Shown here in pieces: positions 1 to 51,581 of a stretch of DNA of 51,581 nucleotides. Source of the stretch: Candidatus Krumholzibacteriota bacterium (lineage in GTDB: Bacteria > Krumholzibacteriota > Krumholzibacteriia > LZORAL124-64-63). Location of the stretch: positions 1 through 51,581 of the forward strand of contig JBDLKA010000015.1 in NCBI GenBank assembly GCA_039714075.1, read 5' to 3'. The translations under genes were made by a program, and so were the position numbers. Positions within the stretch are counted from its first letter, which is position 1; every line of letters starts with the position of its first letter. Under the pieces are notes generated by a model. It saw only the letters and a list, made by a program, of their open reading frames with translations, searched no databases and had not been told where the DNA came from.

Positions 1-1
1 G

Positions 2-1024
2 AAGTTCGGACCCCGCGGAGTGATCCACAGCTTCGCCGACGGCAAGATCGAGGATACCGGACCGCTGACCAAGAAGCGCATGGAGACCATCGACGACGAT
101 GTGGCCGCCCGTTCAGCGGACTTCATCGAAAGGCAGCACGAGGCCGGCAAGCCGTTCTTCGCCTGGGTGAACTTCACCCACATGCATTTCCGGACCTACG
201 TGCCGGAAGAGGACGAGGGCAGGGCCGGCAAGTGGCAGAGCGTCTACCACGACGCCATGCTCAATCATGACGACAACGTGGGCACGGTGCTGGCCAAGCT
301 CGAGGAACTGGGCATCGCCGACAACACAATCGTTTTCTACAGCACCGACAACGGTCCCCACATGAACACCTGGCCCGACGGCGGCATGACCCCGTTCCGC
401 GCCGAGAAGAACACCAACTGGGAAGGCGCCTACCGGGTGCCTGCCATGGTGCGCTGGCCCGGACACATCGAAGCGGGTTCGGTCTCCAACGAGATCATGT
501 CCCACATGGACTGGCTGCCCACCTTCGTGGCCGCCGCCGGGGACTCGGACATCAAGGAAAAGCTCAAAAAGGGCCACACCGCCGACGGCCACGATTACAA
601 GGTGCATCTGGACGGCTACAACTTCCTGCCGTTCTTGACCGGCAAGGAAGAGGTCGGTCCGCGGAAGGAGTTCTTCTACTTCTCCGACGACGGCGACCTG
701 ACCGGGCTGCGGTACGACAACTGGAAGGTCGTTTTCGCCCAGCAACGGGCTCAAGGCACCATGTTGACCTGGAGCGAGCCCTTCGTGAACACCCGGTTGC
801 CCTGGCTTTTCAACCTGCGCACCGATCCTTACGAGCGGGCCACCCTCACGTCCAACACCTACTGGGACTGGTTTCTTGACCACGCTTTCCTGCTGATACC
901 CGCGCAGAGTTACGTGGGGGAGTTCCTGAGTACCTTCGAGGAGTTCCCGCCCCGGCAAAAGGCCGCCAGCTTCACCATCGACCAGGTCATGGAGCAACTG
1001 GCGGAGCCTCACCACGGGGGTTGA
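2..1024 (+). CDS. Arylsulfatase/sulfatase family protein, C-terminal part (5'-truncated by the window edge)
   Basis: Frame is open from base 2 (KFGPRGVIH...). Sulfatase motifs 'FYSTDNG', 'KNTNWEGAYRVP', 'SHMDWLPT', 'LFNLRTDPYE'. Confidence 0.92.
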   Translation, partial: KFGPRGVIHSFADGKIEDTGPLTKKRMETIDDDVAARSADFIERQHEAGKPFFAWVNFTHMHFRTYVPEEDEGRAGKWQSVYHDAMLNHDDNVGTVLAKLEELGIADNTIVFYSTDNGPHMNTWPDGGMTPFRAEKNTNWEGAYRVPAMVRWPGHIEAGSVSNEIMSHMDWLPTFVAAAGDSDIKEKLKKGHTADGHDYKVHLDGYNFLPFLTGKEEVGPRKEFFYFSDDGDLTGLRYDNWKVVFAQQRAQGTMLTWSEPFVNTRLPWLFNLRTDPYERATLTSNTYWDWFLDHAFLLIPAQSYVGEFLSTFEEFPPRQKAASFTIDQVMEQLAEPHHGG

Positions 1025-1045
1025 TCTCCCGGAAAGTCATTCTCC

Positions 1046-1082
1046 ACCGGCTTCCTCCACCTTGGAGGGGGCCGGTTTTTTT
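1046..1082 (+). terminator. Rho-independent terminator after the sulfatase
   Basis: ACCGGCTTCCTCCA-cct-TGGAGGGGGCCGGT stem (with G-U pairs) followed by a T run. Confidence 0.85.
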
Positions 1083-1215
1083 CGCCCCGGGGCGGGACCT
1101 TGATGTCATCCTTGTTCCCGGTTGCCGCCCGCTGCACTGGTTGATAGAATTCACCGCGTCATTGGACGATTCCGATTCCGAACGACTCCCCGACAAAATC
1201 CGGAAGGTTCGTTTC

Positions 1216-2409
1216 ATGCATTTCATCCGCCCGGCAAGACTGACGGCCGCCCTGGTGGTTCTCATGGTTTTCGCCACCGTAGCCTCCGCCGCGGACGAGA
1301 TCCCCACAGGCAATCCCGGTCCCTCCCATTTCCTGCGCGGCGCCGTCCAGGCGGGTTCGGTCCTGCAGACCAACGACTTCCTCAAGGGGAACAACCAGTC
1401 CGGTGAACCCATCGACAGTTTCCAGTCGCTCCGCCTGGAATTCGGCTGGCAGACCGACGGCTCCATGGACTGGCACCACTCCTACAACTTCCCCTCCTAC
1501 GGGATCGGGCTCTACGGGGCAAATCTCGACAACGACGAGGAACTCGGCACACCCACCTCGCTCTACGGTTTCTTCGTCTGGCCCCTGGTCCGCGGCGAAC
1601 GCTGGCGATTCAATTTCGACCTCGCCTTCGGGCTGACCAACGACTGGAAACCCTACGACCCGGTGACCAACCCGAAACAGATCGCCATGGGTCTGGGCCG
1701 CTCGGTCCATATCGAGGGCGGACCGAACGTCGAGTACCGCCTGGCCGACCGCTGGGCGCTGATCGGCGGGGTGACCTTCACCCACTTCTCCAACGGCGGG
1801 ACCCAGCGGCCGAACCACGGGATCAACCAGGTCGGGCCGCTTTTGTTCGTCAAATACGACACGGACATGCCGGTCACTCCTCCGGTCCGGCGGCAGATCG
1901 ATGACTTTCCGCGCGGCTGGGACCTGACGGTGACCGGCTCGACGGGCAAGCGGAACCTGGATCTGGAACTCCAACGCCCCGACCAGGAGCGGTTCCTGAA
2001 CAGGAGTTACTTCATCGGCAACCTGACCGTGGGCATGGGGCGCAGGTTTTCCTGCAAATCGCGCTACGTCTTCGGCCTGGATCTGGGATACGACGAATCG
2101 GTGGGGGATCTCATCATTCTCGACGGCATGGAAAACGGGATCAACGCCAGCGGCAGCACCGGCGACAACTTCGAGCTGGCTCTGTTCGGCGGATACGAAA
2201 TCGTCGCCCACCGGACCCACCTGGTCATCCATCTGGGCTACAAGGTCCTGCGCAAGGACCTGCCCAATCGCCTGCCCGACTTCTACCAGCGGCTGGGCGT
2301 GAAGCAGTTCTTCTACCAGGATTGGTTCGCGGGGCTGAACGTGCGGTTCCACGAGATAGGCAGCGCGGACAATCTGGAATGGAACATCGGGTACAAGATG
2401 GAGATGTAG
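1216..2409 (+). CDS. Acyloxyacyl hydrolase / PagL-like outer-membrane beta-barrel protein
   Basis: ATG at 1216 after GGAAGG; signal peptide ending ...VASA; alternating beta-strand pattern; PagL-like 'THFSNG' His-Ser motif and 'PNHGINQ'. Confidence 0.7.
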   Translation: MHFIRPARLTAALVVLMVFATVASAADEIPTGNPGPSHFLRGAVQAGSVLQTNDFLKGNNQSGEPIDSFQSLRLEFGWQTDGSMDWHHSYNFPSYGIGLYGANLDNDEELGTPTSLYGFFVWPLVRGERWRFNFDLAFGLTNDWKPYDPVTNPKQIAMGLGRSVHIEGGPNVEYRLADRWALIGGVTFTHFSNGGTQRPNHGINQVGPLLFVKYDTDMPVTPPVRRQIDDFPRGWDLTVTGSTGKRNLDLELQRPDQERFLNRSYFIGNLTVGMGRRFSCKSRYVFGLDLGYDESVGDLIILDGMENGINASGSTGDNFELALFGGYEIVAHRTHLVIHLGYKVLRKDLPNRLPDFYQRLGVKQFFYQDWFAGLNVRFHEIGSADNLEWNIGYKMEM

Positions 2410-2435
2410 CAATCCGGATTTCGGGGAGGAACAGG

Positions 2436-3137
2436 ATGAGCATCCATATCGGAGCCGACCAGGGGCAAATCGCCCCGACGATTCTTTTGCCCGGCGATCC
2501 GCTGCGGGCCAGATTCATCGCCGAGAACATGCTCGAGGATGTCGTCTGTTTCAACGAAGTGCGCGGGATGCTGGGTTACACCGGCCGTTTCGGGCAGAAA
2601 CCCGTCTCGGTCATGGGGTCCGGCATGGGAATGCCCACCCTTTCCATCTATATCAACGAACTGGTGACCGGGTACAACGTGAAAACGATGATCCGGGTCG
2701 GGACCTGCGGCGCCATGCAACCCCACCTCGAGATCGGTGATCTGATTCTGCCCATGACCTCGTCAACCAACGCCCACTTCAACAAGCTTCGGTTCAGCGG
2801 CATGGATTACGCGCCCGCGGCCGACTTCGACCTGTTGCTCAAAGCCCATGAGGCCGCCATTCAGCGCGGAGTCAGGGTTCATGTCGGGGGAATCTTCTCT
2901 TCGGACACCTTCTACGACGACGACCCTGACTGGTGGCGACAGTGGGCCGACTTCGGAGCCCTGGCCTGCGAGATGGAAACAACCGCCCTTTACACCCTGG
3001 CGGCCAAGTTCAAGGTCGCCGCTCTTTCGGTTTTGACGGTCAGCGACAGCCTGGTGACGGGAGAGGAAGCCTCCGCGCAGAAGCGTGAGAGAGGTTTCCC
3101 GCTGATGGCTGAAATCGCCCTGGCGATATCCCCCTAA
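2436..3137 (+). CDS. deoD: Purine nucleoside phosphorylase, DeoD type
   Basis: GGAGGA RBS, then MSIHIGA...LLPGDPLRA, GSGMGMP, IRVGTCGA, CEME, LTVSD; 233 aa. Confidence 0.95.
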   Translation: MSIHIGADQGQIAPTILLPGDPLRARFIAENMLEDVVCFNEVRGMLGYTGRFGQKPVSVMGSGMGMPTLSIYINELVTGYNVKTMIRVGTCGAMQPHLEIGDLILPMTSSTNAHFNKLRFSGMDYAPAADFDLLLKAHEAAIQRGVRVHVGGIFSSDTFYDDDPDWWRQWADFGALACEMETTALYTLAAKFKVAALSVLTVSDSLVTGEEASAQKRERGFPLMAEIALAISP

Positions 3138-3299
3138 ATCGCTCCTTAATGTCCTCATTTACACGGGACAACTTTATTGCCGAGTGCTAGGATTCCCCCG
3201 TTGGAAGTGAATCCATGGCGTCCTCTTTTGGAGCGGGCCGTCCAAGGTCCGGATCCGGTGGAGAGGACTTGGTCGCACGCTGACACAGGAGGATGACAA

Positions 3300-5537
3300 A
3301 TGATTAATCCCAGAAGATGGCTGATCTTGGCTGGCCTCTTGTTCCTGACCCTGTTGTTGACGGGGATCTCATTCGCCCAGGACGAACCAGTCGAAGAATC
3401 CGAAAAAGTCCTGGAAGAAGTGCTTGTCACCGCCCAGAAAAAGGAGCAGGGGCTGCGGGAAGTTCCCTCATCGGTGGCGACGCTCAGCGATGAAAAGTTG
3501 GATGCGATCACGGCCGGCGGACAGGATATCCGCCTGCTTTCCTCCCGGGTGCCCAGCCTCCACGTCGAATCGTCCTATGGGCGGACCCTACCCCGCTTCT
3601 ACATTCGCGGACTGGGCAACACGGACTTCGACCTCAACGCGTCCCAGCCGGTTTCGCTCGTCTACGACGAGGTCGTTCTCGAGAATCCCATCCTGAAAGG
3701 TTTCCCGATCTTCGATCTCGACCGGGTCGAGGTCCTGCGCGGTCCCCAGGGGACCCTGTTCGGCCGCAACACCCCGGCGGGTATCGTGAAATTCGAATCC
3801 CGGAAACCCACCTTCGATTTCGATGGGTTCGGGCGATTTTCCTACGGAACCTACAACACCATGCAGTTCGAAGGAGCGGTCGGCGGTCCGGTGACTGAAG
3901 ATCTTTTGGCCGTCCGCGCCTCCTTCCTCTATCAGGGCCGCAGTGACTGGGTGACCAACACAGCTCCCACCCCTCGCCAAAACGAAGACGAATACGGCAG
4001 CTACACCGATTTCGCCGGCCGTCTTCAATTCCTGCTCACCCCCGGTGACAATTTCAACGCTCTGCTGAACGTTCACATGCGGGATCTCGATGGTACCGCA
4101 CGATTGTTCCGGGCCGACATCGTCGAATCCGGCAGCAACCAGATAAAAGACGATTTCAAGCGCGACGAGATGGCCGTCGACGCCCAAAACGAACAGAAAG
4201 TCGAGGAAGCAGGCGGAGTTCTCAAGATGGATTATGGATTCGGAGACCTGGTACTGACCTCCGTAACCGGCTTTGAGAGCGGAAAGATCTACAGCCGCGG
4301 TGACGTGGACGGTGGAATAGTCTACGATTTTCCCAATGACCGCTACCCAGCCGAGACCGCGGACGAAATTCCCAAACTGAACCAGTTGACCCAGGAACTC
4401 CGCGTGGCCAGCAACTATTCAGGCCCCATGAACTTCCAGGCCGGTTTCTTCTTCTTCGACGAGGATCTCGAGATCGGGTCATACAGCTTTGAAACCCTGA
4501 CCGAGGGGCAACCCGAGAACGGGTTTGCCTCCCAGAAACAGGATACGAAGGCCATGGCTGTTTTCGGAACCCTGGAATACGACGTGACGGACAACTTCAA
4601 GGCCTCTGGAGGCCTTCGTTTTTCCGGGGATGAAAAGGAGTTCACTGCCGAGCGGACCACTTCCCCAATCGGCGGCGGAGCCCTGGCTTCGACCACCCAG
4701 ATAAGGAAGGCCGATTTCCTGAGTTGGGACCTGAACGGTATGTTCACCGTCACCCCCGACATGAATCTCTACGTGAGGGGTGCTCGCAGTTTCCGAGCCC
4801 CCAGCTTTCAGGGTCGGGTACTGTTCGGGGATGTCATCTCCGTGGCCGAACCAGAGAAGATCCTGTCCTTTGAGGGTGGCTTGAAGGCCAACTTCAGCAA
4901 ACGGTCGCGAGGTAACTTCAGCATCTTCCACTACCTGATGAGTAATCAGCAACTGACTGCGGTCGGTGGCGCAGGGAACTTCAACACCCTGCTGAACGCC
5001 GACCAGTCCACCGGCTATGGCATCGAAGCTGAAGTCGAATTTCTGCCTTTGGATCAAATCTTCCTGACTCTCGGCGGAAGCTACAACAAAACCGTGATCA
5101 ATGATCCCGAACTGGGTACCGTTCCCGGCGGCGCGGCTGGCCTGACGGTCCTGGACCCGGAAATGCCCGGCAACCCCGGCGTCGTGTCCATCGATGGGAA
5201 CAGCCTGCCCAACTCGCCGAAATGGGTGCTCAACGCCACTCTGCGGGCCGCCATGCCCGCCGGCTCGAAAGGCGAGGTGTTCCTGTTCACGGACTGGGCC
5301 TACCGTAGCGAGGTGAACTTCTTCCTGTACGAGTCCGTCGAATTCATGGAAGACGGTCTGGTGGAAGGCGGCCTCCGGGTCGGCTACACCACCTACGACC
5401 GGGTGTGGGAAGTGGCGGCCTTCGGGCGCAACATCACCGACAACCTTTCGCGCACAGGCGGCATCGATTTCAATAACCTGACCGGCTGGGTAAACGAACC
5501 GCGCACCTTCGGGGTCGAACTGCGCCGCAGCTTCTGA
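3300..5537 (+). CDS. TonB-dependent receptor
   Basis: AGGAGG RBS; signal peptide; 'EEVLVTAQK' TonB-box region; plug motif 'RVEVLRGPQGTLFGRNTPAG'; C-terminal 'PRTFGVELRRSF'. Confidence 0.95.
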   Translation: MINPRRWLILAGLLFLTLLLTGISFAQDEPVEESEKVLEEVLVTAQKKEQGLREVPSSVATLSDEKLDAITAGGQDIRLLSSRVPSLHVESSYGRTLPRFYIRGLGNTDFDLNASQPVSLVYDEVVLENPILKGFPIFDLDRVEVLRGPQGTLFGRNTPAGIVKFESRKPTFDFDGFGRFSYGTYNTMQFEGAVGGPVTEDLLAVRASFLYQGRSDWVTNTAPTPRQNEDEYGSYTDFAGRLQFLLTPGDNFNALLNVHMRDLDGTARLFRADIVESGSNQIKDDFKRDEMAVDAQNEQKVEEAGGVLKMDYGFGDLVLTSVTGFESGKIYSRGDVDGGIVYDFPNDRYPAETADEIPKLNQLTQELRVASNYSGPMNFQAGFFFFDEDLEIGSYSFETLTEGQPENGFASQKQDTKAMAVFGTLEYDVTDNFKASGGLRFSGDEKEFTAERTTSPIGGGALASTTQIRKADFLSWDLNGMFTVTPDMNLYVRGARSFRAPSFQGRVLFGDVISVAEPEKILSFEGGLKANFSKRSRGNFSIFHYLMSNQQLTAVGGAGNFNTLLNADQSTGYGIEAEVEFLPLDQIFLTLGGSYNKTVINDPELGTVPGGAAGLTVLDPEMPGNPGVVSIDGNSLPNSPKWVLNATLRAAMPAGSKGEVFLFTDWAYRSEVNFFLYESVEFMEDGLVEGGLRVGYTTYDRVWEVAAFGRNITDNLSRTGGIDFNNLTGWVNEPRTFGVELRRSF

Positions 5538-5548
5538 TCCGACCCAAA

Positions 5549-5588
5549 CCGGGGCCTGCGGACATCCTGAATGATCCGCAGGCCCCGG
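5549..5588. terminator. Strong hairpin between convergent genes (probable terminator)
   Basis: Perfect 14-bp inverted repeat CCGGGGCCTGCGGA / TCCGCAGGCCCCGG; no clear T tract. Confidence 0.65.
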
Positions 5589-5613
5589 GCCGAAACATCA
5601 TCAATCGAAGCGC

Positions 5614-6927
5614 CTACTCGGGCTGCAATCCCAGCTCGACCAGGCGCCTTTTTTCGCTCTCGACGTAGACCAGCCACCGTGTGGCCGTATCCCTCCCCTT
5701 GGGCAACCTCTGGGCTGCGGAAAAAGCCGTTCGCGCCTCGTCGAACCGCCCCAGCTCAAACAGTGCCATACCCTGCAAAATCTGCAGTTCCTGGGGATTG
5801 TCCACTCCCTTGTCCAGCGCTTCCCGGGCAGCCTCCACCGACTTTTCCCAATCGCCGAGATTGGCGTAACTCTGGGCGATCCGCGCGTTCAGCTCACCGT
5901 CATCCGAAAGTTCCGCGGCCTTGGTGAGAGCCTCGATGGCAGCGGAATGCTCCTGGGCCAGGATCCAAGCCTGGGACAGCAGACGCCAGTTGGCGGCCGT
6001 CCCCTCTACCACACCAGCGGAAAGTGCCTGGTCCAACAGGCCCCCCGCCCGATAAGGCACTTCGGCCTGCAGCAACAGCTGACACAGAAGTACGATTTCC
6101 GGCCCGGTCTCCAGATAACCCTGGGCATAGGCCATCTCGTAGGCGGCCAATTGCCTGACGGTATCCCCCATCTCGCCGTAGGCGGACGAAAGATGGACCC
6201 AGTATTCCTTGGCCGGGAACCTGGTCACGAGAATCTCCAGGACCTCCAGGAGATTTTCGTATTCCCCCAGTTCGAAGTAGATGACCCGCAGCAGGGCATA
6301 CCAGTTCTCCTGAACCGGCTGACCGCGCTGTTCGGCCGCGGCGACAGCCTGCCGGATGGATTCCACGGCATCCCGGGGCCGGCCCAACTGGTAGTAGGCC
6401 TGGCCCAGCAGAACATAGGGTTGGGGACCGGGATTGGCCGCGACAGTCAGCCAGTTTTCGAGGTGACCGGCCGCCTTTTCATAGTGCTCCAGATGAAAAT
6501 GCAGCTGCCCGAGGGTGTAGAGCGTGCTGGTGCGCAGGGCTTCCGGAAGATTTTCCTGGAGCAGCACCCGCTCGTAGGCCCCGATGCTCTCGGCGTAATT
6601 CTCCTGAGCGAAATAGGTGTATCCGTACGCGGTATAGAGCTGGGCCTTCTCGTTGGGATCCAGGTCCTTCATTTTCTCCACGTCGTCGAGGTAATCGAAG
6701 GCCTTTTCCCAGTTCTCGGCTTCGGCCGCTTCCTGGGCGCGGCTGAGCTTCTCGTAAACCTTTTCCCGCATGGCCATGGCCTTGCGTGTCGAATCCTGGG
6801 CACTCGCTATACCTGCGTTGCCAATAACCAGCACGAGGACGGCGGTTCCCAGGGCAAGACGCAAAAGTCGCCGTAGCCCATTACGTGGGCCCAAGCGGGC
6901 ATTCCTTGCCTGGAATCGAATGCTCAA
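5614..6927 (-). CDS. Periplasmic TPR protein of the TonB operon (TtpD-like)
   Basis: TTG start directly after the tonB stop; signal peptide; tandem TPR helices; last gene of the operon. Confidence 0.8.
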   Translation of the reverse strand: MSIRFQARNARLGPRNGLRRLLRLALGTAVLVLVIGNAGIASAQDSTRKAMAMREKVYEKLSRAQEAAEAENWEKAFDYLDDVEKMKDLDPNEKAQLYTAYGYTYFAQENYAESIGAYERVLLQENLPEALRTSTLYTLGQLHFHLEHYEKAAGHLENWLTVAANPGPQPYVLLGQAYYQLGRPRDAVESIRQAVAAAEQRGQPVQENWYALLRVIYFELGEYENLLEVLEILVTRFPAKEYWVHLSSAYGEMGDTVRQLAAYEMAYAQGYLETGPEIVLLCQLLLQAEVPYRAGGLLDQALSAGVVEGTAANWRLLSQAWILAQEHSAAIEALTKAAELSDDGELNARIAQSYANLGDWEKSVEAAREALDKGVDNPQELQILQGMALFELGRFDEARTAFSAAQRLPKGRDTATRWLVYVESEKRRLVELGLQPE

Positions 6928-7539
6928 TCAGCGCTCCAGTTGGTAGACGAAACGGTTGCGCACCCCGCGGACCTCGATCGGTTCGCCGTTGACCACGCGG
7001 GGACGGTACTTGAACTTCAAGGCGGCCGCGATGGATACCTTGTCGAAGATGCCCGTCGGTTCGGCCTCGACAACCGCCACGTCCCGGGTCGTCCCCGCGG
7101 CGGTGACCGTGTACTCCACGATACAATATCCCTCAATGCCACGGGACTGGGCGACCGGAGGATAGACGGGCGCGATCTTGACGATGGGCAGGTAGTCGCC
7201 GTCACTGGCGACCAGGCCCAGACCCGAGACCGACATCTCCACTTCGACGTCCACCGGTGCCACCGGAACCTCGAGGGACACCTGGGACTCGTCCACCGCA
7301 TCTACTCTGGGCTGGATCGTCTCGGCAGGCGGGGCATCCGGGCTCAGCGGCTTTTCCGGCCGCCGGTCCCTGCGTTCGATGGCCTCCTCGCGTTGCACCC
7401 TGACGAAATCGACGAAATGGCGCGAGCCCGACTCGTCGAGCTTGCTCTTGGGCGTGGCGACCAGGGTCTGCATGGTGAACAGGACGCCGAGGGTCACCAG
7501 GATGCCCAGGACTACGGCTGCTGAATATCTGGCTACCAT
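6928..7539 (-). CDS. tonB: Energy transducer TonB (short, TonB2-like)
   Basis: N-terminal TM helix, short Pro-rich linker, C-terminal 'PVYPPVAQSRGIEGYCIVEYTV...KFKYRP'. Confidence 0.93.
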   Translation of the reverse strand: MVARYSAAVVLGILVTLGVLFTMQTLVATPKSKLDESGSRHFVDFVRVQREEAIERRDRRPEKPLSPDAPPAETIQPRVDAVDESQVSLEVPVAPVDVEVEMSVSGLGLVASDGDYLPIVKIAPVYPPVAQSRGIEGYCIVEYTVTAAGTTRDVAVVEAEPTGIFDKVSIAAALKFKYRPRVVNGEPIEVRGVRNRFVYQLER

Positions 7540-7549
7540 TCCGTCATCC

Positions 7550-7966
7550 TCACGGACCGGGTTGGCTGGCGGCGATGGCCACGTCGTACACTCCGGCCAG
7601 GCGCGCGGCGTCCATCACCTGGACCAGAACCCCGGAACGGGCGTCCTCGTCAGCCTGGATGACGACGGTTCCCTGGGGATTCTCCGCATGGAGCCGCTCG
7701 ATGTTCGCCCGCACGGCCCGCGGATCGACCCGCCGCCGCTCGATCCAGATGTCGCCGCCGGCGTCGATGGCGATCAGGATGTTGGCCTTCTCCTTCGCCA
7801 CGGCGGTCTGGGCCTCGGGCTTGTTGACGTCGATGCCCGCCTCCTTGACGAAGGAAGCCGTCACTATGAAAAAGATAAGCATGATGAACACCACGTCGAG
7901 CATGGGCGTGATGTTGATCTCCTGCTCTTCCTCTTCGGGCTGCAGCGCCATGTGTCTGTGTCGCAT
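7550..7966 (-). CDS. exbD: Biopolymer transport protein ExbD
   Basis: 'INITPMLDVVFIMLIFFIVT' and 'VVIQADEDA...VQVMDAAR' motifs. Confidence 0.95.
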   Translation of the reverse strand: MRHRHMALQPEEEEQEINITPMLDVVFIMLIFFIVTASFVKEAGIDVNKPEAQTAVAKEKANILIAIDAGGDIWIERRRVDPRAVRANIERLHAENPQGTVVIQADEDARSGVLVQVMDAARLAGVYDVAIAASQPGP

Positions 7967-7978
7967 GAGACACCCCAA

Positions 7979-8503
7979 TCAATCGTTGGTGAAAATATCG
8001 TCCAGGCCCCTGACGGCTCGGTTGGCCGCCCGTGACAGCAGGGCGGCGGCGAAAACCCCCGACAGGGCGCCCACCATCCCGGCCATGGTGGGAATTGTGG
8101 CCTTCGACACGCCCGCAGCCATGGAGCGGGTGCTGCCGGTGCCCGAGAGCGCCAGCACGTCGAACACCTCGATCATGCCGGTGACGGTGCCGACCAGGCC
8201 CAGCAGGGGGCACAGGGCGACCAGCGTCTTGATCATGGGTATGGAACCCTTCGCCGCCAGGGACAGCCGCGAGACAATGGCCGCGCGGATCTGCTGCGCG
8301 TGCCACGACTGTCTTTCGGCGCGCTTCTCCCAGGTCCGCCTTTCCACCGCGACCCGGCGCGGGTGCTCGGTCCGGAAGTAGAGAACCCGTTCGAGAATCA
8401 GGATCCACATCAGGAAAATGGTCAGCGCGATGGCGTTCAGGACCGGGCCGCCGAGCTCCATGAAGTCGCGGATGTCAACATAGGCGTCGAACAGCCACTG
8501 CAT
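7979..8503 (-). CDS. exbB: MotA/TolQ/ExbB proton channel, short ExbB2 type
   Basis: 'PLLGLVGTVTGMIEVF', 'MAAGVSKATIPT'. Confidence 0.92.
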   Translation of the reverse strand: MQWLFDAYVDIRDFMELGGPVLNAIALTIFLMWILILERVLYFRTEHPRRVAVERRTWEKRAERQSWHAQQIRAAIVSRLSLAAKGSIPMIKTLVALCPLLGLVGTVTGMIEVFDVLALSGTGSTRSMAAGVSKATIPTMAGMVGALSGVFAAALLSRAANRAVRGLDDIFTND

Positions 8504-8507
8504 GTCC

Positions 8508-9869
8508 TCAACTCCCCTTGCCCGAGCGGGTGGCGACGATGCCCGCGCTCTGCTCCTGCAGGATGTGCAGGATGCGCTTGCTGCGGCCGGACACCAGCGT
8601 GTGCAGCAGGACGACGGGAATGGCGACCGTCAGACCCAGCACGGTGGTGACCAGGGCCTGCGATATGCCTCCGGCCATGAGCTTGGGATCGCCGGTGCCG
8701 AACAGGGTGATGGCCTGGAACGTGACGATCATTCCCGTGACCGTGCCCAGCAGTCCCAGAAGCGGCGCCACCACGCTGATGATCTTGATGAACAGGAGCG
8801 AACGGTTCAGCTGCGGCATCTCCCGGAACACCGCCTCCCCCAGCTTGAGTTCGAGGGTCTCGACATCGCTGTCGCCATGCTCGTCGGCCACCTGCAGGAC
8901 CCGGCCGAGGGGATTGTCCGGCCGTGCCTCTTCGCTTTTCAACTGGGCGGTGACCTTGCGGCTGGCAAGGCCCAGGCTGACCAGGCGCTCCAGCGCGAGC
9001 AGGAGCCCGACGGCGCCCAGTCCGATGATGACGTAACCGATCAGCCCGCCCTGGCCGATCCGCTCGCGCAACGCGGGCCTGTCGAGGTAGGTGGCCAGGA
9101 TCTGTCCCCGGGTGGGATCGACGCCGAAAGTGACGCTGCCTTCGGCGGCGTCCACCAGGGCGGCGGTTGTCTTCGTGAAACGGCCCTGAGGCTGGCGCCC
9201 CAGTTCGGAGAGGTTGCCGGTTTCCGGCGTGTACTGCAGGTACCGGCCCCGGGAAACGAGGTTGAACCCGCCCACGCGCACGACATCCTCATCGATCTCG
9301 CGGCCGTCCCGGGCGATGACCTTGGCCGGGAACCTTACGACCTTGCCCGTTTCCGTCATCTCCTGCTGCAGAAGGAACCAGAGTTGCTCGATTTCCTCTA
9401 TCGTCGGCAGGGCGGAGTCCGAGGCGAGCTTGCCGTCCAGGTCGGCCAGGAAAACGTCCCGGTCCGGAAACTGGGCACTGGTCACGGAGTTCGCCAGGAT
9501 GCCCCGGGTGTCGCCGGTCACCTGCTGCAGCACGCCGAAGAGCTCCTTCAACGAGCCCAGGCGGCGGTCGAGCTGGTCGGTGACATCGACGATCTTCAGA
9601 TCATTGTCGTTGTAGGTATTTTCGAGTTCCTGGCTGCGCTGTTCGGCCGCACGCAGCTTTTTCCGGGCGTCGGCCAACAGCTGTTCCTGCTGATCCCGGG
9701 CGGCGCGGAATTCCGCCTCGCGCCGGCCGTGTTCGCCCTCGTCGCGCACCCGGCCCTCCTTGACCATCTGCAGCAGGGCGTCGAGATCGTCGGCCGTCCC
9801 GCTTTCCTGGGCCAGGGCGGGCAAGGCCGCCAGCAGGATAAGAAGGGGAAATAGGCAGCGGTTTCTCAT
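8508..9869 (-). CDS. TtpC-like long ExbB-family protein (signal peptide, periplasmic coiled coil, 3 TM)
   Basis: ATG at 9869 overlaps the upstream stop (ATGA); C-terminal 'APLLGLLGTVTGMIVTFQAITLFGTGDPKLMAGGISQAL'. Confidence 0.9.
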   Translation of the reverse strand: MRNRCLFPLLILLAALPALAQESGTADDLDALLQMVKEGRVRDEGEHGRREAEFRAARDQQEQLLADARKKLRAAEQRSQELENTYNDNDLKIVDVTDQLDRRLGSLKELFGVLQQVTGDTRGILANSVTSAQFPDRDVFLADLDGKLASDSALPTIEEIEQLWFLLQQEMTETGKVVRFPAKVIARDGREIDEDVVRVGGFNLVSRGRYLQYTPETGNLSELGRQPQGRFTKTTAALVDAAEGSVTFGVDPTRGQILATYLDRPALRERIGQGGLIGYVIIGLGAVGLLLALERLVSLGLASRKVTAQLKSEEARPDNPLGRVLQVADEHGDSDVETLELKLGEAVFREMPQLNRSLLFIKIISVVAPLLGLLGTVTGMIVTFQAITLFGTGDPKLMAGGISQALVTTVLGLTVAIPVVLLHTLVSGRSKRILHILQEQSAGIVATRSGKGS

Positions 9870-10657
9870 GGCGCCACCTCCGGAGCGGGAATCTCGAGCA
9901 TGAGCAGGTCCGGAGCCACCAGCTTCCGGGCGATGCGGATGCCCCGGCGCACCTGGTTGCGGTCGCGACCGCCGGTCAGTGAGGCCCACTGGTTCGTTTC
10001 GGAGTCCCACTTGCCGGTCGAGCCCGCATCGTTGGTCTGGTAGTAGAGTCCGACCCGGCCCAGACGCAGCACGTTGACCTCGAGATTCGCATCCCCGACG
10101 ACCAGCGCATCCTTGTAGGTCTCGATGGTCCGGCCGAAATCGTTCTCGATCTGGAAGGCCTCGGTCAGGCTGCGGAACTTCTCGGCCAAAGTGACGTCGG
10201 CCCGCTCCATGAGCACCCGCAGGCGTTCGACCCGGGTCAGGCGTTCGTCGAGCAGGAAGGGAAGGTCGAGCTTGATGAACTGTTCCAGGCCGTCGAGCAT
10301 GCGGATCATCAGGGGCATGATCTGGCGTTCGACGATGTCGACCTGGTCCAGGGACCGGCTCAGCGCTTCGAGTTCGAGATCCTGGTTGCCGATCTGGCGC
10401 TGAATGTAATCGTTGTAGACCTCCAGGCCGTCGACCTGCTTCATGACCTGCTTGTACTCGGACTCGAGATCCTGGGCCTGGCTCACCATCTCGTCGATCC
10501 GCGCCTGGGAAGCCTGGGCGATCTGGACCCGGGCCGCACCGGCGTGCAGGACATCGTCGAGATCGGACGCGATGCTGCCGGGTGAAAAGGCCAGTCCGAA
10601 CAGGAAGGCCGGAAGGACCCTTGCCAGGAATATCCTTGCCGCTGGACGCTTAATCAT
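9866..10657 (-). CDS. DUF3450 family periplasmic protein (TtpB-like)
   Basis: Signal peptide, coiled coil, 'LDLPFLLDER', 'EKFR...EAFQIENDFGR', 'LRLGRVGLYYQT'. Start chosen by GGAG RBS. Confidence 0.85.
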   Translation of the reverse strand: MIKRPAARIFLARVLPAFLFGLAFSPGSIASDLDDVLHAGAARVQIAQASQARIDEMVSQAQDLESEYKQVMKQVDGLEVYNDYIQRQIGNQDLELEALSRSLDQVDIVERQIMPLMIRMLDGLEQFIKLDLPFLLDERLTRVERLRVLMERADVTLAEKFRSLTEAFQIENDFGRTIETYKDALVVGDANLEVNVLRLGRVGLYYQTNDAGSTGKWDSETNQWASLTGGRDRNQVRRGIRIARKLVAPDLLMLEIPAPEVAP

Positions 10658-10969
10658 TCCCATCTCCATTCTGCGGGCTGGGCCATTTTGGAGAATCCCG
10701 GTCGATGCCTTTCCCGGATTCAGCCTGTAAATCTCACTTGACAAGATGATATCCGACTTTACGAATTCCGCGAACCCCGGCATTGTCCCATGTATTCAAA
10801 TCGGGCACCAGATTTTTTGGAGCGGCCGCCTCGCATCAATGGTTGTGATGCCGATCGATTTGGACAATTATTACCATTGGTGGGATAATCGCCCTGGACC
10901 CGGCTCGTCTCCCGCCAGCCGGAAAAATGACCGAAACCGGATCGTCACCCTTCGGCCGGAGCCCGCGAG

Positions 10970-13267
10970 ATGAATCTGTTGCAGGATCTTCGCCAACGCC
11001 GTGTCCCCCAGATCGTCAGCGGCTATGTCCTCGGTGGTTGGGGTGTTCTTCAGTTTCTGGCCTTTCTCGAGAGCCGCATGACGGTTTCTCCCCACCTGGT
11101 CAACCTCATCGGGCTGGCCCTGCTGTTTCTGCTGCCGTCGGTGATCACTTTGGCCTGGGTGCACGGCAGGCCCGGCAAGGACACCTGGGGGCGCGCACCC
11201 AAGATGGTCGTGCCTGCGAATCTGGCGGCAACCGCCCTTCTGCTGGTGATCCTGTTCAGCGGCCGGGATCTCGGGGCGGTGACCCAGACCATTGCGGTCG
11301 AGGATGAGAACGGCACGGTCAAGGAGCGCGTCGTGCCCAAGGACGAGTACCGTCGCCGCGTGCTGATCTTCTACCCGGAGAACCAAAGCGGTGAAGAGGG
11401 CGCCTGGGCCGGCGAGACCATTGCCTACCTGATGAGTCTGGATCTTGGTCAGGACGGGTTCGTCGATGCGGTCGTTCCCCTGACCATGGCCGACGCCATG
11501 CGGGATGCCGGCAGTGATGACGGCCATGGACTGCCCCGCCCATTGCAGCGCAAGGTCACGCGGGACGCCCACATCGGATACTTCCTGACCGGCTCGATCG
11601 GGCGTCGGGACAGCCAATGGCAGTTGACCACCGAACTGCACGAAAGCGAATCCGGAAAAACCGTGGCCAACCGCACCAATGAGGCGGCCGACCTGTTCAC
11701 GCTTGTCGACCGGGTTTCACTTCAGTTGCGGGAGGACCTGGGCATTCCCGCGGCCCATCTGGACAACAATCCCGATCTGCCCATCGCCGAACTCACCAGC
11801 ACGGACCCGCAGGCGGTCACCAGCCAGGTGCGGGCCATCATTGCGGTCGCCCATCACAACGATTGGGAAGCGGGGCTGCAGCACCTGGAAGACGCGGTCG
11901 GGCGCGACCCGCGGTTCGCCCTCGCCCAGTTCCTGCTCTTCGGCGTGCATACGACCATGGGGAACAGCGAGGGTGCCTCGGCAGCCATCGCCGCCGCCAT
12001 GGACAACCTCTACCGCGTGCCCGAACGGACCGCCTTCCTGATCAAGTCCCAGTACTATTTCGACGAGAAGAAGGACCCGGACAAGGCCATGGCCGTGCTG
12101 CACATGTGGAGCCGGATCTATCCCGACGACGTGAACGCCTACGAGATGCAGGCCACTTTCTATTTCATCCGTCAGGATCTGCCCCGGACCATCGCCGCGT
12201 ACGAGCGGATCCTGGCCATCGACCCGTCACGGGTGAAGTACATGGAAGAGCTGGCTGACCTCCACACCCAGCTCGGCAACTACGATGAGGCCGAAGGTTA
12301 CCTGAAACGATACGTGGATATTTATCCGACCCGGACCGACGGTTACGATGACCTTTCCGATTTCTACAGCGCCACCGGCCGTCTGGACGAGGCCCGGAAG
12401 GTGTTGGACAAGGCCCTGCTCCTGGAGCCTGAAAACCTGGATTTGAATCTCAGCCTGATCGATCTGGAAATCAAAGTCGGGAAATACCATGAGTCCGAAC
12501 AGGCCCTGGCCGATCTGATGGCGCGGGCCGGGACGGCCAAGGAACGCATGCGGATCTGCGCCCGGCAGCTGAAGTTGGGCGGCGTCCAGGGAATGCCCGA
12601 CGTCGTCCTCGACCGACTCGAGGCTATTTACGAAGCCACGCTCGAAATCCAAAGTCCTCTGCAGGCCAACATCATTTATTCGGTGATGCTTCCCGCAGCC
12701 AGCATGGCCGGGCGACCGACGGAAACCCTTTCACGCCTTGCCGAGGTCAAGTCCCGCATCCCGGCCCCCTTCACCGATCTGGCGGGCATAGGGGAAGCCT
12801 GGGTGTATGCCGACCTCGGTCAGGTGTCCGCAGCGACGGCTTCCCTGGCAGCCGCGGTTTCGATTGTGGATTCGTACAAGTTAGAAACCTTTCGCCCCAG
12901 CATCTCGCTGATCGAAGGTATGATTGCGGAAGCGGCGGGCGATCTGGACGCGGCAATCCCGCACTTTCGCGAGGCCGCAGACAAGGCGATCAAGCCCGAT
13001 CCCTCGTATCAAGTCAGGCTGGCCCGGGCGCTGCGCCTTACCGGTGAAGACGAAGAGGCGATGGCTGTTCTCCAAGACGCCCTGAAAATCGAACCTGCGC
13101 ACCCCGAGTACAATCTCGAGTTGGCGCATCTGCACCACCGGCGGGACGACCCCGTCAAGGCGCGCAAACACCTGAACGTGGCTCTGGAAGCCTGGGGCGG
13201 GGCGGGGCCGGAGTATCTGCCGGCCCGGGAAGCCCGGCAACTTGCGGACCAGCTCAAGGCGCTCTGA
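10970..13267 (+). CDS. Membrane-anchored TPR protein (3 N-terminal TM, TolB-N/FlgO-like domain, long TPR array)
   Basis: N-terminus 'LRQRRVPQIVSGYVLGGW', hydrophobic helices, 'YFLTGSI...QLTTELH' domain, many TPRs. Confidence 0.8.
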   Translation: MNLLQDLRQRRVPQIVSGYVLGGWGVLQFLAFLESRMTVSPHLVNLIGLALLFLLPSVITLAWVHGRPGKDTWGRAPKMVVPANLAATALLLVILFSGRDLGAVTQTIAVEDENGTVKERVVPKDEYRRRVLIFYPENQSGEEGAWAGETIAYLMSLDLGQDGFVDAVVPLTMADAMRDAGSDDGHGLPRPLQRKVTRDAHIGYFLTGSIGRRDSQWQLTTELHESESGKTVANRTNEAADLFTLVDRVSLQLREDLGIPAAHLDNNPDLPIAELTSTDPQAVTSQVRAIIAVAHHNDWEAGLQHLEDAVGRDPRFALAQFLLFGVHTTMGNSEGASAAIAAAMDNLYRVPERTAFLIKSQYYFDEKKDPDKAMAVLHMWSRIYPDDVNAYEMQATFYFIRQDLPRTIAAYERILAIDPSRVKYMEELADLHTQLGNYDEAEGYLKRYVDIYPTRTDGYDDLSDFYSATGRLDEARKVLDKALLLEPENLDLNLSLIDLEIKVGKYHESEQALADLMARAGTAKERMRICARQLKLGGVQGMPDVVLDRLEAIYEATLEIQSPLQANIIYSVMLPAASMAGRPTETLSRLAEVKSRIPAPFTDLAGIGEAWVYADLGQVSAATASLAAAVSIVDSYKLETFRPSISLIEGMIAEAAGDLDAAIPHFREAADKAIKPDPSYQVRLARALRLTGEDEEAMAVLQDALKIEPAHPEYNLELAHLHHRRDDPVKARKHLNVALEAWGGAGPEYLPAREARQLADQLKAL

Positions 13268-13324
13268 TACTCGGGACGGTTGCGGTCCGGTCCGCAATCA
13301 CATTCCATGAAAAGGGGGTCATGG

Positions 13325-14212
13325 ATGCCGATCGACTTGTCGCAGCCCAACTGGGAACTGTTGGTCCCGCCACTTCTTCTGCTGTTGGTGGGACTCGTGT
13401 GGATTGCCGCAAGCCTGAGCAGGGGCCGCTTCACCCTGCCCGGCCACCTGGGTTACTTCTGGGTATTTCTCCTCATCTGTGTCATTACCGACTTCTTCTC
13501 TTTTACACCTGCCGTCTGGCTGATGGCCCTCGTATCCTTCCGGGCCCTGCGTGAGTATTTCTCGCTGGTCGACCTGCGGCTCGAAGATCGCTGGGGTGTT
13601 CTGGGCGCCTATCTTTCGATTCCCTTCATGATCTATCTCATCCAGATCGACTGGTACGGCTTCTTCATCGTCTCCATCCCGGTCTACGTTTTCATCGTCA
13701 TTCCCTTCCTGGTCACCCTTGCCGACAGCCAGAGCCAGGGGAGCCTGCTTTCCATCGGAGCCATTGACTTCGGAATCTTCTTCTTTGTCTTCTGCCTGGG
13801 ACATATCGCATACCTGGCTTTTTTCTCCACCTGGTTGGTGCTGCTTTTCCTGCTGGGAGTGGTCGGTTGCAATGCGGCAAATGCCATAACCGCAAGAAGG
13901 GGTCGAATGCCCGGCTTCGTTCTCTCCTGCCTGATTTGCCTGGCCCTCACCCTGGGACTTCGCTCCTGGACTCTGGTGCCGACGGGAGCCGCGGTATTTC
14001 TCGGCTTTCTGATTCCGGTGCTCGTTCAGATGGGGAACCATACCGTCGACGCCCTGGGACGTGACCTGGGAATCAGCGCCGCCGATCTCGAACCGGGCCG
14101 CGGGCACGTTCTTTTTTCACTGAAGGCATATCTCTTCGCCGCACCGATCGTGTTTCACTATCTGCGCTGGGTCATGAAATTCGGCGAATTGATTCACCGT
14201 CATGGCACCTGA
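13325..14212 (+). CDS. Phosphatidate cytidylyltransferase (CdsA/YnbB)-like membrane protein, degenerate
   Basis: YnbB-like 'LVSFRALREYFSL' and 'WYGFFIVSIPVYVF', and 'LFAAPIVFHYLR'; catalytic region altered. Confidence 0.7.
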   Translation: MPIDLSQPNWELLVPPLLLLLVGLVWIAASLSRGRFTLPGHLGYFWVFLLICVITDFFSFTPAVWLMALVSFRALREYFSLVDLRLEDRWGVLGAYLSIPFMIYLIQIDWYGFFIVSIPVYVFIVIPFLVTLADSQSQGSLLSIGAIDFGIFFFVFCLGHIAYLAFFSTWLVLLFLLGVVGCNAANAITARRGRMPGFVLSCLICLALTLGLRSWTLVPTGAAVFLGFLIPVLVQMGNHTVDALGRDLGISAADLEPGRGHVLFSLKAYLFAAPIVFHYLRWVMKFGELIHRHGT

Positions 14213-15629
14213 CCCGCGCAGACTGCTGGCCCTGTTGCTGCACCTGCTGGTGTTGCGGCCGTTCCTGCACCTGGTTTTCGGCTTGAACGTGCGAGGACGG
14301 GAGAACCTGCCGACCCGTGGCCCCTGCATCCTGGCCGCCAACCACAACAGCCACCTGGATATCCTCACGATCTATGGCGCCCTGCCGATCCGTTTGGTCA
14401 TGGCCGCACACGTCGTTGCTGCGTACGATTACTTCGCTCGCCACCGCCTGCTTTTCGCCACCGTGGATTTCCTCTTCAAACCCGTCTGGGTCGACCGCAA
14501 TTGCCGCGGGGGCGACACCCTGGACATGATGAACGGCTACCTCGAAGCGGGCGAGAGCATCATCATTTTTCCGGAAGGAACTCGCGGCGAGGCGGGGCAA
14601 ATTGGGAATTTCCACTGCGGAGTCGGAAGGCTCGCCGCCGATCATCCTGAGGTTCCCCTGCTCCCGGTTTACCTGCGCGGCACGGAACGGGCTTTGCCAC
14701 GTAAATCATCCTTGCCCTTGCCTATCTGGCAGCATATCAGCATCGGACCACCGCAGCGGCTGGATGCCGGCGTCAGGGACACCACTGAAGCCCTGCGGGA
14801 AAGCATTCTGGCTCTGGAGCGGTCCGAAATCGCCTCGCGTCACCAGCGCAGGCCCGATCGCCGCCGAACCTTCGTCGTCGCCGTACTGGGCATCGACGGC
14901 TCGGGCAAGAGTACCCTCTCACGACGCCTTTCCCTCGACCTGTCCCAGGCCGGGCGCACCTGTCTGATCGGTGACAGCCTTGAACTTTTCGCCGACGGCG
15001 ACCCTTGCGCCGCGCAGCCACTGTTGAAGGAGAAGCTCCGTCGCTGGGTGAGCGCGCAGGCCAAGGACGCCAAATCCCTGGCCCGTTACAAGATTCCCAA
15101 ACTGACCGAACTCCTGCTGCGCGACGCCCTGCTGGGGGAAACCAAACGCTGGTACGGCTCCGACCTGATCTTCATGGACGGCTCCCCCATTCTCAACATG
15201 ACGGCCTGGTCGATCCTCTATCGACCGGAAATGATGAGCGCTGATTTCTGCGCCCGTGCCATGGCGATCCTGGCCGGACGGGGATCGGCGAAGGATCCCC
15301 TTTTCAGCGAGTTCCCGGAACTGAAGGTGATGAAGCGATTGGGCCTGACCCGGCTGGCCATGCCGGACGCGGTGATTTTTCTCGATATTCCAGCGGCGGT
15401 CTCCATGAACCGGATCCGAAACCGGGGTGAAAAAATGCAGGTTCACGAAACGGAGGAGAAGCTGGGCCGTCTGCGCGAGGCCTATCTTCTGGTGGTCAAA
15501 GCCACGGCCGAAAAAATGGATCTGCCAACTTTCATCCTGGATGGAGACCGGGACCTGGAATCAATTGCGACCGAGGCCCGGCGCGCCGTGGAAGGCGCCC
15601 GCCCCGAATCAGGAGGTAACGGGGAATGA
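14202..15629 (+). CDS. PlsC-type acyltransferase fused to a thymidylate-kinase-like P-loop domain
   Basis: 'ANHNSHLD' (HX4D) and 'FPEGTR' in the N-half; 'LGIDGSGKST' and 'PDAVIFLD' in the C-half. Confidence 0.85.
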   Translation: MAPDPRRLLALLLHLLVLRPFLHLVFGLNVRGRENLPTRGPCILAANHNSHLDILTIYGALPIRLVMAAHVVAAYDYFARHRLLFATVDFLFKPVWVDRNCRGGDTLDMMNGYLEAGESIIIFPEGTRGEAGQIGNFHCGVGRLAADHPEVPLLPVYLRGTERALPRKSSLPLPIWQHISIGPPQRLDAGVRDTTEALRESILALERSEIASRHQRRPDRRRTFVVAVLGIDGSGKSTLSRRLSLDLSQAGRTCLIGDSLELFADGDPCAAQPLLKEKLRRWVSAQAKDAKSLARYKIPKLTELLLRDALLGETKRWYGSDLIFMDGSPILNMTAWSILYRPEMMSADFCARAMAILAGRGSAKDPLFSEFPELKVMKRLGLTRLAMPDAVIFLDIPAAVSMNRIRNRGEKMQVHETEEKLGRLREAYLLVVKATAEKMDLPTFILDGDRDLESIATEARRAVEGARPESGGNGE

Positions 15630-16624
15630 GCACGACCATACATGTGATCGCGACCACCATCTCCGGGTCGATCAGCGACTGGAGCAAGGTGGAGCGCATC
15701 CAACCCCTCTTCGCCGAGCATGGTTTCGACGATCTGCATCTGCACGTGGTCGACAGTCATGCCGGAGCCAGGAAGCAGGCGCACCGGTTGGTGACCGAGG
15801 GTCGGCGCCTGCTGATTTCGGCGGGTGGTTCGGGCACCTTCAACGCCGTGCTCGAGGGTTGCTGCGATGCGAAAGTGCCCTTGGGCGATATCCGTCTGGG
15901 ATTCCTGCGCAAGGGTTCGGCCGACCTGCTCGGCAAGGTCCTGGGCATGCCGGACGAGATCGAAGCCGCGGTGGCTGTCTTCGCCGAGTCAATCCGCGCC
16001 GGACACGTCATGGCCTGCGACGTCCTGTCGGCCCGCAGCGAAGGCAGCGACGACCCGCCTCGGCATTTCGTGGGTTACGGGGGCGCGGAAATCTTCGGCC
16101 GCATCCCGTTTTTCACCGAGAACCGGTTCATGAAGTGGTACAAGGGCGTGCTCAGCCAGGTATTCGGCGATCTGGGGCCCTTCACGCTGGGCATGACCCT
16201 GGCCCTGCTCGAAAAGATTCTGAAAGGACCCTTCGGCCGGAAGAAGTGGCAGATCCTGCTGGATGGCCAGGAAGTCGCGGCCGGCCCCTACCAGGCCCTG
16301 ATCATCGTCAACGGGTATCTGGGACCCGACATGCCCTACTCGGATGACGCACTCGGCTCGGGTTGTTTTCATCTTTTCGCCCTCAGCGACCTGGGCGCCC
16401 GGCGACTAATCGGACAGGCCCGCCATGCCCGGAACGGCACGATCATGCAGGATCCGTCCCGGTGGGGAATGACGCACTTCCACGTCAAGGGGACGCTGAC
16501 CCTGGAATCGGTGGGCCAGCGATCGTTCCCCTTGAACGTGGACGGGTCGACGCTGCGATGCCGGGGAGCCGCAACGATCAGGCGCGTGGGCGAGATCAGC
16601 CTGATCGCCCGGCTCCCCGTTTGA
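15626..16624 (+). CDS. Diacylglycerol/lipid kinase family protein (YegS/DgkB fold)
   Basis: ATGA overlap with the previous gene; 'ISAGGSGTFNAVLEG', 'LGFLRKGSADL', 'IIVNG', 'LNVDG'. Confidence 0.75.
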   Translation: MSTTIHVIATTISGSISDWSKVERIQPLFAEHGFDDLHLHVVDSHAGARKQAHRLVTEGRRLLISAGGSGTFNAVLEGCCDAKVPLGDIRLGFLRKGSADLLGKVLGMPDEIEAAVAVFAESIRAGHVMACDVLSARSEGSDDPPRHFVGYGGAEIFGRIPFFTENRFMKWYKGVLSQVFGDLGPFTLGMTLALLEKILKGPFGRKKWQILLDGQEVAAGPYQALIIVNGYLGPDMPYSDDALGSGCFHLFALSDLGARRLIGQARHARNGTIMQDPSRWGMTHFHVKGTLTLESVGQRSFPLNVDGSTLRCRGAATIRRVGEISLIARLPV

Positions 16625-16633
16625 AACAGCCCC

Positions 16634-18481
16634 CTATTCCACGAGTAGGATCTTGTTCACCTGCGTCTGTGCACCGCCTTCGAGTCTCACCAGATAGGCC
16701 CCGCTCGCCAGACCGGACCCATTGAGCGTCACTTCGTAACGGCCCGGCTCCCTGTTTCCGTCGAACAGCTTGACGACTTCATGACCACGCAGATCATAGA
16801 CTTCCAGGGAAACATGCATTGTCTGGAAGACATCGTAGGAAATCACGGTTCGCGGATTGAAGGGATTGGGATGGCTGGGAAGCAGTTGAAGCTTCAAACC
16901 CCTCTGCCGGGGAAAAACATTCGACGGCTCCGCCACACCCAGGGTCACCGACCGCAGAAGGGGAGATTCCGGGCCGGGTCCTCGGGTGAAATTCAATTCA
17001 TATTGCACGTAGCGCGATAACGGATCGGGAAGCAAACCCGGTTCCGTCGCTTCCATGCTCCAGGGGCCCAGGGCCAGGGGGTCCGTGCCTGAACGAACCC
17101 GCATCCCGACCGTCCCCCCCGCGGGACAGTATGCATCCCTGTCCCAATACCCGGACCATGAAGGGGTTTCCGTATCCAGAACGGAACTCGTCAGGGTTCC
17201 CGCGGGCGCAAACGAGGTCACTTCCCACCAGTTGACAAGCCCGCTGTTTTCAGCCGTTCCCACCGCGTCCAGATCGCCGTCCCCGTCCACGTCGGTCGCC
17301 AGGCACGCCCAGGCATCCCCGAAGGTGGAACTGATGACGTGCTTGACCCAAACGGTTCCCGCACCGTCGTCGTTTTGCCACCAGGTCAGGCCGCGGGCGA
17401 ATTCGGCGGCGGCCAGGACGTCCAGGTCTCCGTCACCGTCCATGTCCGCAGCCGCGGCGGACAGGACCCCGTTGAAATTGGTGTCGATATTTTGCTTCGT
17501 CCAAACAATGGGGTCGCCCCCTTCATTGCGCCACCAGGCGACATCATCGGCCAGGTAGGCGGCCCCCAGGACATCCACGTCCCCGTCATTGTCCAGGTCA
17601 CCGACGTCCACCCAGTGGGCCTGGGCGAAGCTCGTGGCTATGTCCTGTCTGGTCCAGACGATGGGATCCCCGCCCCCGTTGCTCCACCAGCTGATCCGTC
17701 CCGGTATCGTGAGGGAAGCGGAAGTCACGTCCAGATCCCCGTCCAGGTCGAAGTCGCTGACGGCCACCGCGCTGGCCATGCCAAACCCGGCGTCGATGGT
17801 CAGGGTGCCGCTCCAGACCGGCGGAGTTCCTCCTTCGTTCCGCCACCAGGCGACACTGTTGCCCTCCTGGGAACAACCGACGATATCGGGATCGCCGTCA
17901 CCATCCATGTCCCCGGTTGCAACGTGATGGATTTGGGGGAAATTATCAGTGACCAGGCGCTTGGTCCAGGTGAGCGGGCTGCCCCCCTCGTTGCTCCACC
18001 AGGCAAGGTCGCCCAGGAGATAGTTGGCCCCCAGCACGTCCAGATCGCCATCCTGGTCCAGGTCGCAGACATGAACGGCGATCTGCGAAACCTTGCCCGT
18101 CTCCAGAACCTGTTTTGTCCACTGGACGGGATCCCCGCCCTCGTTCGACCACCAGGCCGTTTGACCCGACCCGTGGGCGGCGCCCACGATATCGGTATCC
18201 CCGTCGGCGTCCAGATCACAGGCATACAGGCTGCACGCGCCATTGAAGCCCGTCGCCACCGAATGCCCGACCGGCGTGGCCGGGACCGAAGCGAGAGCCA
18301 ACTGCCCCGGCACCGCCAGCCAGGAGGCGTCTTGTTGGCTTGCGAACCCGCTGGTCCAAACCGTTCCCGCCAAATCCTCCCCGGGTCCTGCGGACCAGTC
18401 GGTCTGACACCAATCCTGAGCCGCGGCCGCTAAGGGAGCGATCAACATCAACATCGCGACCAAGAACCTGTAACAATGCAT
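16634..18481 (-). CDS. Secreted FG-GAP/VCBS-repeat beta-propeller protein with FlgD-Ig/T9SS-like C-terminal domain
   Basis: Signal peptide; seven 'D(L/M/F/V)DxDGDxD' repeats with 'WWxN' segments; C-terminal 'HPNPFNPRTVISY...LASGAYLVRL'. Confidence 0.88.
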   Translation of the reverse strand: MHCYRFLVAMLMLIAPLAAAAQDWCQTDWSAGPGEDLAGTVWTSGFASQQDASWLAVPGQLALASVPATPVGHSVATGFNGACSLYACDLDADGDTDIVGAAHGSGQTAWWSNEGGDPVQWTKQVLETGKVSQIAVHVCDLDQDGDLDVLGANYLLGDLAWWSNEGGSPLTWTKRLVTDNFPQIHHVATGDMDGDGDPDIVGCSQEGNSVAWWRNEGGTPPVWSGTLTIDAGFGMASAVAVSDFDLDGDLDVTSASLTIPGRISWWSNGGGDPIVWTRQDIATSFAQAHWVDVGDLDNDGDVDVLGAAYLADDVAWWRNEGGDPIVWTKQNIDTNFNGVLSAAAADMDGDGDLDVLAAAEFARGLTWWQNDDGAGTVWVKHVISSTFGDAWACLATDVDGDGDLDAVGTAENSGLVNWWEVTSFAPAGTLTSSVLDTETPSWSGYWDRDAYCPAGGTVGMRVRSGTDPLALGPWSMEATEPGLLPDPLSRYVQYELNFTRGPGPESPLLRSVTLGVAEPSNVFPRQRGLKLQLLPSHPNPFNPRTVISYDVFQTMHVSLEVYDLRGHEVVKLFDGNREPGRYEVTLNGSGLASGAYLVRLEGGAQTQVNKILLVE

Positions 18482-18545
18482 CTGGCTTACCTTTCATTGG
18501 TGACCGATCATGACGAACGAGGCCAAGCTACGGAAAGGCGCCGAC

Positions 18546-18589
18546 GGGGGTTCAAGAACAAGCCAAGGATTGCCTAAGAGATGTCCAAG
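18546..18589 (-). promoter_or_regulatory. Four 11-bp direct repeats upstream of the FG-GAP gene (candidate wHTH operator)
   Basis: Minus strand CTTGGACATCT CTTAGGCAATC CTTGGCTTGTT CTTGAACCCCC; candidate -10 TAGCTT at 18530-18525. Confidence 0.65.
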
Positions 18590-18598
18590 GGGTATAAT
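18570..18598 (+). promoter_or_regulatory. Sigma70-type promoter of the wHTH-PD40 gene, overlapping the repeat array
   Basis: TTGCCT (18570) - 17 bp - TATAAT (18593). Confidence 0.65.
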
Positions 18599-18661
18599 CA
18601 CTGACATATCAACGCTTTTCCGACGCTGCCGTGGATACCGTGGTCCTACACAGGAGTGCTG

Positions 18662-20854
18662 ATGAGCGATTTTCGGGAAGACCAACCCGGCGAGCGGTTG
18701 CACGAACCGGAGCCACCCACCCGGGACTACCTGTCGGTACCCCCATTCAAGGTGGGAACATGGCGGGTCGAACCGTCCTTCCTGCGTCTGGTGGACGGTG
18801 ATCAGGTCGTCCAGATTGGCCCCCGCCTCATGCACCTGCTGATTGTTCTGGTCGAGGGGCGGGATGATGTGGTCACCCGCCGCAAGTTCATGGAAAGCGT
18901 GTGGTCCGACGCCGTCGTCACCACCGACACCCTTTCGATGGCCGTTTCGGACCTCCGCCGCGCCCTGGGCGACAACCCCCAGAATCCGGAATACATCGAA
19001 ACCATCAGGAATGTCGGTTATCGGATGGTCGCGCCCGTCACCCGTCTGGACAGGACCCGGGATGACGCGGCGGAAATGCCCCCTGCTGAAGACGCCGGAC
19101 GTGCGGTACGGTGGAACACCGGTCCTCGGATTCTGGTTGTTGTGGCACTTCTGATCCTGGCTCCGATCGTGGGCAAATTCGCCCTTTCGGAAAGAGGGGC
19201 GTCATCCCCCGCGGCCGTTCAGCCCATTCTGCAGACCCGACCTCTGACGTCGTATCCCTCGAGCGAGATCCAGGCGGCGCTTTCGCCATCGGGGAACGAG
19301 GTCGCCTTCGCCTGGTCCGGCCCCGAAGAATCCGACCTCGATATTTACGTCAAGCGCCTGGACACCGACCCTCCCCAGCGCCGGAGTGATTTGCCGGGTT
19401 TGGACTATTTTCCTGCCTGGTCGCCGGCGGGCGACCGCATCGTCTTTGCCCATGCCCGGACAGGGGAAAACCCCGGCACCGACATCATGACCGTCCCCGC
19501 CTTTGGCGGGCCCGCCCTGGTTCTCTTTACCACCGACCAGCGCCTCACCGGGCTGGATTGGTCTCCCGACGGTGCCCACCTGGTCCTGAGCCTGCGGCCG
19601 CGGGGCGAACGGCAATCCCGAATCCACTTCCTGGATCTTCAAACCCTGTCCCTCGCGGCGGTTCAAATCTCGGCGCCGGACCTGGCCGGCTGCGACTACC
19701 CCGCCTATTCCCCCGACGGAACGGTGCTGGCCTTCGTCGGCAGCGACGAGGCCCGCCTCAAGGACATCTACACGGTCCCGGTAACAGGCGGGCAGGCCAA
19801 GCGCCTGACCTTCGCCCAACGCGAGATCTTCGGGCTGGACTGGGCCTGCGACAGCCGGCATATCATCTTCGCGTCACTTCCGTATCAGAATTACGAACTG
19901 TGGAAAGTCGACTCCGCCGACCGTACAATGACCTGGCTGCCCACCCCGGGAGACAAGGTCATGTACCCCTCCATCAACTGCGCCACACGGTTGCTGGCCT
20001 ATGAAGAGACGTCCTGTGATTTCGATGTCTGGCGAATCGACTTGAATGACGGCGGTTCCGGCAGTGCCGGCATGGTCCCCATTATCGACTCCACCAGGGA
20101 GGACTATCAGGCTCAATATTCACGGGACGGGCAAGGCATAGTTTTTGTCTCGACCAGAGAGGGCAGCCCCCAGATCTGGGTCAGTGATCCCGAAGGCAAT
20201 GACCCGGCTCAATTGACGCACCTGGAGGATGTCCTGCCGCAGCACCCCCGGTGGTCACCCGACGGCCGGCGCATTGGTTTCAACGGCATCGATCAGGGTA
20301 TCAGCTCGGTTTACTTCATGAACAGCTCCGGCGGCCTGCCCGAACGTCTCTCTTCATCGAACGAGCACGAGGTTTTTGCGGGTTGGTCCCCGGACAGCCA
20401 GTGGCTTTACTATGTTCGCGTGTCCGGGACCGGGCGGGGCCTGTGGCGCATGCGGACCGACGGGTCCCGGCAACAGATTCTCATTCCCGATGCCAGAGCC
20501 GTGGTAGGACAGCCGAGTGAGGAATTGGGCCTGGTGTATCTCAAGTTCACCGAGTCGGGATTGTGGCGGCGGGAATACCCGGACAAAGAACCGGAACTCC
20601 TGGTGGACGGCACCGCCATGACCCGCTGGCGTGGTCTGGCGATCATCGAATCGGGTGTCTATTTCACGCGCGTTTCAGGCAATCAATACACACTCAACTT
20701 TTTCGATTTTCAAACCCGGCAAGAGAAGTTTCTCCGGAAACTGGATGTCAAAAGCTGTTACGGCCTGTCCGTCGCGCCGGACAGGCAATCCCTCATTTTC
20801 AACGGTTATGACTTTCTCCTCTGTGATCTGGTCATGGTGCCCGGGTTTCATTGA
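18662..20854 (+). CDS. CadC/ToxR-like membrane one-component regulator: OmpR-type wHTH, TM helix, PD40/TolB-like beta-propellers
   Basis: AGGAG RBS; 'VSDLRRALGDNPQNPEYIETIRNVGYRM'; one TM; repeated 'WSPDG/YSPDG'. Confidence 0.9.
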   Translation: MSDFREDQPGERLHEPEPPTRDYLSVPPFKVGTWRVEPSFLRLVDGDQVVQIGPRLMHLLIVLVEGRDDVVTRRKFMESVWSDAVVTTDTLSMAVSDLRRALGDNPQNPEYIETIRNVGYRMVAPVTRLDRTRDDAAEMPPAEDAGRAVRWNTGPRILVVVALLILAPIVGKFALSERGASSPAAVQPILQTRPLTSYPSSEIQAALSPSGNEVAFAWSGPEESDLDIYVKRLDTDPPQRRSDLPGLDYFPAWSPAGDRIVFAHARTGENPGTDIMTVPAFGGPALVLFTTDQRLTGLDWSPDGAHLVLSLRPRGERQSRIHFLDLQTLSLAAVQISAPDLAGCDYPAYSPDGTVLAFVGSDEARLKDIYTVPVTGGQAKRLTFAQREIFGLDWACDSRHIIFASLPYQNYELWKVDSADRTMTWLPTPGDKVMYPSINCATRLLAYEETSCDFDVWRIDLNDGGSGSAGMVPIIDSTREDYQAQYSRDGQGIVFVSTREGSPQIWVSDPEGNDPAQLTHLEDVLPQHPRWSPDGRRIGFNGIDQGISSVYFMNSSGGLPERLSSSNEHEVFAGWSPDSQWLYYVRVSGTGRGLWRMRTDGSRQQILIPDARAVVGQPSEELGLVYLKFTESGLWRREYPDKEPELLVDGTAMTRWRGLAIIESGVYFTRVSGNQYTLNFFDFQTRQEKFLRKLDVKSCYGLSVAPDRQSLIFNGYDFLLCDLVMVPGFH

Positions 20855-20982
20855 TCCTGTCAATATCTTCAGGCCCGCCCGCCGGGATCCAATCCCCGTC
20901 CATCTTCAAATGATCGATTCAGCAACACCCCGAACCCCTTACAGTCAGCGCAAAACCTGCTGACAACAATACGTTTATGGCC

Positions 20983-21026
20983 CTGAGCTGTTTATTAGGC
21001 AACTTTTAGCTGCGCTTTACAACCCC
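20983..21026 (+). promoter_or_regulatory. Four 11-bp direct repeats upstream of the secreted hydrolase (candidate wHTH operator)
   Basis: CTGAGCTGTTT ATTAGGCAACT TTTAGCTGCGC TTTACAACCCC; candidate -10 TATGGT at 21043. Confidence 0.6.
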
Positions 21027-21139
21027 ACATGCTTCTAAACCCTATGGTTATTTCGATCACATAACGAGGTCAAAAATGTGGTGATTTCAATCGCGCAATT
21101 CACCGCTTTTCCGAACACCAAAATGAAAGTGGAGCGACA

Positions 21140-22171
21140 ATGAAAAATGGTCTGAAAATTATTATATTAGCGGGAATTCTGCTGATCAGTACAACGCTCT
21201 TCGCTCAGGTTCGCATCGATTCCGACTTTCCCTTCCAATCCGACCCGGCCAAGAAATATTCGCTGTATATTCCTTCCGGTTATGAACCGGGTACTCCGCA
21301 CAAGGCCATGATCGGGCTCCATCCCTATTACCCGGGCTTTGACTCGGTTGCATGGTGCGATACTCTGACGGCTTTTGCCGAATCCAACAATTTGTTGTTG
21401 ATTTGTCCCGACGGTGGACCGGACGGGCGAATTAGTGATCCCCTTGATCAGGCATTTACCGAAGCGCTCCTCGATTCGGTGTCAGGGTGGTACGACCTCA
21501 ATCCGGACAAGGTCTTTGTGATGGGGTTTTCCGTCGGGGGACTGGCTACCTATACCTTCGGCCTGGCTCACCCGGAGAGATATGCGGGATACATCCCCGT
21601 CGGGGCGGCCATATCCCATGTATCCCAATTGAGCGCAGTTATAGGGAATTCAGAGGGCGAAGCGATCTATATCGTGCACGGTGCCTACGACAGTCCCAAC
21701 ACGCGCTTCTTTCCGGTCAAGAATGCCTTGCGGGATGCAGGGGCCGTCCTCAATTATCAGTTGTTGCCCGGTGTCGGTCATACGTTCGATTTCCCCAATC
21801 GAAATGCCATCCTTTCCACTGCCTATGCCTGGGTCGATGCCGCCAGCTCGGGCATAGTAACCGGTGTCGATGAACATCAGGGAAGGCTGGCGAAGGCCCG
21901 CCTGTTTCAAAACCATCCCAATCCTTTCAATCCCGTTACAACGATTGCTTTCGATTTGAAAACTCCGACGCCCGTGGAATTGAAGGTATTTGACACCAAA
22001 GGCAGACTTGTCCGGGCATTGCATAACGGAGAATATTTTGGCACCGGTCATCATTCAATCAGGTGGGACGGAACAGATGACAACGCTCGCCGGGTCAGTT
22101 CCGGGACGTATTTTTACAGACTTGTCACCGAAGATGTAAGCATTGCCAAGACCATGATTTTGCTCCAATGA
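21140..22171 (+). CDS. Secreted alpha/beta-hydrolase (esterase/PHB-depolymerase-like) with FlgD-Ig C-terminal domain
   Basis: GGAG RBS; signal peptide; 'GFSVGG' nucleophile, 'HGAYD', 'GVGH'; C-terminal 'QNHPNPFNPVT...WDGTD...SSGTYFYRL'. Confidence 0.88.
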   Translation: MKNGLKIIILAGILLISTTLFAQVRIDSDFPFQSDPAKKYSLYIPSGYEPGTPHKAMIGLHPYYPGFDSVAWCDTLTAFAESNNLLLICPDGGPDGRISDPLDQAFTEALLDSVSGWYDLNPDKVFVMGFSVGGLATYTFGLAHPERYAGYIPVGAAISHVSQLSAVIGNSEGEAIYIVHGAYDSPNTRFFPVKNALRDAGAVLNYQLLPGVGHTFDFPNRNAILSTAYAWVDAASSGIVTGVDEHQGRLAKARLFQNHPNPFNPVTTIAFDLKTPTPVELKVFDTKGRLVRALHNGEYFGTGHHSIRWDGTDDNARRVSSGTYFYRLVTEDVSIAKTMILLQ

Positions 22172-22201
22172 AATGGAACGGTAGGTCAAGTCCTTGTAGT
22201 T

Positions 22202-22224
22202 GGCCCCGGGAAAAACCCGGGGCC
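22202..22224. terminator. GC-rich hairpin downstream of the hydrolase
   Basis: GGCCCCGGG-aaaaa-CCCGGGGCC, perfect 9-bp stem, no T tract. Confidence 0.5.
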
Positions 22225-22341
22225 GGATGTCAAAAGGTGTTACGGCCTCCGTCATGTTTGGATTTTTTTACAACATAACTGATTTAAATTATTGCAGTTA
22301 AAAAGCCGTCTCCTTTACTGGACGATTTTTATCGTTTGCCG

Positions 22342-22368
22342 GGAACTTTCACCCCCCCGCCATCCGTT
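22342..22368 (+). promoter_or_regulatory. ECF-sigma-type promoter
   Basis: GGAACT - 17 bp - CGTT, resembling SigH/SigR-class consensus; an ECF sigma gene lies 1.6 kb downstream on the same strand. Confidence 0.6.
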
Positions 22369-22452
22369 CTCCCCTCGAAATCGCCAACCTGCCGACCAAC
22401 GCCCACGGACCCGGCAGGATTATCGCAACCACTTTCGGGAGGAAGACCCCCC

Positions 22453-23124
22453 ATGACCTTGCGCAAGTACGTTTCCAGATCCATGGTCCCGGTAATGCTG
22501 GTATTGCTGACCATCGGTGCGAACCCCGCCCTGGCCGCGGTCGCGGATTACGTCGGTTTCGGCTGGGAAACCGGTGGCATCGACCCCAGCGTGCCCGGGG
22601 ACGAATTGGCCATCGCCACGGTCGTCACGCAGATCGATGCCCTCTTCGGTATCGACCTGAACGCCGTCGAAAGCACGTTGTACATCGACGGGTTGCTAAG
22701 CCAGGGGGCGATCGTCAACCCCTCCACCGGGATCACGACCATCAGCTACACCGGTGGAACCCTGCGCCTCTATGCCGATCCCGGCGAGGACAGCGACTGG
22801 GGCATCAACCCGGCCAACGGGACCGTTCCCTCCACTTTCATCAACGGTGATCTTCTGTTCGAAGCATCGTTCACCAGTTTCTCCCTCATCCTGCAGTCTT
22901 CCGGCGGGGGTGCGTTCGAAGGCTATCTCAACGGCACCGGCGGTTCGGCCCTGATCGGACCCTGCTCCGATTGCGCCTACACCTTTGCCGGCGCGTTTTC
23001 CACGCCGTCCGGCGCCCAGATTCCCGAGGGCTACGACCTTCAGGTCGATGGAGTGCTGGAAGTCGAATCCGCCGTCGCCATCGAAAACATGAGCTGGGGA
23101 TCCGTGAAGAACCTGTACCGGTAA
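22453..23124 (+). CDS. Secreted beta-rich hypothetical protein ending SWGSVKNLYR
   Basis: GGAGG RBS; signal peptide ending ...PALA; Gly/Thr/Ser-rich; paralogous to the next gene. Confidence 0.85.
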   Translation: MTLRKYVSRSMVPVMLVLLTIGANPALAAVADYVGFGWETGGIDPSVPGDELAIATVVTQIDALFGIDLNAVESTLYIDGLLSQGAIVNPSTGITTISYTGGTLRLYADPGEDSDWGINPANGTVPSTFINGDLLFEASFTSFSLILQSSGGGAFEGYLNGTGGSALIGPCSDCAYTFAGAFSTPSGAQIPEGYDLQVDGVLEVESAVAIENMSWGSVKNLYR

Positions 23125-23169
23125 TGCCCTAGAGGCACCACTCGAGATCCACCTGGAGGATGAGCAACA

Positions 23170-23784
23170 ATGAAATCGTTACTGAAACTGACTCTCGTAC
23201 TGGGCCTGATCGCCACGGCCGGCTCCGCCACGGCGGTGCAGATGTTCGACTTCGACGCCCAGGCCATTCTGCCGACCACCGTCGGCTCCGCCGCCGAGGC
23301 GTACGGCATCATCGTCAACGGTGACGCCGTGGACACCCCCCTGCCGCTGGACTTCGCCAACTTCGAATACACGATCGTGGTCACCGGCCTGATCCTGGAT
23401 TCCACCGGATCGACGAGCATTTTCTCGGGCGGGACCGTCGTGATCTACGAAGACGACGCCACGGCCGCCGACTGGGCCGTTCCCGCCGGATTCAGCGACG
23501 GTGTCGCGATTCTCAGCGGCACCCTGGCCACTTTCCAGCACACCATGCTCCTGGCCACGGTAGGCAGCGGGCAGGGTTATGTCGACTGGACGGGCGGCAC
23601 GAGGTTGAACGAACTCGCGCCGGCCGACCAGACGGGTTGGCCCTTCCTGACGACCGTTTCCCGGGCGGCCACGCAGGTCGAGCCCGGCTACACCGAAAAA
23701 TGGGACGGCAAGGTCGAACCCACGGAAGACGTTGTGGCCACGGAAGTTCAGAGCTGGTCGAATCTGAAGGTTTTGTTCCGGTAG
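23170..23784 (+). CDS. Secreted beta-rich hypothetical protein ending SWSNLKVLFR (paralogue)
   Basis: GGAGGA RBS; signal peptide; 'FSGGTVVIYED' aligns with 'YTGGTLRLYAD', and 'PGYTEKWDGKVE' with 'EGYDLQVDGVLE'. Confidence 0.88.
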   Translation: MKSLLKLTLVLGLIATAGSATAVQMFDFDAQAILPTTVGSAAEAYGIIVNGDAVDTPLPLDFANFEYTIVVTGLILDSTGSTSIFSGGTVVIYEDDATAADWAVPAGFSDGVAILSGTLATFQHTMLLATVGSGQGYVDWTGGTRLNELAPADQTGWPFLTTVSRAATQVEPGYTEKWDGKVEPTEDVVATEVQSWSNLKVLFR

Positions 23785-23970
23785 GGGATTGGACCAGGCG
23801 GGCGAACCTGGAAGGGCCGGGGTCCCCCACGATCAGTGGGCTGACCGAACACAGGATACCGACACCGGATCCCGGCCTCGCCCGCTGAAATTGGAGACGA
23901 CAAAAGCAGGGGATTGGGTTAGTATTAGGGGAGAAAAAATGCTTGGATACAGCAGAAAGATTTTCGCCCC

Positions 23971-24540
23971 GTGTCACCTCGCCTCTCCCCACCTGAAAAG
24001 CTTCGTTTCGAAGCGGAAGTCGTGCCGCAGCTTGACGTGCTGTACCGCATGGCCCGCAGCGTCTGTTGCGACGCCGACCTGGCGGACGATATCGCCCAGG
24101 ATGCCTTTCTGAAGGCCCTTCGGGGGTTTGGGGGACTTCGGCCCGGCACCAACAGCAGAAGCTGGCTGGCCCGGATCGTCCACAACGCCTGCCGGGACCA
24201 CTGGCGTTCCCGGTCACGGCAGATGGAACAGGGCTGGGATGACGACATCCCGGCGGAAGTCGAAATGCCGGCCGACGAGTTGGCCTGGGAGCCCCGGATC
24301 ATCCGGGAAGCTTTCGACGATGAGATCGAGAACGCGCTGCGCGAGTTGCCTCCCCGCTGGCGGGCGGCAGTCCTGCTGGTCGATGTCGAGGGTTGGAGCT
24401 ACGACGAAGCCGCGGACAGTCTGGAAATCGCGCCCGGATCCCTGCGCTCGGCCCTGCACCGCGCCCGCAGGACGCTTTACCGGAAACTGCAGGAATCGGA
24501 TTTGAATCAGCAACAGGGGGAAGGAGGTATGGCGACATGA
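23971..24540 (+). CDS. ECF sigma-70 factor (RpoE/SigH-like)
   Basis: Region 2 'ADDIAQDAFLKA...RSWLARIVHNACRD'; region 4 'WSYDEAADSLEIAPGSLRSALHRAR'. GTG start is uncertain. Confidence 0.92.
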   Translation: MSPRLSPPEKLRFEAEVVPQLDVLYRMARSVCCDADLADDIAQDAFLKALRGFGGLRPGTNSRSWLARIVHNACRDHWRSRSRQMEQGWDDDIPAEVEMPADELAWEPRIIREAFDDEIENALRELPPRWRAAVLLVDVEGWSYDEAADSLEIAPGSLRSALHRARRTLYRKLQESDLNQQQGEGGMAT

Positions 24541-25364
24541 GTTTCGAGAAGGGATACTGCCGGGAAATCCAGACTGACCCCCACGGGGAGAACTGGAGCA
24601 TTACGACACGCGAGCATGCCGCCGCCTGCCCCTTGTGCACCGCCTATATCGAAAGTTGCGACGAATTGGGCGAGCGCCTGCGGGACCTGCCGTCGTTGCG
24701 GGAAACCATGCCGGAAGACCTGCGTGGGAAAATGCTCCAGCAACTGGCGGAAGCCGCCGCTCCCGAAACGGCCGCCCCCGGCAGGAGCGCCTCCCTGCTG
24801 ACGCTTCCCCTCGCCCAGCGAATCATGCTGCCTGTCGCCCTGGCGGCATCGCTCGTGCTGGGGATCTTCCTCGAGAAAACCTTCGACTTCGGACCAGCGT
24901 CATTTCCTAATGAGGTCGAAAGGACCATCGGCCTGTACATCGAGGACGTGACCCACGACCACTATCTGCTCGAACGCATCGCCCGACCGCTGGAAGTGGA
25001 GATCACCAACGCCCGCGACCTTTCGACCTGGCTCAGCGCCTCCCTCAATTTCGCCTTCCAGTTGCCTGAGACCCGTGGGCCCTTGACCCTGCAAGGCGGC
25101 CGCGTCTGGCACACAGTGGGCAGGCTTTCGGCGATGGCATCATACATGACCGAATCCGGCAGCCGGGTGGTCCTGTTCGCGGTACCGGCCGAGAACCTGG
25201 AACTGATCGGGGCCGAATCCGAGCTCGTTGATGGCGTTCGGGTCTTCAACGGCAGCGGTTGGGGCCACGAAGCCCGGGTCTGGATCGACGGAGACCTGGC
25301 GGTGGCCCTGACGGCGCCCGAGGGTGAGATTCCGGCGACGTGGGACGAAATTTTCCTGCCGTAA
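24537..25364 (+). CDS. Transmembrane anti-sigma factor with zinc-binding (ZAS) motif
   Basis: ATGA overlap with the sigma gene; 'EHAAACPLC' (HxxxCxxC); TM 'LPVALAASLVLGIFL'; periplasmic 'LQGGR' domain. Confidence 0.88.
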   Translation: MSFEKGYCREIQTDPHGENWSITTREHAAACPLCTAYIESCDELGERLRDLPSLRETMPEDLRGKMLQQLAEAAAPETAAPGRSASLLTLPLAQRIMLPVALAASLVLGIFLEKTFDFGPASFPNEVERTIGLYIEDVTHDHYLLERIARPLEVEITNARDLSTWLSASLNFAFQLPETRGPLTLQGGRVWHTVGRLSAMASYMTESGSRVVLFAVPAENLELIGAESELVDGVRVFNGSGWGHEARVWIDGDLAVALTAPEGEIPATWDEIFLP

Positions 25365-25450
25365 TACATTAGTTGTGCCTTCGAAATTGTGTCCGGGGCC
25401 AGGCAGAGGCCGGACAGGGTGAGATTATCTTGCAGGGATGATAATATTGC

Positions 25451-25482
25451 AAAAAACGGTGTCCCCGGGGGTGCCGTTTTTT
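25451..25482. terminator. Bidirectional rho-independent terminator
   Basis: AAAAAACGG...CCGTTTTTT with a GC/GU core. Confidence 0.7.
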
Positions 25483-25576
25483 GATGTCTGACATGTTCTT
25501 ACGGCCAAACACAATTTCAGAGGCACAACCAATGGATTAATAGAAATCGACCACCGGCGTGATCTGCACCCGATCA

Positions 25577-25617
25577 TGTAAAATAAACTTGACACTATGG
25601 AAAGTTAACTATACACT
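25577..25617 (+). promoter_or_regulatory. Sigma70 promoter with two overlapping XRE-type operator candidates
   Basis: TTGACA (25589) - 17 bp - TACACT (25612); imperfect palindromes TGTAAAATAAACTTGACA and TGGAAAGTTAACTATACA, 21 bp apart. Confidence 0.75.
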
Positions 25618-25624
25618 GTCTTCC

Positions 25625-25840
25625 ATGAAGCCACGCCACGACATCCAAAGCCACGTACGCCGCCATCGCCTGCGGCTCGACCTGACCCAGCAGGAACTGG
25701 CCGACCGTGTGGGCGTCACCCGCCAGACGATCCTGTCCATCGAAAAGGGCAAGTACAGTCCGACGGTGGGACTGGCCCTGGGACTGGCCCGGGAACTGGG
25801 CGTGAGCGTCGAGGAACTCTTCGAACTGGAAGGTAAGTAA
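25625..25840 (+). CDS. XRE/Cro-C1 HTH transcriptional regulator
   Basis: 'LTQQELADRVGVTRQTILSIEKGKYSPT...VSVEELF'; 71 aa; no SD upstream. Confidence 0.93.
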   Translation: MKPRHDIQSHVRRHRLRLDLTQQELADRVGVTRQTILSIEKGKYSPTVGLALGLARELGVSVEELFELEGK

Positions 25841-25841
25841 G

Positions 25842-26570
25842 ATGACGAAACGGCATTCCGTCGCCACCTGGTTCCGGTCGCCTTCGAACCTCATAGCGTC
25901 GACCCTGGTAATCGGGGGTTTCCTGATGACGGGCGTCGACGAGATATGGGGACTGCTCATGGGGGTCGGCATCTTCGGCCCGGGCATCCTGCGCGAGTTC
26001 GGCTGGCTGCGGGACAAGGACGAGTTCGAACTGCGGGCCGCCCGACGGGCCGGCTTTCACGCCTACCTGGTCGGCGGCCTGATGATCTTCTCCCTGGTTG
26101 CGCTGTACCGCCATGAGGAACCCGTTATCGAGGAACCGTCCTCGCTGGTCCTGTCCATCTTCGTGGTGATGTGGTTCACCTGGCTGCTCAGCTCCCTGCT
26201 GGCGTACTGGGGTTCCCTGAAGATGGCCCGGCGTCTGCTCTACGCCTTCGGGACGGTGTGGCTGCTGTTCAACATCGCGGCCGGCGAGGGGAACTGGGTC
26301 ACCAGCTTCATGCAGTCCCTGCTGGCGGTGCCGTTCTTCGCCGCGGCCGTGCTGGCGAACCGTTTCCCGCGCATTGTGGGTCTGCTGCTGATCGGTATCT
26401 CGGTCTTCCTTTTCTTCTTTTTCGGTTGGGAGGAAATCTTCCAGGTCCGGCCGTTCACCGGTGGGCTGGAAGCGATCGTCCTGTTCCTGGGACCGCTGGT
26501 CGTCAGCGGTGTGGGGTTGTTGGCGGGACGCCGGGAAACTTCCGCGGAAGTCGCGGAGGTCGAAGGCTGA
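25842..26570 (+). CDS. Multi-pass membrane protein co-transcribed with the XRE gene
   Basis: About 7-8 hydrophobic helices; 'KDEFELRAARRAGFHAY' segment typical of XRE-linked membrane proteins. Confidence 0.8.
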   Translation: MTKRHSVATWFRSPSNLIASTLVIGGFLMTGVDEIWGLLMGVGIFGPGILREFGWLRDKDEFELRAARRAGFHAYLVGGLMIFSLVALYRHEEPVIEEPSSLVLSIFVVMWFTWLLSSLLAYWGSLKMARRLLYAFGTVWLLFNIAAGEGNWVTSFMQSLLAVPFFAAAVLANRFPRIVGLLLIGISVFLFFFFGWEEIFQVRPFTGGLEAIVLFLGPLVVSGVGLLAGRRETSAEVAEVEG

Positions 26571-26601
26571 ATGTTCCGGTAAACATGAGAGGGGTAAAGT
26601 C

Positions 26602-27159
26602 ATGAACACATTTGAGAATCGTCGCGTATCAATTGGAGTCCTGATTGCCGCCGTCCTGGTTTTGACCACGCTTGTTTCCCCGGTTCTCGCCGACGAGGAT
26701 CCCGGCGGGGCAACCCTCAAGGTCGGCACCTTCGACAGTCGGTGCGTTGCCTTCGCCTACGGGCAAACGAAGGGAGAAGGCAGTTTCTTCGCTCGCATCC
26801 AGGAACTGAAACGCGAATACGCCGCCGCCGAGAAAGCCGGCGATACTGAGAAAACAGCCGAGCTCGAGGAACAGGGTGAATCCCTGCAGCACCAGATGCA
26901 CCTGAAGGTTTTCTGCGGCACGCCGATCGACGACATCCTCGACCTGGTCCGGGACGACATCCCGAAGGCGGCCACGGCGGCGGGGGTGGATCTGATCGTC
27001 GGAGAGGTCCTTTACCAGGGACCGGCGGTCGAGATCATCAATGTCACCACCGAGATGGTCAAGCTCTTCACGACCGATCCGGAGGTCATCGGCGCGCTGG
27101 CGGAGATCCAGGCGGCTCCGGTTGTCGACCCCGAGGAGTTCGCGGAGGGGCGGCACTGA
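26602..27159 (+). CDS. Secreted hypothetical protein, possibly OmpH/Skp-like
   Basis: GAGGGG RBS; signal peptide; 'KVGTFD' strand, helical hairpin, 'GVDLIV...INVTTEMV' end as in Skp topology. Confidence 0.65.
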   Translation: MNTFENRRVSIGVLIAAVLVLTTLVSPVLADEDPGGATLKVGTFDSRCVAFAYGQTKGEGSFFARIQELKREYAAAEKAGDTEKTAELEEQGESLQHQMHLKVFCGTPIDDILDLVRDDIPKAATAAGVDLIVGEVLYQGPAVEIINVTTEMVKLFTTDPEVIGALAEIQAAPVVDPEEFAEGRH

Positions 27160-27204
27160 TTACACATGTCCGGTGGTCACGCCGGCCACATCAGGGTCCT
27201 CCGG

Positions 27205-27663
27205 TCATCGCCGCCGAAACCGGAGGACCTCGTCCACCCCGGACACCGTCACCAGCAGTTCCGCGCCATCCATTGTGTACGTGATCCGGCTGTTACTCGT
27301 CTCCTTCAGGGCTTCGAAAACGACACGATTTCCCGCCGCTTCCGTCACTTTCAATTCCATGGGCGGGCCGTCGCCCTCCCACGTCGAGTAATCCGGACGG
27401 AAGTGTTCGAAGCGCATGACGATCTGACCATCTTCCGCCGTTACCTGCAGGAATTCCGAAAATTCCAGACGTCCCTGGACGGTTAACCGGAATACGCCGT
27501 GCATGGCGTTTCCCGCCGCGGGAATCCAGACTTCTTCCATCGTGCCGCCGAAAGCCTCCCCTACCCAGTGCCCCTCCAGCCAGGCAATGGATTCCAACTC
27601 ATCCGCCGTGGCGATCCCCGAGCTACAGGCCAGAAAAACCGCCAGAATCAGGTTGCGTAACAT
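27205..27663 (-). CDS. DUF6265-like secreted protein
   Basis: Signal peptide; 'IAWLEGHWVG...EEVW...GNAMHG'; TGATG overlap with the VOC gene. Confidence 0.75.
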   Translation of the reverse strand: MLRNLILAVFLACSSGIATADELESIAWLEGHWVGEAFGGTMEEVWIPAAGNAMHGVFRLTVQGRLEFSEFLQVTAEDGQIVMRFEHFRPDYSTWEGDGPPMELKVTEAAGNRVVFEALKETSNSRITYTMDGAELLVTVSGVDEVLRFRRR

Positions 27664-28058
27664 CAAGGCGCTCCCCCTTCGGAAAGGTCTTGGTAAAGCA
27701 TGTGCCGATTCCCGTCGGGGTCGAAGAACGTGGCTAGGCGAACTACCCCGGGAATCGTCTGCGTTTCCCCGTCGAAACGAACGTCGTGCCCCTCGAGTCG
27801 GGACCGGGCGGTATCGATTTCGGTCACGCCCCAGGTCAAGGTGGCACCGCCCTGCACTTGCGGTGCCTCGACCTGCCCCACACCCACGGTCACGCGAGCG
27901 ACGGGACTCTGGAGTTCGGCCCAGGCTAGTTCATCGGCTCGGAAAAGAAGTTGAAAACCAAGCACTTCCTGATACCAGGCCAGGGACCGATCGAGGTCAG
28001 CGCACTGGATCGCACAGGTAAGACCGCCGTCATATCCGAGAGGTCCTTCGTTCGTCAT
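27663..28058 (-). CDS. VOC family (glyoxalase/bleomycin-resistance) protein
   Basis: 'DLDRSLAWYQEVLGF', 'FFDPDGNRHML'. Confidence 0.9.
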   Translation of the reverse strand: MTNEGPLGYDGGLTCAIQCADLDRSLAWYQEVLGFQLLFRADELAWAELQSPVARVTVGVGQVEAPQVQGGATLTWGVTEIDTARSRLEGHDVRFDGETQTIPGVVRLATFFDPDGNRHMLYQDLSEGGAP

Positions 28059-28105
28059 GGGGCGTTCCCGCTTTCATTAAAGGGTCGATTTATGTTGCCT
28101 TCGGA

Positions 28106-28132
28106 ACAAAAGTATAGTAAATATACTTTTGT
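28106..28132. promoter_or_regulatory. Palindromic operator candidate between the divergent VOC and HxlR genes
   Basis: Perfect 11-5-11 inverted repeat ACAAAAGTATA-gtaaa-TATACTTTTGT. Confidence 0.75.
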
Positions 28133-28157
28133 CGCAACCCATTTCATGGAGAACACG

Positions 28158-28742
28158 ATGATCAAGTCCAAAACACCCGCCGTGCCTCCTTCCCTTAAGG
28201 GACTCGTGCAGCTCAGCCACCATCGCTGGATGGTGCCTCTGGTCGCCGAAATCGGGCGGGTAGGAGGCGAGCGCTTCGCGGTTTTGGGCACTCGGTTGGA
28301 GGTGAGTGGGCCGTCCCTGCGCCGCGCCCTCGCCGCGGCCCAAAACGCGGACCTGGTGATGCCGAATCCAGGTTACGGCCATCCCTTGCGGCCCGAGTAC
28401 CTGCTCACACCTTGGGGTGAAGCCATTGCCCGGGAATGCCATGAGGTGATGAAGGCAGCCCGGGCCCAATCCTGGAGCAAGCTTATCGCACGAAAGTGGA
28501 CGCTGCCGGTCCTGGCCGCGATAAAGTTTGGCCACCATCGCTACTCCGATATCGCCCAGGCCCTTCCTGCCTCCACACCACGAGCGATAGCCAATGCCCT
28601 GGACGATCTGACCCAGGCGGGGTGCATCGACCGGACTCTTGTCGACGAACGGCCCCCGCGACCCGACTACTCGATCGGACGTGCAGGCCGCCGGTTGGCG
28701 CGCACCGCAGCTGGGTTGGCCGTGGCGACCCAAGGAAAATAA
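28158..28742 (+). CDS. Tandem (double) HxlR-type winged-helix regulator
   Basis: GGAG RBS; two units, 'HRWMVPLV...RF...EYLLTPWG' and 'RKWTLPVL...RYSDI...DYSIGRAG'. Confidence 0.8.
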   Translation: MIKSKTPAVPPSLKGLVQLSHHRWMVPLVAEIGRVGGERFAVLGTRLEVSGPSLRRALAAAQNADLVMPNPGYGHPLRPEYLLTPWGEAIARECHEVMKAARAQSWSKLIARKWTLPVLAAIKFGHHRYSDIAQALPASTPRAIANALDDLTQAGCIDRTLVDERPPRPDYSIGRAGRRLARTAAGLAVATQGK

Positions 28743-28766
28743 AAGACTCCCCTCACGGAAAGTCTT
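28736..28766 (-). terminator. Rho-independent terminator (minus strand)
   Basis: AAGACTTTCC-GTGA-GGGGAGTCTT-TTATTTT: GNRA loop and U-rich tail, downstream of the kinase gene. Confidence 0.75.
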
Positions 28767-28806
28767 GTTGATTTGGTCGCCCCCTGGGTTAGAAGGTGCG
28801 AAACAT
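28741..28806. repeat. Degenerate copy 1 of a ~65-bp element (hairpin plus tRNA-3'-like end); copy 2 at 51061-51127
   Basis: Shared aaaa(t)gactccc...gtctt(g/t)ttgatt(t)ggt(c/a)gcccc...tgcgaa(a/c)cat. Confidence 0.55.
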
Positions 28807-28811
28807 CATCG

Positions 28812-31496
28812 TCAATCCAACACCGAATCCTTGATCAACTGCCTCCCCGCGAGCGATATGTAGAACGCCCAAACCGCCAAGGCGACCACCGCCGCCATGT
28901 ACAACAAGCCCGAGCCTGCATACCACAGCTGAAAATCCCAGGTCAGGTTGGCATTCCGCATGGCAGCAAGCATGACCATCCCGCCGATGATGCTGAGCAG
29001 GCCGAATCGCAGCACGCAGGCGACCAAGGTCGTCCCGAACAGTGCGGTAGCAATGACCCTGAAGACCTTCAGCCAGATCGGCAGATTCACATTAAATGGG
29101 CCGAACAACCCAAAGATTGAAAACAGCAGAACAAATGCGAGAAAGGCCGCCCAGTTACGCCGCAGCACAAGGCGGAATATCAACAGGACAACCAGAAAAA
29201 GCATGGCATTGCCGATGGAGCTTTCGAGAATGACCGCCAGATCCGCCGCCGCGTAGCGGATGCCGGACAGCCCGATATGGAGGTCGGCTCCCGCCAAGGG
29301 GTAAGTTATACCAAGAGACTGAATGAACAGGAAATCCAGCCATGCTGCCATGGAAACCACTAAGCCGACAGCACCCATGCCAACCAAAAGGTCCCGGCCG
29401 ACCAAGGGGTCCCGCACTCTTCCGATCATGATGCGGTTCCAGGAAACCAGGGTCTCGGGCCACAGCCGGCGGACATACGGCTCCAGGGCGATGTACATCA
29501 ACCCGATGAGGGCGCCGTGCGTCAGGCCGTGCGCCAACAACCGGCCGAACACCAACTGCTCGAACAGGGAACCGGCAGCCAGGGTGTCGAGCCGCACCTC
29601 CGCCAGAAGCCACGTTGCGCAGATGCTGACCACGTAGAAGCCCATGAGCTTGAACGCCCCCTTGGTGTCGCTGCGGCCAGAGCGCAGATTGCGGCGCGCC
29701 AGGAAAAGTGAGCTGACGATGACGCCGAACAGGAGCAGGCCGATCACCAAGGGAATGGACTCGGCGGAATCACCCGGTTCCTCGGTCAGGTCCCAGGGAC
29801 CCAGGATTTCGAAGTATGTCGGCGCGCCGCCAACTCGCCCAGCTTGTACGACACCTTCGATTCCCTCGAAAACGGTTCCACGCCAAGCCATCAATTCATC
29901 GCAGGAGGCGGTGGGCGCCCTGGCGGGCTCGATTGGCTGGAAGTCAGTCAGGTCAAAACCCGCGGCGACGAAAAGGGCCGACCATTTCAAGGGTTCACCG
30001 GAGGCCTCAACGATGCGGTCAGGGACGAGGTCGAGGCCGAGCAGATTTCCCTCGAGATCAAGCCAGATCCGACCCTGACCGGGCAATCCTTGCACGGGAT
30101 CATCCATGGAAACGAAAAATCCGTGGAGATCGTTTGGCTCCATTTCCGTCGCCGAGTACCGGAACCAGAACCGGGCTCCCGGAGGGCTTCCAGAGCTCAA
30201 CACCTCGGGATCCGTGGCAAGCGAATCTTTCTCGTCGAGCCAGGACAGGTAGGCATTGTAACGATCAAAACCGAATCTGCGGTGAAGACCCGGCTCTTCG
30301 ACACCGAAACCCGCCAGCGTCTCCAGGGCCCGGGAAGCCAATTCACCGGGCGGTGTGTCCAGCGGAAATTTGTGTTCAAGATCGTATCGCTGGGCGTTGT
30401 CGACGGACAGAACCACGGACAAAAGGACCGCCAACAGGGCTCCGACAGCGATGAGGGGATGCAGTCCTCCCGCGGCGCCCGCATCGGCGACCATCTCTGG
30501 CGAAGGGGTTTCGCCCGCAGCCAGGGCGGCTGCCAAGGGGTCACCTCCGGGGAGGGCGGCGGCTACCGCCAGGGCCGATACCGGCCGGGCCAGGGGTTCC
30601 TTTTCCAGACAGCGCAAAATGACCTGCTCGACGATCTCGTCGAGTTGGGTCACCAGGGAGGTCGGGTTTGTCGGCCTGGACTGCTCGTGTTGGCTGGCGA
30701 TTTCCGTGAGCGACGATCCCTGGAAGGCTCTCTGACCAGTGAAAACCTCGTAGAGCACCAGGCCCAGGGAATAGATATCGCTGCGCAGAGTGACCTCACC
30801 ACCCGCCAACTGTTCGGGCGACATATAGGCGGGCGTACCGGAGCGGTCTTTGGCACCCTCGAGGCCCTCCGCCAGGTTGGCCAGCCCGAAGTCGGCCAGT
30901 TTCACGCGGCCACGGCCGTCGATCATGACGTTGGCGGGTTTCAGGTCGCGGTGCAGGATGCCCTGTTCGTGCGCGGCGGCCAGTCCGGCGCAGATCTGCC
31001 GGCTGATCTCCAACGCTTTTTCGTGAGGCAGGCGCCCGATGCGCCGCAGCAGTGAGGACAGGTCTTCGCCGTCGACATATTCCATGGCCATGAAATGGGA
31101 TCCGTCGACTTCGTCAACGTCGTAGACCCGGCAGACATTGGGGTGTGACACCTGTCGGGCCAGTCGCACTTCGTTCAGCAGGCGCGCCAGCCGAGAGTCG
31201 TCTTTTTCCATGGCGGCAGGCAGAAACTTCAGAGCCACCGGCTGGCCCAGCTTCAGGTCTTCGGCCCGGTACACCTCACCCATGCCGCCGCGGCCCAACA
31301 GGCCCACGATTCGGTAGCGGCCGACCAGCAGGGTTCCCGGAATGAAGCGGGCATTGTTTATGGCCGTGGGCACGCTGGAATGGCTCGGGGAAGTGCGGGT
31401 TACAGTATCCGAAACGGCCTGGACTTCAGCTCCGCAGGCACTGCAGAACCGGCCGGCGGCCGGAATCTCGGCTGAACAGGATGGACAATGCGGCAT
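28812..31496 (-). CDS. Hanks-type Ser/Thr kinase with N-terminal zinc ribbon and multi-TM C-terminal region
   Basis: 'CPSC...CSAC'; GRGGMG, VALK, HRDLKPAN, DFG, GTPAYMSPE; TM, extracytoplasmic domain, about 8 further TM. Alternative start 31529. Confidence 0.92.
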   Translation of the reverse strand: MPHCPSCSAEIPAAGRFCSACGAEVQAVSDTVTRTSPSHSSVPTAINNARFIPGTLLVGRYRIVGLLGRGGMGEVYRAEDLKLGQPVALKFLPAAMEKDDSRLARLLNEVRLARQVSHPNVCRVYDVDEVDGSHFMAMEYVDGEDLSSLLRRIGRLPHEKALEISRQICAGLAAAHEQGILHRDLKPANVMIDGRGRVKLADFGLANLAEGLEGAKDRSGTPAYMSPEQLAGGEVTLRSDIYSLGLVLYEVFTGQRAFQGSSLTEIASQHEQSRPTNPTSLVTQLDEIVEQVILRCLEKEPLARPVSALAVAAALPGGDPLAAALAAGETPSPEMVADAGAAGGLHPLIAVGALLAVLLSVVLSVDNAQRYDLEHKFPLDTPPGELASRALETLAGFGVEEPGLHRRFGFDRYNAYLSWLDEKDSLATDPEVLSSGSPPGARFWFRYSATEMEPNDLHGFFVSMDDPVQGLPGQGRIWLDLEGNLLGLDLVPDRIVEASGEPLKWSALFVAAGFDLTDFQPIEPARAPTASCDELMAWRGTVFEGIEGVVQAGRVGGAPTYFEILGPWDLTEEPGDSAESIPLVIGLLLFGVIVSSLFLARRNLRSGRSDTKGAFKLMGFYVVSICATWLLAEVRLDTLAAGSLFEQLVFGRLLAHGLTHGALIGLMYIALEPYVRRLWPETLVSWNRIMIGRVRDPLVGRDLLVGMGAVGLVVSMAAWLDFLFIQSLGITYPLAGADLHIGLSGIRYAAADLAVILESSIGNAMLFLVVLLIFRLVLRRNWAAFLAFVLLFSIFGLFGPFNVNLPIWLKVFRVIATALFGTTLVACVLRFGLLSIIGGMVMLAAMRNANLTWDFQLWYAGSGLLYMAAVVALAVWAFYISLAGRQLIKDSVLD

Positions 31497-31622
31497 CGTA
31501 CGTTTCCCAGGCATTGCGCCAAACACCATGGCGAGGCGAGCCTTCAGATCGATTGACTGAAATGAATATCAGAACCGACCGGAACGGCCCCACCCTAGCA
31601 AAAGACAGGCGTTAATGCTCCT

Positions 31623-31647
31623 GTTTTCCTCTGAAATGGAGGAAAAC
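31623..31647. terminator. Hairpin downstream of the first czcA-like gene
   Basis: GTTTTCCTC / GAGGAAAAC inverted repeat immediately after the stop. Confidence 0.5.
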
Positions 31648-31649
31648 GG

Positions 31650-34600
31650 CTATCGTTGCTTCATTTCCGTTTTCCCTCCCCGGCCGAATGTCCGATAGAG
31701 GGCCGGCAGAACAACGAGGGTCAGGGCGTTGGCCGACAGCACACCGCCGATAACGACGGTCGCCAGGGGCCGCTGCACCTCTGCTCCCACCCCCGTGTTC
31801 AGGGCCATGGGGACAAACCCGAGGGCGGCCACGAGGGTGGTCATCAGGACCGGCCGCAGCCGCATCAGCGCGCTGCTCTCGATGGCGTCATCCAGTGAGC
31901 ATCCCTCTCGAAGCAGCCGCCTCATGGTCGACACCATCACCAGCCCCGCCAGCATGGCCACGCCCGAGACCGCCACGAATCCGATCCCAGCCGATACCGT
32001 GTAGGGCAGGCCGCGGATCCACAGGGCCAGGATTCCGCCCAGGGTGGCGAACGGAGCGGCCATGAAAATGATCAGGGCGTCCCGCCAGGACTGGGTGCTG
32101 GAGTAGAGCAGGAACAGGATCAGGGCCAGGGCCACCGGGACAACCACCGACAGGCGGAGGCGGGCCCGCTCCATATGCTCGAATTGGCCGGCGAACTCGA
32201 GGTAGTAGCCCGAGGGCAGTTCTATCTCCGCCGCGATCCGCTCGCGGGCCTCGGCCACGAAACCCCCGACGTCCCGACCGCGCACGTTGCACTGCGCGAC
32301 GATGCGCCGGCGCTGCCACTCGCGGGTGATGGTCGAAGGCCCTTCGACCAGTTCGATGCGCGCCAGATGCTCGAGGGGAATCTGCGCCCCGGATGCCGTG
32401 GAGACCGGCATCCGGCGCAGTTTTTCCGGATCGTTCCGAATGTGTTCGGGCAGGCGAACGGCAAGGTCGAAGCGCCACTGATCCTCGCGCACTTCTCCGA
32501 CCGTCACCCCGCCCACCGCTTCAACCAGTTCGAGAACGTGTTGGGCCGGGACCCCGTGGCGCGCGATGGCCTCCTGGTCGACCCGGATCTCCATCACCGG
32601 CTGTCCGGTGATCTGCTCGACGTAGAGGTCGGCCGCGCCCGGAATCGATTCGAGGACCTCCCCCACTGCGGCCGCCGATTCGCGCAGAATCTCGAGATCA
32701 TCCCCGAAGATCTTGACGCCCACGTCGGTCCGGATGCCGGCGATCATCTCGTTGAGGCGCATCTCGATGGGCTGCGTGAAAACGACCCTCATGCCGGGCA
32801 ACCCGGAAATCTCGGCGTTCATGACCTCGACCAGTTCGTCCTGGGTCCGGGCCTTCGTCCACTGCTTCCGTGGATGCAGCGTCAGGTAGATGTCCGTCAG
32901 TTCGATCCCCATGGGGTCGGTTGCCACCTCGGCCGTACCGGTCCTGGACCAGACGTGCCGGACCTCGTCGGGGAACCTCTCGAGGATCAACTTCTCGATC
33001 CGGGTGCCGTACCTGACCGACTCCTCGAGGGAAGCGCCCGCCAGACGCACCGTGTTGATGGCCAGGCTGCCCTCCGACAGGCGCGGTATGAACTCCGATC
33101 CGATGGTCAAGCCAACAGCCCCACCCAGGGCAAGCAGGCCCAGGGTCGAAACCAGGACCAGCTTCCGGCGCTCCACCGCGAAACGGACCACCGGCCGGTA
33201 GACCCGCCCGAGCCAGGCAACCAGACGGTTCTCCTTTTCACGCGGCCGGCCTCGCAGAACGTAGCTGGCCAGGACCGGCATCAGGGTCAGCGACAGGATC
33301 AACGATCCGGCCAGGGCGAACATCAGGGTCAGGGCCATGGGCTGGAACAGCTTGCCCTCGATCCCCTCGAGCGCCAGGACCGGCAGGAACACGATGGCAA
33401 TGATCAGTTCGCCGTACATGGTCGGCTTGCGGACCTCGAGCGCGGCCTCGCGAACCGTTTCCAGGACGGTGCCCTTCCGTGCGGGGTCCTGAAGGCGTCG
33501 GACGCTGTTCTCGACCATGATCACCGAACTGTCCACGATCAGGCCGAAATCGATGGCGCCGAGGCTCATCAAGGATCCCGCGATGCCGAACCGCAGCATG
33601 CCCTGTGTCGCGAACATCATGGACAGGGGAATGGCCAAAGCCACGATCAATCCTGCCCGCAGGTCGCCCAGGAAGACGAAGAGAACCGCGACGACGAGGA
33701 TCGCGCCTTCGAACAGGTTTTCACGGACGGTTTCGAGGACCTGGTCCACCAGTTCGGTCCGCTCGTAGACCGCCTCGATCTTCACCCCGGCGGGCAGGGA
33801 CGCCTTGATCTCCTCCATGCGCTCACGCATGCGGCCGGTGACTTCGTGGCTGTTCTCGCCCATCAGCATGAAGCCCAGGCCGAGGACCACCTCGCCCCGG
33901 CCCGCTGCGGTGGCGGCTCCCCGGCGAATTTCATGGCCCTCGACGACCTCGCCGACGTCCCCGATCCGGACCGGGACCCCGTCGTGCGAGGCGATCACGA
34001 TGGCCGCGATCTCGTCCTCGTCGCGGGTCAGACTGATGCCCTGCACCAGGTGCAGTTCACCGGCCTCGACGACATAGCCGCCGCCGACATTCATGTTGTT
34101 TCGAGACAGCGCGGTGAACACGTCGTCCAGGGTCAGCCCGAACTTGACCAGCTTGTCCGGGTCGGCCAGAACCTGGTACTGCTTGCTCTCCCCACCCCAG
34201 GTGTTGACCTCGGCGACACCGGCCACCGCCTGCAGGCGGGGCTTGACGACCCAGTCGTGAAGGGTGGTCAGCTCCTGCAGCGAGTGCTCGTCGCTGGTCA
34301 TTATGTAGTGGTAGACCTCGCCCAGGCCGGTGGCCACGGGACCCATTTCGGGACGGGTTATGCCCGCCGGCAGTTCGACGGTCTGCAGACGCTCCATGAT
34401 GAGTTGCCGGGCGAAGTAGATGTCGGTGCCGTCATGGAAGGTGGCGGTCACCTGGCTCAGCCCGAACTTGGATATCGACCGCACCCCTTCCAGGTCAGGC
34501 AGACCGGCTATGGCCCGTTCGACGGGAAAAGTGATCTGCTGTTCGATCTCGAGGGGAGAGAGCGACAGGGCGGTCGTGTTGATCTGCACCTGTACCGGCG

Positions 34601-34727
34601 TCGTGTCCGGGAACGCGTCGACCGGCAGGTTCAGGACGGTGTGGACCCCCAGGCCGGCCATGACCAGCGTCAGGGCGATTACCATGAAGCGGTGATTCAG
34701 CGACCACGTTATGACGGCGTCAAGCAT
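31650..34727 (-). CDS. czcA: CusA/CzcA-family heavy-metal RND permease (DFG-type TM4)
   Basis: 'LPVDAFPD', 'SLGAIDFGLIVDSSVIMVEN', 'RLRPVLMT', 'EVQRPLATVVIGG'; 1025 aa. Confidence 0.93.
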   Translation of the reverse strand: MLDAVITWSLNHRFMVIALTLVMAGLGVHTVLNLPVDAFPDTTPVQVQINTTALSLSPLEIEQQITFPVERAIAGLPDLEGVRSISKFGLSQVTATFHDGTDIYFARQLIMERLQTVELPAGITRPEMGPVATGLGEVYHYIMTSDEHSLQELTTLHDWVVKPRLQAVAGVAEVNTWGGESKQYQVLADPDKLVKFGLTLDDVFTALSRNNMNVGGGYVVEAGELHLVQGISLTRDEDEIAAIVIASHDGVPVRIGDVGEVVEGHEIRRGAATAAGRGEVVLGLGFMLMGENSHEVTGRMRERMEEIKASLPAGVKIEAVYERTELVDQVLETVRENLFEGAILVVAVLFVFLGDLRAGLIVALAIPLSMMFATQGMLRFGIAGSLMSLGAIDFGLIVDSSVIMVENSVRRLQDPARKGTVLETVREAALEVRKPTMYGELIIAIVFLPVLALEGIEGKLFQPMALTLMFALAGSLILSLTLMPVLASYVLRGRPREKENRLVAWLGRVYRPVVRFAVERRKLVLVSTLGLLALGGAVGLTIGSEFIPRLSEGSLAINTVRLAGASLEESVRYGTRIEKLILERFPDEVRHVWSRTGTAEVATDPMGIELTDIYLTLHPRKQWTKARTQDELVEVMNAEISGLPGMRVVFTQPIEMRLNEMIAGIRTDVGVKIFGDDLEILRESAAAVGEVLESIPGAADLYVEQITGQPVMEIRVDQEAIARHGVPAQHVLELVEAVGGVTVGEVREDQWRFDLAVRLPEHIRNDPEKLRRMPVSTASGAQIPLEHLARIELVEGPSTITREWQRRRIVAQCNVRGRDVGGFVAEARERIAAEIELPSGYYLEFAGQFEHMERARLRLSVVVPVALALILFLLYSSTQSWRDALIIFMAAPFATLGGILALWIRGLPYTVSAGIGFVAVSGVAMLAGLVMVSTMRRLLREGCSLDDAIESSALMRLRPVLMTTLVAALGFVPMALNTGVGAEVQRPLATVVIGGVLSANALTLVVLPALYRTFGRGGKTEMKQR

Positions 34728-34733
34728 GGTGCA

Positions 34734-36293
34734 TCACCCCTCCTGGGAACCCGGCTGCGCTTCACAGCAACCGGCGCCGATGCTCCCCTTGAGGATCTCG
34801 GTCTTGAGAAGGAAACTCCCCTGGGTGACGACCGTTTCGCCGCCCTTCAATCCTCGCCTCACTTCGACCATCGTCCCGGTCGCCGGGCCGAGGTGGACCT
34901 TCACCGGACGGAACACGGTCGGCGAATCCTGCACGAAGACCACGTTGCAACAGCCCTCCCACTGGACTGCGGCGCGGGGCGCCACCACGGTGGGTTGGGC
35001 GTCACGCACGGTCACAACGGCCCGGGCGAACATGTTGGCCCGCAGGGAACCGTCGGGGTTGTCAAGCTCGGCCCGTGCCTCCAGGGTCCGCGTACGCGGG
35101 TCGAGATGGGCGCCGACCCACGTGATTCTGCCGGCGACCGCCTCGCCGGGCAGCCCTTCCACATGCAGAATCACGGGCTGGCCCGTCCGGATATCCCGGA
35201 TGTCCGTTTCGTAGATGTCCAGCCGGGCCCACATTCTGGTCACGTCAGCCATGGCGAACAGGGGAACCGAAGGGTTGCTAAGCTCGCCCACCGTAGCCTG
35301 GCGCTCGACCACCACGCCGGAGAAGGGGGCCGTAACCCCGTACTCGTTGGTCGTGTCTCCGGTGCGCGCCACCTCGGCAATCCGGTCGGCCGACAGGCCC
35401 AGGCCCATGAGTTCCTGCTCCGCGCGGGACTTGGCTATCCGGCTCTCTGCCAGACTGGTCTCGGCTTCCAGGAGATCGCGCTCGGTGGCCACCCCCCGGG
35501 CCAGGAGGTCCTTTTCCCGGGCGTGATTCCTGGTCCAAAGAGTTTCGGACGCCAGAGCCTGGAGGTACGCGGCCTTGGCCGCGCCGAAGGCCGGCGAAAC
35601 GATCACCGCCAGAACCTCACCCGGATCGACCAGGTCGCCCAGGTCCTTCTCCACCGATTGGACCAGGCCGCCGACCTGGGGCGCCAGGCGGGCGAAGCGG
35701 GTGCCGTCGTAGTCCAGGATCGCGTTGCACTCAAGGGTCCGCGACACGGGCTGGACCTTCACCTCCGCGAATTCCAGTCCCGCTTCCTGGGCAATCGTCT
35801 CGCGCTCGAAGGTCACCGTCAGGAGTTGGGTGGTGCACGTGACGGAGGGGGCCCGGCGGTATCGTGGTTCCGAACCGTGTTGCTCCGCTTCGACCTCACC
35901 CGGAATGGAGGTCGCCTCGGCCAGAGCCGGGTTGCAGTCCACACACCGGGATTCCGGCAGGCCGTGCCCGGCGCACCAGTCGTCGACGGCCTGGTAGGCG
36001 GCGACCATGTCGGGATTGCAGATCCAGCACAGGGCCTCGGCCACGTCGTGCCCGGCGCACCAGCCCATTTCGGCTATAAGACCGGGATTGCAGAAGGGAC
36101 AGGCCGATTCGGCGATCGCGTGTTCAGCGCACCAGTCTGCGGCCGCTACCGTCTCGCCGTGCTCGCCCGGCCCGTGGTCGTGACCCGCGTTTTCATCCAC
36201 GACCGTCTTGTCGGTGGTTCCGTCCCCGCACCCGGCCGCCGTGACGACCAGGAGGGTAATGGTCAACAAAAAAGTCTTCTTCAGGGTGTTCAT
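34734..36293 (-). CDS. RND periplasmic adaptor (CzcB-like) lipoprotein with three Cys/His repeats
   Basis: Lipobox 'AAGC'; WCxxH-x6-CxxCNP three times; MFP motifs 'VTAPFSGVVVER', 'LDPRTRT', 'LRANMF'. Confidence 0.9.
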   Translation of the reverse strand: MNTLKKTFLLTITLLVVTAAGCGDGTTDKTVVDENAGHDHGPGEHGETVAAADWCAEHAIAESACPFCNPGLIAEMGWCAGHDVAEALCWICNPDMVAAYQAVDDWCAGHGLPESRCVDCNPALAEATSIPGEVEAEQHGSEPRYRRAPSVTCTTQLLTVTFERETIAQEAGLEFAEVKVQPVSRTLECNAILDYDGTRFARLAPQVGGLVQSVEKDLGDLVDPGEVLAVIVSPAFGAAKAAYLQALASETLWTRNHAREKDLLARGVATERDLLEAETSLAESRIAKSRAEQELMGLGLSADRIAEVARTGDTTNEYGVTAPFSGVVVERQATVGELSNPSVPLFAMADVTRMWARLDIYETDIRDIRTGQPVILHVEGLPGEAVAGRITWVGAHLDPRTRTLEARAELDNPDGSLRANMFARAVVTVRDAQPTVVAPRAAVQWEGCCNVVFVQDSPTVFRPVKVHLGPATGTMVEVRRGLKGGETVVTQGSFLLKTEILKGSIGAGCCEAQPGSQEG

Positions 36294-37597
36294 CGTTCTT
36301 CTCCAATGTCGGTGTAGGGACCGGCGCCGAGCAGACTCATGAGGTCGGCCTCGGCTTGGGCAAGGTCCCGGCGCAGCTCCATCGTGCGCAGGAGTACGTC
36401 TTTGAAGGTCCGCTGGGCGTCGACCAGCTCCAGGAACATGAGGCGTCCGGCCCGGTAGGCCTCCTGGGCCTGGCTCAGGGCCCGCTCGGCCGACGGAGTG
36501 ATCCGTTCGACGAGCTGGTCCATCTGTTCATGGACAATGCGGTGGTTCAACCGGGCGGTGGACAGGGTGACTTCGAGTTCGTGAGCGGCGAGCCGTTCCT
36601 CGTGGCGGGCCATGGCCACCAGCGACGCGGCCTCGGCGACCCGGCCCTGATTGCGGTGGAAGATGGGCAGGGGAAGGCTGATCCCGCCCTCCACGAAGTT
36701 GTCCTCATCGGGCCGGGCGCGGCCATAGCCGACGAACAGGTTCAGGTCCGGGATCCGTTCCTTCTTCGCCGTCGCCAGCCTGGCTTCGGCTGCGTCGACG
36801 CCCAGGCGGACGGCCCTCAGCTCCGGGTGGCCTTCCATCTCCGCGGCGGTATCCGGCGGCAGGCTGGCTGTTTCGGCATCGGGATCGAGACTGCCGCCGA
36901 GCCGATCGGCCGGTACCTCTATTCCGCCGAGAATGACCTTCATCTCCGCGGCGCTCCGCACGCGTTTGCGTTCCAGTTCCTGCCGGGCAACCTCGAGGTC
37001 GTACACCTCGAGCAGGGCGCGCGTCACGTGGACCTCGGGGGCGGCCTTGGCCTCGTACCGTGCCCTGGCGATGGCCAGGGTCCGTTCGGCCCCGGCCGTC
37101 AATTCGTCGTAGGCCGCCTCGACCTCGCGGAAGTGAATCTGGTCGGCCCACCATTTATGGACCCGCCCCAAAGCCTTTCGGCGCGCCAGGAGCACACGTT
37201 CCCTGGCTTGATCAACTTCGGCCCCTGCCGCGTCCACCGCCGCCCCACGACGACCGCCGATCAGGAACGCCTGCGACAGTTCCACCTTCTGCTTGTTGAA
37301 GGAGGGATCGTCCACCGACATCTCCTCCACCGCGAATGAGAGTTCGGGGTTGGGGTACAGTCCCGCCTGCTGCATGCGCCCGGTCCGGGCCTCGACCTCG
37401 ATCCGGGCCAGGGCCAGATCCGGATTTGCCAGTTCGGCGATCCGGAACAGGTCCTCCAGTCCGATTTCGGGGCGGGCCAGGATCTCATCAATCTCCCGGC
37501 GGACCTCCGTCCGGGAGGCCGCCTGCCGGTCGTCTTCCGCGGCTGCGGTCATGGCCCACGCCAGGACCAGCAGCGGCAGGTACCGCAGTATCTTCAT
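36290..37597 (-). CDS. TolC/CzcC-family outer-membrane efflux protein
   Basis: Signal peptide; 'AGLYPNPEL', 'SLPLPIFHRNQG', 'YRAGRLMFLELVDAQR'. Start may be 37600. Confidence 0.9.
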   Translation of the reverse strand: MKILRYLPLLVLAWAMTAAAEDDRQAASRTEVRREIDEILARPEIGLEDLFRIAELANPDLALARIEVEARTGRMQQAGLYPNPELSFAVEEMSVDDPSFNKQKVELSQAFLIGGRRGAAVDAAGAEVDQARERVLLARRKALGRVHKWWADQIHFREVEAAYDELTAGAERTLAIARARYEAKAAPEVHVTRALLEVYDLEVARQELERKRVRSAAEMKVILGGIEVPADRLGGSLDPDAETASLPPDTAAEMEGHPELRAVRLGVDAAEARLATAKKERIPDLNLFVGYGRARPDEDNFVEGGISLPLPIFHRNQGRVAEAASLVAMARHEERLAAHELEVTLSTARLNHRIVHEQMDQLVERITPSAERALSQAQEAYRAGRLMFLELVDAQRTFKDVLLRTMELRRDLAQAEADLMSLLGAGPYTDIGEER

Positions 37598-37688
37598 CAC
37601 GCACAATCCTCTCGGACAGTTGGCGATTCATGGAGCCGGCGTCCGAAACGCCGGCCGTGATTTTTCTGAAAAAGAGGGAATCGGGGAG

Positions 37689-38051
37689 CTAGCCCCGGGG
37701 GGGATGGTAGACCGGGTCGGCATCGACCCAGGTCACGTCGGTGGCGGTGGCGACCAGGCGGCCGTCCGCGGGCAGGACCTCGTCCAGCATCTGGGCGGCG
37801 GCGGGAATCATGACCGTGCCGGAACAGCAGGGCAAACTGCAGTGCTGGCAGCCGTTCTCGCAGCGGTCGTGGTCCCGGTGACCCGGCTCCCTGCCGCAGG
37901 ACGGACCGTCGCAGGTATCGTCCAGAAAGGTGTCGCAGGGATCGACGTCGGGATGGGCGGTCATGTCACAGGCGGCATCGAGAGAAGCCGGCAACAATGT
38001 CAGGCCCATGGCCACAAGAAGGAGGATTGATATTTCCCGGGATGATTTCAT
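37689..38051 (-). CDS. Small exported Cys/His-rich protein ending YHPPRG (DUF2946/CutF-like leader candidate)
   Basis: GGAG RBS; hydrophobic N-terminus; 9 Cys including HRDHDRCENGCQHCSLPCC; first gene of the RND operon. Confidence 0.8.
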   Translation of the reverse strand: MKSSREISILLLVAMGLTLLPASLDAACDMTAHPDVDPCDTFLDDTCDGPSCGREPGHRDHDRCENGCQHCSLPCCSGTVMIPAAAQMLDEVLPADGRLVATATDVTWVDADPVYHPPRG

Positions 38052-38093
38052 GGTCTCCGTAAAATCCGGTATTCGACTCGCGATTACCCTACA

Positions 38094-38122
38094 ATCTTAG
38101 ATGGTAAATGGTTCCCGGTCAA
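38094..38122 (-). promoter_or_regulatory. Sigma70 promoter of RND operon 1
   Basis: Minus strand TTGACC - 17 bp - TAAGAT. Confidence 0.7.
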
Positions 38123-38359
38123 ATTTCGCCCCTTGCCAGGCGACCGCCACACCGTCCCGGTTTGTAAACCGAACCGGGCTCAAGACGGACTCGAGGATCC
38201 TGCGAACATGCTCCGGCGGGACCATGTTTTTTTTTGGACACAAGAATCCTCCTCGGAGTAGACTTCAATCGACAACTTAAGCTGTCAGGCAAGGTCTGGT
38301 ATTGCTGCACGATGTAGGATTGCAAGGGGCGGATAATAATGAGGAAGTGGAGACCGCAA

Positions 38360-41300
38360 ATGGGTCGTTGTAGCCTGGGGATGCCGGGGTTTCCCGCCCG
38401 CACATTGAGGACCCTCTCGTTCGCCTTGATCCTGCTTGCCTGTACCCCGGTTTTGGAGGGACTGGCCGGGACCGGCACCCTTTCGCCGGGAACCTCTTCC
38501 GGCTGGGACCAGTTGTTCGAAAACCGGTTCAAGTCGGCCGAAACGGAGTTTCGCCAGGCGCTGGAAGCCGATGACGAGGACTTCAAGGCGAGGCAGGGCC
38601 TGATCGTGGCTCTCCTCTGCCTGGGCAAGGACGACGAACTGCTGGCCCAGGTTGCCGAAATGGCGCGTGAGCCGTCCCTGGATCCCAATGATCTTCTCCT
38701 GCTTGCTTTCATGACCAGGCATACGGGACTGTCATCGCAGGATTACTTCGAGGCGCTGCTCGAGTACGCGAAACGCTCCAGCAAGGAAAAATCCGTCGGA
38801 GTCCTGGATCGCCGACTCTACAGGAACCTGGCCCTGGACTATGCCGCCCAGGCGGGATTGTCCGACGAGGTCGCCGAGCTTGGAACGGCCCTCGGGCGCG
38901 TTACGCGGTGGGCCGTCCTGGGACCGTTCGACAACACCTCGGGCTCGGGCCATCAGCGCCGGTACATCCAGTCGTTTCTGCCCGATGATCGCAAGCACAT
39001 CGGAAAGATGGGGCAGTCCCTGCAGTGGTTCTTCCCGGAACTGATCGGAGTGGACGGGACCCTGACCCCGGCCAACCACTTCTATCACAAGCAGGACATA
39101 ACAGCGTATGCGCGCACGGTGGTCGATGTCCCCCGTGACGGGACATACCTTGTTTCGCTGGCTTACGAAGGCGACGTGCAGTTACTGGTCGACGACGTCA
39201 CGATCCACGACGAGCGCAAGGGCCGAACGGCTAAGGAAAATCTCCACTGGCATGTCAAGCTTGCGGCCGGGGCTCACGAGATCATCGCCAAGATTTCGAG
39301 CAGGGAGGCCCCGGGCCGCTTTGCCTTCAGCATCACCGAGACTGACGGCACCCTCATCAAGGATCTGAAGGTGGATCCAGGAAGTTCCACGGATCGTGAT
39401 ATGGCCGCACGTCCGGTGTTCGAATCCAGGACCCCCCAGGTCTTCTGGAAATTCCTGTCGCAAAAAACCGGGTCCACCGCCAACCGCGAGGCTGATTTCT
39501 GGAAGGTCTACTTCAGCTTTTGGGACCAAAGTCCGGAGGCGGACCAGACCTTCCAGACCCTGGTGAATCGGCACCGGGGATCGGCGTTGATCATGCTCGC
39601 TGCCGCGGATGCCCTGGGCATGCAGGGCCGGACCGCGGAAGCGCGGCAGCACATCGAACGGGCATGCAGGATCCACTCCGACCTGGCGCCTGCGGTCCTG
39701 GCCCGAGCCGAGAGCCACATGACCAACGGAAGGTACGATCTGGCCGGCGATCTGGCCGACGGAATCCTGCGGACTGCTCCGGACTGCCGTCAGGCCCTGT
39801 GGATCAAGTACCAGTGCCTTGAGAAGGACCTCCGTTTCGCCGACCTGGGGCGGGAGGCGGCCCATGCGGCCGAACGCTTCCCCGACGAGCCGCTGGGATA
39901 CCATTATCAGGCGATTGCCGCGGCGAGCCTCGGGGAATCCCGGAAGGCGGCCGATTACCGCGACAAGGCCCTGAAGCTGTTCCCCCCGGGGTCGACTCAT
40001 TTCCAGCAGGCCATGCAGAGCATCGACGAAGCCGGACTGAAAAAATCACGCGGACGGCTCAAGGACCTGGCCGAAAAGCTTCCGGACCAGGAATTTCTCT
40101 GGAATGCCTATCTCCACTCCCTTACCGCCGCCGAGAAGATCGACGATACCATTGATGTCCTGAACAGGCTGGCCCCGTCCTTTCCGCAGAGTCTGGATTT
40201 CCTGTCCCTGAAAGGCCTGATTGCCGAGGCCGGGTACTTCGTTGATGAATCCCGGTTCAAAAATTTCTGGCTGGGGATGGAAATCGACCTCACCGAGGCG
40301 GAATTCGCCAGGATGTATCCCGTATCACCGCGGCCGGAAAGCCACCGGGTCAGGTTCGAACACGGCGTGACCCTGGAGAAATTCATCAAGATCTGGGCAA
40401 AGGAGAACGCCGCCCGGCATTTCGAGGCCGCCCTGGCCGTGGCTCCGGGGAATTTCGAGGTTCGCAACAAGGTCCAAATGCTCAAGGGGAAGAGCGACCT
40501 CCGCAACTACCTGCCCGATGTCGATCCCGATGGTCTGCCCCCGTTGCGTTGCCGGCCCGAGGATCGGCCCGATGACGATGCGGTCATCATCAAGGACTGG
40601 CGCCGGCGTTTCGTATATGACGAGAACGCCAGCATTGCGGACCGGATCGTGGTCGTCCAGGTCCTCAACCAGGCCGGGATCGAAAAGTGGGAGAGTCAAC
40701 TGGTCCCCTTCAGCACGTATCTGAACAGGATGACGGTCGTCTCGGCCATGACGATCAAAACGGACGGAACGTTCATCGACGCCGAGACGGCCGGACCGGC
40801 CGTCCTGTTCCCCCGTCTCGAGCCCGGAGACGTCACCTTTTTTCATTACCGGGTCATCACCTACCACACCGGCCATCTCGCGGGCCAGTTCTGGGACCAT
40901 CATGTATTTGCCTACGAGGACCCCTGTTTGAATTCCCGGTTCACCCTTGTTTATCCGAGATCGATGTCACCCCTCTTCCAGGTGCTCAACGATCCCGAGG
41001 ATTTCTTTGTGATGAAGAACGAGGCGATTCTCGACGAGGACTACCGCACCATCCGCTGGTCCAGTCGCAGCAATCCCGTGCTGGTGAAAGAACCCCTGAG
41101 CGCGCAGCCACGGGCTCACCGACCCTGGGTCGACGTATCAACCATCGATTCCTGGTCCACGATATCGCGTTGGTACAACGATATCGCCGACGGACAGGCC
41201 GTCATCACGCCCGAAGTGGAGACGAAGGCAAAGGAGATCACCCGTGATTGCGCCGATGATCCGGCCAGGTACCGGGCAATCTGCGATTTCGTCGCCAACC

Positions 41301-42346
41301 GGATATCCTACCAGTTCACCCCGCTGCTGAACTCGGCCCTGGTTCCCCGCTCGTCCGACGAGACCCTCGAAACCGGTTATGGAGACTGCAAGGACAAGAG
41401 CACCCTGATGCTCGCCATGTTGAGAGCGGTCGGGATCGAATCGGCCGGTCTTGCCTTGACGTTCGTCAATCATGACGGGGGGGCGCAATTCCTGCCTTCC
41501 CCCCGCTTCAACCATGCCATTGTCGGTGCCGGCCATGGGGACGGTCCCGTGTCCTGGTACGACCCCACCGTCGCCTACGGCGTTCCCGGCCGGATTCCGG
41601 TCTCCTTGATCGGGTCACCGGTTCTCAGGATCGACAATAATGATGAAAGGGACATCCAGACGATCGGTCATCCCGAACCGGAAGACTGTGTCAGCGACAC
41701 CTGGATCAAGTTGTCCCTCGACGCCCAGGGAGCAGCAAGGGCCGCCCAGTCGGTCACCTACCGTTCAGCCGACGAGGTCGCCTCGATCCGGAGCTTCGAT
41801 GAGGGTTCTTCCCGGACTGAATTCGAAAACGTCGTCCTGGTGAAGATGGCCGGACGGTATCCCGGTGCGCAGCTCGACAGTGTGTCAATCACCACGCCCG
41901 AAGATCGCGACGACCAGGTCACGGTGACCTCGGCGTTCCTGATTCCGGATTGTTTTCTCTCCAATGGCGGAATGATGACCGGCTCGATTCCCGTTTTCGA
42001 CGATTTCATTTCGGACCTGGGTTCGGTCGTCGCCCTTACCGAACGCACGCAACCTCTCGATCTGCGTTTCCTGACCTCGAACCGCCGAGCGGTGCTCGAA
42101 CTCGAACTCCCTCCGGGATTCGAACTGCTGAGTGTGCCCGAGGACCTGAGTTCCGAGTGCGACGGCTTCTTCTACGAGGCGACCTACCGGCTCAGCGAAC
42201 GGACCCTGGTGGTCGAGCGGGAACTCATGATCGCCGGAACCGTGACGGACGTGCAGGCCTATCCTGACCTGAAGGAAGCCATGGACAGGGCCGTGAAGGA
42301 TCTCAAGGGAATGCTGATCCTTGGCCCCGCCACCGGAAGAAGATAA
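38360..42346 (+). CDS. Large exported TPR + DUF3857 + transglutaminase-like protein
   Basis: Hydrophobic N-terminus; 'WAVLGPF' beta domain; TPRs; 'FPRLEPGDV' (DUF3857); triad 'GDCKDKS', 'FNHAIV', 'YDPT'. Start uncertain (38339/38360/38381). Confidence 0.88.
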   Translation: MGRCSLGMPGFPARTLRTLSFALILLACTPVLEGLAGTGTLSPGTSSGWDQLFENRFKSAETEFRQALEADDEDFKARQGLIVALLCLGKDDELLAQVAEMAREPSLDPNDLLLLAFMTRHTGLSSQDYFEALLEYAKRSSKEKSVGVLDRRLYRNLALDYAAQAGLSDEVAELGTALGRVTRWAVLGPFDNTSGSGHQRRYIQSFLPDDRKHIGKMGQSLQWFFPELIGVDGTLTPANHFYHKQDITAYARTVVDVPRDGTYLVSLAYEGDVQLLVDDVTIHDERKGRTAKENLHWHVKLAAGAHEIIAKISSREAPGRFAFSITETDGTLIKDLKVDPGSSTDRDMAARPVFESRTPQVFWKFLSQKTGSTANREADFWKVYFSFWDQSPEADQTFQTLVNRHRGSALIMLAAADALGMQGRTAEARQHIERACRIHSDLAPAVLARAESHMTNGRYDLAGDLADGILRTAPDCRQALWIKYQCLEKDLRFADLGREAAHAAERFPDEPLGYHYQAIAAASLGESRKAADYRDKALKLFPPGSTHFQQAMQSIDEAGLKKSRGRLKDLAEKLPDQEFLWNAYLHSLTAAEKIDDTIDVLNRLAPSFPQSLDFLSLKGLIAEAGYFVDESRFKNFWLGMEIDLTEAEFARMYPVSPRPESHRVRFEHGVTLEKFIKIWAKENAARHFEAALAVAPGNFEVRNKVQMLKGKSDLRNYLPDVDPDGLPPLRCRPEDRPDDDAVIIKDWRRRFVYDENASIADRIVVVQVLNQAGIEKWESQLVPFSTYLNRMTVVSAMTIKTDGTFIDAETAGPAVLFPRLEPGDVTFFHYRVITYHTGHLAGQFWDHHVFAYEDPCLNSRFTLVYPRSMSPLFQVLNDPEDFFVMKNEAILDEDYRTIRWSSRSNPVLVKEPLSAQPRAHRPWVDVSTIDSWSTISRWYNDIADGQAVITPEVETKAKEITRDCADDPARYRAICDFVANRISYQFTPLLNSALVPRSSDETLETGYGDCKDKSTLMLAMLRAVGIESAGLALTFVNHDGGAQFLPSPRFNHAIVGAGHGDGPVSWYDPTVAYGVPGRIPVSLIGSPVLRIDNNDERDIQTIGHPEPEDCVSDTWIKLSLDAQGAARAAQSVTYRSADEVASIRSFDEGSSRTEFENVVLVKMAGRYPGAQLDSVSITTPEDRDDQVTVTSAFLIPDCFLSNGGMMTGSIPVFDDFISDLGSVVALTERTQPLDLRFLTSNRRAVLELELPPGFELLSVPEDLSSECDGFFYEATYRLSERTLVVERELMIAGTVTDVQAYPDLKEAMDRAVKDLKGMLILGPATGRR

Positions 42347-42525
42347 CGGTAGGTGATAGCCCCAACTCCCTCATAGCAGGCTTGCCCTGAAACAAGCGGA
42401 CGACGCGTTGCCATCACAAGTTTCGAATATTCGATGATAAGAGGATTGTATTCCTCTGGTTTTTGTGAGACAATACGCTTCTCATTGTGGGGGCTCAGGG
42501 GAGGGATTACTGCGGAGAGTCGTCC

Positions 42526-44562
42526 ATGACCCGGAGGTCCATCATGCCCCGAGCCGCCATCACCCTGCTTTTCTTCCTGCTATCGGCAAGCGTCGCCGCG
42601 GGTGGCCCCCTGACCGACAAGGGAACCCAGCCCGGTCTGACCTATCCCATGAATACCCCCGGCGACTGCGCCGGCTGTCACGGCCAATACGATGGCGTCA
42701 ACAATCTCGAGCCGTGGGACACCTGGGCGGGATCGTTGATGGCCCAGGCGGGACGGGACCCCATTTTCTGGGCTGCCTTGGACGTGGCGAACAACGACTT
42801 GCCCGGTGTCGGGGATTTTTGCCTTCGCTGTCACGCCCCCACGGGGTGGCTCGACGGCCGCTCCGAACCACCGGGCGGCTCCCCCGACGGTTGCGGTCTC
42901 GAGGGCAAACTCGACGAGACAAACAAGGATTTCGACGGCTTGACCTGCCATTTTTGCCACCGGATGATGGTCAATCCCTCACCTCCGGCCGGAGAGGATC
43001 CCGTATATTTCGAGAATGGCCAGTTCTGGATCGACGATACCGACTGCGCGGGCGCCGGTGAACCTTGCCGTCGGGGACCCTACGATTATCCCGCCGACGG
43101 CGCCTCGCCTCCCCCGCACGCCTGGGCTTTTTCTCAGTATCTCGAGGATTCCGACATCTGCGGGAATTGCCACAACGTCACCAATCCGGTCAAGACACTC
43201 ATTCAGAACGGCGTGGACACGGGCATCCCCTACCCGATCGAACGCACCTTCATGGAGTGGCAGCAGAGCGATTTCTCGAACCAGGCGTCGCCGGAGTTCA
43301 AGACTTGCCAGAATTGCCATATGCCGGATTCGGCGGCTGATCCGGCCTTCGTCTGCAGCGATATGCAGAACAACCACACCGGCGATCTGCCGATCCATCA
43401 ACTCGCAGGCGGCAACTCCTGGATCCCCGAGGTCCTGCGCCAGGAATACCCCAACCTGAACCTCGACCTGGAACTGGCCGCGACCCGGGATTGGGCCCTG
43501 GACATGTTGCAGAACCAGTCCGCGACCGTCGCGGTCATCACTCCGGCCGACGTTACCGAAGGCGGCGACCTGGTCGCCCAGGTCCAGGTGACCAACCTGA
43601 CCGGCCACAAACTGCCCACCGGTTATCCTGAAGGGCGACGGCTCTGGCTGAACGTGCAGGCCCGCGACGGCCTGAACAACCTCATCTGGGAATCGGGACT
43701 CTACGACATGTCGACCGGAATCCTGACCCAGGACCCCCAGATCAAGGTCTACGAGGCCAAACCGGGCATCTACAACAACAACGGTACGGGCGAATGCGAT
43801 TGCGAGGACGGTGCGGGCAACCCGATGTTCCACTTCGTGCTCAATGACTGTTACGAACTGGACAACAGGATTCCGCCCCTGGGATTCACCGGCATGAGCG
43901 ACCCCGAGACCCAGCCGGTGAACTATTCGTATCCGGAGACGTCGCCCGGTTCGGGCATCCTGGTAAACTACGATACCACCGGGTACAGCGTGCCCGTCCC
44001 GGTGGGTACGGTTTCACCTTTGACCATTTCGGCCACGCTCTACTACCAGACCATCAGCAAGGAATACGTCGAGTTCCTGGAAACCGAGGCGATAACCAAC
44101 GGATTCCCCAACGACTGCATCGAACGCTCCTCGGGCTTCCCGACGAAAACACGTGCCGGTCTGCTCAAGGACATGTGGCTGGCCTACGGAAAATCGGCCC
44201 CCGTGGACATGGGAACGGACGCGGCGGCGGTTTCGGTGACCTCGGTCTCCGGCGTGGGCATCGACGATGGCAACCTTTCGCTTTACCTGCACCAGAACAG
44301 TCCCAATCCCATCGAGCCCACGGGTCTCGGCACCCGTATAGCCTTCCGGCTGCCGCATGACCAACAGGTACGCATTGACGTGTTCGACCTCCGCGGCCGT
44401 CACGTACGCACCCTGTTCGACGGCCGGGAAACCGCCGGTGCGCACAGCATTTTCTGGGATGGTCGTGACGGGAACGGCAGAATTGTCAGTTCCGGTGTCT
44501 ACGCCTACACCTTGAAAACGAATTCCGAAGTGTTGAGGCGTCGGATGGTCGTAGTCAGATAA
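42526..44562 (+). CDS. Secreted multiheme c-type cytochrome (5 CxxCH) with FlgD-Ig C-terminal domain
   Basis: CAGCH, CLRCH, CHFCH, CGNCH, CQNCH; 'GHKLPTGYP'; C-terminal 'QNSPNP...WDGRDGNGRIVSSGVY'. Confidence 0.9.
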   Translation: MTRRSIMPRAAITLLFFLLSASVAAGGPLTDKGTQPGLTYPMNTPGDCAGCHGQYDGVNNLEPWDTWAGSLMAQAGRDPIFWAALDVANNDLPGVGDFCLRCHAPTGWLDGRSEPPGGSPDGCGLEGKLDETNKDFDGLTCHFCHRMMVNPSPPAGEDPVYFENGQFWIDDTDCAGAGEPCRRGPYDYPADGASPPPHAWAFSQYLEDSDICGNCHNVTNPVKTLIQNGVDTGIPYPIERTFMEWQQSDFSNQASPEFKTCQNCHMPDSAADPAFVCSDMQNNHTGDLPIHQLAGGNSWIPEVLRQEYPNLNLDLELAATRDWALDMLQNQSATVAVITPADVTEGGDLVAQVQVTNLTGHKLPTGYPEGRRLWLNVQARDGLNNLIWESGLYDMSTGILTQDPQIKVYEAKPGIYNNNGTGECDCEDGAGNPMFHFVLNDCYELDNRIPPLGFTGMSDPETQPVNYSYPETSPGSGILVNYDTTGYSVPVPVGTVSPLTISATLYYQTISKEYVEFLETEAITNGFPNDCIERSSGFPTKTRAGLLKDMWLAYGKSAPVDMGTDAAAVSVTSVSGVGIDDGNLSLYLHQNSPNPIEPTGLGTRIAFRLPHDQQVRIDVFDLRGRHVRTLFDGRETAGAHSIFWDGRDGNGRIVSSGVYAYTLKTNSEVLRRRMVVVR

Positions 44563-44569
44563 GGGGAAA

Positions 44570-44598
44570 TTGACACGAACCGGGTTCCGCTCTACTTT
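44570..44598 (+). promoter_or_regulatory. Sigma70 promoter of RND operon 2
   Basis: TTGACA - 17 bp (containing palindrome GAACC-G-GGTTC) - TACTTT; ATG follows 8 nt later. Confidence 0.7.
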
Positions 44599-44606
44599 GC
44601 CTAGTT

Positions 44607-45032
44607 ATGAGCCTGCACAGCAAAAAACCCAATAGAGCCCTGTGGCTGGGTCTTTCCCTGATCCTGCCCGTGTTGTATTTCCTGCAAGCAGCACCTCATG
44701 CTCACCAGGCTCACGACCAGCCCGAATCCCACCAGGCATCCGGGTCACATTCGCACCATACCCATACCCATTCCCATGACGATCACGATAGCGAAGGTCC
44801 GGACGCGACACATCACCATCATGCCCTGACGAATCATCTCGACTCTCACGTTTCCCAGACCCCCAACCGGGGATCGAGTCCCGATCCCGGGATCTCGATG
44901 GTGGTCGTTTCTGCAGGTTATGGGATTCTTGACCGGAAGACCCGATTCAGGTCTCCCGAGTCGCCCGACCCGCCGCCCCAGGCGCCTCCGCTTGTCACCC
45001 GTGGTCCCCGAGCACCTCCCCGCCTCGGCTGA
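44607..45032 (+). CDS. Small exported His-rich protein ending RAPPRLG (ribosome-arrest leader candidate)
   Basis: Hydrophobic N-terminus; 17 His in about 50 aa; no Cys; Pro-rich linker; RAPP at 45009-45020. Confidence 0.82.
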   Translation: MSLHSKKPNRALWLGLSLILPVLYFLQAAPHAHQAHDQPESHQASGSHSHHTHTHSHDDHDSEGPDATHHHHALTNHLDSHVSQTPNRGSSPDPGISMVVVSAGYGILDRKTRFRSPESPDPPPQAPPLVTRGPRAPPRLG

Positions 45033-45086
45033 ACAGCCTTTTAATCCGTTTACGTTTCCAACAGCAAACCTGAAAAGGATGCCTGT
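45033..45086 (+). promoter_or_regulatory. Predicted RBS-sequestering hairpin between the leader ORF and tolC
   Basis: ACAG-CCTTTT (45033-45042) is complementary to AAAAGG (45073-45078, the SD) and CTGT (45083-45086, next to the ATG). Confidence 0.6.
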
Positions 45087-46349
45087 ATGTTGCACCGTAC
45101 CCATCGGTCGGTCACCGTCACGCTGTCTGTCCTGGGAGCCCTCATACTGGGGGCCTCAGGGTCAAGTACCGCTTCGACAGCACCGGTGAACGACGTTTCC
45201 ATACGATTCGAGGACATTGAATCGTTTGCGCGCGCCGAGAGCCCCCGCGCTCGGATCATCGCCCAGAAACTGGCCGCTGCCACCGCTGAGCAGGACCGCG
45301 ACCTGCAGTGGTCGAATCCCTCTTTGGCGTATGATCACGAGGAAAACGAGAGCTTTCGTGAATGGCAGTTGACGCTGCACAAACGATTCGAGATGCCCTT
45401 CTCACAAGCCGGTCTGAGAGACGGCTGGGAGGGCACGATTCGCGCTGAGGAACTCCGGGGAAAACAGGAATCGGAAAATCTTCTGGCGGAGCTCAAGGGC
45501 GGTTATGTACGGCTTCGGCTCTTCGAGAACTACCTCGACCGCCTGAAACGTCTCGCCGGGTTGGTGGATCTGGCTGCCACCGTGGCAGACGAGAGATACA
45601 CCGAAGGTGAGCTGTCCGGGACCGAAAAACAACTGATCCAGCTTGCAGCCTTCTCCGTGGATGCCACCAGCCGTCGAATCCAGCAGGAGCATCGTCAGGA
45701 CGCTGCATTCTGGCGCGCCGAGATGGGCCTCTCTTCCATGGTCACCGTTGACCTGGTCACGCCTGTAACATTTCTGCCGTTCGAGTTGGACGGACCTGAT
45801 GCATACGCCGCCATGGTTTCCCATCGTCCCGGTCTCCAGGCTCAGGCAACCCTTGCCCAGGCCCTCGGCAGTCAGGCAGAGGCCGCTCGTCCCGACATCG
45901 TTCCCGGCATGGATATCCATGGGGGCTACAAGAGCTTCGCTTCGGAACTGAACGGTTTCGTGGCCGGCATCGCAGTCGACCTGCCCTTTTTCGACAGGAA
46001 TGCCGGCGCATCCAAGCGGCTCGAAGCCGAAAGGCTGATTGTCGAGCACGAAATGGCCATCTCCATGGCCCGTTCCCGGAATGAAATTGCCGCCCTGATC
46101 GACGCAATCACCGCAGCCCAGGCCCCACTCGCCGGGTTCACCGAACGCCTGGACCAGGGTCCGCCATTGGCTGAGACACTGCTCTTCTCCTACCGGGAAG
46201 GGTCCATAACTCTCGACGCCCTGCTGGGAGCGATCCAGATCGAATCATCAGCGGTCGAGGACTACTTCGCCGAGTTGACCGCCTACTACATGAATATCTT
46301 CCGGCTGGAATCCATGACGGGCGCCACCATCGTCCGTTTCGCGCCTTAG
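45087..46349 (+). CDS. TolC/CzcC-family outer-membrane efflux protein
   Basis: Signal peptide; 'WSNPSL', 'DLPFFDRNAG', 'YREGSITLDALL'. Confidence 0.88.
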   Translation: MLHRTHRSVTVTLSVLGALILGASGSSTASTAPVNDVSIRFEDIESFARAESPRARIIAQKLAAATAEQDRDLQWSNPSLAYDHEENESFREWQLTLHKRFEMPFSQAGLRDGWEGTIRAEELRGKQESENLLAELKGGYVRLRLFENYLDRLKRLAGLVDLAATVADERYTEGELSGTEKQLIQLAAFSVDATSRRIQQEHRQDAAFWRAEMGLSSMVTVDLVTPVTFLPFELDGPDAYAAMVSHRPGLQAQATLAQALGSQAEAARPDIVPGMDIHGGYKSFASELNGFVAGIAVDLPFFDRNAGASKRLEAERLIVEHEMAISMARSRNEIAALIDAITAAQAPLAGFTERLDQGPPLAETLLFSYREGSITLDALLGAIQIESSAVEDYFAELTAYYMNIFRLESMTGATIVRFAP

Positions 46350-46358
46350 GAGAACGAC

Positions 46359-47891
46359 ATGAAACGAATTTTGCACATTTCACTGGCCCTGTTCCTGATC
46401 CTGGCCGCCCCGGCTCTGGCCCAAGACGGGCAGGATCACGGGCATGACCACTCCACGACCCCGGACGGTCACGGCGACGCCCACGCTCACGACGCCGAAA
46501 CGCCCAGCGTCGCGGTTACGCAATGGACGGAATCCATGGAACTGTTCATGGAGCATCCGGTGCTTTTGACCGGCCATTCCGCTCGATTCATCATTCACCT
46601 GACAATCCTGGATGGTTTCCAGCCTGTCAGAGAGGGTTCCGTATCGCTCCTTTTCCGGGGACCCACCGGGGCCAGTCACAGGGTCTTTGCCAGTGAACTG
46701 CTCAGGGATGGGATCTTTACCCCATCGGTCAGCTTGCCGCGGGCCGGTGCTTACGAATTCGAGCTCAGCTACAGCGGACCAGGCGCCACCAGTACGTTCC
46801 ACATCCAGGATTTCGTCGTTTACGCCGATGCGGACGCCATCCCGGGCGAGACCGCGGCGGAAACGGCCGACGAGATCGCCTTCCTCAAGGAACAGCAGTG
46901 GAAAATCCCCTTCGCGACCTCTCCGGCTACGGAACGAGAGATCAAAAGCGCCGGGTGGGCGATCGGTGAGGTCCTGCCTTCGCCGACGGCCTACGCGGAA
47001 ATTGTCGCTCCCGTCGACGGTGTCATTCAGGCCGGTGACGCCGGTGATCTGGCCCTGCCTGGCTCATATGTCACCAGGGGCGAAGTCGTGGCACGGATTG
47101 CGCCGCCGCTCCAGGGGGACGGCTGGGCATCATCACAACTGGCCCTCGCCCAGGCGGAGCGGAACTTCGAGCGTGCCGAACGGCTGCGCGAGAAGGACGC
47201 CATCTCGACTCGCGAATACGAGGAAGCCCAGAACGAATACCTGGCGCGCAAAGCCGGTCATCAGCGTCTGGCCGGCAGCGGCAACGACGGCATCCTGAGT
47301 TTGACCGCACCCATCAACGGTCAAGTCATCGACTGGCAGGTACGCCCCGGCCAACGCCTCCAGGCCGGTGACAAGTTGATGGCCATCGCCGATCCGAGCG
47401 CCGTCTGGCTCAAGGTCAATGTCTATGAAAACGACTACCGGCGCCTGGGAACGCCCGTGGGAGCCTACGTACATTCCGGCGGCGAAGTTGAAGGATGGGC
47501 GATTCCCGAGTCCGACATGAGGGTTCTGACGACAGGCGGGGCGCTGGATCCGGTGACACGCACCATCCCCGTTCTGATCGAGGTCACCAATACGGCGGGA
47601 CGACTGACCATCCATGAAACCACGCCGGTTGAGCTCTACGCGAGCGAAGGCGCCATGGCCACGGCCGTGCCGCGGTCGGCCGTCTATGAGGACGAGGGGC
47701 TGGATGTGGTCTTCGTCCAGTCCAGCGGCGAATCGTTCGCCAAGCGGGTCGTCGAAGTAGGCCCCCGCCACGCCGGCTGGGTCAGCATCCTGGCAGGCAT
47801 CCAACCGGGGGAGCGCGTCGTAACCAGGGGCGGCTATCACGTGAAACTCGCCTCCACTTCTGCGGAGATCGGTCACGGCCACGCGCACTGA
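46359..47891 (+). CDS. RND periplasmic adaptor (CzcB-like) with His-rich ends and an extra N-terminal domain
   Basis: AGGAG RBS; 'DHGHDH...HGDAHAHD'; 'LTAPINGQV', 'LDPVTRT', 'GIQPGERVVTRGG'; C-terminal HGHAH. Confidence 0.9.
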   Translation: MKRILHISLALFLILAAPALAQDGQDHGHDHSTTPDGHGDAHAHDAETPSVAVTQWTESMELFMEHPVLLTGHSARFIIHLTILDGFQPVREGSVSLLFRGPTGASHRVFASELLRDGIFTPSVSLPRAGAYEFELSYSGPGATSTFHIQDFVVYADADAIPGETAAETADEIAFLKEQQWKIPFATSPATEREIKSAGWAIGEVLPSPTAYAEIVAPVDGVIQAGDAGDLALPGSYVTRGEVVARIAPPLQGDGWASSQLALAQAERNFERAERLREKDAISTREYEEAQNEYLARKAGHQRLAGSGNDGILSLTAPINGQVIDWQVRPGQRLQAGDKLMAIADPSAVWLKVNVYENDYRRLGTPVGAYVHSGGEVEGWAIPESDMRVLTTGGALDPVTRTIPVLIEVTNTAGRLTIHETTPVELYASEGAMATAVPRSAVYEDEGLDVVFVQSSGESFAKRVVEVGPRHAGWVSILAGIQPGERVVTRGGYHVKLASTSAEIGHGHAH

Positions 47892-47922
47892 CCGACGGAC
47901 TGGTGAAATGAAAGGCTGAACA

Positions 47923-50900
47923 ATGTTGGACAAGCTGATGCAGACCAGTCTGCAAAACCGCCTGATCGTCCTGCTGGGAGCCCTGGCAACCTTCGGGATA
48001 GGCGCGTATATCACGCTCGAAATGCCCATCGATGTCTTTCCGGACCTGACGGCGCCGACGGTTTCAATCATGACCGAGGCTCACGGCATGGCTCCCGAGG
48101 AAGTTGAAATGCTCGTTACCTTCCCCATCGAGACTTCCGTCAACGGAGCCTCCGGGGTCCGGCGGGTGCGATCGAATTCAATCCAGGGGCTGTCCACGGT
48201 ATGGGTGGAATTCGACTGGGGAACGGACATCCATATCGCGCGGCAAATCGTCAATGAAAAGCTGCAGATCATGCGGAACACGCTGCCCGAAGGCGTGGAT
48301 CCACCGGTGCTGGCTCCGATCACGTCGATCATGGGCGAGATCATGCTGGTCGGCCTGACGGCCACGGAAACATCATCGATGGAGCTGCGCACCCTGGCGG
48401 ACTTCACGGTAGCCCGCCGGATCCAGTCGGTGCCGGGTGTGTCGCAGGTGCTCGTCTACGGCGGCGAAACCCAGCAGTATCAGGTCCAGGTGGACCCCTA
48501 CAAGGTCGCCGCACGGGGGCTGACATTGGCCCACGTCCTGAAGGCGGTCGCAGAATCGAACATCAACGCCACGGGCGGCGTGTTCGTCGAATCCGGACAG
48601 GAATTCCTGATTCGTGGTTTGGGGCGGGTCCGCAACGTAATGGACATCGAACGGACCGTCGTCAGCGTTCAGGACCGGGTGCCCGTCCTGGTCAAGGATG
48701 TGGCGGAAGTCACCGTTGCGCCGGCTTTCAAACTCGGTACGGCCTCTATCAGCAATCAGGACGGAGTCCTGTTGGTGGTGGCCAAGCAACCTGAGGCGAA
48801 CACCCTTGTCCTGACAGAGGAGATCCTGGCCGCCCTGGGCCGGATGGAAGACTCCCTGCCGCCGGACATCACCCTCCATACCGACATTTTCCGGCAGGCG
48901 GATTTCATCGAAGTGGCGGTGGACAACGTGGTCAAGGCGCTGCGCGACGGAGCGATCCTGGTCATGGTCATCCTCTTCCTGTTCCTCCTCAATGTGCGCA
49001 CGACCCTGATCTCCGTCGTGGCCATCCCGCTGTCCCTGGTCGTCGCATTCCTCGCCATGCGCATATTCGGATTTTCGGTCAACACCATGACCCTCGGCGG
49101 CATGGCCATCGCCATCGGAGTGCTCGTCGACGATGCCGTAATCTACGTCGAGAACGTCTACCGCCGGATCCGCCAGAACACCGGCCGTCCGGAACAGGAG
49201 AGACGTCCTTTCGACGAGGTCGTGGCCGGAGCTTCGAGCGAGATACGTTCGCCCATCGCCATGGCCACCTTCATCGTCATCGTGGTCTTCATTCCCTTGT
49301 TCTTCCTGGGCGGTATCGAGGGCCGCATGCTCAAACCCCTGGGGTTCGCCTACGTCGTGTCGATCCTGGCTTCGTTGCTGGTCGCCATGACCGTGACGCC
49401 GGCACTTTGTTCATTCCTGCTGCGGGGTGTCTCGCGCGACGAGAAGCGCCGCGAGAGTTGGCTCGTCCGGCACCTGAAATCCCTTTACGAACCGAGCCTG
49501 GGATACGTCCTGAAACATCGGGGAATCGTGATCAGCGGATCGGCGATACTGGTCGTCGCGGCGCTGGCAGTCCTTCCGTTCTTCGGCCGAGCCTTCCTGC
49601 CCGAGTTCAACGAGGGCACGTTCAACATCTCCATGGCCACCCTGCCGGGAACCTCGCTCCAGGAATCGGATGAGCTGGGCAGGATGCTCGAAACCATCCT
49701 TCTGGCCAACGACGCCGTGGTCTCGACGGCCCGCCGAACCGGCCGCACGGAACTGGACGAACATTCCCTGGGGTCGCACGCTCACGAACTCGAGGTTCAG
49801 CTGGATCTGTCCCGAAAGTCGAAAACCGAAGTCCTCGAGGAACTTCGCAGTGCTCTGATGTTGGTCCAGGGCACGAACATCACCATCGGCCAGCCTATTT
49901 CCCATCGCATCGACCACATGCTCTCGGGCACACGGGCCGCCATCGCCGTCAAGCTGTATGGCTCCGATCTATATGAACTGCGGAAGTTCGCTGAAAGCAT
50001 CCGGCAGGAAATGGTCGAGATCGAAGGCCTGGTCGATCTCTTCGTCGATCAGCAGACCGATGTGCCCCAGGTGAGGATCCAAGCCGACCGGGAGCGGATG
50101 GCCATGTATGGGCTGCGGCCGACCGACCTGGACGAGCTGATCGACTTGGCGTTTCTGGGTGTCACGACTTCCCAGGTCTACGACGGTGAGCACCGCCACG
50201 ACCTGGTCGTTCGCTTTGCCCCCCAGTATCGCGGCGATCTGGAATCCATCCGCAGAACCCTCATCGACACCCCTAACGGCGGTCCCATCCCGCTGGAGAT
50301 GGTCGCGGACATCCGCATCGACCGGGGGCCCAACTACATCAGCCGGGAGAACGTGCAACGCAAGATCGTGATCCAGGCCAACGTGGCCGGACGCGACCTT
50401 CGGGGCGCCGTCGAGGAGATCCGCGAGAAGATCGGCAACAACATCGACTTGCCGCAGGGCTACTTTGTCGAGTTCGGTGGTCAGTTCGAAAGTGAAGAAC
50501 GCGCCACCCGCACCGTGACCTGGTTGAGTCTCGTTTCGCTCATCGCCATCATGGTTGCCCTGTACCTCGAGTTCGGCAATTTCCGTCAGGCCACTCTGGT
50601 CATGGTCAACCTCCCCTTGGCGCTTATCGGCGGTATCGTGAGCGTTTTCCTGACCGAGGGCATCATTTCGATCGCTTCTTTGGTCGGGTTCATAACCCTG
50701 TTCGGCATTGCCGTGCGAAACGGAATCCTGATGGTCTCCCACTACAACCATCTTATGGATGAAGAGGGCGTTCCCTTGCGGACCGCGGTCATCCAGGGTT
50801 CGCTGGAACGATTGAGTCCCATTCTCATGACGGCCATGACAACCGGCCTGGCGCTGGTGCCCCTCGCCCTGGCCGGGGACAAGCCGGGGTCCGAACTGGA

Positions 50901-51009
50901 GTCCCCCATGGCGATCGTGATCCTGGGCGGGTTGGTCACGGCCACCTTCCTGAATCTGGTGGTTGTGCCGGCGTTGTTCTTGAAGTGGGGTCGAAAGGGA
51001 GGAGTCTGA
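47923..51009 (+). CDS. CusA/CzcA-family heavy-metal RND permease (AIG-DD-type TM4)
   Basis: 'MPIDVFPD', 'GGMAIAIGVLVDDAVIYVEN', 'ERLSPILMT'; 1028 aa. Confidence 0.93.
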   Translation: MLDKLMQTSLQNRLIVLLGALATFGIGAYITLEMPIDVFPDLTAPTVSIMTEAHGMAPEEVEMLVTFPIETSVNGASGVRRVRSNSIQGLSTVWVEFDWGTDIHIARQIVNEKLQIMRNTLPEGVDPPVLAPITSIMGEIMLVGLTATETSSMELRTLADFTVARRIQSVPGVSQVLVYGGETQQYQVQVDPYKVAARGLTLAHVLKAVAESNINATGGVFVESGQEFLIRGLGRVRNVMDIERTVVSVQDRVPVLVKDVAEVTVAPAFKLGTASISNQDGVLLVVAKQPEANTLVLTEEILAALGRMEDSLPPDITLHTDIFRQADFIEVAVDNVVKALRDGAILVMVILFLFLLNVRTTLISVVAIPLSLVVAFLAMRIFGFSVNTMTLGGMAIAIGVLVDDAVIYVENVYRRIRQNTGRPEQERRPFDEVVAGASSEIRSPIAMATFIVIVVFIPLFFLGGIEGRMLKPLGFAYVVSILASLLVAMTVTPALCSFLLRGVSRDEKRRESWLVRHLKSLYEPSLGYVLKHRGIVISGSAILVVAALAVLPFFGRAFLPEFNEGTFNISMATLPGTSLQESDELGRMLETILLANDAVVSTARRTGRTELDEHSLGSHAHELEVQLDLSRKSKTEVLEELRSALMLVQGTNITIGQPISHRIDHMLSGTRAAIAVKLYGSDLYELRKFAESIRQEMVEIEGLVDLFVDQQTDVPQVRIQADRERMAMYGLRPTDLDELIDLAFLGVTTSQVYDGEHRHDLVVRFAPQYRGDLESIRRTLIDTPNGGPIPLEMVADIRIDRGPNYISRENVQRKIVIQANVAGRDLRGAVEEIREKIGNNIDLPQGYFVEFGGQFESEERATRTVTWLSLVSLIAIMVALYLEFGNFRQATLVMVNLPLALIGGIVSVFLTEGIISIASLVGFITLFGIAVRNGILMVSHYNHLMDEEGVPLRTAVIQGSLERLSPILMTAMTTGLALVPLALAGDKPGSELESPMAIVILGGLVTATFLNLVVVPALFLKWGRKGGV

Positions 51010-51065
51010 TCGCGCCGCAAGCCGGTGGGAATCAAATGGATCCTATCTGGAATAATTACAAAAAT

Positions 51066-51092
51066 GACTCCCTCGAGTGAGGGGGTCTTTTT
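51066..51092 (+). terminator. Rho-independent terminator after RND operon 2
   Basis: GACTCCCTC-gagt-GAGGGGGTC-TTTTT. Confidence 0.8.
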
Positions 51093-51095
51093 GAT

Positions 51096-51112
51096 TGGTA
51101 GCCCCTAGGGGA
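51096..51112 (-). other. Isolated tRNA 3'-end fragment (tRNA-Glu-like), candidate att site
   Basis: Minus strand GGTTCG-catactg-TCCCCTAGGGGCTACCA followed by the hairpin; no 5' tRNA half nearby. Confidence 0.6.
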
Positions 51113-51370
51113 CAGTATGCGAACCATGCCAAAACACTCCGTTTTGGCCAGTATCCCCATGCCGTATTCCGATTATCTGGTTCTCCCCGAAAAAATGAAC
51201 GCGAAAATGCCATCACCGGGTTCATGTTGTTTCCGTCTTAACTAAGTCAGATAGATATGGTAGGATATGATTTTACTTCTCAAACAAGCCAAACTGGAGT
51301 TCGACGAACAAATAGAGACGCCTTGGTCAACGAAGCGTGAAGGAATTATATGGGAGGCAATGAAGAGGTT

Positions 51371-51581
51371 ATGTCTATTCAAGCTGGTCAGACGCTGTTG
51401 CACTACCGCCTTATCGCGAAAATCGGCGAAGGAGGCATGGGTGCGGTCTGGAAAGCCGAGGATACGAAGCTGCACCGCAATGTTGCGTTGAAGGTTCTCC
51501 CTGAAAGCATGGCGTCCGATCCGGAACGGCGGTCCCGATTCGAACGGGAGGCTCATGCCGTTGCGGCCCTGAACCATCCGA
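51371..51581 (+). CDS. Hanks-type Ser/Thr kinase, N-terminal fragment (runs off the window; absent from the ORF track)
   Basis: GAGG RBS; MSIQAGQTLLHYRLIAKIGEGGMGAVWKAEDTKLHRNVALKVLP...RFEREAHAVAALNHP. Confidence 0.92.
   Translation, partial: MSIQAGQTLLHYRLIAKIGEGGMGAVWKAEDTKLHRNVALKVLPESMASDPERRSRFEREAHAVAALNHP

Follow-up and report, generated by a model that had tools for sequence, protein, structure and literature searches.

What purpose is served by a small, cysteine-rich ORF that lies directly upstream of a heavy-metal efflux operon and ends in a proline motif just before its stop codon? The question is posed by a stretch of 51,581 nucleotides from Candidatus Krumholzibacteriota bacterium (assembly GCA_039714075.1, contig JBDLKA010000015.1), referred to here in its full length as the window. 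To our knowledge, metal sensing by a nascent chain has been shown experimentally for only two systems, CutF and CruR, both of them responsive to copper. We consider it probable (roughly 0.6) that the ORF is a cis-acting, metal-sensing leader of a leader-czcC-czcB-czcA operon, built on the architecture of CutF, CruR and CopL.

A small ORF heads a czcCBA-type operon

The ORF, hereafter the leader, its upstream signals and the genes that follow it all lie on the minus strand:

38094..38122, minus strand: sigma-70-like promoter, TTGACC-17 nt-TAAGAT (9 of 12 consensus matches)
38055..38058, minus strand: leader Shine-Dalgarno (SD) GGAG, 3 nt upstream of the ATG (read from sequence)
37689..38051, minus strand: leader ORF, 120 aa plus stop (homologues found by search; no Pfam or NCBIfam match)
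37971..38051, minus strand: signal-peptide-like N-terminus, residues 1-27 (MKSSRE, hydrophobic core ISILLLVAMGLTLL, then PASLDAA)
37824..37865, minus strand: Cys cluster, residues 63-76, R-C-ENG-C-QH-C-SLP-CC (from alignment conservation)
37689..37709, minus strand: C-terminal Y115-H-P-P-R-G plus stop, candidate arrest motif (P117 at 37703-37701, P118 at 37700-37698)
36290..37597, minus strand: outer membrane efflux protein (OEP), CzcC/TolC-like (Pfam OEP, 5.8e-47)
34734..36293, minus strand: periplasmic adaptor, CzcB-like (HlyD_D23, 5.2e-49; TIGR01730, 145.4 against a cut-off of 94.9)
31650..34727, minus strand: heavy-metal RND permease, CusA/CzcA family (TIGR00914, 1193.5 bits against a cut-off of 701.45)

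The leader reads MKSSREISILLLVAMGLTLL...HRDHDRCENGCQHCSLPCC...YHPPRG*. Its N-terminus combines a positive start with a 14-residue hydrophobic core, for which the Kyte-Doolittle 11-mer peak is 2.8 at residues 7-17 (by hydropathy alone), and a hydrophobic 12-mer occurs near the N-terminus in 109 of 119 family members. The mature chain of ~93 residues would contain 9 Cys, 5 His and 17 Asp plus Glu. A lipoprotein leader was rejected by eye: the sequences LDAAC and LEAAC are unlike a lipobox, and the Cys is replaced by Tyr in many relatives. The promoter and the 120-aa ORF with its signal-like N-terminus had been reported in the first-pass annotation of this DNA and were found as described there; the region holds two promoter-like sites, whereas shuffled sequences would be expected to give 0.2.

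The genes that follow fit an HME-RND operon of the czcCBA type, with permease, RND adaptor and OEP together. The best NCBIfam name for the OEP, below its cut-off, is IhpA, a divalent metal exporter. The start of the adaptor overlaps the OEP stop by 4 nt, and its N-terminal extension carries three WCxxH...CxxCNP repeats. In transmembrane segment 4 of the permease (DFGLIVDSSVIMVEN), both Asp and the Glu of DFGX3DGAX3VEN are present with SS in place of GA; this is the signature for divalent-cation (HME1/HME2) RND proteins quoted from Nies 2003 (PMC3637150), and the pump looks in this respect like a divalent-cation type. Genomic context was read at three loci, the window, L001 and L002, the remaining relatives being protein records without DNA. 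At all three the order is the same (leader, a spacer of 90-93 nt, then OEP, adaptor and RND permease), and the leader SD lies in the context GGAGA[CT]C-ATG. Inspection of L001 by eye also reveals TTGACC-17-TAGAAT at the equivalent place. A scan of eight neighbouring ORFs, spanning ~12 kb around the operon, turned up no regulator of the two-component, MerR/ArsR or ECF type.

A terminal proline motif at fixed distance from conserved cysteines

Relatives of the leader number 27 at E <= 1e-26, and a profile search listed 93 proteins at E <= 1e-3. Motif and spacing counts given here refer to a set of 119 family proteins, other counts to 28, 91 or 94 sequences. The last Pro-Pro falls exactly two residues before the stop in 112 of the 119, a figure to be read with the caveat that the search profile could favour the Pro motif itself, yet does not force proteins to end there. 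Within these 112 the xPPx words are HPPR (83), RPPR (11), HPPQ (8), PPPR (3), RPPQ (2), HPPN (2) and others (3), so that HPPx in any form accounts for 95. Residues flanking the prolines are also restricted: position -5 is His in 84% and Arg in 12%, position -2 Arg in 86% and Gln in 9%, position -7 Ile or Leu in 82%, and position -6 Tyr or Phe in 74%. Conservation of the terminal HPP among homologues, on which the first-pass annotation had staked its proposal of an arrest peptide, is evident from these numbers.

The cysteine cluster has the family consensus CCxxGCxxCxLPCC. In the alignment of 28 sequences C68, C71, C75 and C76 are invariant, and C63 and C64 occur in at least 90%; in the alignment of 94, C76 is invariant while C39, C64, C68, C71 and C75 occur in at least 90%. 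The CXXC of the leader (C68-Q-H-C71) is accordingly invariant in the smaller set and kept in at least 90% of the larger. The window leader itself has Arg63 at the position where at least 90% of its close relatives have Cys, a departure that counts against the leader reading.

The distance between cluster and prolines is similarly constrained. In the leader, 45 residues separate the last Cys of CQHC (C71) from P117 (43 to Y115), and 40 separate C76 from P117, the latter being the Cys-to-PP distance given, correctly for that residue, in the first-pass annotation. Across the family, 45 residues lie between the last Cys of CxxC and the first Pro in 93 of the 119 proteins and 44-48 in another 20; a CxxC at that distance is absent from six, two of which are 40-aa fragments. 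The CruR/CutF-like architecture proposed earlier (putative export signal, Cys cluster, fixed spacing and PP before the stop) is in this sense strongly conserved.

Sequence identity falls to 16-30% across the family with the C-terminal motif still kept. Between the window and L002, the last 58 codons comprise 7 identical, 18 synonymous and 33 non-synonymous pairs. The H-P-P-R codons are CAT CCC CCC CGG in the window and CAC CCC CCT CGC in L002; three of the four differ and the residues are the same. This maintenance of HPPR through synonymous codon changes argues for selection on the peptide and, together with the existence of relatives, argues that the leader is more than a chance ORF.

Distant kinship and predicted disorder

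Pfam and NCBIfam scans matched the window leader to no family, and no family member scanned reached the cut-offs of either collection. At E <= 10, a Pfam scan of the 28 close relatives returned only three weak "Oxidored-like" matches, and DUF2946 (PF11162) gave no match at that threshold to the window leader and 27 close relatives. A DUF2946 scan of 92 further proteins (91 relatives and the second leader of the window, discussed below) matched 4 of the 91 distant relatives at sub-threshold scores of up to 20.5 bits, the gathering score being 23.7 (best E 8.8e-4, aligned over 3-115 of 117). The closest curated model is CopL_fam (NF033807), to which 21 of 94 members match, though none scores above 28 bits (E 2.9e-6) and the cut-off is 40; these matches run end-to-end, reaching profile position 127 of 129, and the window leader itself has none. 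On these alignments the family looks like distant kin of the CopL_fam/DUF2946 leaders. A search with P0111, intended as a bridge to annotated DUF2946 proteins, yielded five proteins, none with a Pfam domain. Among plasmids, P0114, intended to retrieve an annotated CopL, had no match, and tblastn with the leader gave just two chance matches at E 0.3 (Croceicoccus).

The mature leader chain is predicted to be unstructured. An AF2 model built from 94 sequences has a pLDDT of 62.8 and a pTM of 0.24 and shows one helix, residues 4-19, with no secondary structure beyond; the Atlas model has a pLDDT of 0.46. A profile search of PDB sequences found nothing below E 0.1; a 4Fe-4S ferredoxin at E 0.11 was treated as a chance match of Cys pattern.

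These features bear on the view that the product is a finished, exported periplasmic metal-binding protein acting in trans, as a chaperone, buffer or CzcI-like regulator, which could hand metal to the Cys-rich N-terminus of the adaptor and for which the HPPRx end would be a contact or degradation signal. The signal-like N-terminus, the richness of the mature chain in Cys, His and acidic residues, and the three repeats of the neighbouring adaptor all accord with it, as does the example of CzcI, which occupies the same operon position, belongs to the CutF-like group without a Pro motif and has been suggested to be a metal-sensing regulator (PMC9973294). Conservation extends over the whole length, and the upkeep of the mature N-terminal part (C39 and an acidic composition) counts against a leader and could mean that the chain functions as a finished protein. 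However, there is no predicted fold and no relative among solved structures, and what is conserved best is the Cys cluster, along with a motif two residues from the stop at 45-residue spacing, a geometry that is the hallmark of CruR and for which a soluble binding protein has no obvious need. We regard action in trans as unlikely to be the main explanation, and it is in any case compatible with a role as leader.

RNA features between the leader and the OEP gene

From the leader stop (37691-37689) to the OEP ATG at 37597 the spacer measures 91 nt, as the first-pass annotation had it, compared with 90 nt in L001 and 93 nt in L002. It contains three features:

37657..37688, minus strand: 32-nt tract immediately downstream of the stop, rich in C and poor in G (C12 G2; contains CCUCUU, 37677-37672)
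37634..37656, minus strand: mid-spacer hairpin rich in G+C (perfect 8-bp core at 37635-37655; hairpin found at all 3 loci)
37596..37627, minus strand: local hairpin that takes in the SD of the OEP gene (GAGAGGA, 37613-37607) together with A and U of its AUG (37597-37595) (from pairing probabilities at 3 loci)

The core of the mid-spacer hairpin, also noted previously, has 8 pairs, 7 of them G-C, and a loop of 5; in the window it extends to 10 pairs, and none of 200 shuffles folds as well. Its energies at the three loci are -18.0, -14.8 and -12.4 kcal/mol (z -3.56, -1.64 and -2.37). An intrinsic terminator was rejected, the only T-run being on the plus strand, antisense to the operon, with no U-run after the hairpin on the operon strand. 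The second hairpin (-11.1, -12.3 and -8.7 kcal/mol; z -2.47, -2.02 and -1.66) holds the SD core by an adjacent UCC, the UCC:GGA pairs having partition-function probabilities of 0.94-0.99 at all three loci, and is kept in the three-locus consensus fold. No compensatory changes were seen in the RNA structures, with three sequences to judge from. A scan of 37300-38500 against Rfam at E <= 1 returned only a chance P15 sRNA match on the opposite strand (18.6 against 70 bits).

The tract that follows the stop has compositions of C12/G2, C10/G4 and C15/G2 at the three loci; 32-nt windows with at least 12 C and at most 2 G make up 0.09% of those on the operon strand. It forms part of a broader C>G bubble (C 44-47%, G 17-24%) centred on the stop at all three loci.

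The first-pass annotation had proposed that CCUCUU in this tract pairs with the SD sequence GAGAGG (37613-37608) across the central hairpin, so that a ribosome at the PP codons would free the SD. The hexamers are indeed complementary (6 pairs, one of them G-U), and a C/U-rich tract follows the stop at all three loci. However, the predicted probability of their pairing is near 0 (0.0 even for the best partner available to any of the four 5' SD bases), with GGA pairing locally to UCC; the distal helix appears in no minimum-energy fold of the three loci nor in their consensus, and the long-range helices in the minimum-energy folds are not the same in the window as in L001. With P117 in its P site, a ribosome would reach only ~37688, short of 37677, and masking it leaves the fold unchanged. 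An RNA switch of this design is very improbable. The local SD hairpin, for its part, lies 89-92 nt from the P-site Pro codon, and the predicted accessibility of the SD in the window is 0.25 before and after masking of a ribosome at the PP codons or the stop, which weighs against a leader that would work by melting it.

Such a self-contained hairpin would also suit a simpler arrangement, in which a genuine small exported protein ends in PP without any regulatory pause, and the pump is governed by a distant transcription factor or by the SD hairpin on its own, which would hold OEP translation at a low, constant level. Many PP and RAPP-like sequences fail to stall, according to the part of PMC10987492 drawn on here, and our inspection for regulators spanned only the ~12 kb around the operon. 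This arrangement nevertheless leaves unexplained the near-invariant [IL][YF]HPPRx-stop and the 45-residue spacing across very divergent sequences, and we judge it to be distinctly improbable.

A candidate mechanism

If the ORF is a cis-acting leader, a single promoter would drive the entire operon, and the signal peptide would direct the leader through Sec while it is still being translated. The ribosome would slow at H116-P117-P118, two codons before the stop, at which point the Cys cluster 45 residues upstream would have just emerged from the tunnel and translocon. Binding of a thiophilic metal by the cluster, or else its folding or oxidation, may then alter the pulling force on the chain and with it the dwell time of the ribosome. 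Because an exporter follows the leader, the polarity expected is that of CutF and opposite to that of CruR: metal would prolong the pause and raise expression of the pump. As for coupling, the pause may protect a C-rich, G-poor Rho-loading region straddling the stall site, as in CruR; we favour this over direct melting of the SD hairpin ~90 nt away. The link from pause to czcC expression is the weakest step of the scheme.

Comparison with described leaders

By the filters applied to CutF-like proteins (PMC9973294), the leader is shorter than 150 aa, has Pro-Pro close to its C-terminus (P117-P118 of 120) and precedes a short spacer. CutF of Rhodobacter capsulatus (cutFOG) has in common with it this length, a Sec-type signal (putative in the leader), a Cys motif with a further upstream Cys, and Pro-Pro near the C-terminus with 45 aa between the metal and Pro motifs; it is likewise the first gene of a metal-detoxification operon, followed by a spacer of <100 nt with a stem-loop shielding the SD of the next gene (PMC9973294). 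By description, the two differ in their motifs (HPPR-x-stop here, a PPP-containing tail in CutF; CCxxGCxxCxLPCC here, CxxxC in CutF), in their target (a czcCBA-type pump here, a multicopper oxidase there) and in the ~90 nt that lie here between SD hairpin and Pro codons; the leader also has no threshold match to Pfam DUF2946.

CruR (Bp2923 of Bordetella pertussis, DUF2946) resembles the leader in its export signal (putative in the leader), first operon position, a C>G bubble that reaches into the spacer from the 3' part of the ORF, and a CXXC ~45 residues before a PP that stands 2-3 residues before the stop. In CruR itself CXXC and RAPP are 45 residues apart (C93 to R139), DUF2946 members keep this spacing within 1-2 with RAPP three residues from the end, and the protein is described as poorly structured (PMC9426467), as is predicted for the leader. 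The motif there is RAPP, whereas the family here has [YF]HPP and no RAPP among its 119 proteins. CruR represses an importer, copper relieving an arrest whose effect is Rho-mediated, with a dispensable signal peptide and a 162-nt spacer; here an exporter follows, and arrest is a candidate property as against one demonstrated in vitro (PMC12992588).

CopL of Xanthomonas and Stenotrophomonas (copLAB) is a small Cys/His-rich ORF that must be present in cis if the gene after it is to be induced by metal (summarised in PMC9973294); that gene is the copper oxidase copA, in contrast to the RND pump found here. CzcI of Cupriavidus metallidurans (czcNICBADRS) is, by description, a small protein directly upstream of czcCBA, placed in SSN cluster 20 of the CutF-like proteins; it is stated, in the part of the survey used here, to be without a C-terminal Pro motif (PMC9973294), whereas the leader has Pro-Pro two residues before its stop. 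SecM, ApdA/ApdP and the RQH family are also small secreted proteins with an extreme C-terminal Pro motif upstream of a would-be target. RAPP-like arrest motifs include RAPP, RGPP, RAGP, RAPG, HAPP and QAPP (Fujiwara et al., PMC10987492); YHPP falls outside the list as given in the portion of that work used here, which counts against a leader. The form there is R/H/Q-A/G-P-P, whereas in Y-H-P-P the His adjoins the prolines instead of standing two positions before them, and the genes downstream of the leader are not Sec/YidC components.

Two leaders and two pumps

The first-pass annotation had presented its proposal as the same logic applied to an efflux pump. The architecture is conserved, but the idea is already in print on bioinformatic grounds, since the survey in PMC9973294, in the part available to us, reports that the genes most often located downstream of CutF-like leaders are those for RND-associated outer membrane efflux proteins; its RND metal pumps, the commonest predicted targets, are by its own statement mechanistically untested. 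The kind of leader is therefore known; the HPPR branch, as compared with the published descriptions of CutF, CruR and CopL, seems not to have been described.

A more ambitious and tentative proposal may be drawn from these observations jointly. In it, [IL][YF]HPPR-x-stop would be a distinct regulated arrest motif belonging to a large family of exported, unannotated Cys6 leaders, which would detect thiophilic divalent metals during their own translation and turn on HME-RND pumps; the genome would hold two orthogonal nascent-chain metal sensors, the ligand chemistry of each mirroring the N-terminal metal-binding extension of its own pump adaptor; and the pause would protect a rut-like C>G region rather than melt the SD. 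We hold this as possible, with considerable doubt. Were it true, a Cys/HPPR leader would be paired with a Cys-repeat adaptor, and a His/RAPP leader with a His-rich adaptor. If, on the other hand, no stalling takes place, the leader is no more than a small, Cys-rich exported protein that lacks annotation.

The locus offers a compact test case: its Pro motif (HPPR) is different, its cluster has six Cys, transmembrane segment 4 of its pump resembles the divalent-cation type, and a second pump operon lies nearby, for which the leader is unrelated and His-rich and bears the already validated RAPP motif. Set side by side, the two could reveal how the metal specificity of such leaders depends on ligand chemistry, and could distinguish translational from Rho-dependent read-out. 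The second leader (44607-45032) ends in RAPPRLG; hhalign assigns a probability of 0.6% to homology between the two, and the adaptor of the second pump carries a His-rich N-terminal extension.

A conserved leader upstream of RND operon 1

The 120-aa ORF preceding RND operon 1 and every element listed for it in the first-pass annotation lie at the positions given there:

38122-38094, minus strand: sigma-70-like site TTGACC-17-TAAGAT, followed by GGAG and the ATG at 38051
37689-38051, minus strand: leader ORF, 120 aa, ending YHPPRG-stop
37597 (start), minus strand: outer membrane efflux protein (OEP), 91 nt past the leader; Pfam OEP, 5.8e-47
34734-36293, minus strand: RND adaptor, its start overlapping the OEP stop; TIGR01730, 145.4 vs 94.9 bits
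31650-34727, minus strand: CusA/CzcA-family permease, the last gene; TIGR00914, 1193.5 vs 701.45 bits

Two sigma-70-like sites occur in this region, against 0.2 expected from shuffled sequence. The leader opens with a positively charged segment (MKSSRE) and a 14-residue hydrophobic core, beyond which it is acidic, with abundant Cys and His, and contains HRDHDRCENGCQHCSLPCC.

A word-indexed search returned 27 relatives (E 4e-50 to 1e-26), none bearing a name or a Pfam domain. When 1.84 billion cluster representatives were searched by profile, 93 proteins were listed with E <= 1e-3, including 24 with E <= 1e-10. The family pooled from both searches (n=119) includes the window protein, two 40-aa fragments and a few members with divergent tails. 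The last Pro-Pro lies exactly two residues from the stop in 112 of these 119 proteins; the search profile includes the PP motif and hence favours carriers, but it cannot dictate that the protein should end two residues on. The words formed around this pair are HPPR (83), RPPR (11), HPPQ (8), PPPR (3), RPPQ (2), HPPN (2) and others (3), and the residues preceding them are I/L (82%), then Y/F (74%). From the last Cys of a CxxC to the first Pro there are 45 residues in 93/119 and 44-48 in 20, a CxxC at that distance being absent in six; 109 have a hydrophobic segment at the N-terminus. C76, P117 and P118 are invariant, although distant members are only 16-30% identical to the window protein. P0028, a close relative of 135 aa from a 474-kb contig, matches the family to about residue 97, then diverges and ends without HPP, and is apparently either a frameshifted copy or the product of misassembly. 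Three other relatives (P0069, P0093, P0096) extend beyond the motif. At residue 63 (37863-37865, minus strand) the window protein has Arg (RCENGC); in at least 90% of the 27 close relatives a CC pair begins there (CCETGC).

Scanning genome contigs revealed two loci beyond the window: L001, in an uncultured-bacterium MAG (74% identity), and L002, in a MAG labelled Candidatus Krumholzibacteriia (43% identity), whose leader ends EHPPRV. In both, the leader is followed after 90 or 93 nt by OEP, adaptor and RND in that order, so that the arrangement holds in 3/3 loci, a count limited to these since the other family members are protein records without DNA. Over the last 58 codons, the window and L002 share 7 identical codons and differ by 18 synonymous and 33 non-synonymous changes; the H-P-P-R codons themselves differ at three of four positions. 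As HPPR has been kept through these codon changes, selection evidently acts on the leader peptide. Judged from sequence, the leader ORF is a genuine gene, conserved in an unusual pattern.

Relationship to known metal-responsive leaders

Neither Pfam nor NCBIfam matches the window protein or its close relatives. Nearly full-length matches to NCBIfam CopL_fam, titled "CopL family metal-binding regulatory protein", were obtained for 21 of 94 sequences, all distant family members and all below cut-off (best 28 vs 40 bits, E 2.9e-6). Pfam DUF2946 matched 4 of 91 scanned relatives below threshold (best 20.5 vs 23.7 bits, aligned over 3-115 of 117), and among the nearest family-bearing Atlas clusters one has DUF2946 in 26% of its members. 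By their own thresholds it belongs to neither curated family; it is best described, on this profile evidence, as an outlying branch of the DUF2946/CopL/CutF-like group that carries no annotation.

In Bordetella pertussis the DUF2946 upstream ORF CruR has CXXC at residues 90-93 and RAPP at 139-142, three residues from its end; the spacing differs by at most one or two residues among more than 2000 family members, and copper control of the downstream transporter requires both motifs and their spacing (PMC9426467). CruR has been demonstrated in vitro to arrest at RAPP, the P site holding the third residue of the motif and the A site the fourth (PMC12992588). CutF acts only in cis, and its 45 aa between motifs are argued to put the metal site in the SecY periplasmic vestibule (PMC9973294, bioRxiv 10.1101/2025.02.05.636593). 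The CxxC-Pro distance of the Cys leader family is that of CruR, in which 45 residues likewise separate the CXXC from RAPP (PMC9426467). The terminal Pro-Pro and this spacing speak for the proposed metal-sensing arrest peptide, and a CruR/CutF-like arrest leader is the best-supported reading, with a probability of about 0.6; the anti-Shine-Dalgarno mechanism attached to that proposal does not stand (see below).

Leaders of this kind ahead of RND pumps are already in print as a bioinformatic finding: for Cys-type CutF-like proteins the first-named neighbours are RND outer membrane efflux proteins (CusC/CzcC/SilC), TonB-like proteins and PCuAC chaperones come "after OEP", and CzcI, upstream of czcCBA, is described as a CutF-like protein without the Pro motif (PMC9973294). 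The present family may already figure in that catalogue. In searches of the literature on arrest peptides and CutF/DUF2946-type leaders we found no test of such a leader on an RND operon and no HPP-type motif, and "HPP" is absent from the main text of PMC9973294, PMC12992588 and PMC10987492. HPPR-x-stop is a distinct motif within CruR/CutF-like candidate arrest leaders.

An AlphaFold2 model of the leader (94-sequence alignment; mean pLDDT 62.8, pTM 0.24) contains as its sole secondary structure a helix at residues 4-19, corresponding to the putative signal-peptide core, and the ESM Atlas models this sequence at pLDDT 0.46. A profile search against all PDB sequences gave a single match, a 4Fe-4S ferredoxin at E 0.11. 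By these predictions, the leader does not look like a folded protein.

Spacer RNA and coupling to the pump genes

The mid-spacer hairpin noted in the first-pass annotation is real, being predicted in all three loci (-18.0, -14.8 and -12.4 kcal/mol; z -3.56, -1.64 and -2.37). The distal pairing of CCUCUU with the OEP Shine-Dalgarno (SD), proposed to form around it, lacks support: partition-function calculations give the four 5' SD bases no partner above p 0.05 at any of the loci, and the GGA core pairs instead with the immediately adjacent UCC (p 0.94-0.99). In the window and L001 this local SD hairpin (-11.1, -12.3 and -8.7 kcal/mol; z -2.47, -2.02 and -1.66 over the three loci) takes in the first two bases of the AUG. 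The RNAalifold consensus retains both hairpins and loses the distal helix, with 0 compensatory changes, a count that is little informative with three sequences. We therefore reject the specific anti-SD model, the SD being predicted to pair locally and the distal helix missing from the consensus fold.

The first Pro codon lies 89-92 nt upstream of the SD, and when a ribosome footprint over the PP codons or the stop was forced unpaired, the SD accessibility predicted by the thermodynamic model did not shift, standing at 0.25 for the window in each of the three states; on this geometry direct melting of the SD hairpin by a paused ribosome is unlikely.

A T-run follows the mid-spacer hairpin (37635-37655) only on the plus strand, antisense to the operon, giving a terminator-like score there; its operon-strand counterpart is an A-run ahead of the hairpin, shared with L001 and missing in L002.

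Rho mediates the control exerted by CruR, the rut site being located in a C>G bubble that extends out of cruR's 3' portion into the spacer (PMC9426467). With the 78-nt sliding window applied to CruR, 3/3 loci show a C>G bubble whose centre coincides with the presumed stall site and the stop (C 44-47%, G 17-24%). In the 32 nt past the leader stop C is abundant and G scarce (C12/G2, C10/G4 and C15/G2 in the three loci); C>=12 with G<=2 occurs in just 0.09% of 32-nt windows on the same strand. The composition is that of a Rho-loading region, and is a lead only, because the codons chosen for Pro, Ala, Thr and Asp would tend in the same direction. A ribosome paused at the leader end, together with whatever ribosomes had queued behind it, would mask the greater part of the C>G region.

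Pump type and a second leader

The TM4 motif of the operon 1 permease (31650-34727, minus strand), DFGLIVDSSVIMVEN, is close to DFGX3DGAX3VEN, which is quoted as the signature of the divalent-cation HME1/HME2 groups (PMC3637150). The OEP and adaptor are best matched, both below threshold, by IhpA and IhpB, divalent-metal exporter subunits, and the adaptor N-terminus (residues ~53-122) carries three WCxxH...CxxCNP repeats. Our guess is a thiophilic divalent metal (Zn or Cd) or, less probably, copper. In Caulobacter the czrCBA promoter reportedly lies upstream of a small gene, CCNA_02805, which precedes czrC, and a regulator is reported absent nearby (PMC3637150). Eight neighbouring ORFs scanned in the window included no two-component, MerR/ArsR or ECF regulator.

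A comparable arrangement recurs elsewhere in the window:

44607-45032, plus strand: second leader, 141 aa, upstream of the second RND operon, with a 54-nt spacer to its OEP
45087-51009, plus strand: second RND operon

In the second leader a hydrophobic segment at the N-terminus is accompanied by a long run rich in His, and the protein closes with GPRAPPRLG-stop; two relatives both end GPRAPPLQG, so that RAPP stands three residues from the end in 3/3, as in CruR. The His-rich and Cys leaders have no similarity detectable by hhalign (probability 0.6%). The operon 2 adaptor (46359-47891, plus strand) is His-rich at residues ~20-50 (QDGQDHGHDH...HGDAHAHD), and no Pfam domain covers the N-terminal extension of either adaptor. 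The chemistry of each extension mirrors that of its own leader, Cys repeats accompanying the Cys-type and His-rich sequence the His-type. That two unrelated leaders have the same architecture, each matching the ligand chemistry of its adaptor, argues that this architecture is functional. The operon 2 permease (47923-51009, plus strand) has the TM4 motif AIGVLVDDAVIYVEN, which we take to resemble the CusA type; comparison of DFGLIVDSSVIMVEN with AIGVLVDDAVIYVEN suggests two permeases of different substrate classes. Between the pump operons lies a 691-aa protein (42487-44562, plus strand) with many CxxCH-like motifs; it gives an MtrC/MtrF-like match, though a weak one, and carries an FlgD Ig-like domain at its C-terminus.

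Follow-up and report, generated by a model that had tools for sequence, protein, structure and literature searches.

The leader ORF that heads a heavy-metal efflux operon in a Krumholzibacteriota genome is probably a nascent-chain metal sensor of the CutF/CruR kind. The ORF lies in a stretch of 51,581 nt, here called the window, and is the first cistron of a leader-czcC-czcB-czcA-type operon (Table 1). An earlier reading of this DNA, hereafter the preliminary description, had proposed a 141-aa ORF with 17 His in about 50 aa, no Cys, a 53-aa linker, and RAPP three codons before the stop, and the sequence agrees on every point. The placement of this ORF at the head of a heavy-metal RND operon held as well, as the Pfam and TIGR profiles identify an outer-membrane factor (OMF), a periplasmic adaptor (MFP), and a CusA/CzcA-family RND permease downstream. 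Judging from the family alignment, what is conserved in the leader is about eleven His, the length of the spacer, and an R-[A/G]-P-P placed three codons, or one, ahead of the stop. The comparisons below support the view that, by its sequence, the leader shows all the hallmarks of a regulatory arrest peptide of the RAPP type that binds metal through its nascent chain.

Table 1. Features of the leader and the pump operon, with positions counted from the first nucleotide of the window.
Feature	Position	Strand	Basis or details
Sigma-70-like promoter	44570-44598	+	TTGACA 44570-44575, 17-nt spacer, TACTTT 44593-44598
Leader ORF	44607-45032	+	141 codons then TGA, from sequence
Signal peptide or signal-anchor helix, predicted	44634-44690, residues 10-28	+	Lys6, Lys7, Arg10 precede; AlphaFold2
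His-rich putative metal-binding region	44694-44849, residues 30-81	+	Column counts, 95-row alignment
Spacer ("ruler")	44850-45008, residues 82-134	+	Length fixed, sequence poorly conserved
RAPP arrest motif, predicted	45009-45020, Arg135-Ala-Pro-Pro138	+	Invariance in alignment
Tail codons Arg-Leu-Gly and TGA	45021-45032	+	Alignment
Intergenic spacer	45033-45086, 54 nt	+	C-rich, G-poor, without stable structure
SD AAGGA of the OMF gene	45075-45079	+	Inside intergenic spacer
OMF (CzcC/CusC/TolC-like), 420 aa	45087-46349	+	PF02321, 26.4 bits vs cut-off 22
Periplasmic adaptor (MFP), 510 aa	46359-47891	+	PF16576 (HlyD_D23), PF13437; TIGR01730, 112 bits vs 94.9
Heavy-metal-efflux RND permease, 1028 aa	47923-51009	+	PF00873 (ACR_tran); TIGR00914, 783.2 bits vs 701.45

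The composition of the operon is that of CzcCBA/CusCBA-type pumps, with an RND permease above the TIGR00914 cut-off and an adaptor and OMF encoded in the same operon. The permease is 35% identical to CzcA of pMOL30 and 30% identical to E. coli CusA. Its TM4 motif, AIGxxxDDAxxxVEN, agrees with neither of them, and the Met triad of CusA is not kept, the corresponding positions being S(M), A (in HAH), and H(M). The NCBIfam search at E<=0.01 returned no family for the leader or the OMF, and no regulator gene adjoins the operon within the window.

The association between leader and pump was followed in genomes of the Krumholzibacteriota phylum. The OMF gene is directly downstream of the leader in 20 of 21 loci, and the order OMF-MFP-RND is kept, as far as the contigs reach, in all seven loci with long flanks. 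Conversely, a search of 208 genomes of the phylum gave 16 OMF homologues at 41% identity or more, and each of them stands behind such a leader. A search with an eight-row alignment recovered five loci in genome contigs (apparently the same places as the related loci L002-L006) and two in metagenome contigs, and tblastn of the leader against 72,556 plasmids gave no match.

By profile search, the leader ORF falls into an unannotated protein family, with 91 cluster representatives in the database matching the family profile at E<=0.001. Atlas leads suggest that the family may also extend to Bacteroidota, Verrucomicrobiota, and Myxococcota. Across the 21 loci, the motif makes use of every one of the six Arg codons and of the four Pro codons; since these codons vary freely, the leader is conserved at the amino-acid level. 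The N-terminus has a basic n-region followed by a hydrophobic stretch. AlphaFold2, given the 95-row family alignment, modelled one helix at residues 10-28 (mean block pLDDT 93 and 88 over residues 11-30) and no other secondary structure, the rest being coil. The signal/TM segment on which the preliminary description had based an exported leader is thus seen both in the sequence and in the predicted helix. The product is predicted to be targeted by a Sec-type route, with the remainder of the chain unstructured.

The leader protein has 18 His in total, 17 of them in residues 31-81. Cys is absent from all 141 residues, and the 95-row alignment has no conserved Cys column. Within the His region, P30, H31, H33, H51, H53, H57, H70-72, H77, D79, and H81 are conserved, each being kept in 67 to 92 of the 95 rows by column counts, and we infer that this region binds metal.

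Between His81 and Arg135 of the leader protein lie 53 residues. In the alignment, the distance from His81 to the motif Arg is 53-55 in 75 of 82 rows, and that from His72 is 62-64 in 82 of 90 rows. Pro124, 11 residues ahead of the motif Arg, is kept in 66 of 95 rows. The motif is conserved far beyond chance, its R, P, and P being invariant in 95/95 rows (RGPP in 48, RAPP in 43, and RSPP in 4), in an alignment built after three of the 92 database proteins had been dropped for lack of the motif. Among the database relatives as a whole, R[AG]PP lies seven residues or fewer from the end in 85 of 92, RSPP occurs in four, and the motif is absent in three. Three residues follow the PP pair in 76 of 95 rows and one in 12. 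As for the arrest-peptide features listed by Fujiwara et al. 2025, the protein is shorter than 300 aa, its motif is near the C terminus, it has an N-terminal signal/TM segment, and it is encoded upstream on the same strand with conserved linkage.

RAPP and RGPP are also depleted in the host genome. Long frames contain 22 RAPP against 60.1 expected (0.37) and 39 RGPP against 73.6 expected (0.53), whereas AAPP and PPAR occur at 0.94 and 1.28 of expectation. This depletion agrees with the selection against RAPP/RGPP in ordinary proteins described in PMC12992588. In three more distant leaders that precede OMF genes in the phylum, GRSPT stands at the end in place of R-x-P-P, so the PP pair would be dispensable in some lineages.

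These observations bear on a different explanation, in which the leader is a functional, membrane-anchored or periplasmic protein of the envelope that is rich in His, buffers metal or serves the pump as a chaperone, and occupies a CzcI-like position, its motif having some purpose other than arrest. Such a role would suit the abundance of conserved His, a gene that is always first in its operon, an adaptor with His-rich N- and C-terminal tails of its own, and the three distant leaders without PP; CzcI also holds the same place before czcCBA, according to the discussion of PMC9973294. However, a buffer needs neither an invariant R-x-P-P near the stop nor a spacer of fixed length and variable sequence. 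Nor does it account for a motif avoided in ordinary proteins, both in the host genome and generally (PMC12992588), and no fold is predicted beyond the N-terminal helix. We therefore consider this explanation unlikely as an alternative to the sensor, although the two roles are compatible with each other.

Like the leader, CzcI of Cupriavidus metallidurans pMOL30 is small and exported, and its gene immediately precedes czcC in a czcCBA operon. Unlike the leader, it has no PP motif (its tail reads RAPDRP...), it contains Cys, and the two share no detectable similarity; hhalign gave a probability of 0.5% over 8 columns, and grouping with CzcI was rejected. Ozturk et al. 2023 count CzcI among the CutF-like proteins (PMC9973294).

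Membership in the DUF2946 family of CutF and CruR was rejected too. The Pfam profile (PF11162, gathering score 23.7 bits) did not match the window leader at E<=0.1, only six of the 95 family members gave matches, all weak (best E 0.0062), and CXXC and CxxxC are absent, the conserved ligands being His. When compared by hhalign with a 10-member CXXC/RGPP family from the host genome, which itself matches DUF2946 below threshold (16.3 bits), the leader family aligned over the last 19 columns only, with a probability of 10.6%. The Pro-x10-Arg spacing is common to the leader and this CXXC-type family. More distant Cys+His leaders of the phylum match the leader family profile with E 4e-10 and 5e-11. 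The nearest named family by language-model features is DUF6769 (PF20558), with 27 of the 30 named Atlas hits, and 35% of the members of the listed Atlas cluster carry it. Membership in DUF6769 was nevertheless rejected, since a genome-wide search at E<=10 found nothing and two of the 95 members matched at a best E of 1.8.

The closest described model is CutF of Rhodobacter capsulatus, which is, like the leader, encoded by the first gene of a metal-detoxification operon (cutFOG). As described in PMC9973294, metal on the exported nascent chain weakens Sec pulling, prolongs the arrest, and switches the detoxification gene on; CutF acts in cis, and metal-prolonged stalling turns on the next gene (bioRxiv 10.1101/2025.02.05.636593, PMC9973294). 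CutF is a DUF2946 member with CxxxC, whereas the leader family has no conserved Cys and stays below PF11162, and the CutF target is a multicopper oxidase, whereas the leader here precedes an RND pump. In the survey of PMC9973294, CutF-like proteins have the OEP gene of RND efflux systems as their commonest downstream neighbour, and some CutF-like clusters (14 and 17) are His-only; those clusters sit upstream of HupE/UreJ, in contrast to the leader family, which stands before the pump. The preliminary description had stated that it knew of no described example for RND pumps, and that claim of novelty is overstated, because CutF-like leaders before OEP/RND genes are already published (PMC9973294). 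Its proposal of a His-based nascent-chain sensor stands as far as the sequence hallmarks go, but the mechanism is not new and corresponds to the published CutF model (PMC9973294).

CruR (BP2923) of Bordetella pertussis, a DUF2946 protein, is similar in size (145 residues vs 141 in the leader), and both have an N-terminal export signal. In CruR, as in the leader, RAPP lies three residues from the C-terminal end (PMC9426467), and a spacer of conserved length separates the metal motif from RAPP. The 3' part of both ORFs has more C than G and is unstructured, and both proteins are predicted to be unstructured. However, CruR uses CXXC and copper, whereas the leader is His-only; the spacer of DUF2946/CruR has 45 residues vs 53 in the leader (62 from the HHH run), and the intergenic region has 162 nt vs 54 nt. 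Roy et al. describe the length of the CruR spacer as functionally important and CruR as working independently of its own signal peptide (PMC9426467). Arrest has been demonstrated for CruR, and its toeprint defines the P/A-site assignment (PMC12992588).

Further relatives in architecture are ApdA, ApdP, and the Streptomyces set, which are small secreted or membrane proteins that carry RAPP/RGPP at the C terminus and are encoded upstream of the gene they regulate (PMC7897499, PMC10951233, PMC12992588). The characterised RAPP/RGPP peptides in these reports differ from the leader in that they monitor Sec/YidC or precede genes for TonB, YcnI, PCuAC, PepSY, or thioredoxin. Fujiwara et al. 2025 include metal-homeostasis genes among those downstream of RAPP/RGPP leaders, and the words "efflux" and "RND" are absent from the main text of that paper (PMC12992588).

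The transcript start was approached through conservation. The -10 hexamer TACTTT lies 8 nt from the leader ATG, which predicts an entirely or almost leaderless mRNA for this ORF, with transcription starting at or near the ATG. The pattern TTG[AC][CT]N-N16-18-TAnnnT-N5-11-ATG, its ATG falling in the reading frame of the leader, was found in 16 of 20 related loci and nowhere else in 146,538 nt of these loci on both strands. A consensus promoter scanner reported no promoter upstream of the leader ORF because the -10 hexamer matches the consensus at 3 of 6 positions only; the promoter was recognised by conservation alone.

The preliminary description had further proposed an SD-occluding hairpin immediately after the leader stop. 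The hypothesis states that the first 10 nt after the stop pair with the SD and start of the OMF gene and block initiation, and that a RAPP-arrested ribosome melts the hairpin. The complementary stretches do exist (ACAGCCUUUU at 45033-45042, AAAAGG at 45073-45078, and CUGU at 45083-45086), the inner six pairs recur in the closest genomic relative, L002, and GC[CT][CT]TT, which could pair with AAAGG, is found 2-3 nt after the stop in 7 of 20 loci. CutF, moreover, uses such a coupling (PMC9973294). However, the hairpin was not above chance either in the window or in the 19 related loci. Its energy is -3.9 kcal/mol with a 30-nt loop, whereas the minimum-energy fold of the 58-nt stretch is another structure of -7.2 kcal/mol. 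Folding 44990-45110 does not produce the hairpin (z = -0.67, with 52 of 200 shuffles folding equally well), and 28% of random 16-mers drawn from this locus do no worse than the real stretch in pairing with the SD region.

The comparison across loci gave the same picture. Accessibility of the SD/start region in 20 loci was 0.40 vs 0.40 in shuffles without the leader 3' end and 0.43 vs 0.40 with it, and SD pairing with the stalled-ribosome footprint was 0.04 vs 0.07. RNAalifold on 18 loci predicted 0 pairs, the proposed helix had 52.0% of cells paired (52.6% in shuffles) and less covariation than the mean of the shuffles, and the duplex-energy rank over 20 loci had a median of 0.485, with one locus at or below 0.05. 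Additionally, with Pro137 in its P site, a ribosome would occupy the mRNA only as far as roughly the stop codon and would not reach the 5' arm. A stem-loop switch of the secM-secA or cutF-cutO type was rejected accordingly, having no excess pairing, consensus structure, or covariation. Hairpin coupling thus appears largely refuted in silico and is very improbable here.

No terminator-like site was found in the intergenic spacer. The Rfam search of 44300-45400 gave one match, CRISPR-DR8 at E=0.3, which is at chance level and outside the intergenic spacer, and a riboswitch or other known RNA in this interval was rejected on that basis. What characterises the region is its base composition. The last 300 nt of the leader together with the intergenic spacer are C-rich, G-poor, and unstructured. 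Leaving aside its last 16 nt, the intergenic spacer of the window locus has 12 C and 4 G, and those of 20 loci have 336 C (35%) and 172 G (18%) in 964 nt, with C exceeding G in 20/20. The excess of C over G peaks at +21 points around the leader stop and is about 0 within the OMF gene. Inside the leader ORF, the C excess is partly forced by the His (CAY) and Pro (CCN) codons; the intergenic spacer is the only part free of this codon bias, and it is short.

Under the sensor model, the ribosome would arrest while its P site holds Pro137 (45015-45017) and its A site Pro138 (45018-45020), an assignment taken from the CruR toeprint; the preliminary description had placed the toeprint at these two codons, and its coordinates agree with the sequence. 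At this point, residues 31-60 would already be beyond the translocon, and the HHHHxxxxHxDxH block would lie in or at the periplasmic mouth of SecYEG, at a distance of 56-68 residues from the P site. When metal is absent, export would pull the chain and the arrest would be short, while metal on the His block would hinder pulling and make the arrest last. The parked ribosome would then permit expression of the pump genes. The sensed metal is plausibly a divalent cation; the Ni, Co, or Zn of the preliminary description is a guess.

The link from parked ribosome to pump gene is the weakest step of the model. We favour Rho shielding over unmasking of the ribosome-binding site because there is no conserved SD hairpin, the 3' region is C-rich, G-poor, and unstructured, and the host genome encodes Rho. 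On this view the parked ribosome would keep Rho from terminating the transcript, as happens in CruR and in TnaC of Escherichia coli, where ligand-induced arrest at the leader end blocks Rho-dependent termination (discussion of PMC9973294). TnaC, unlike the leader, senses free tryptophan in the tunnel and has neither an export signal nor RAPP.

Two counterpoints to the sensor model come from its own relatives. CutF requires a stem-loop that shields the SD, and none was found at the leader loci. In CruR, copper relieves the arrest, which leads to Rho termination before the importer gene (PMC9426467), a sign opposite to what an efflux pump needs. We also considered that the leader itself has the CruR polarity, with arrest by default and metal releasing it so that the downstream genes go off, or that it monitors Sec or export capacity. 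CruR does share the size, the RAPP+3 tail, and the C>G bubble, and its arrest is relieved by metal (PMC9426467), while the first RAPP leaders to be found were monitors of where proteins localise (PMC7897499, PMC10987492). However, a pump switched off as metal rises would make no physiological sense. For an export monitor, the conserved part outside the motif, a His array, would be unexpected, and the downstream genes encode a CusA/CzcA-family pump, not Sec/YidC components. We regard both versions as highly unlikely.

Since the mechanism is already in print, our results widen the concept and do not create it. What appears new is a His-only sequence family outside Pfam DUF2946, a spacer longer than that of DUF2946, a conserved promoter placing the ATG at the predicted transcript start, and an intergenic spacer, C-rich and G-poor, that is more in line with Rho control than with SD unmasking. 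It is possible, though we put it forward tentatively, that these leaders form a family of their own outside DUF2946, consisting of His-only sensors of divalent metals (Zn, Ni, Co, Cd) with leaderless mRNA, a spacer of ~54-63 residues through which the metal is read at the translocon's periplasmic mouth, and a pump switch that works by excluding Rho and not through the ribosome-binding site.

Metal efflux pumps are normally described under the control of two-component systems or MerR/ArsR-type transcription factors. If the stalling leader is the only local control of this pump, the CutF/CruR principle would no longer be confined to copper and cysteine, to oxidases and importers, or to Proteobacteria, but would take in His sensing, tripartite RND pumps, and the uncultured phylum Krumholzibacteriota. 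The family offers several experimental handles, namely an invariant four-residue motif, a length-conserved spacer, a defined His block, and an mRNA that seems to start at the ATG, and it provides an annotation rule for about 90 "hypothetical protein" clusters. If the tentative reading of a separate His-only family is true, no arrest-peptide sensor would have been shown earlier for an efflux pump or for a metal other than copper, and in the barely studied Krumholzibacteriota the leader would replace the usual two-component or MerR/ArsR regulators.

The 141-codon frame ahead of the pump genes is a genuine gene with a large unnamed family. Its product opens with a basic stretch followed by a hydrophobic segment, and AlphaFold2, run on a 95-row alignment, gave a helix at residues 10-28 as the sole secondary structure (mean pLDDT 71.6, pTM 0.29). 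Seventeen of its 18 His residues lie within residues 31-81, and the protein has no Cys. The preliminary description of this ORF and its surroundings, comprising the 141 codons, the His region, the proposed arrest motif RAPP, and the downstream OMF, adaptor, and RND genes, was correct, since the frame, the His and Cys content, the motif, and the pump genes (sequence and domain matches) are as it stated.

Features of the leader and pump genes in the window
Feature	Position	Strand	Details
Leader ORF	44607-45032	+	141 codons, open frame
RAPP motif (Arg135-Ala-Pro-Pro138)	45009-45020	+	53 residues past the His region; followed by Arg-Leu-Gly and TGA
OMF gene	45087-46349	+	starts 54 nt downstream of the leader; PF02321
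Adaptor (MFP) gene	46359-47891	+	HlyD_D23; TIGR01730
RND permease gene	47923-51009	+	TIGR00914 (CusA/CzcA heavy-metal-efflux family), 783 bits against a curated cut-off of 701

Two close relatives came from a word-index search, and five more from relatives' genomes. The profile built from these sequences and the window leader, eight in all, matched 91 proteins at E ≤ 0.001, 49 of them at E ≤ 1e-10, among 1.84 billion representatives; "hypothetical protein" was the sole name of all ten members looked up. R[AG]PP stands at most seven residues from the C terminus in 85 of 92 database proteins, RSPP occurs in four, and the motif is absent in three. The 95-row alignment comprised the window protein, 89 database proteins, and five genomic relatives, the motif-less P0051, P0066, and P0089 having been dropped beforehand. 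With these three excluded, Arg135, Pro137, and Pro138 are its only invariant columns, and at least 90% of the rows retain P30, H33, H70, and H72. After PP, 76 rows continue for three residues and 12 for one. We rate the distance from the Arg to His81 as the strongest single result: in 75 of 82 rows, it falls within 53-55 residues. The distance to His72 is 62-64 residues in 82 of 90 rows, and the sequence between the His block and the Arg is scarcely conserved.

Across 21 loci, the motif is written with six Arg codons and all four Pro codons, and selection therefore acts on the peptide. In frames of 350 aa or more from the window's own genome, some of which are not genes, RAPP was observed 22 times against 60.1 expected (0.37) and RGPP 39 times against 73.6 (0.53), whereas AAPP and the reversed PPAR reached 0.94 and 1.28 of expectation. 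KAPP was likewise scarce in these frames (0.30), and RSPP was not depleted (0.98).

The leader is closely tied to the pump. An OMF homologue lies 49-109 nt after 20 of 21 distinct leader ORFs (18 by script, two by reading the frames), and the adaptor and RND genes continue in all seven loci with long flanks, as far as each contig reaches. The exception (L032; genome G205, contig C241, 1504-1932, +) is a hybrid leader with HHHH and CPVC, ending in RAPPNLL, that precedes a 425-aa porin-like gene and not a pump. When 208 genomes of the phylum were searched with the OMF, all 16 places at 41% identity or more were places of the leader. Seven weaker places (28-32% identity) were also preceded by a small His/Cys-rich ORF, ending in ERAPPL-x in four cases (one split over two frames) and in GRSPT in three. 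The leader itself was found at E ≤ 0.001 in 22 of the 208 genomes; within the window's genus, the seven remaining genomes gave no match.

At loci L062-L064 (genomes G069, G064, and G070), the leaders before distant OMF homologues carry putative Cys/His-rich sensors and end in (D/Q)(R/Q)YGF-x-F-x-GRSPT-xx, with R-S-P-T replacing R-A-P-P; their sister group ends in ERYGLIFAERAPPLS. The GRSPT ending is a degenerate form of the arrest motif or else a distinct motif. The window's RND permease matches neither reference type: its TM4 reads AIGVLVDDAVIYVEN, compared with DFGIIIDGAVVIVEN in CzcA and AVGAMVDAAIVMIEN in CusA, and where CusA has its Met triad it carries S(M), A inside HAH, and H(M). The adaptor has a His-rich tail at each end, DGQDHGHDHSTTPDGHGDAHAHD close to the N terminus and IGHGHAH at the C-terminal end. 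Directly upstream of the leader lies the gene of a 691-aa protein (42487-44562, +) that contains several CxxCH haem motifs and, at its C terminus, an Ig-like domain of the FlgD type (PF13860, 34.3 bits); this gene stops 7 nt short of the -35 hexamer of the leader.

As to how the leader might act on the pump genes, a hairpin pairing the stretch after the leader stop with the OMF Shine-Dalgarno (SD) sequence had been proposed. The complementary arms are present in the window (45033-45042, 45073-45078, and 45083-86), but they pair no more than chance predicts, either there or in 20 related loci. The proposed hairpin has -3.9 kcal/mol, whereas an alternative fold of these 58 nt reaches -7.2 kcal/mol; over 44990-45110, folding gives z = -0.67. 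Over the 20 loci, openness of the SD and start was 0.40 from the stop onward, against 0.40 with the upstream part shuffled, and 0.43 against 0.40 in shuffled controls when 90 nt of the leader were included. Pairing of the SD and start with the first 25 nt past the stop was 0.21 (shuffled, 0.18), and with the stretch that a stalled ribosome would cover 0.04 (shuffled, 0.07). RNAalifold returned no consensus pairs in 18 loci; the ten proposed pairs were paired in 52.0% of cells versus 52.6% in shuffles, with partner sliding altering little; and duplex-energy ranks lay at the median of random 16-mers, at or below 0.05 in only one of 20 loci. The hairpin was rejected as no better than chance by energy, shuffles, RNAalifold, pair counts, and duplex ranks. 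Of the two features expected to recur in homologous loci, the terminal R-[AG]-PP does so (85/92 database proteins), whereas a covarying stem does not (RNAalifold, 18 loci).

The leader's promoter in the window reads TTGACA, 17 nt, TACTTT, 8 nt, ATG (44570-44609). Sixteen of 20 loci share the pattern, with 5-11 nt between the -10 element and the ATG, and it has no other occurrence in the 146,538 nt of the loci. Because this gap is too short for an SD, the mRNA of the leader is probably leaderless, with a putative transcription start at this promoter. Short palindromes occur in the promoter spacers of several loci (GAACCgGGTTC in the window).

The last 300 nt of the leader and the intergenic spacer are C-rich and G-poor; the C-minus-G difference is greatest around the stop, at +21 points, and declines to about 0 within the OMF gene. 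The non-coding spacer, where codon effects play no part, holds 336 C versus 172 G in 964 nt, and C exceeds G in 20 of 20 loci. Rho is encoded in the window's own genome, and neither a terminator-like site nor an Rfam family was found at the leader and spacer. The predicted P-site codon lies 72-76 nt from the OMF AUG in 17 of 18 close loci (45015-45087 in the window). This distance is kept even though the spacer measures about 55 nt where three residues follow PP and about 63 nt where one does, and it may be a simple effect of a moved stop codon. Additionally, the pyrimidine motif GC[CT][CT]TT occurs 2-3 nt past the leader stop in seven of 20 loci (45035-45042 in the window; first 16 nt searched), with a chance expectation of about 0.01 per locus and a count that is not independent, as the loci are kin. 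It resembles the boxA consensus and could be part of a Rho/Nus site rather than of a hairpin.

Two copper systems are the closest parallels. CruR of Bordetella pertussis is an exported DUF2946 protein of 145 residues with CXXC and RAPP three residues from its end, a 45-residue spacer conserved in length, and a C>G bubble; copper relieves its arrest, leading to Rho termination ahead of an importer gene (PMC9426467). The arrest was seen in vitro, with the third and fourth RAPP codons in the P and A sites (PMC12992588). The window leader shares the RAPP+3 end, the fixed spacer, and the C>G bias, whereas its spacer is longer (53 residues versus 45). CutF of Rhodobacter capsulatus is exported co-translationally; periplasmic copper delays export and prolongs stalling, and a stem-loop covering the cutO SD melts (PMC9973294; bioRxiv 10.1101/2025.02.05.636593). 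In contrast, no SD stem-loop is supported at the window leader. The sensor-coupling model, offered earlier as new, was already published for CutF (PMC9973294).

The survey in PMC9973294 lists OEP genes of RND systems as the commonest downstream neighbour of CutF-like proteins, gives clusters 14 and 17 only histidine motifs, ahead of HupE/UreJ, and counts CzcI, ahead of czcCBA, as CutF-like but lacking the proline motif. In Fujiwara et al. 2025 (PMC12992588), many metal-homeostasis genes lie behind RAPP/RGPP leaders; the main text contains neither "efflux" nor "RND". A full-text literature search for such leaders before heavy-metal pumps gave PMC9973294 as the only relevant match.

The window leader protein had no Pfam or NCBIfam match, and six of 95 family members touched DUF2946 weakly (best E 0.0062). 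CzcI showed no similarity to the family, and DUF6769, the nearest named family by language-model features, was discarded for lack of a profile match. A second leader of the same genome, of the stalling type but with cysteines, lies outside the window (contig C8, 35414-35773, -; L045:2415-2774, -). It carries CHFC and RGPP and runs from a TM segment through HGATHLHEAGQTDGCHFC and 43 residues to RGPP and four final residues; a 379-aa porin-like protein with His-rich loops starts 53 nt downstream. It scored 16.3 bits against DUF2946, below the cut-off of 23.7, and CxxC and ARGPP are invariant in its ten relatives. Comparison of this ten-member family with the window leader family gave an hhalign probability of 10.6% over the last 19 columns only, with Pro-x10-Arg-Gly-Pro-Pro in common. 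By its architecture, the window leader family would work like CutF and CruR; it is not a demonstrable DUF2946 member, because of the missing Pfam match, the weak 6/95 matches, and the 19-column overlap.

Judged from sequence, the ORF is reasonably likely to encode a stalling leader whose His region, nascent and exported, serves as the metal sensor by which the leader controls the pump. Metal bound by the His region of the nascent chain during export would act on stalling at RAPP and so on the pump. For the transmission step, we favour protection of the transcript from Rho over SD unmasking; a stalled ribosome would provide such protection. The kind of system is already known, and the combination of features is new: a His-only family outside DUF2946, with a longer spacer, a predicted leaderless mRNA, no stem-loop, and an HME-RND target in Krumholzibacteriia.
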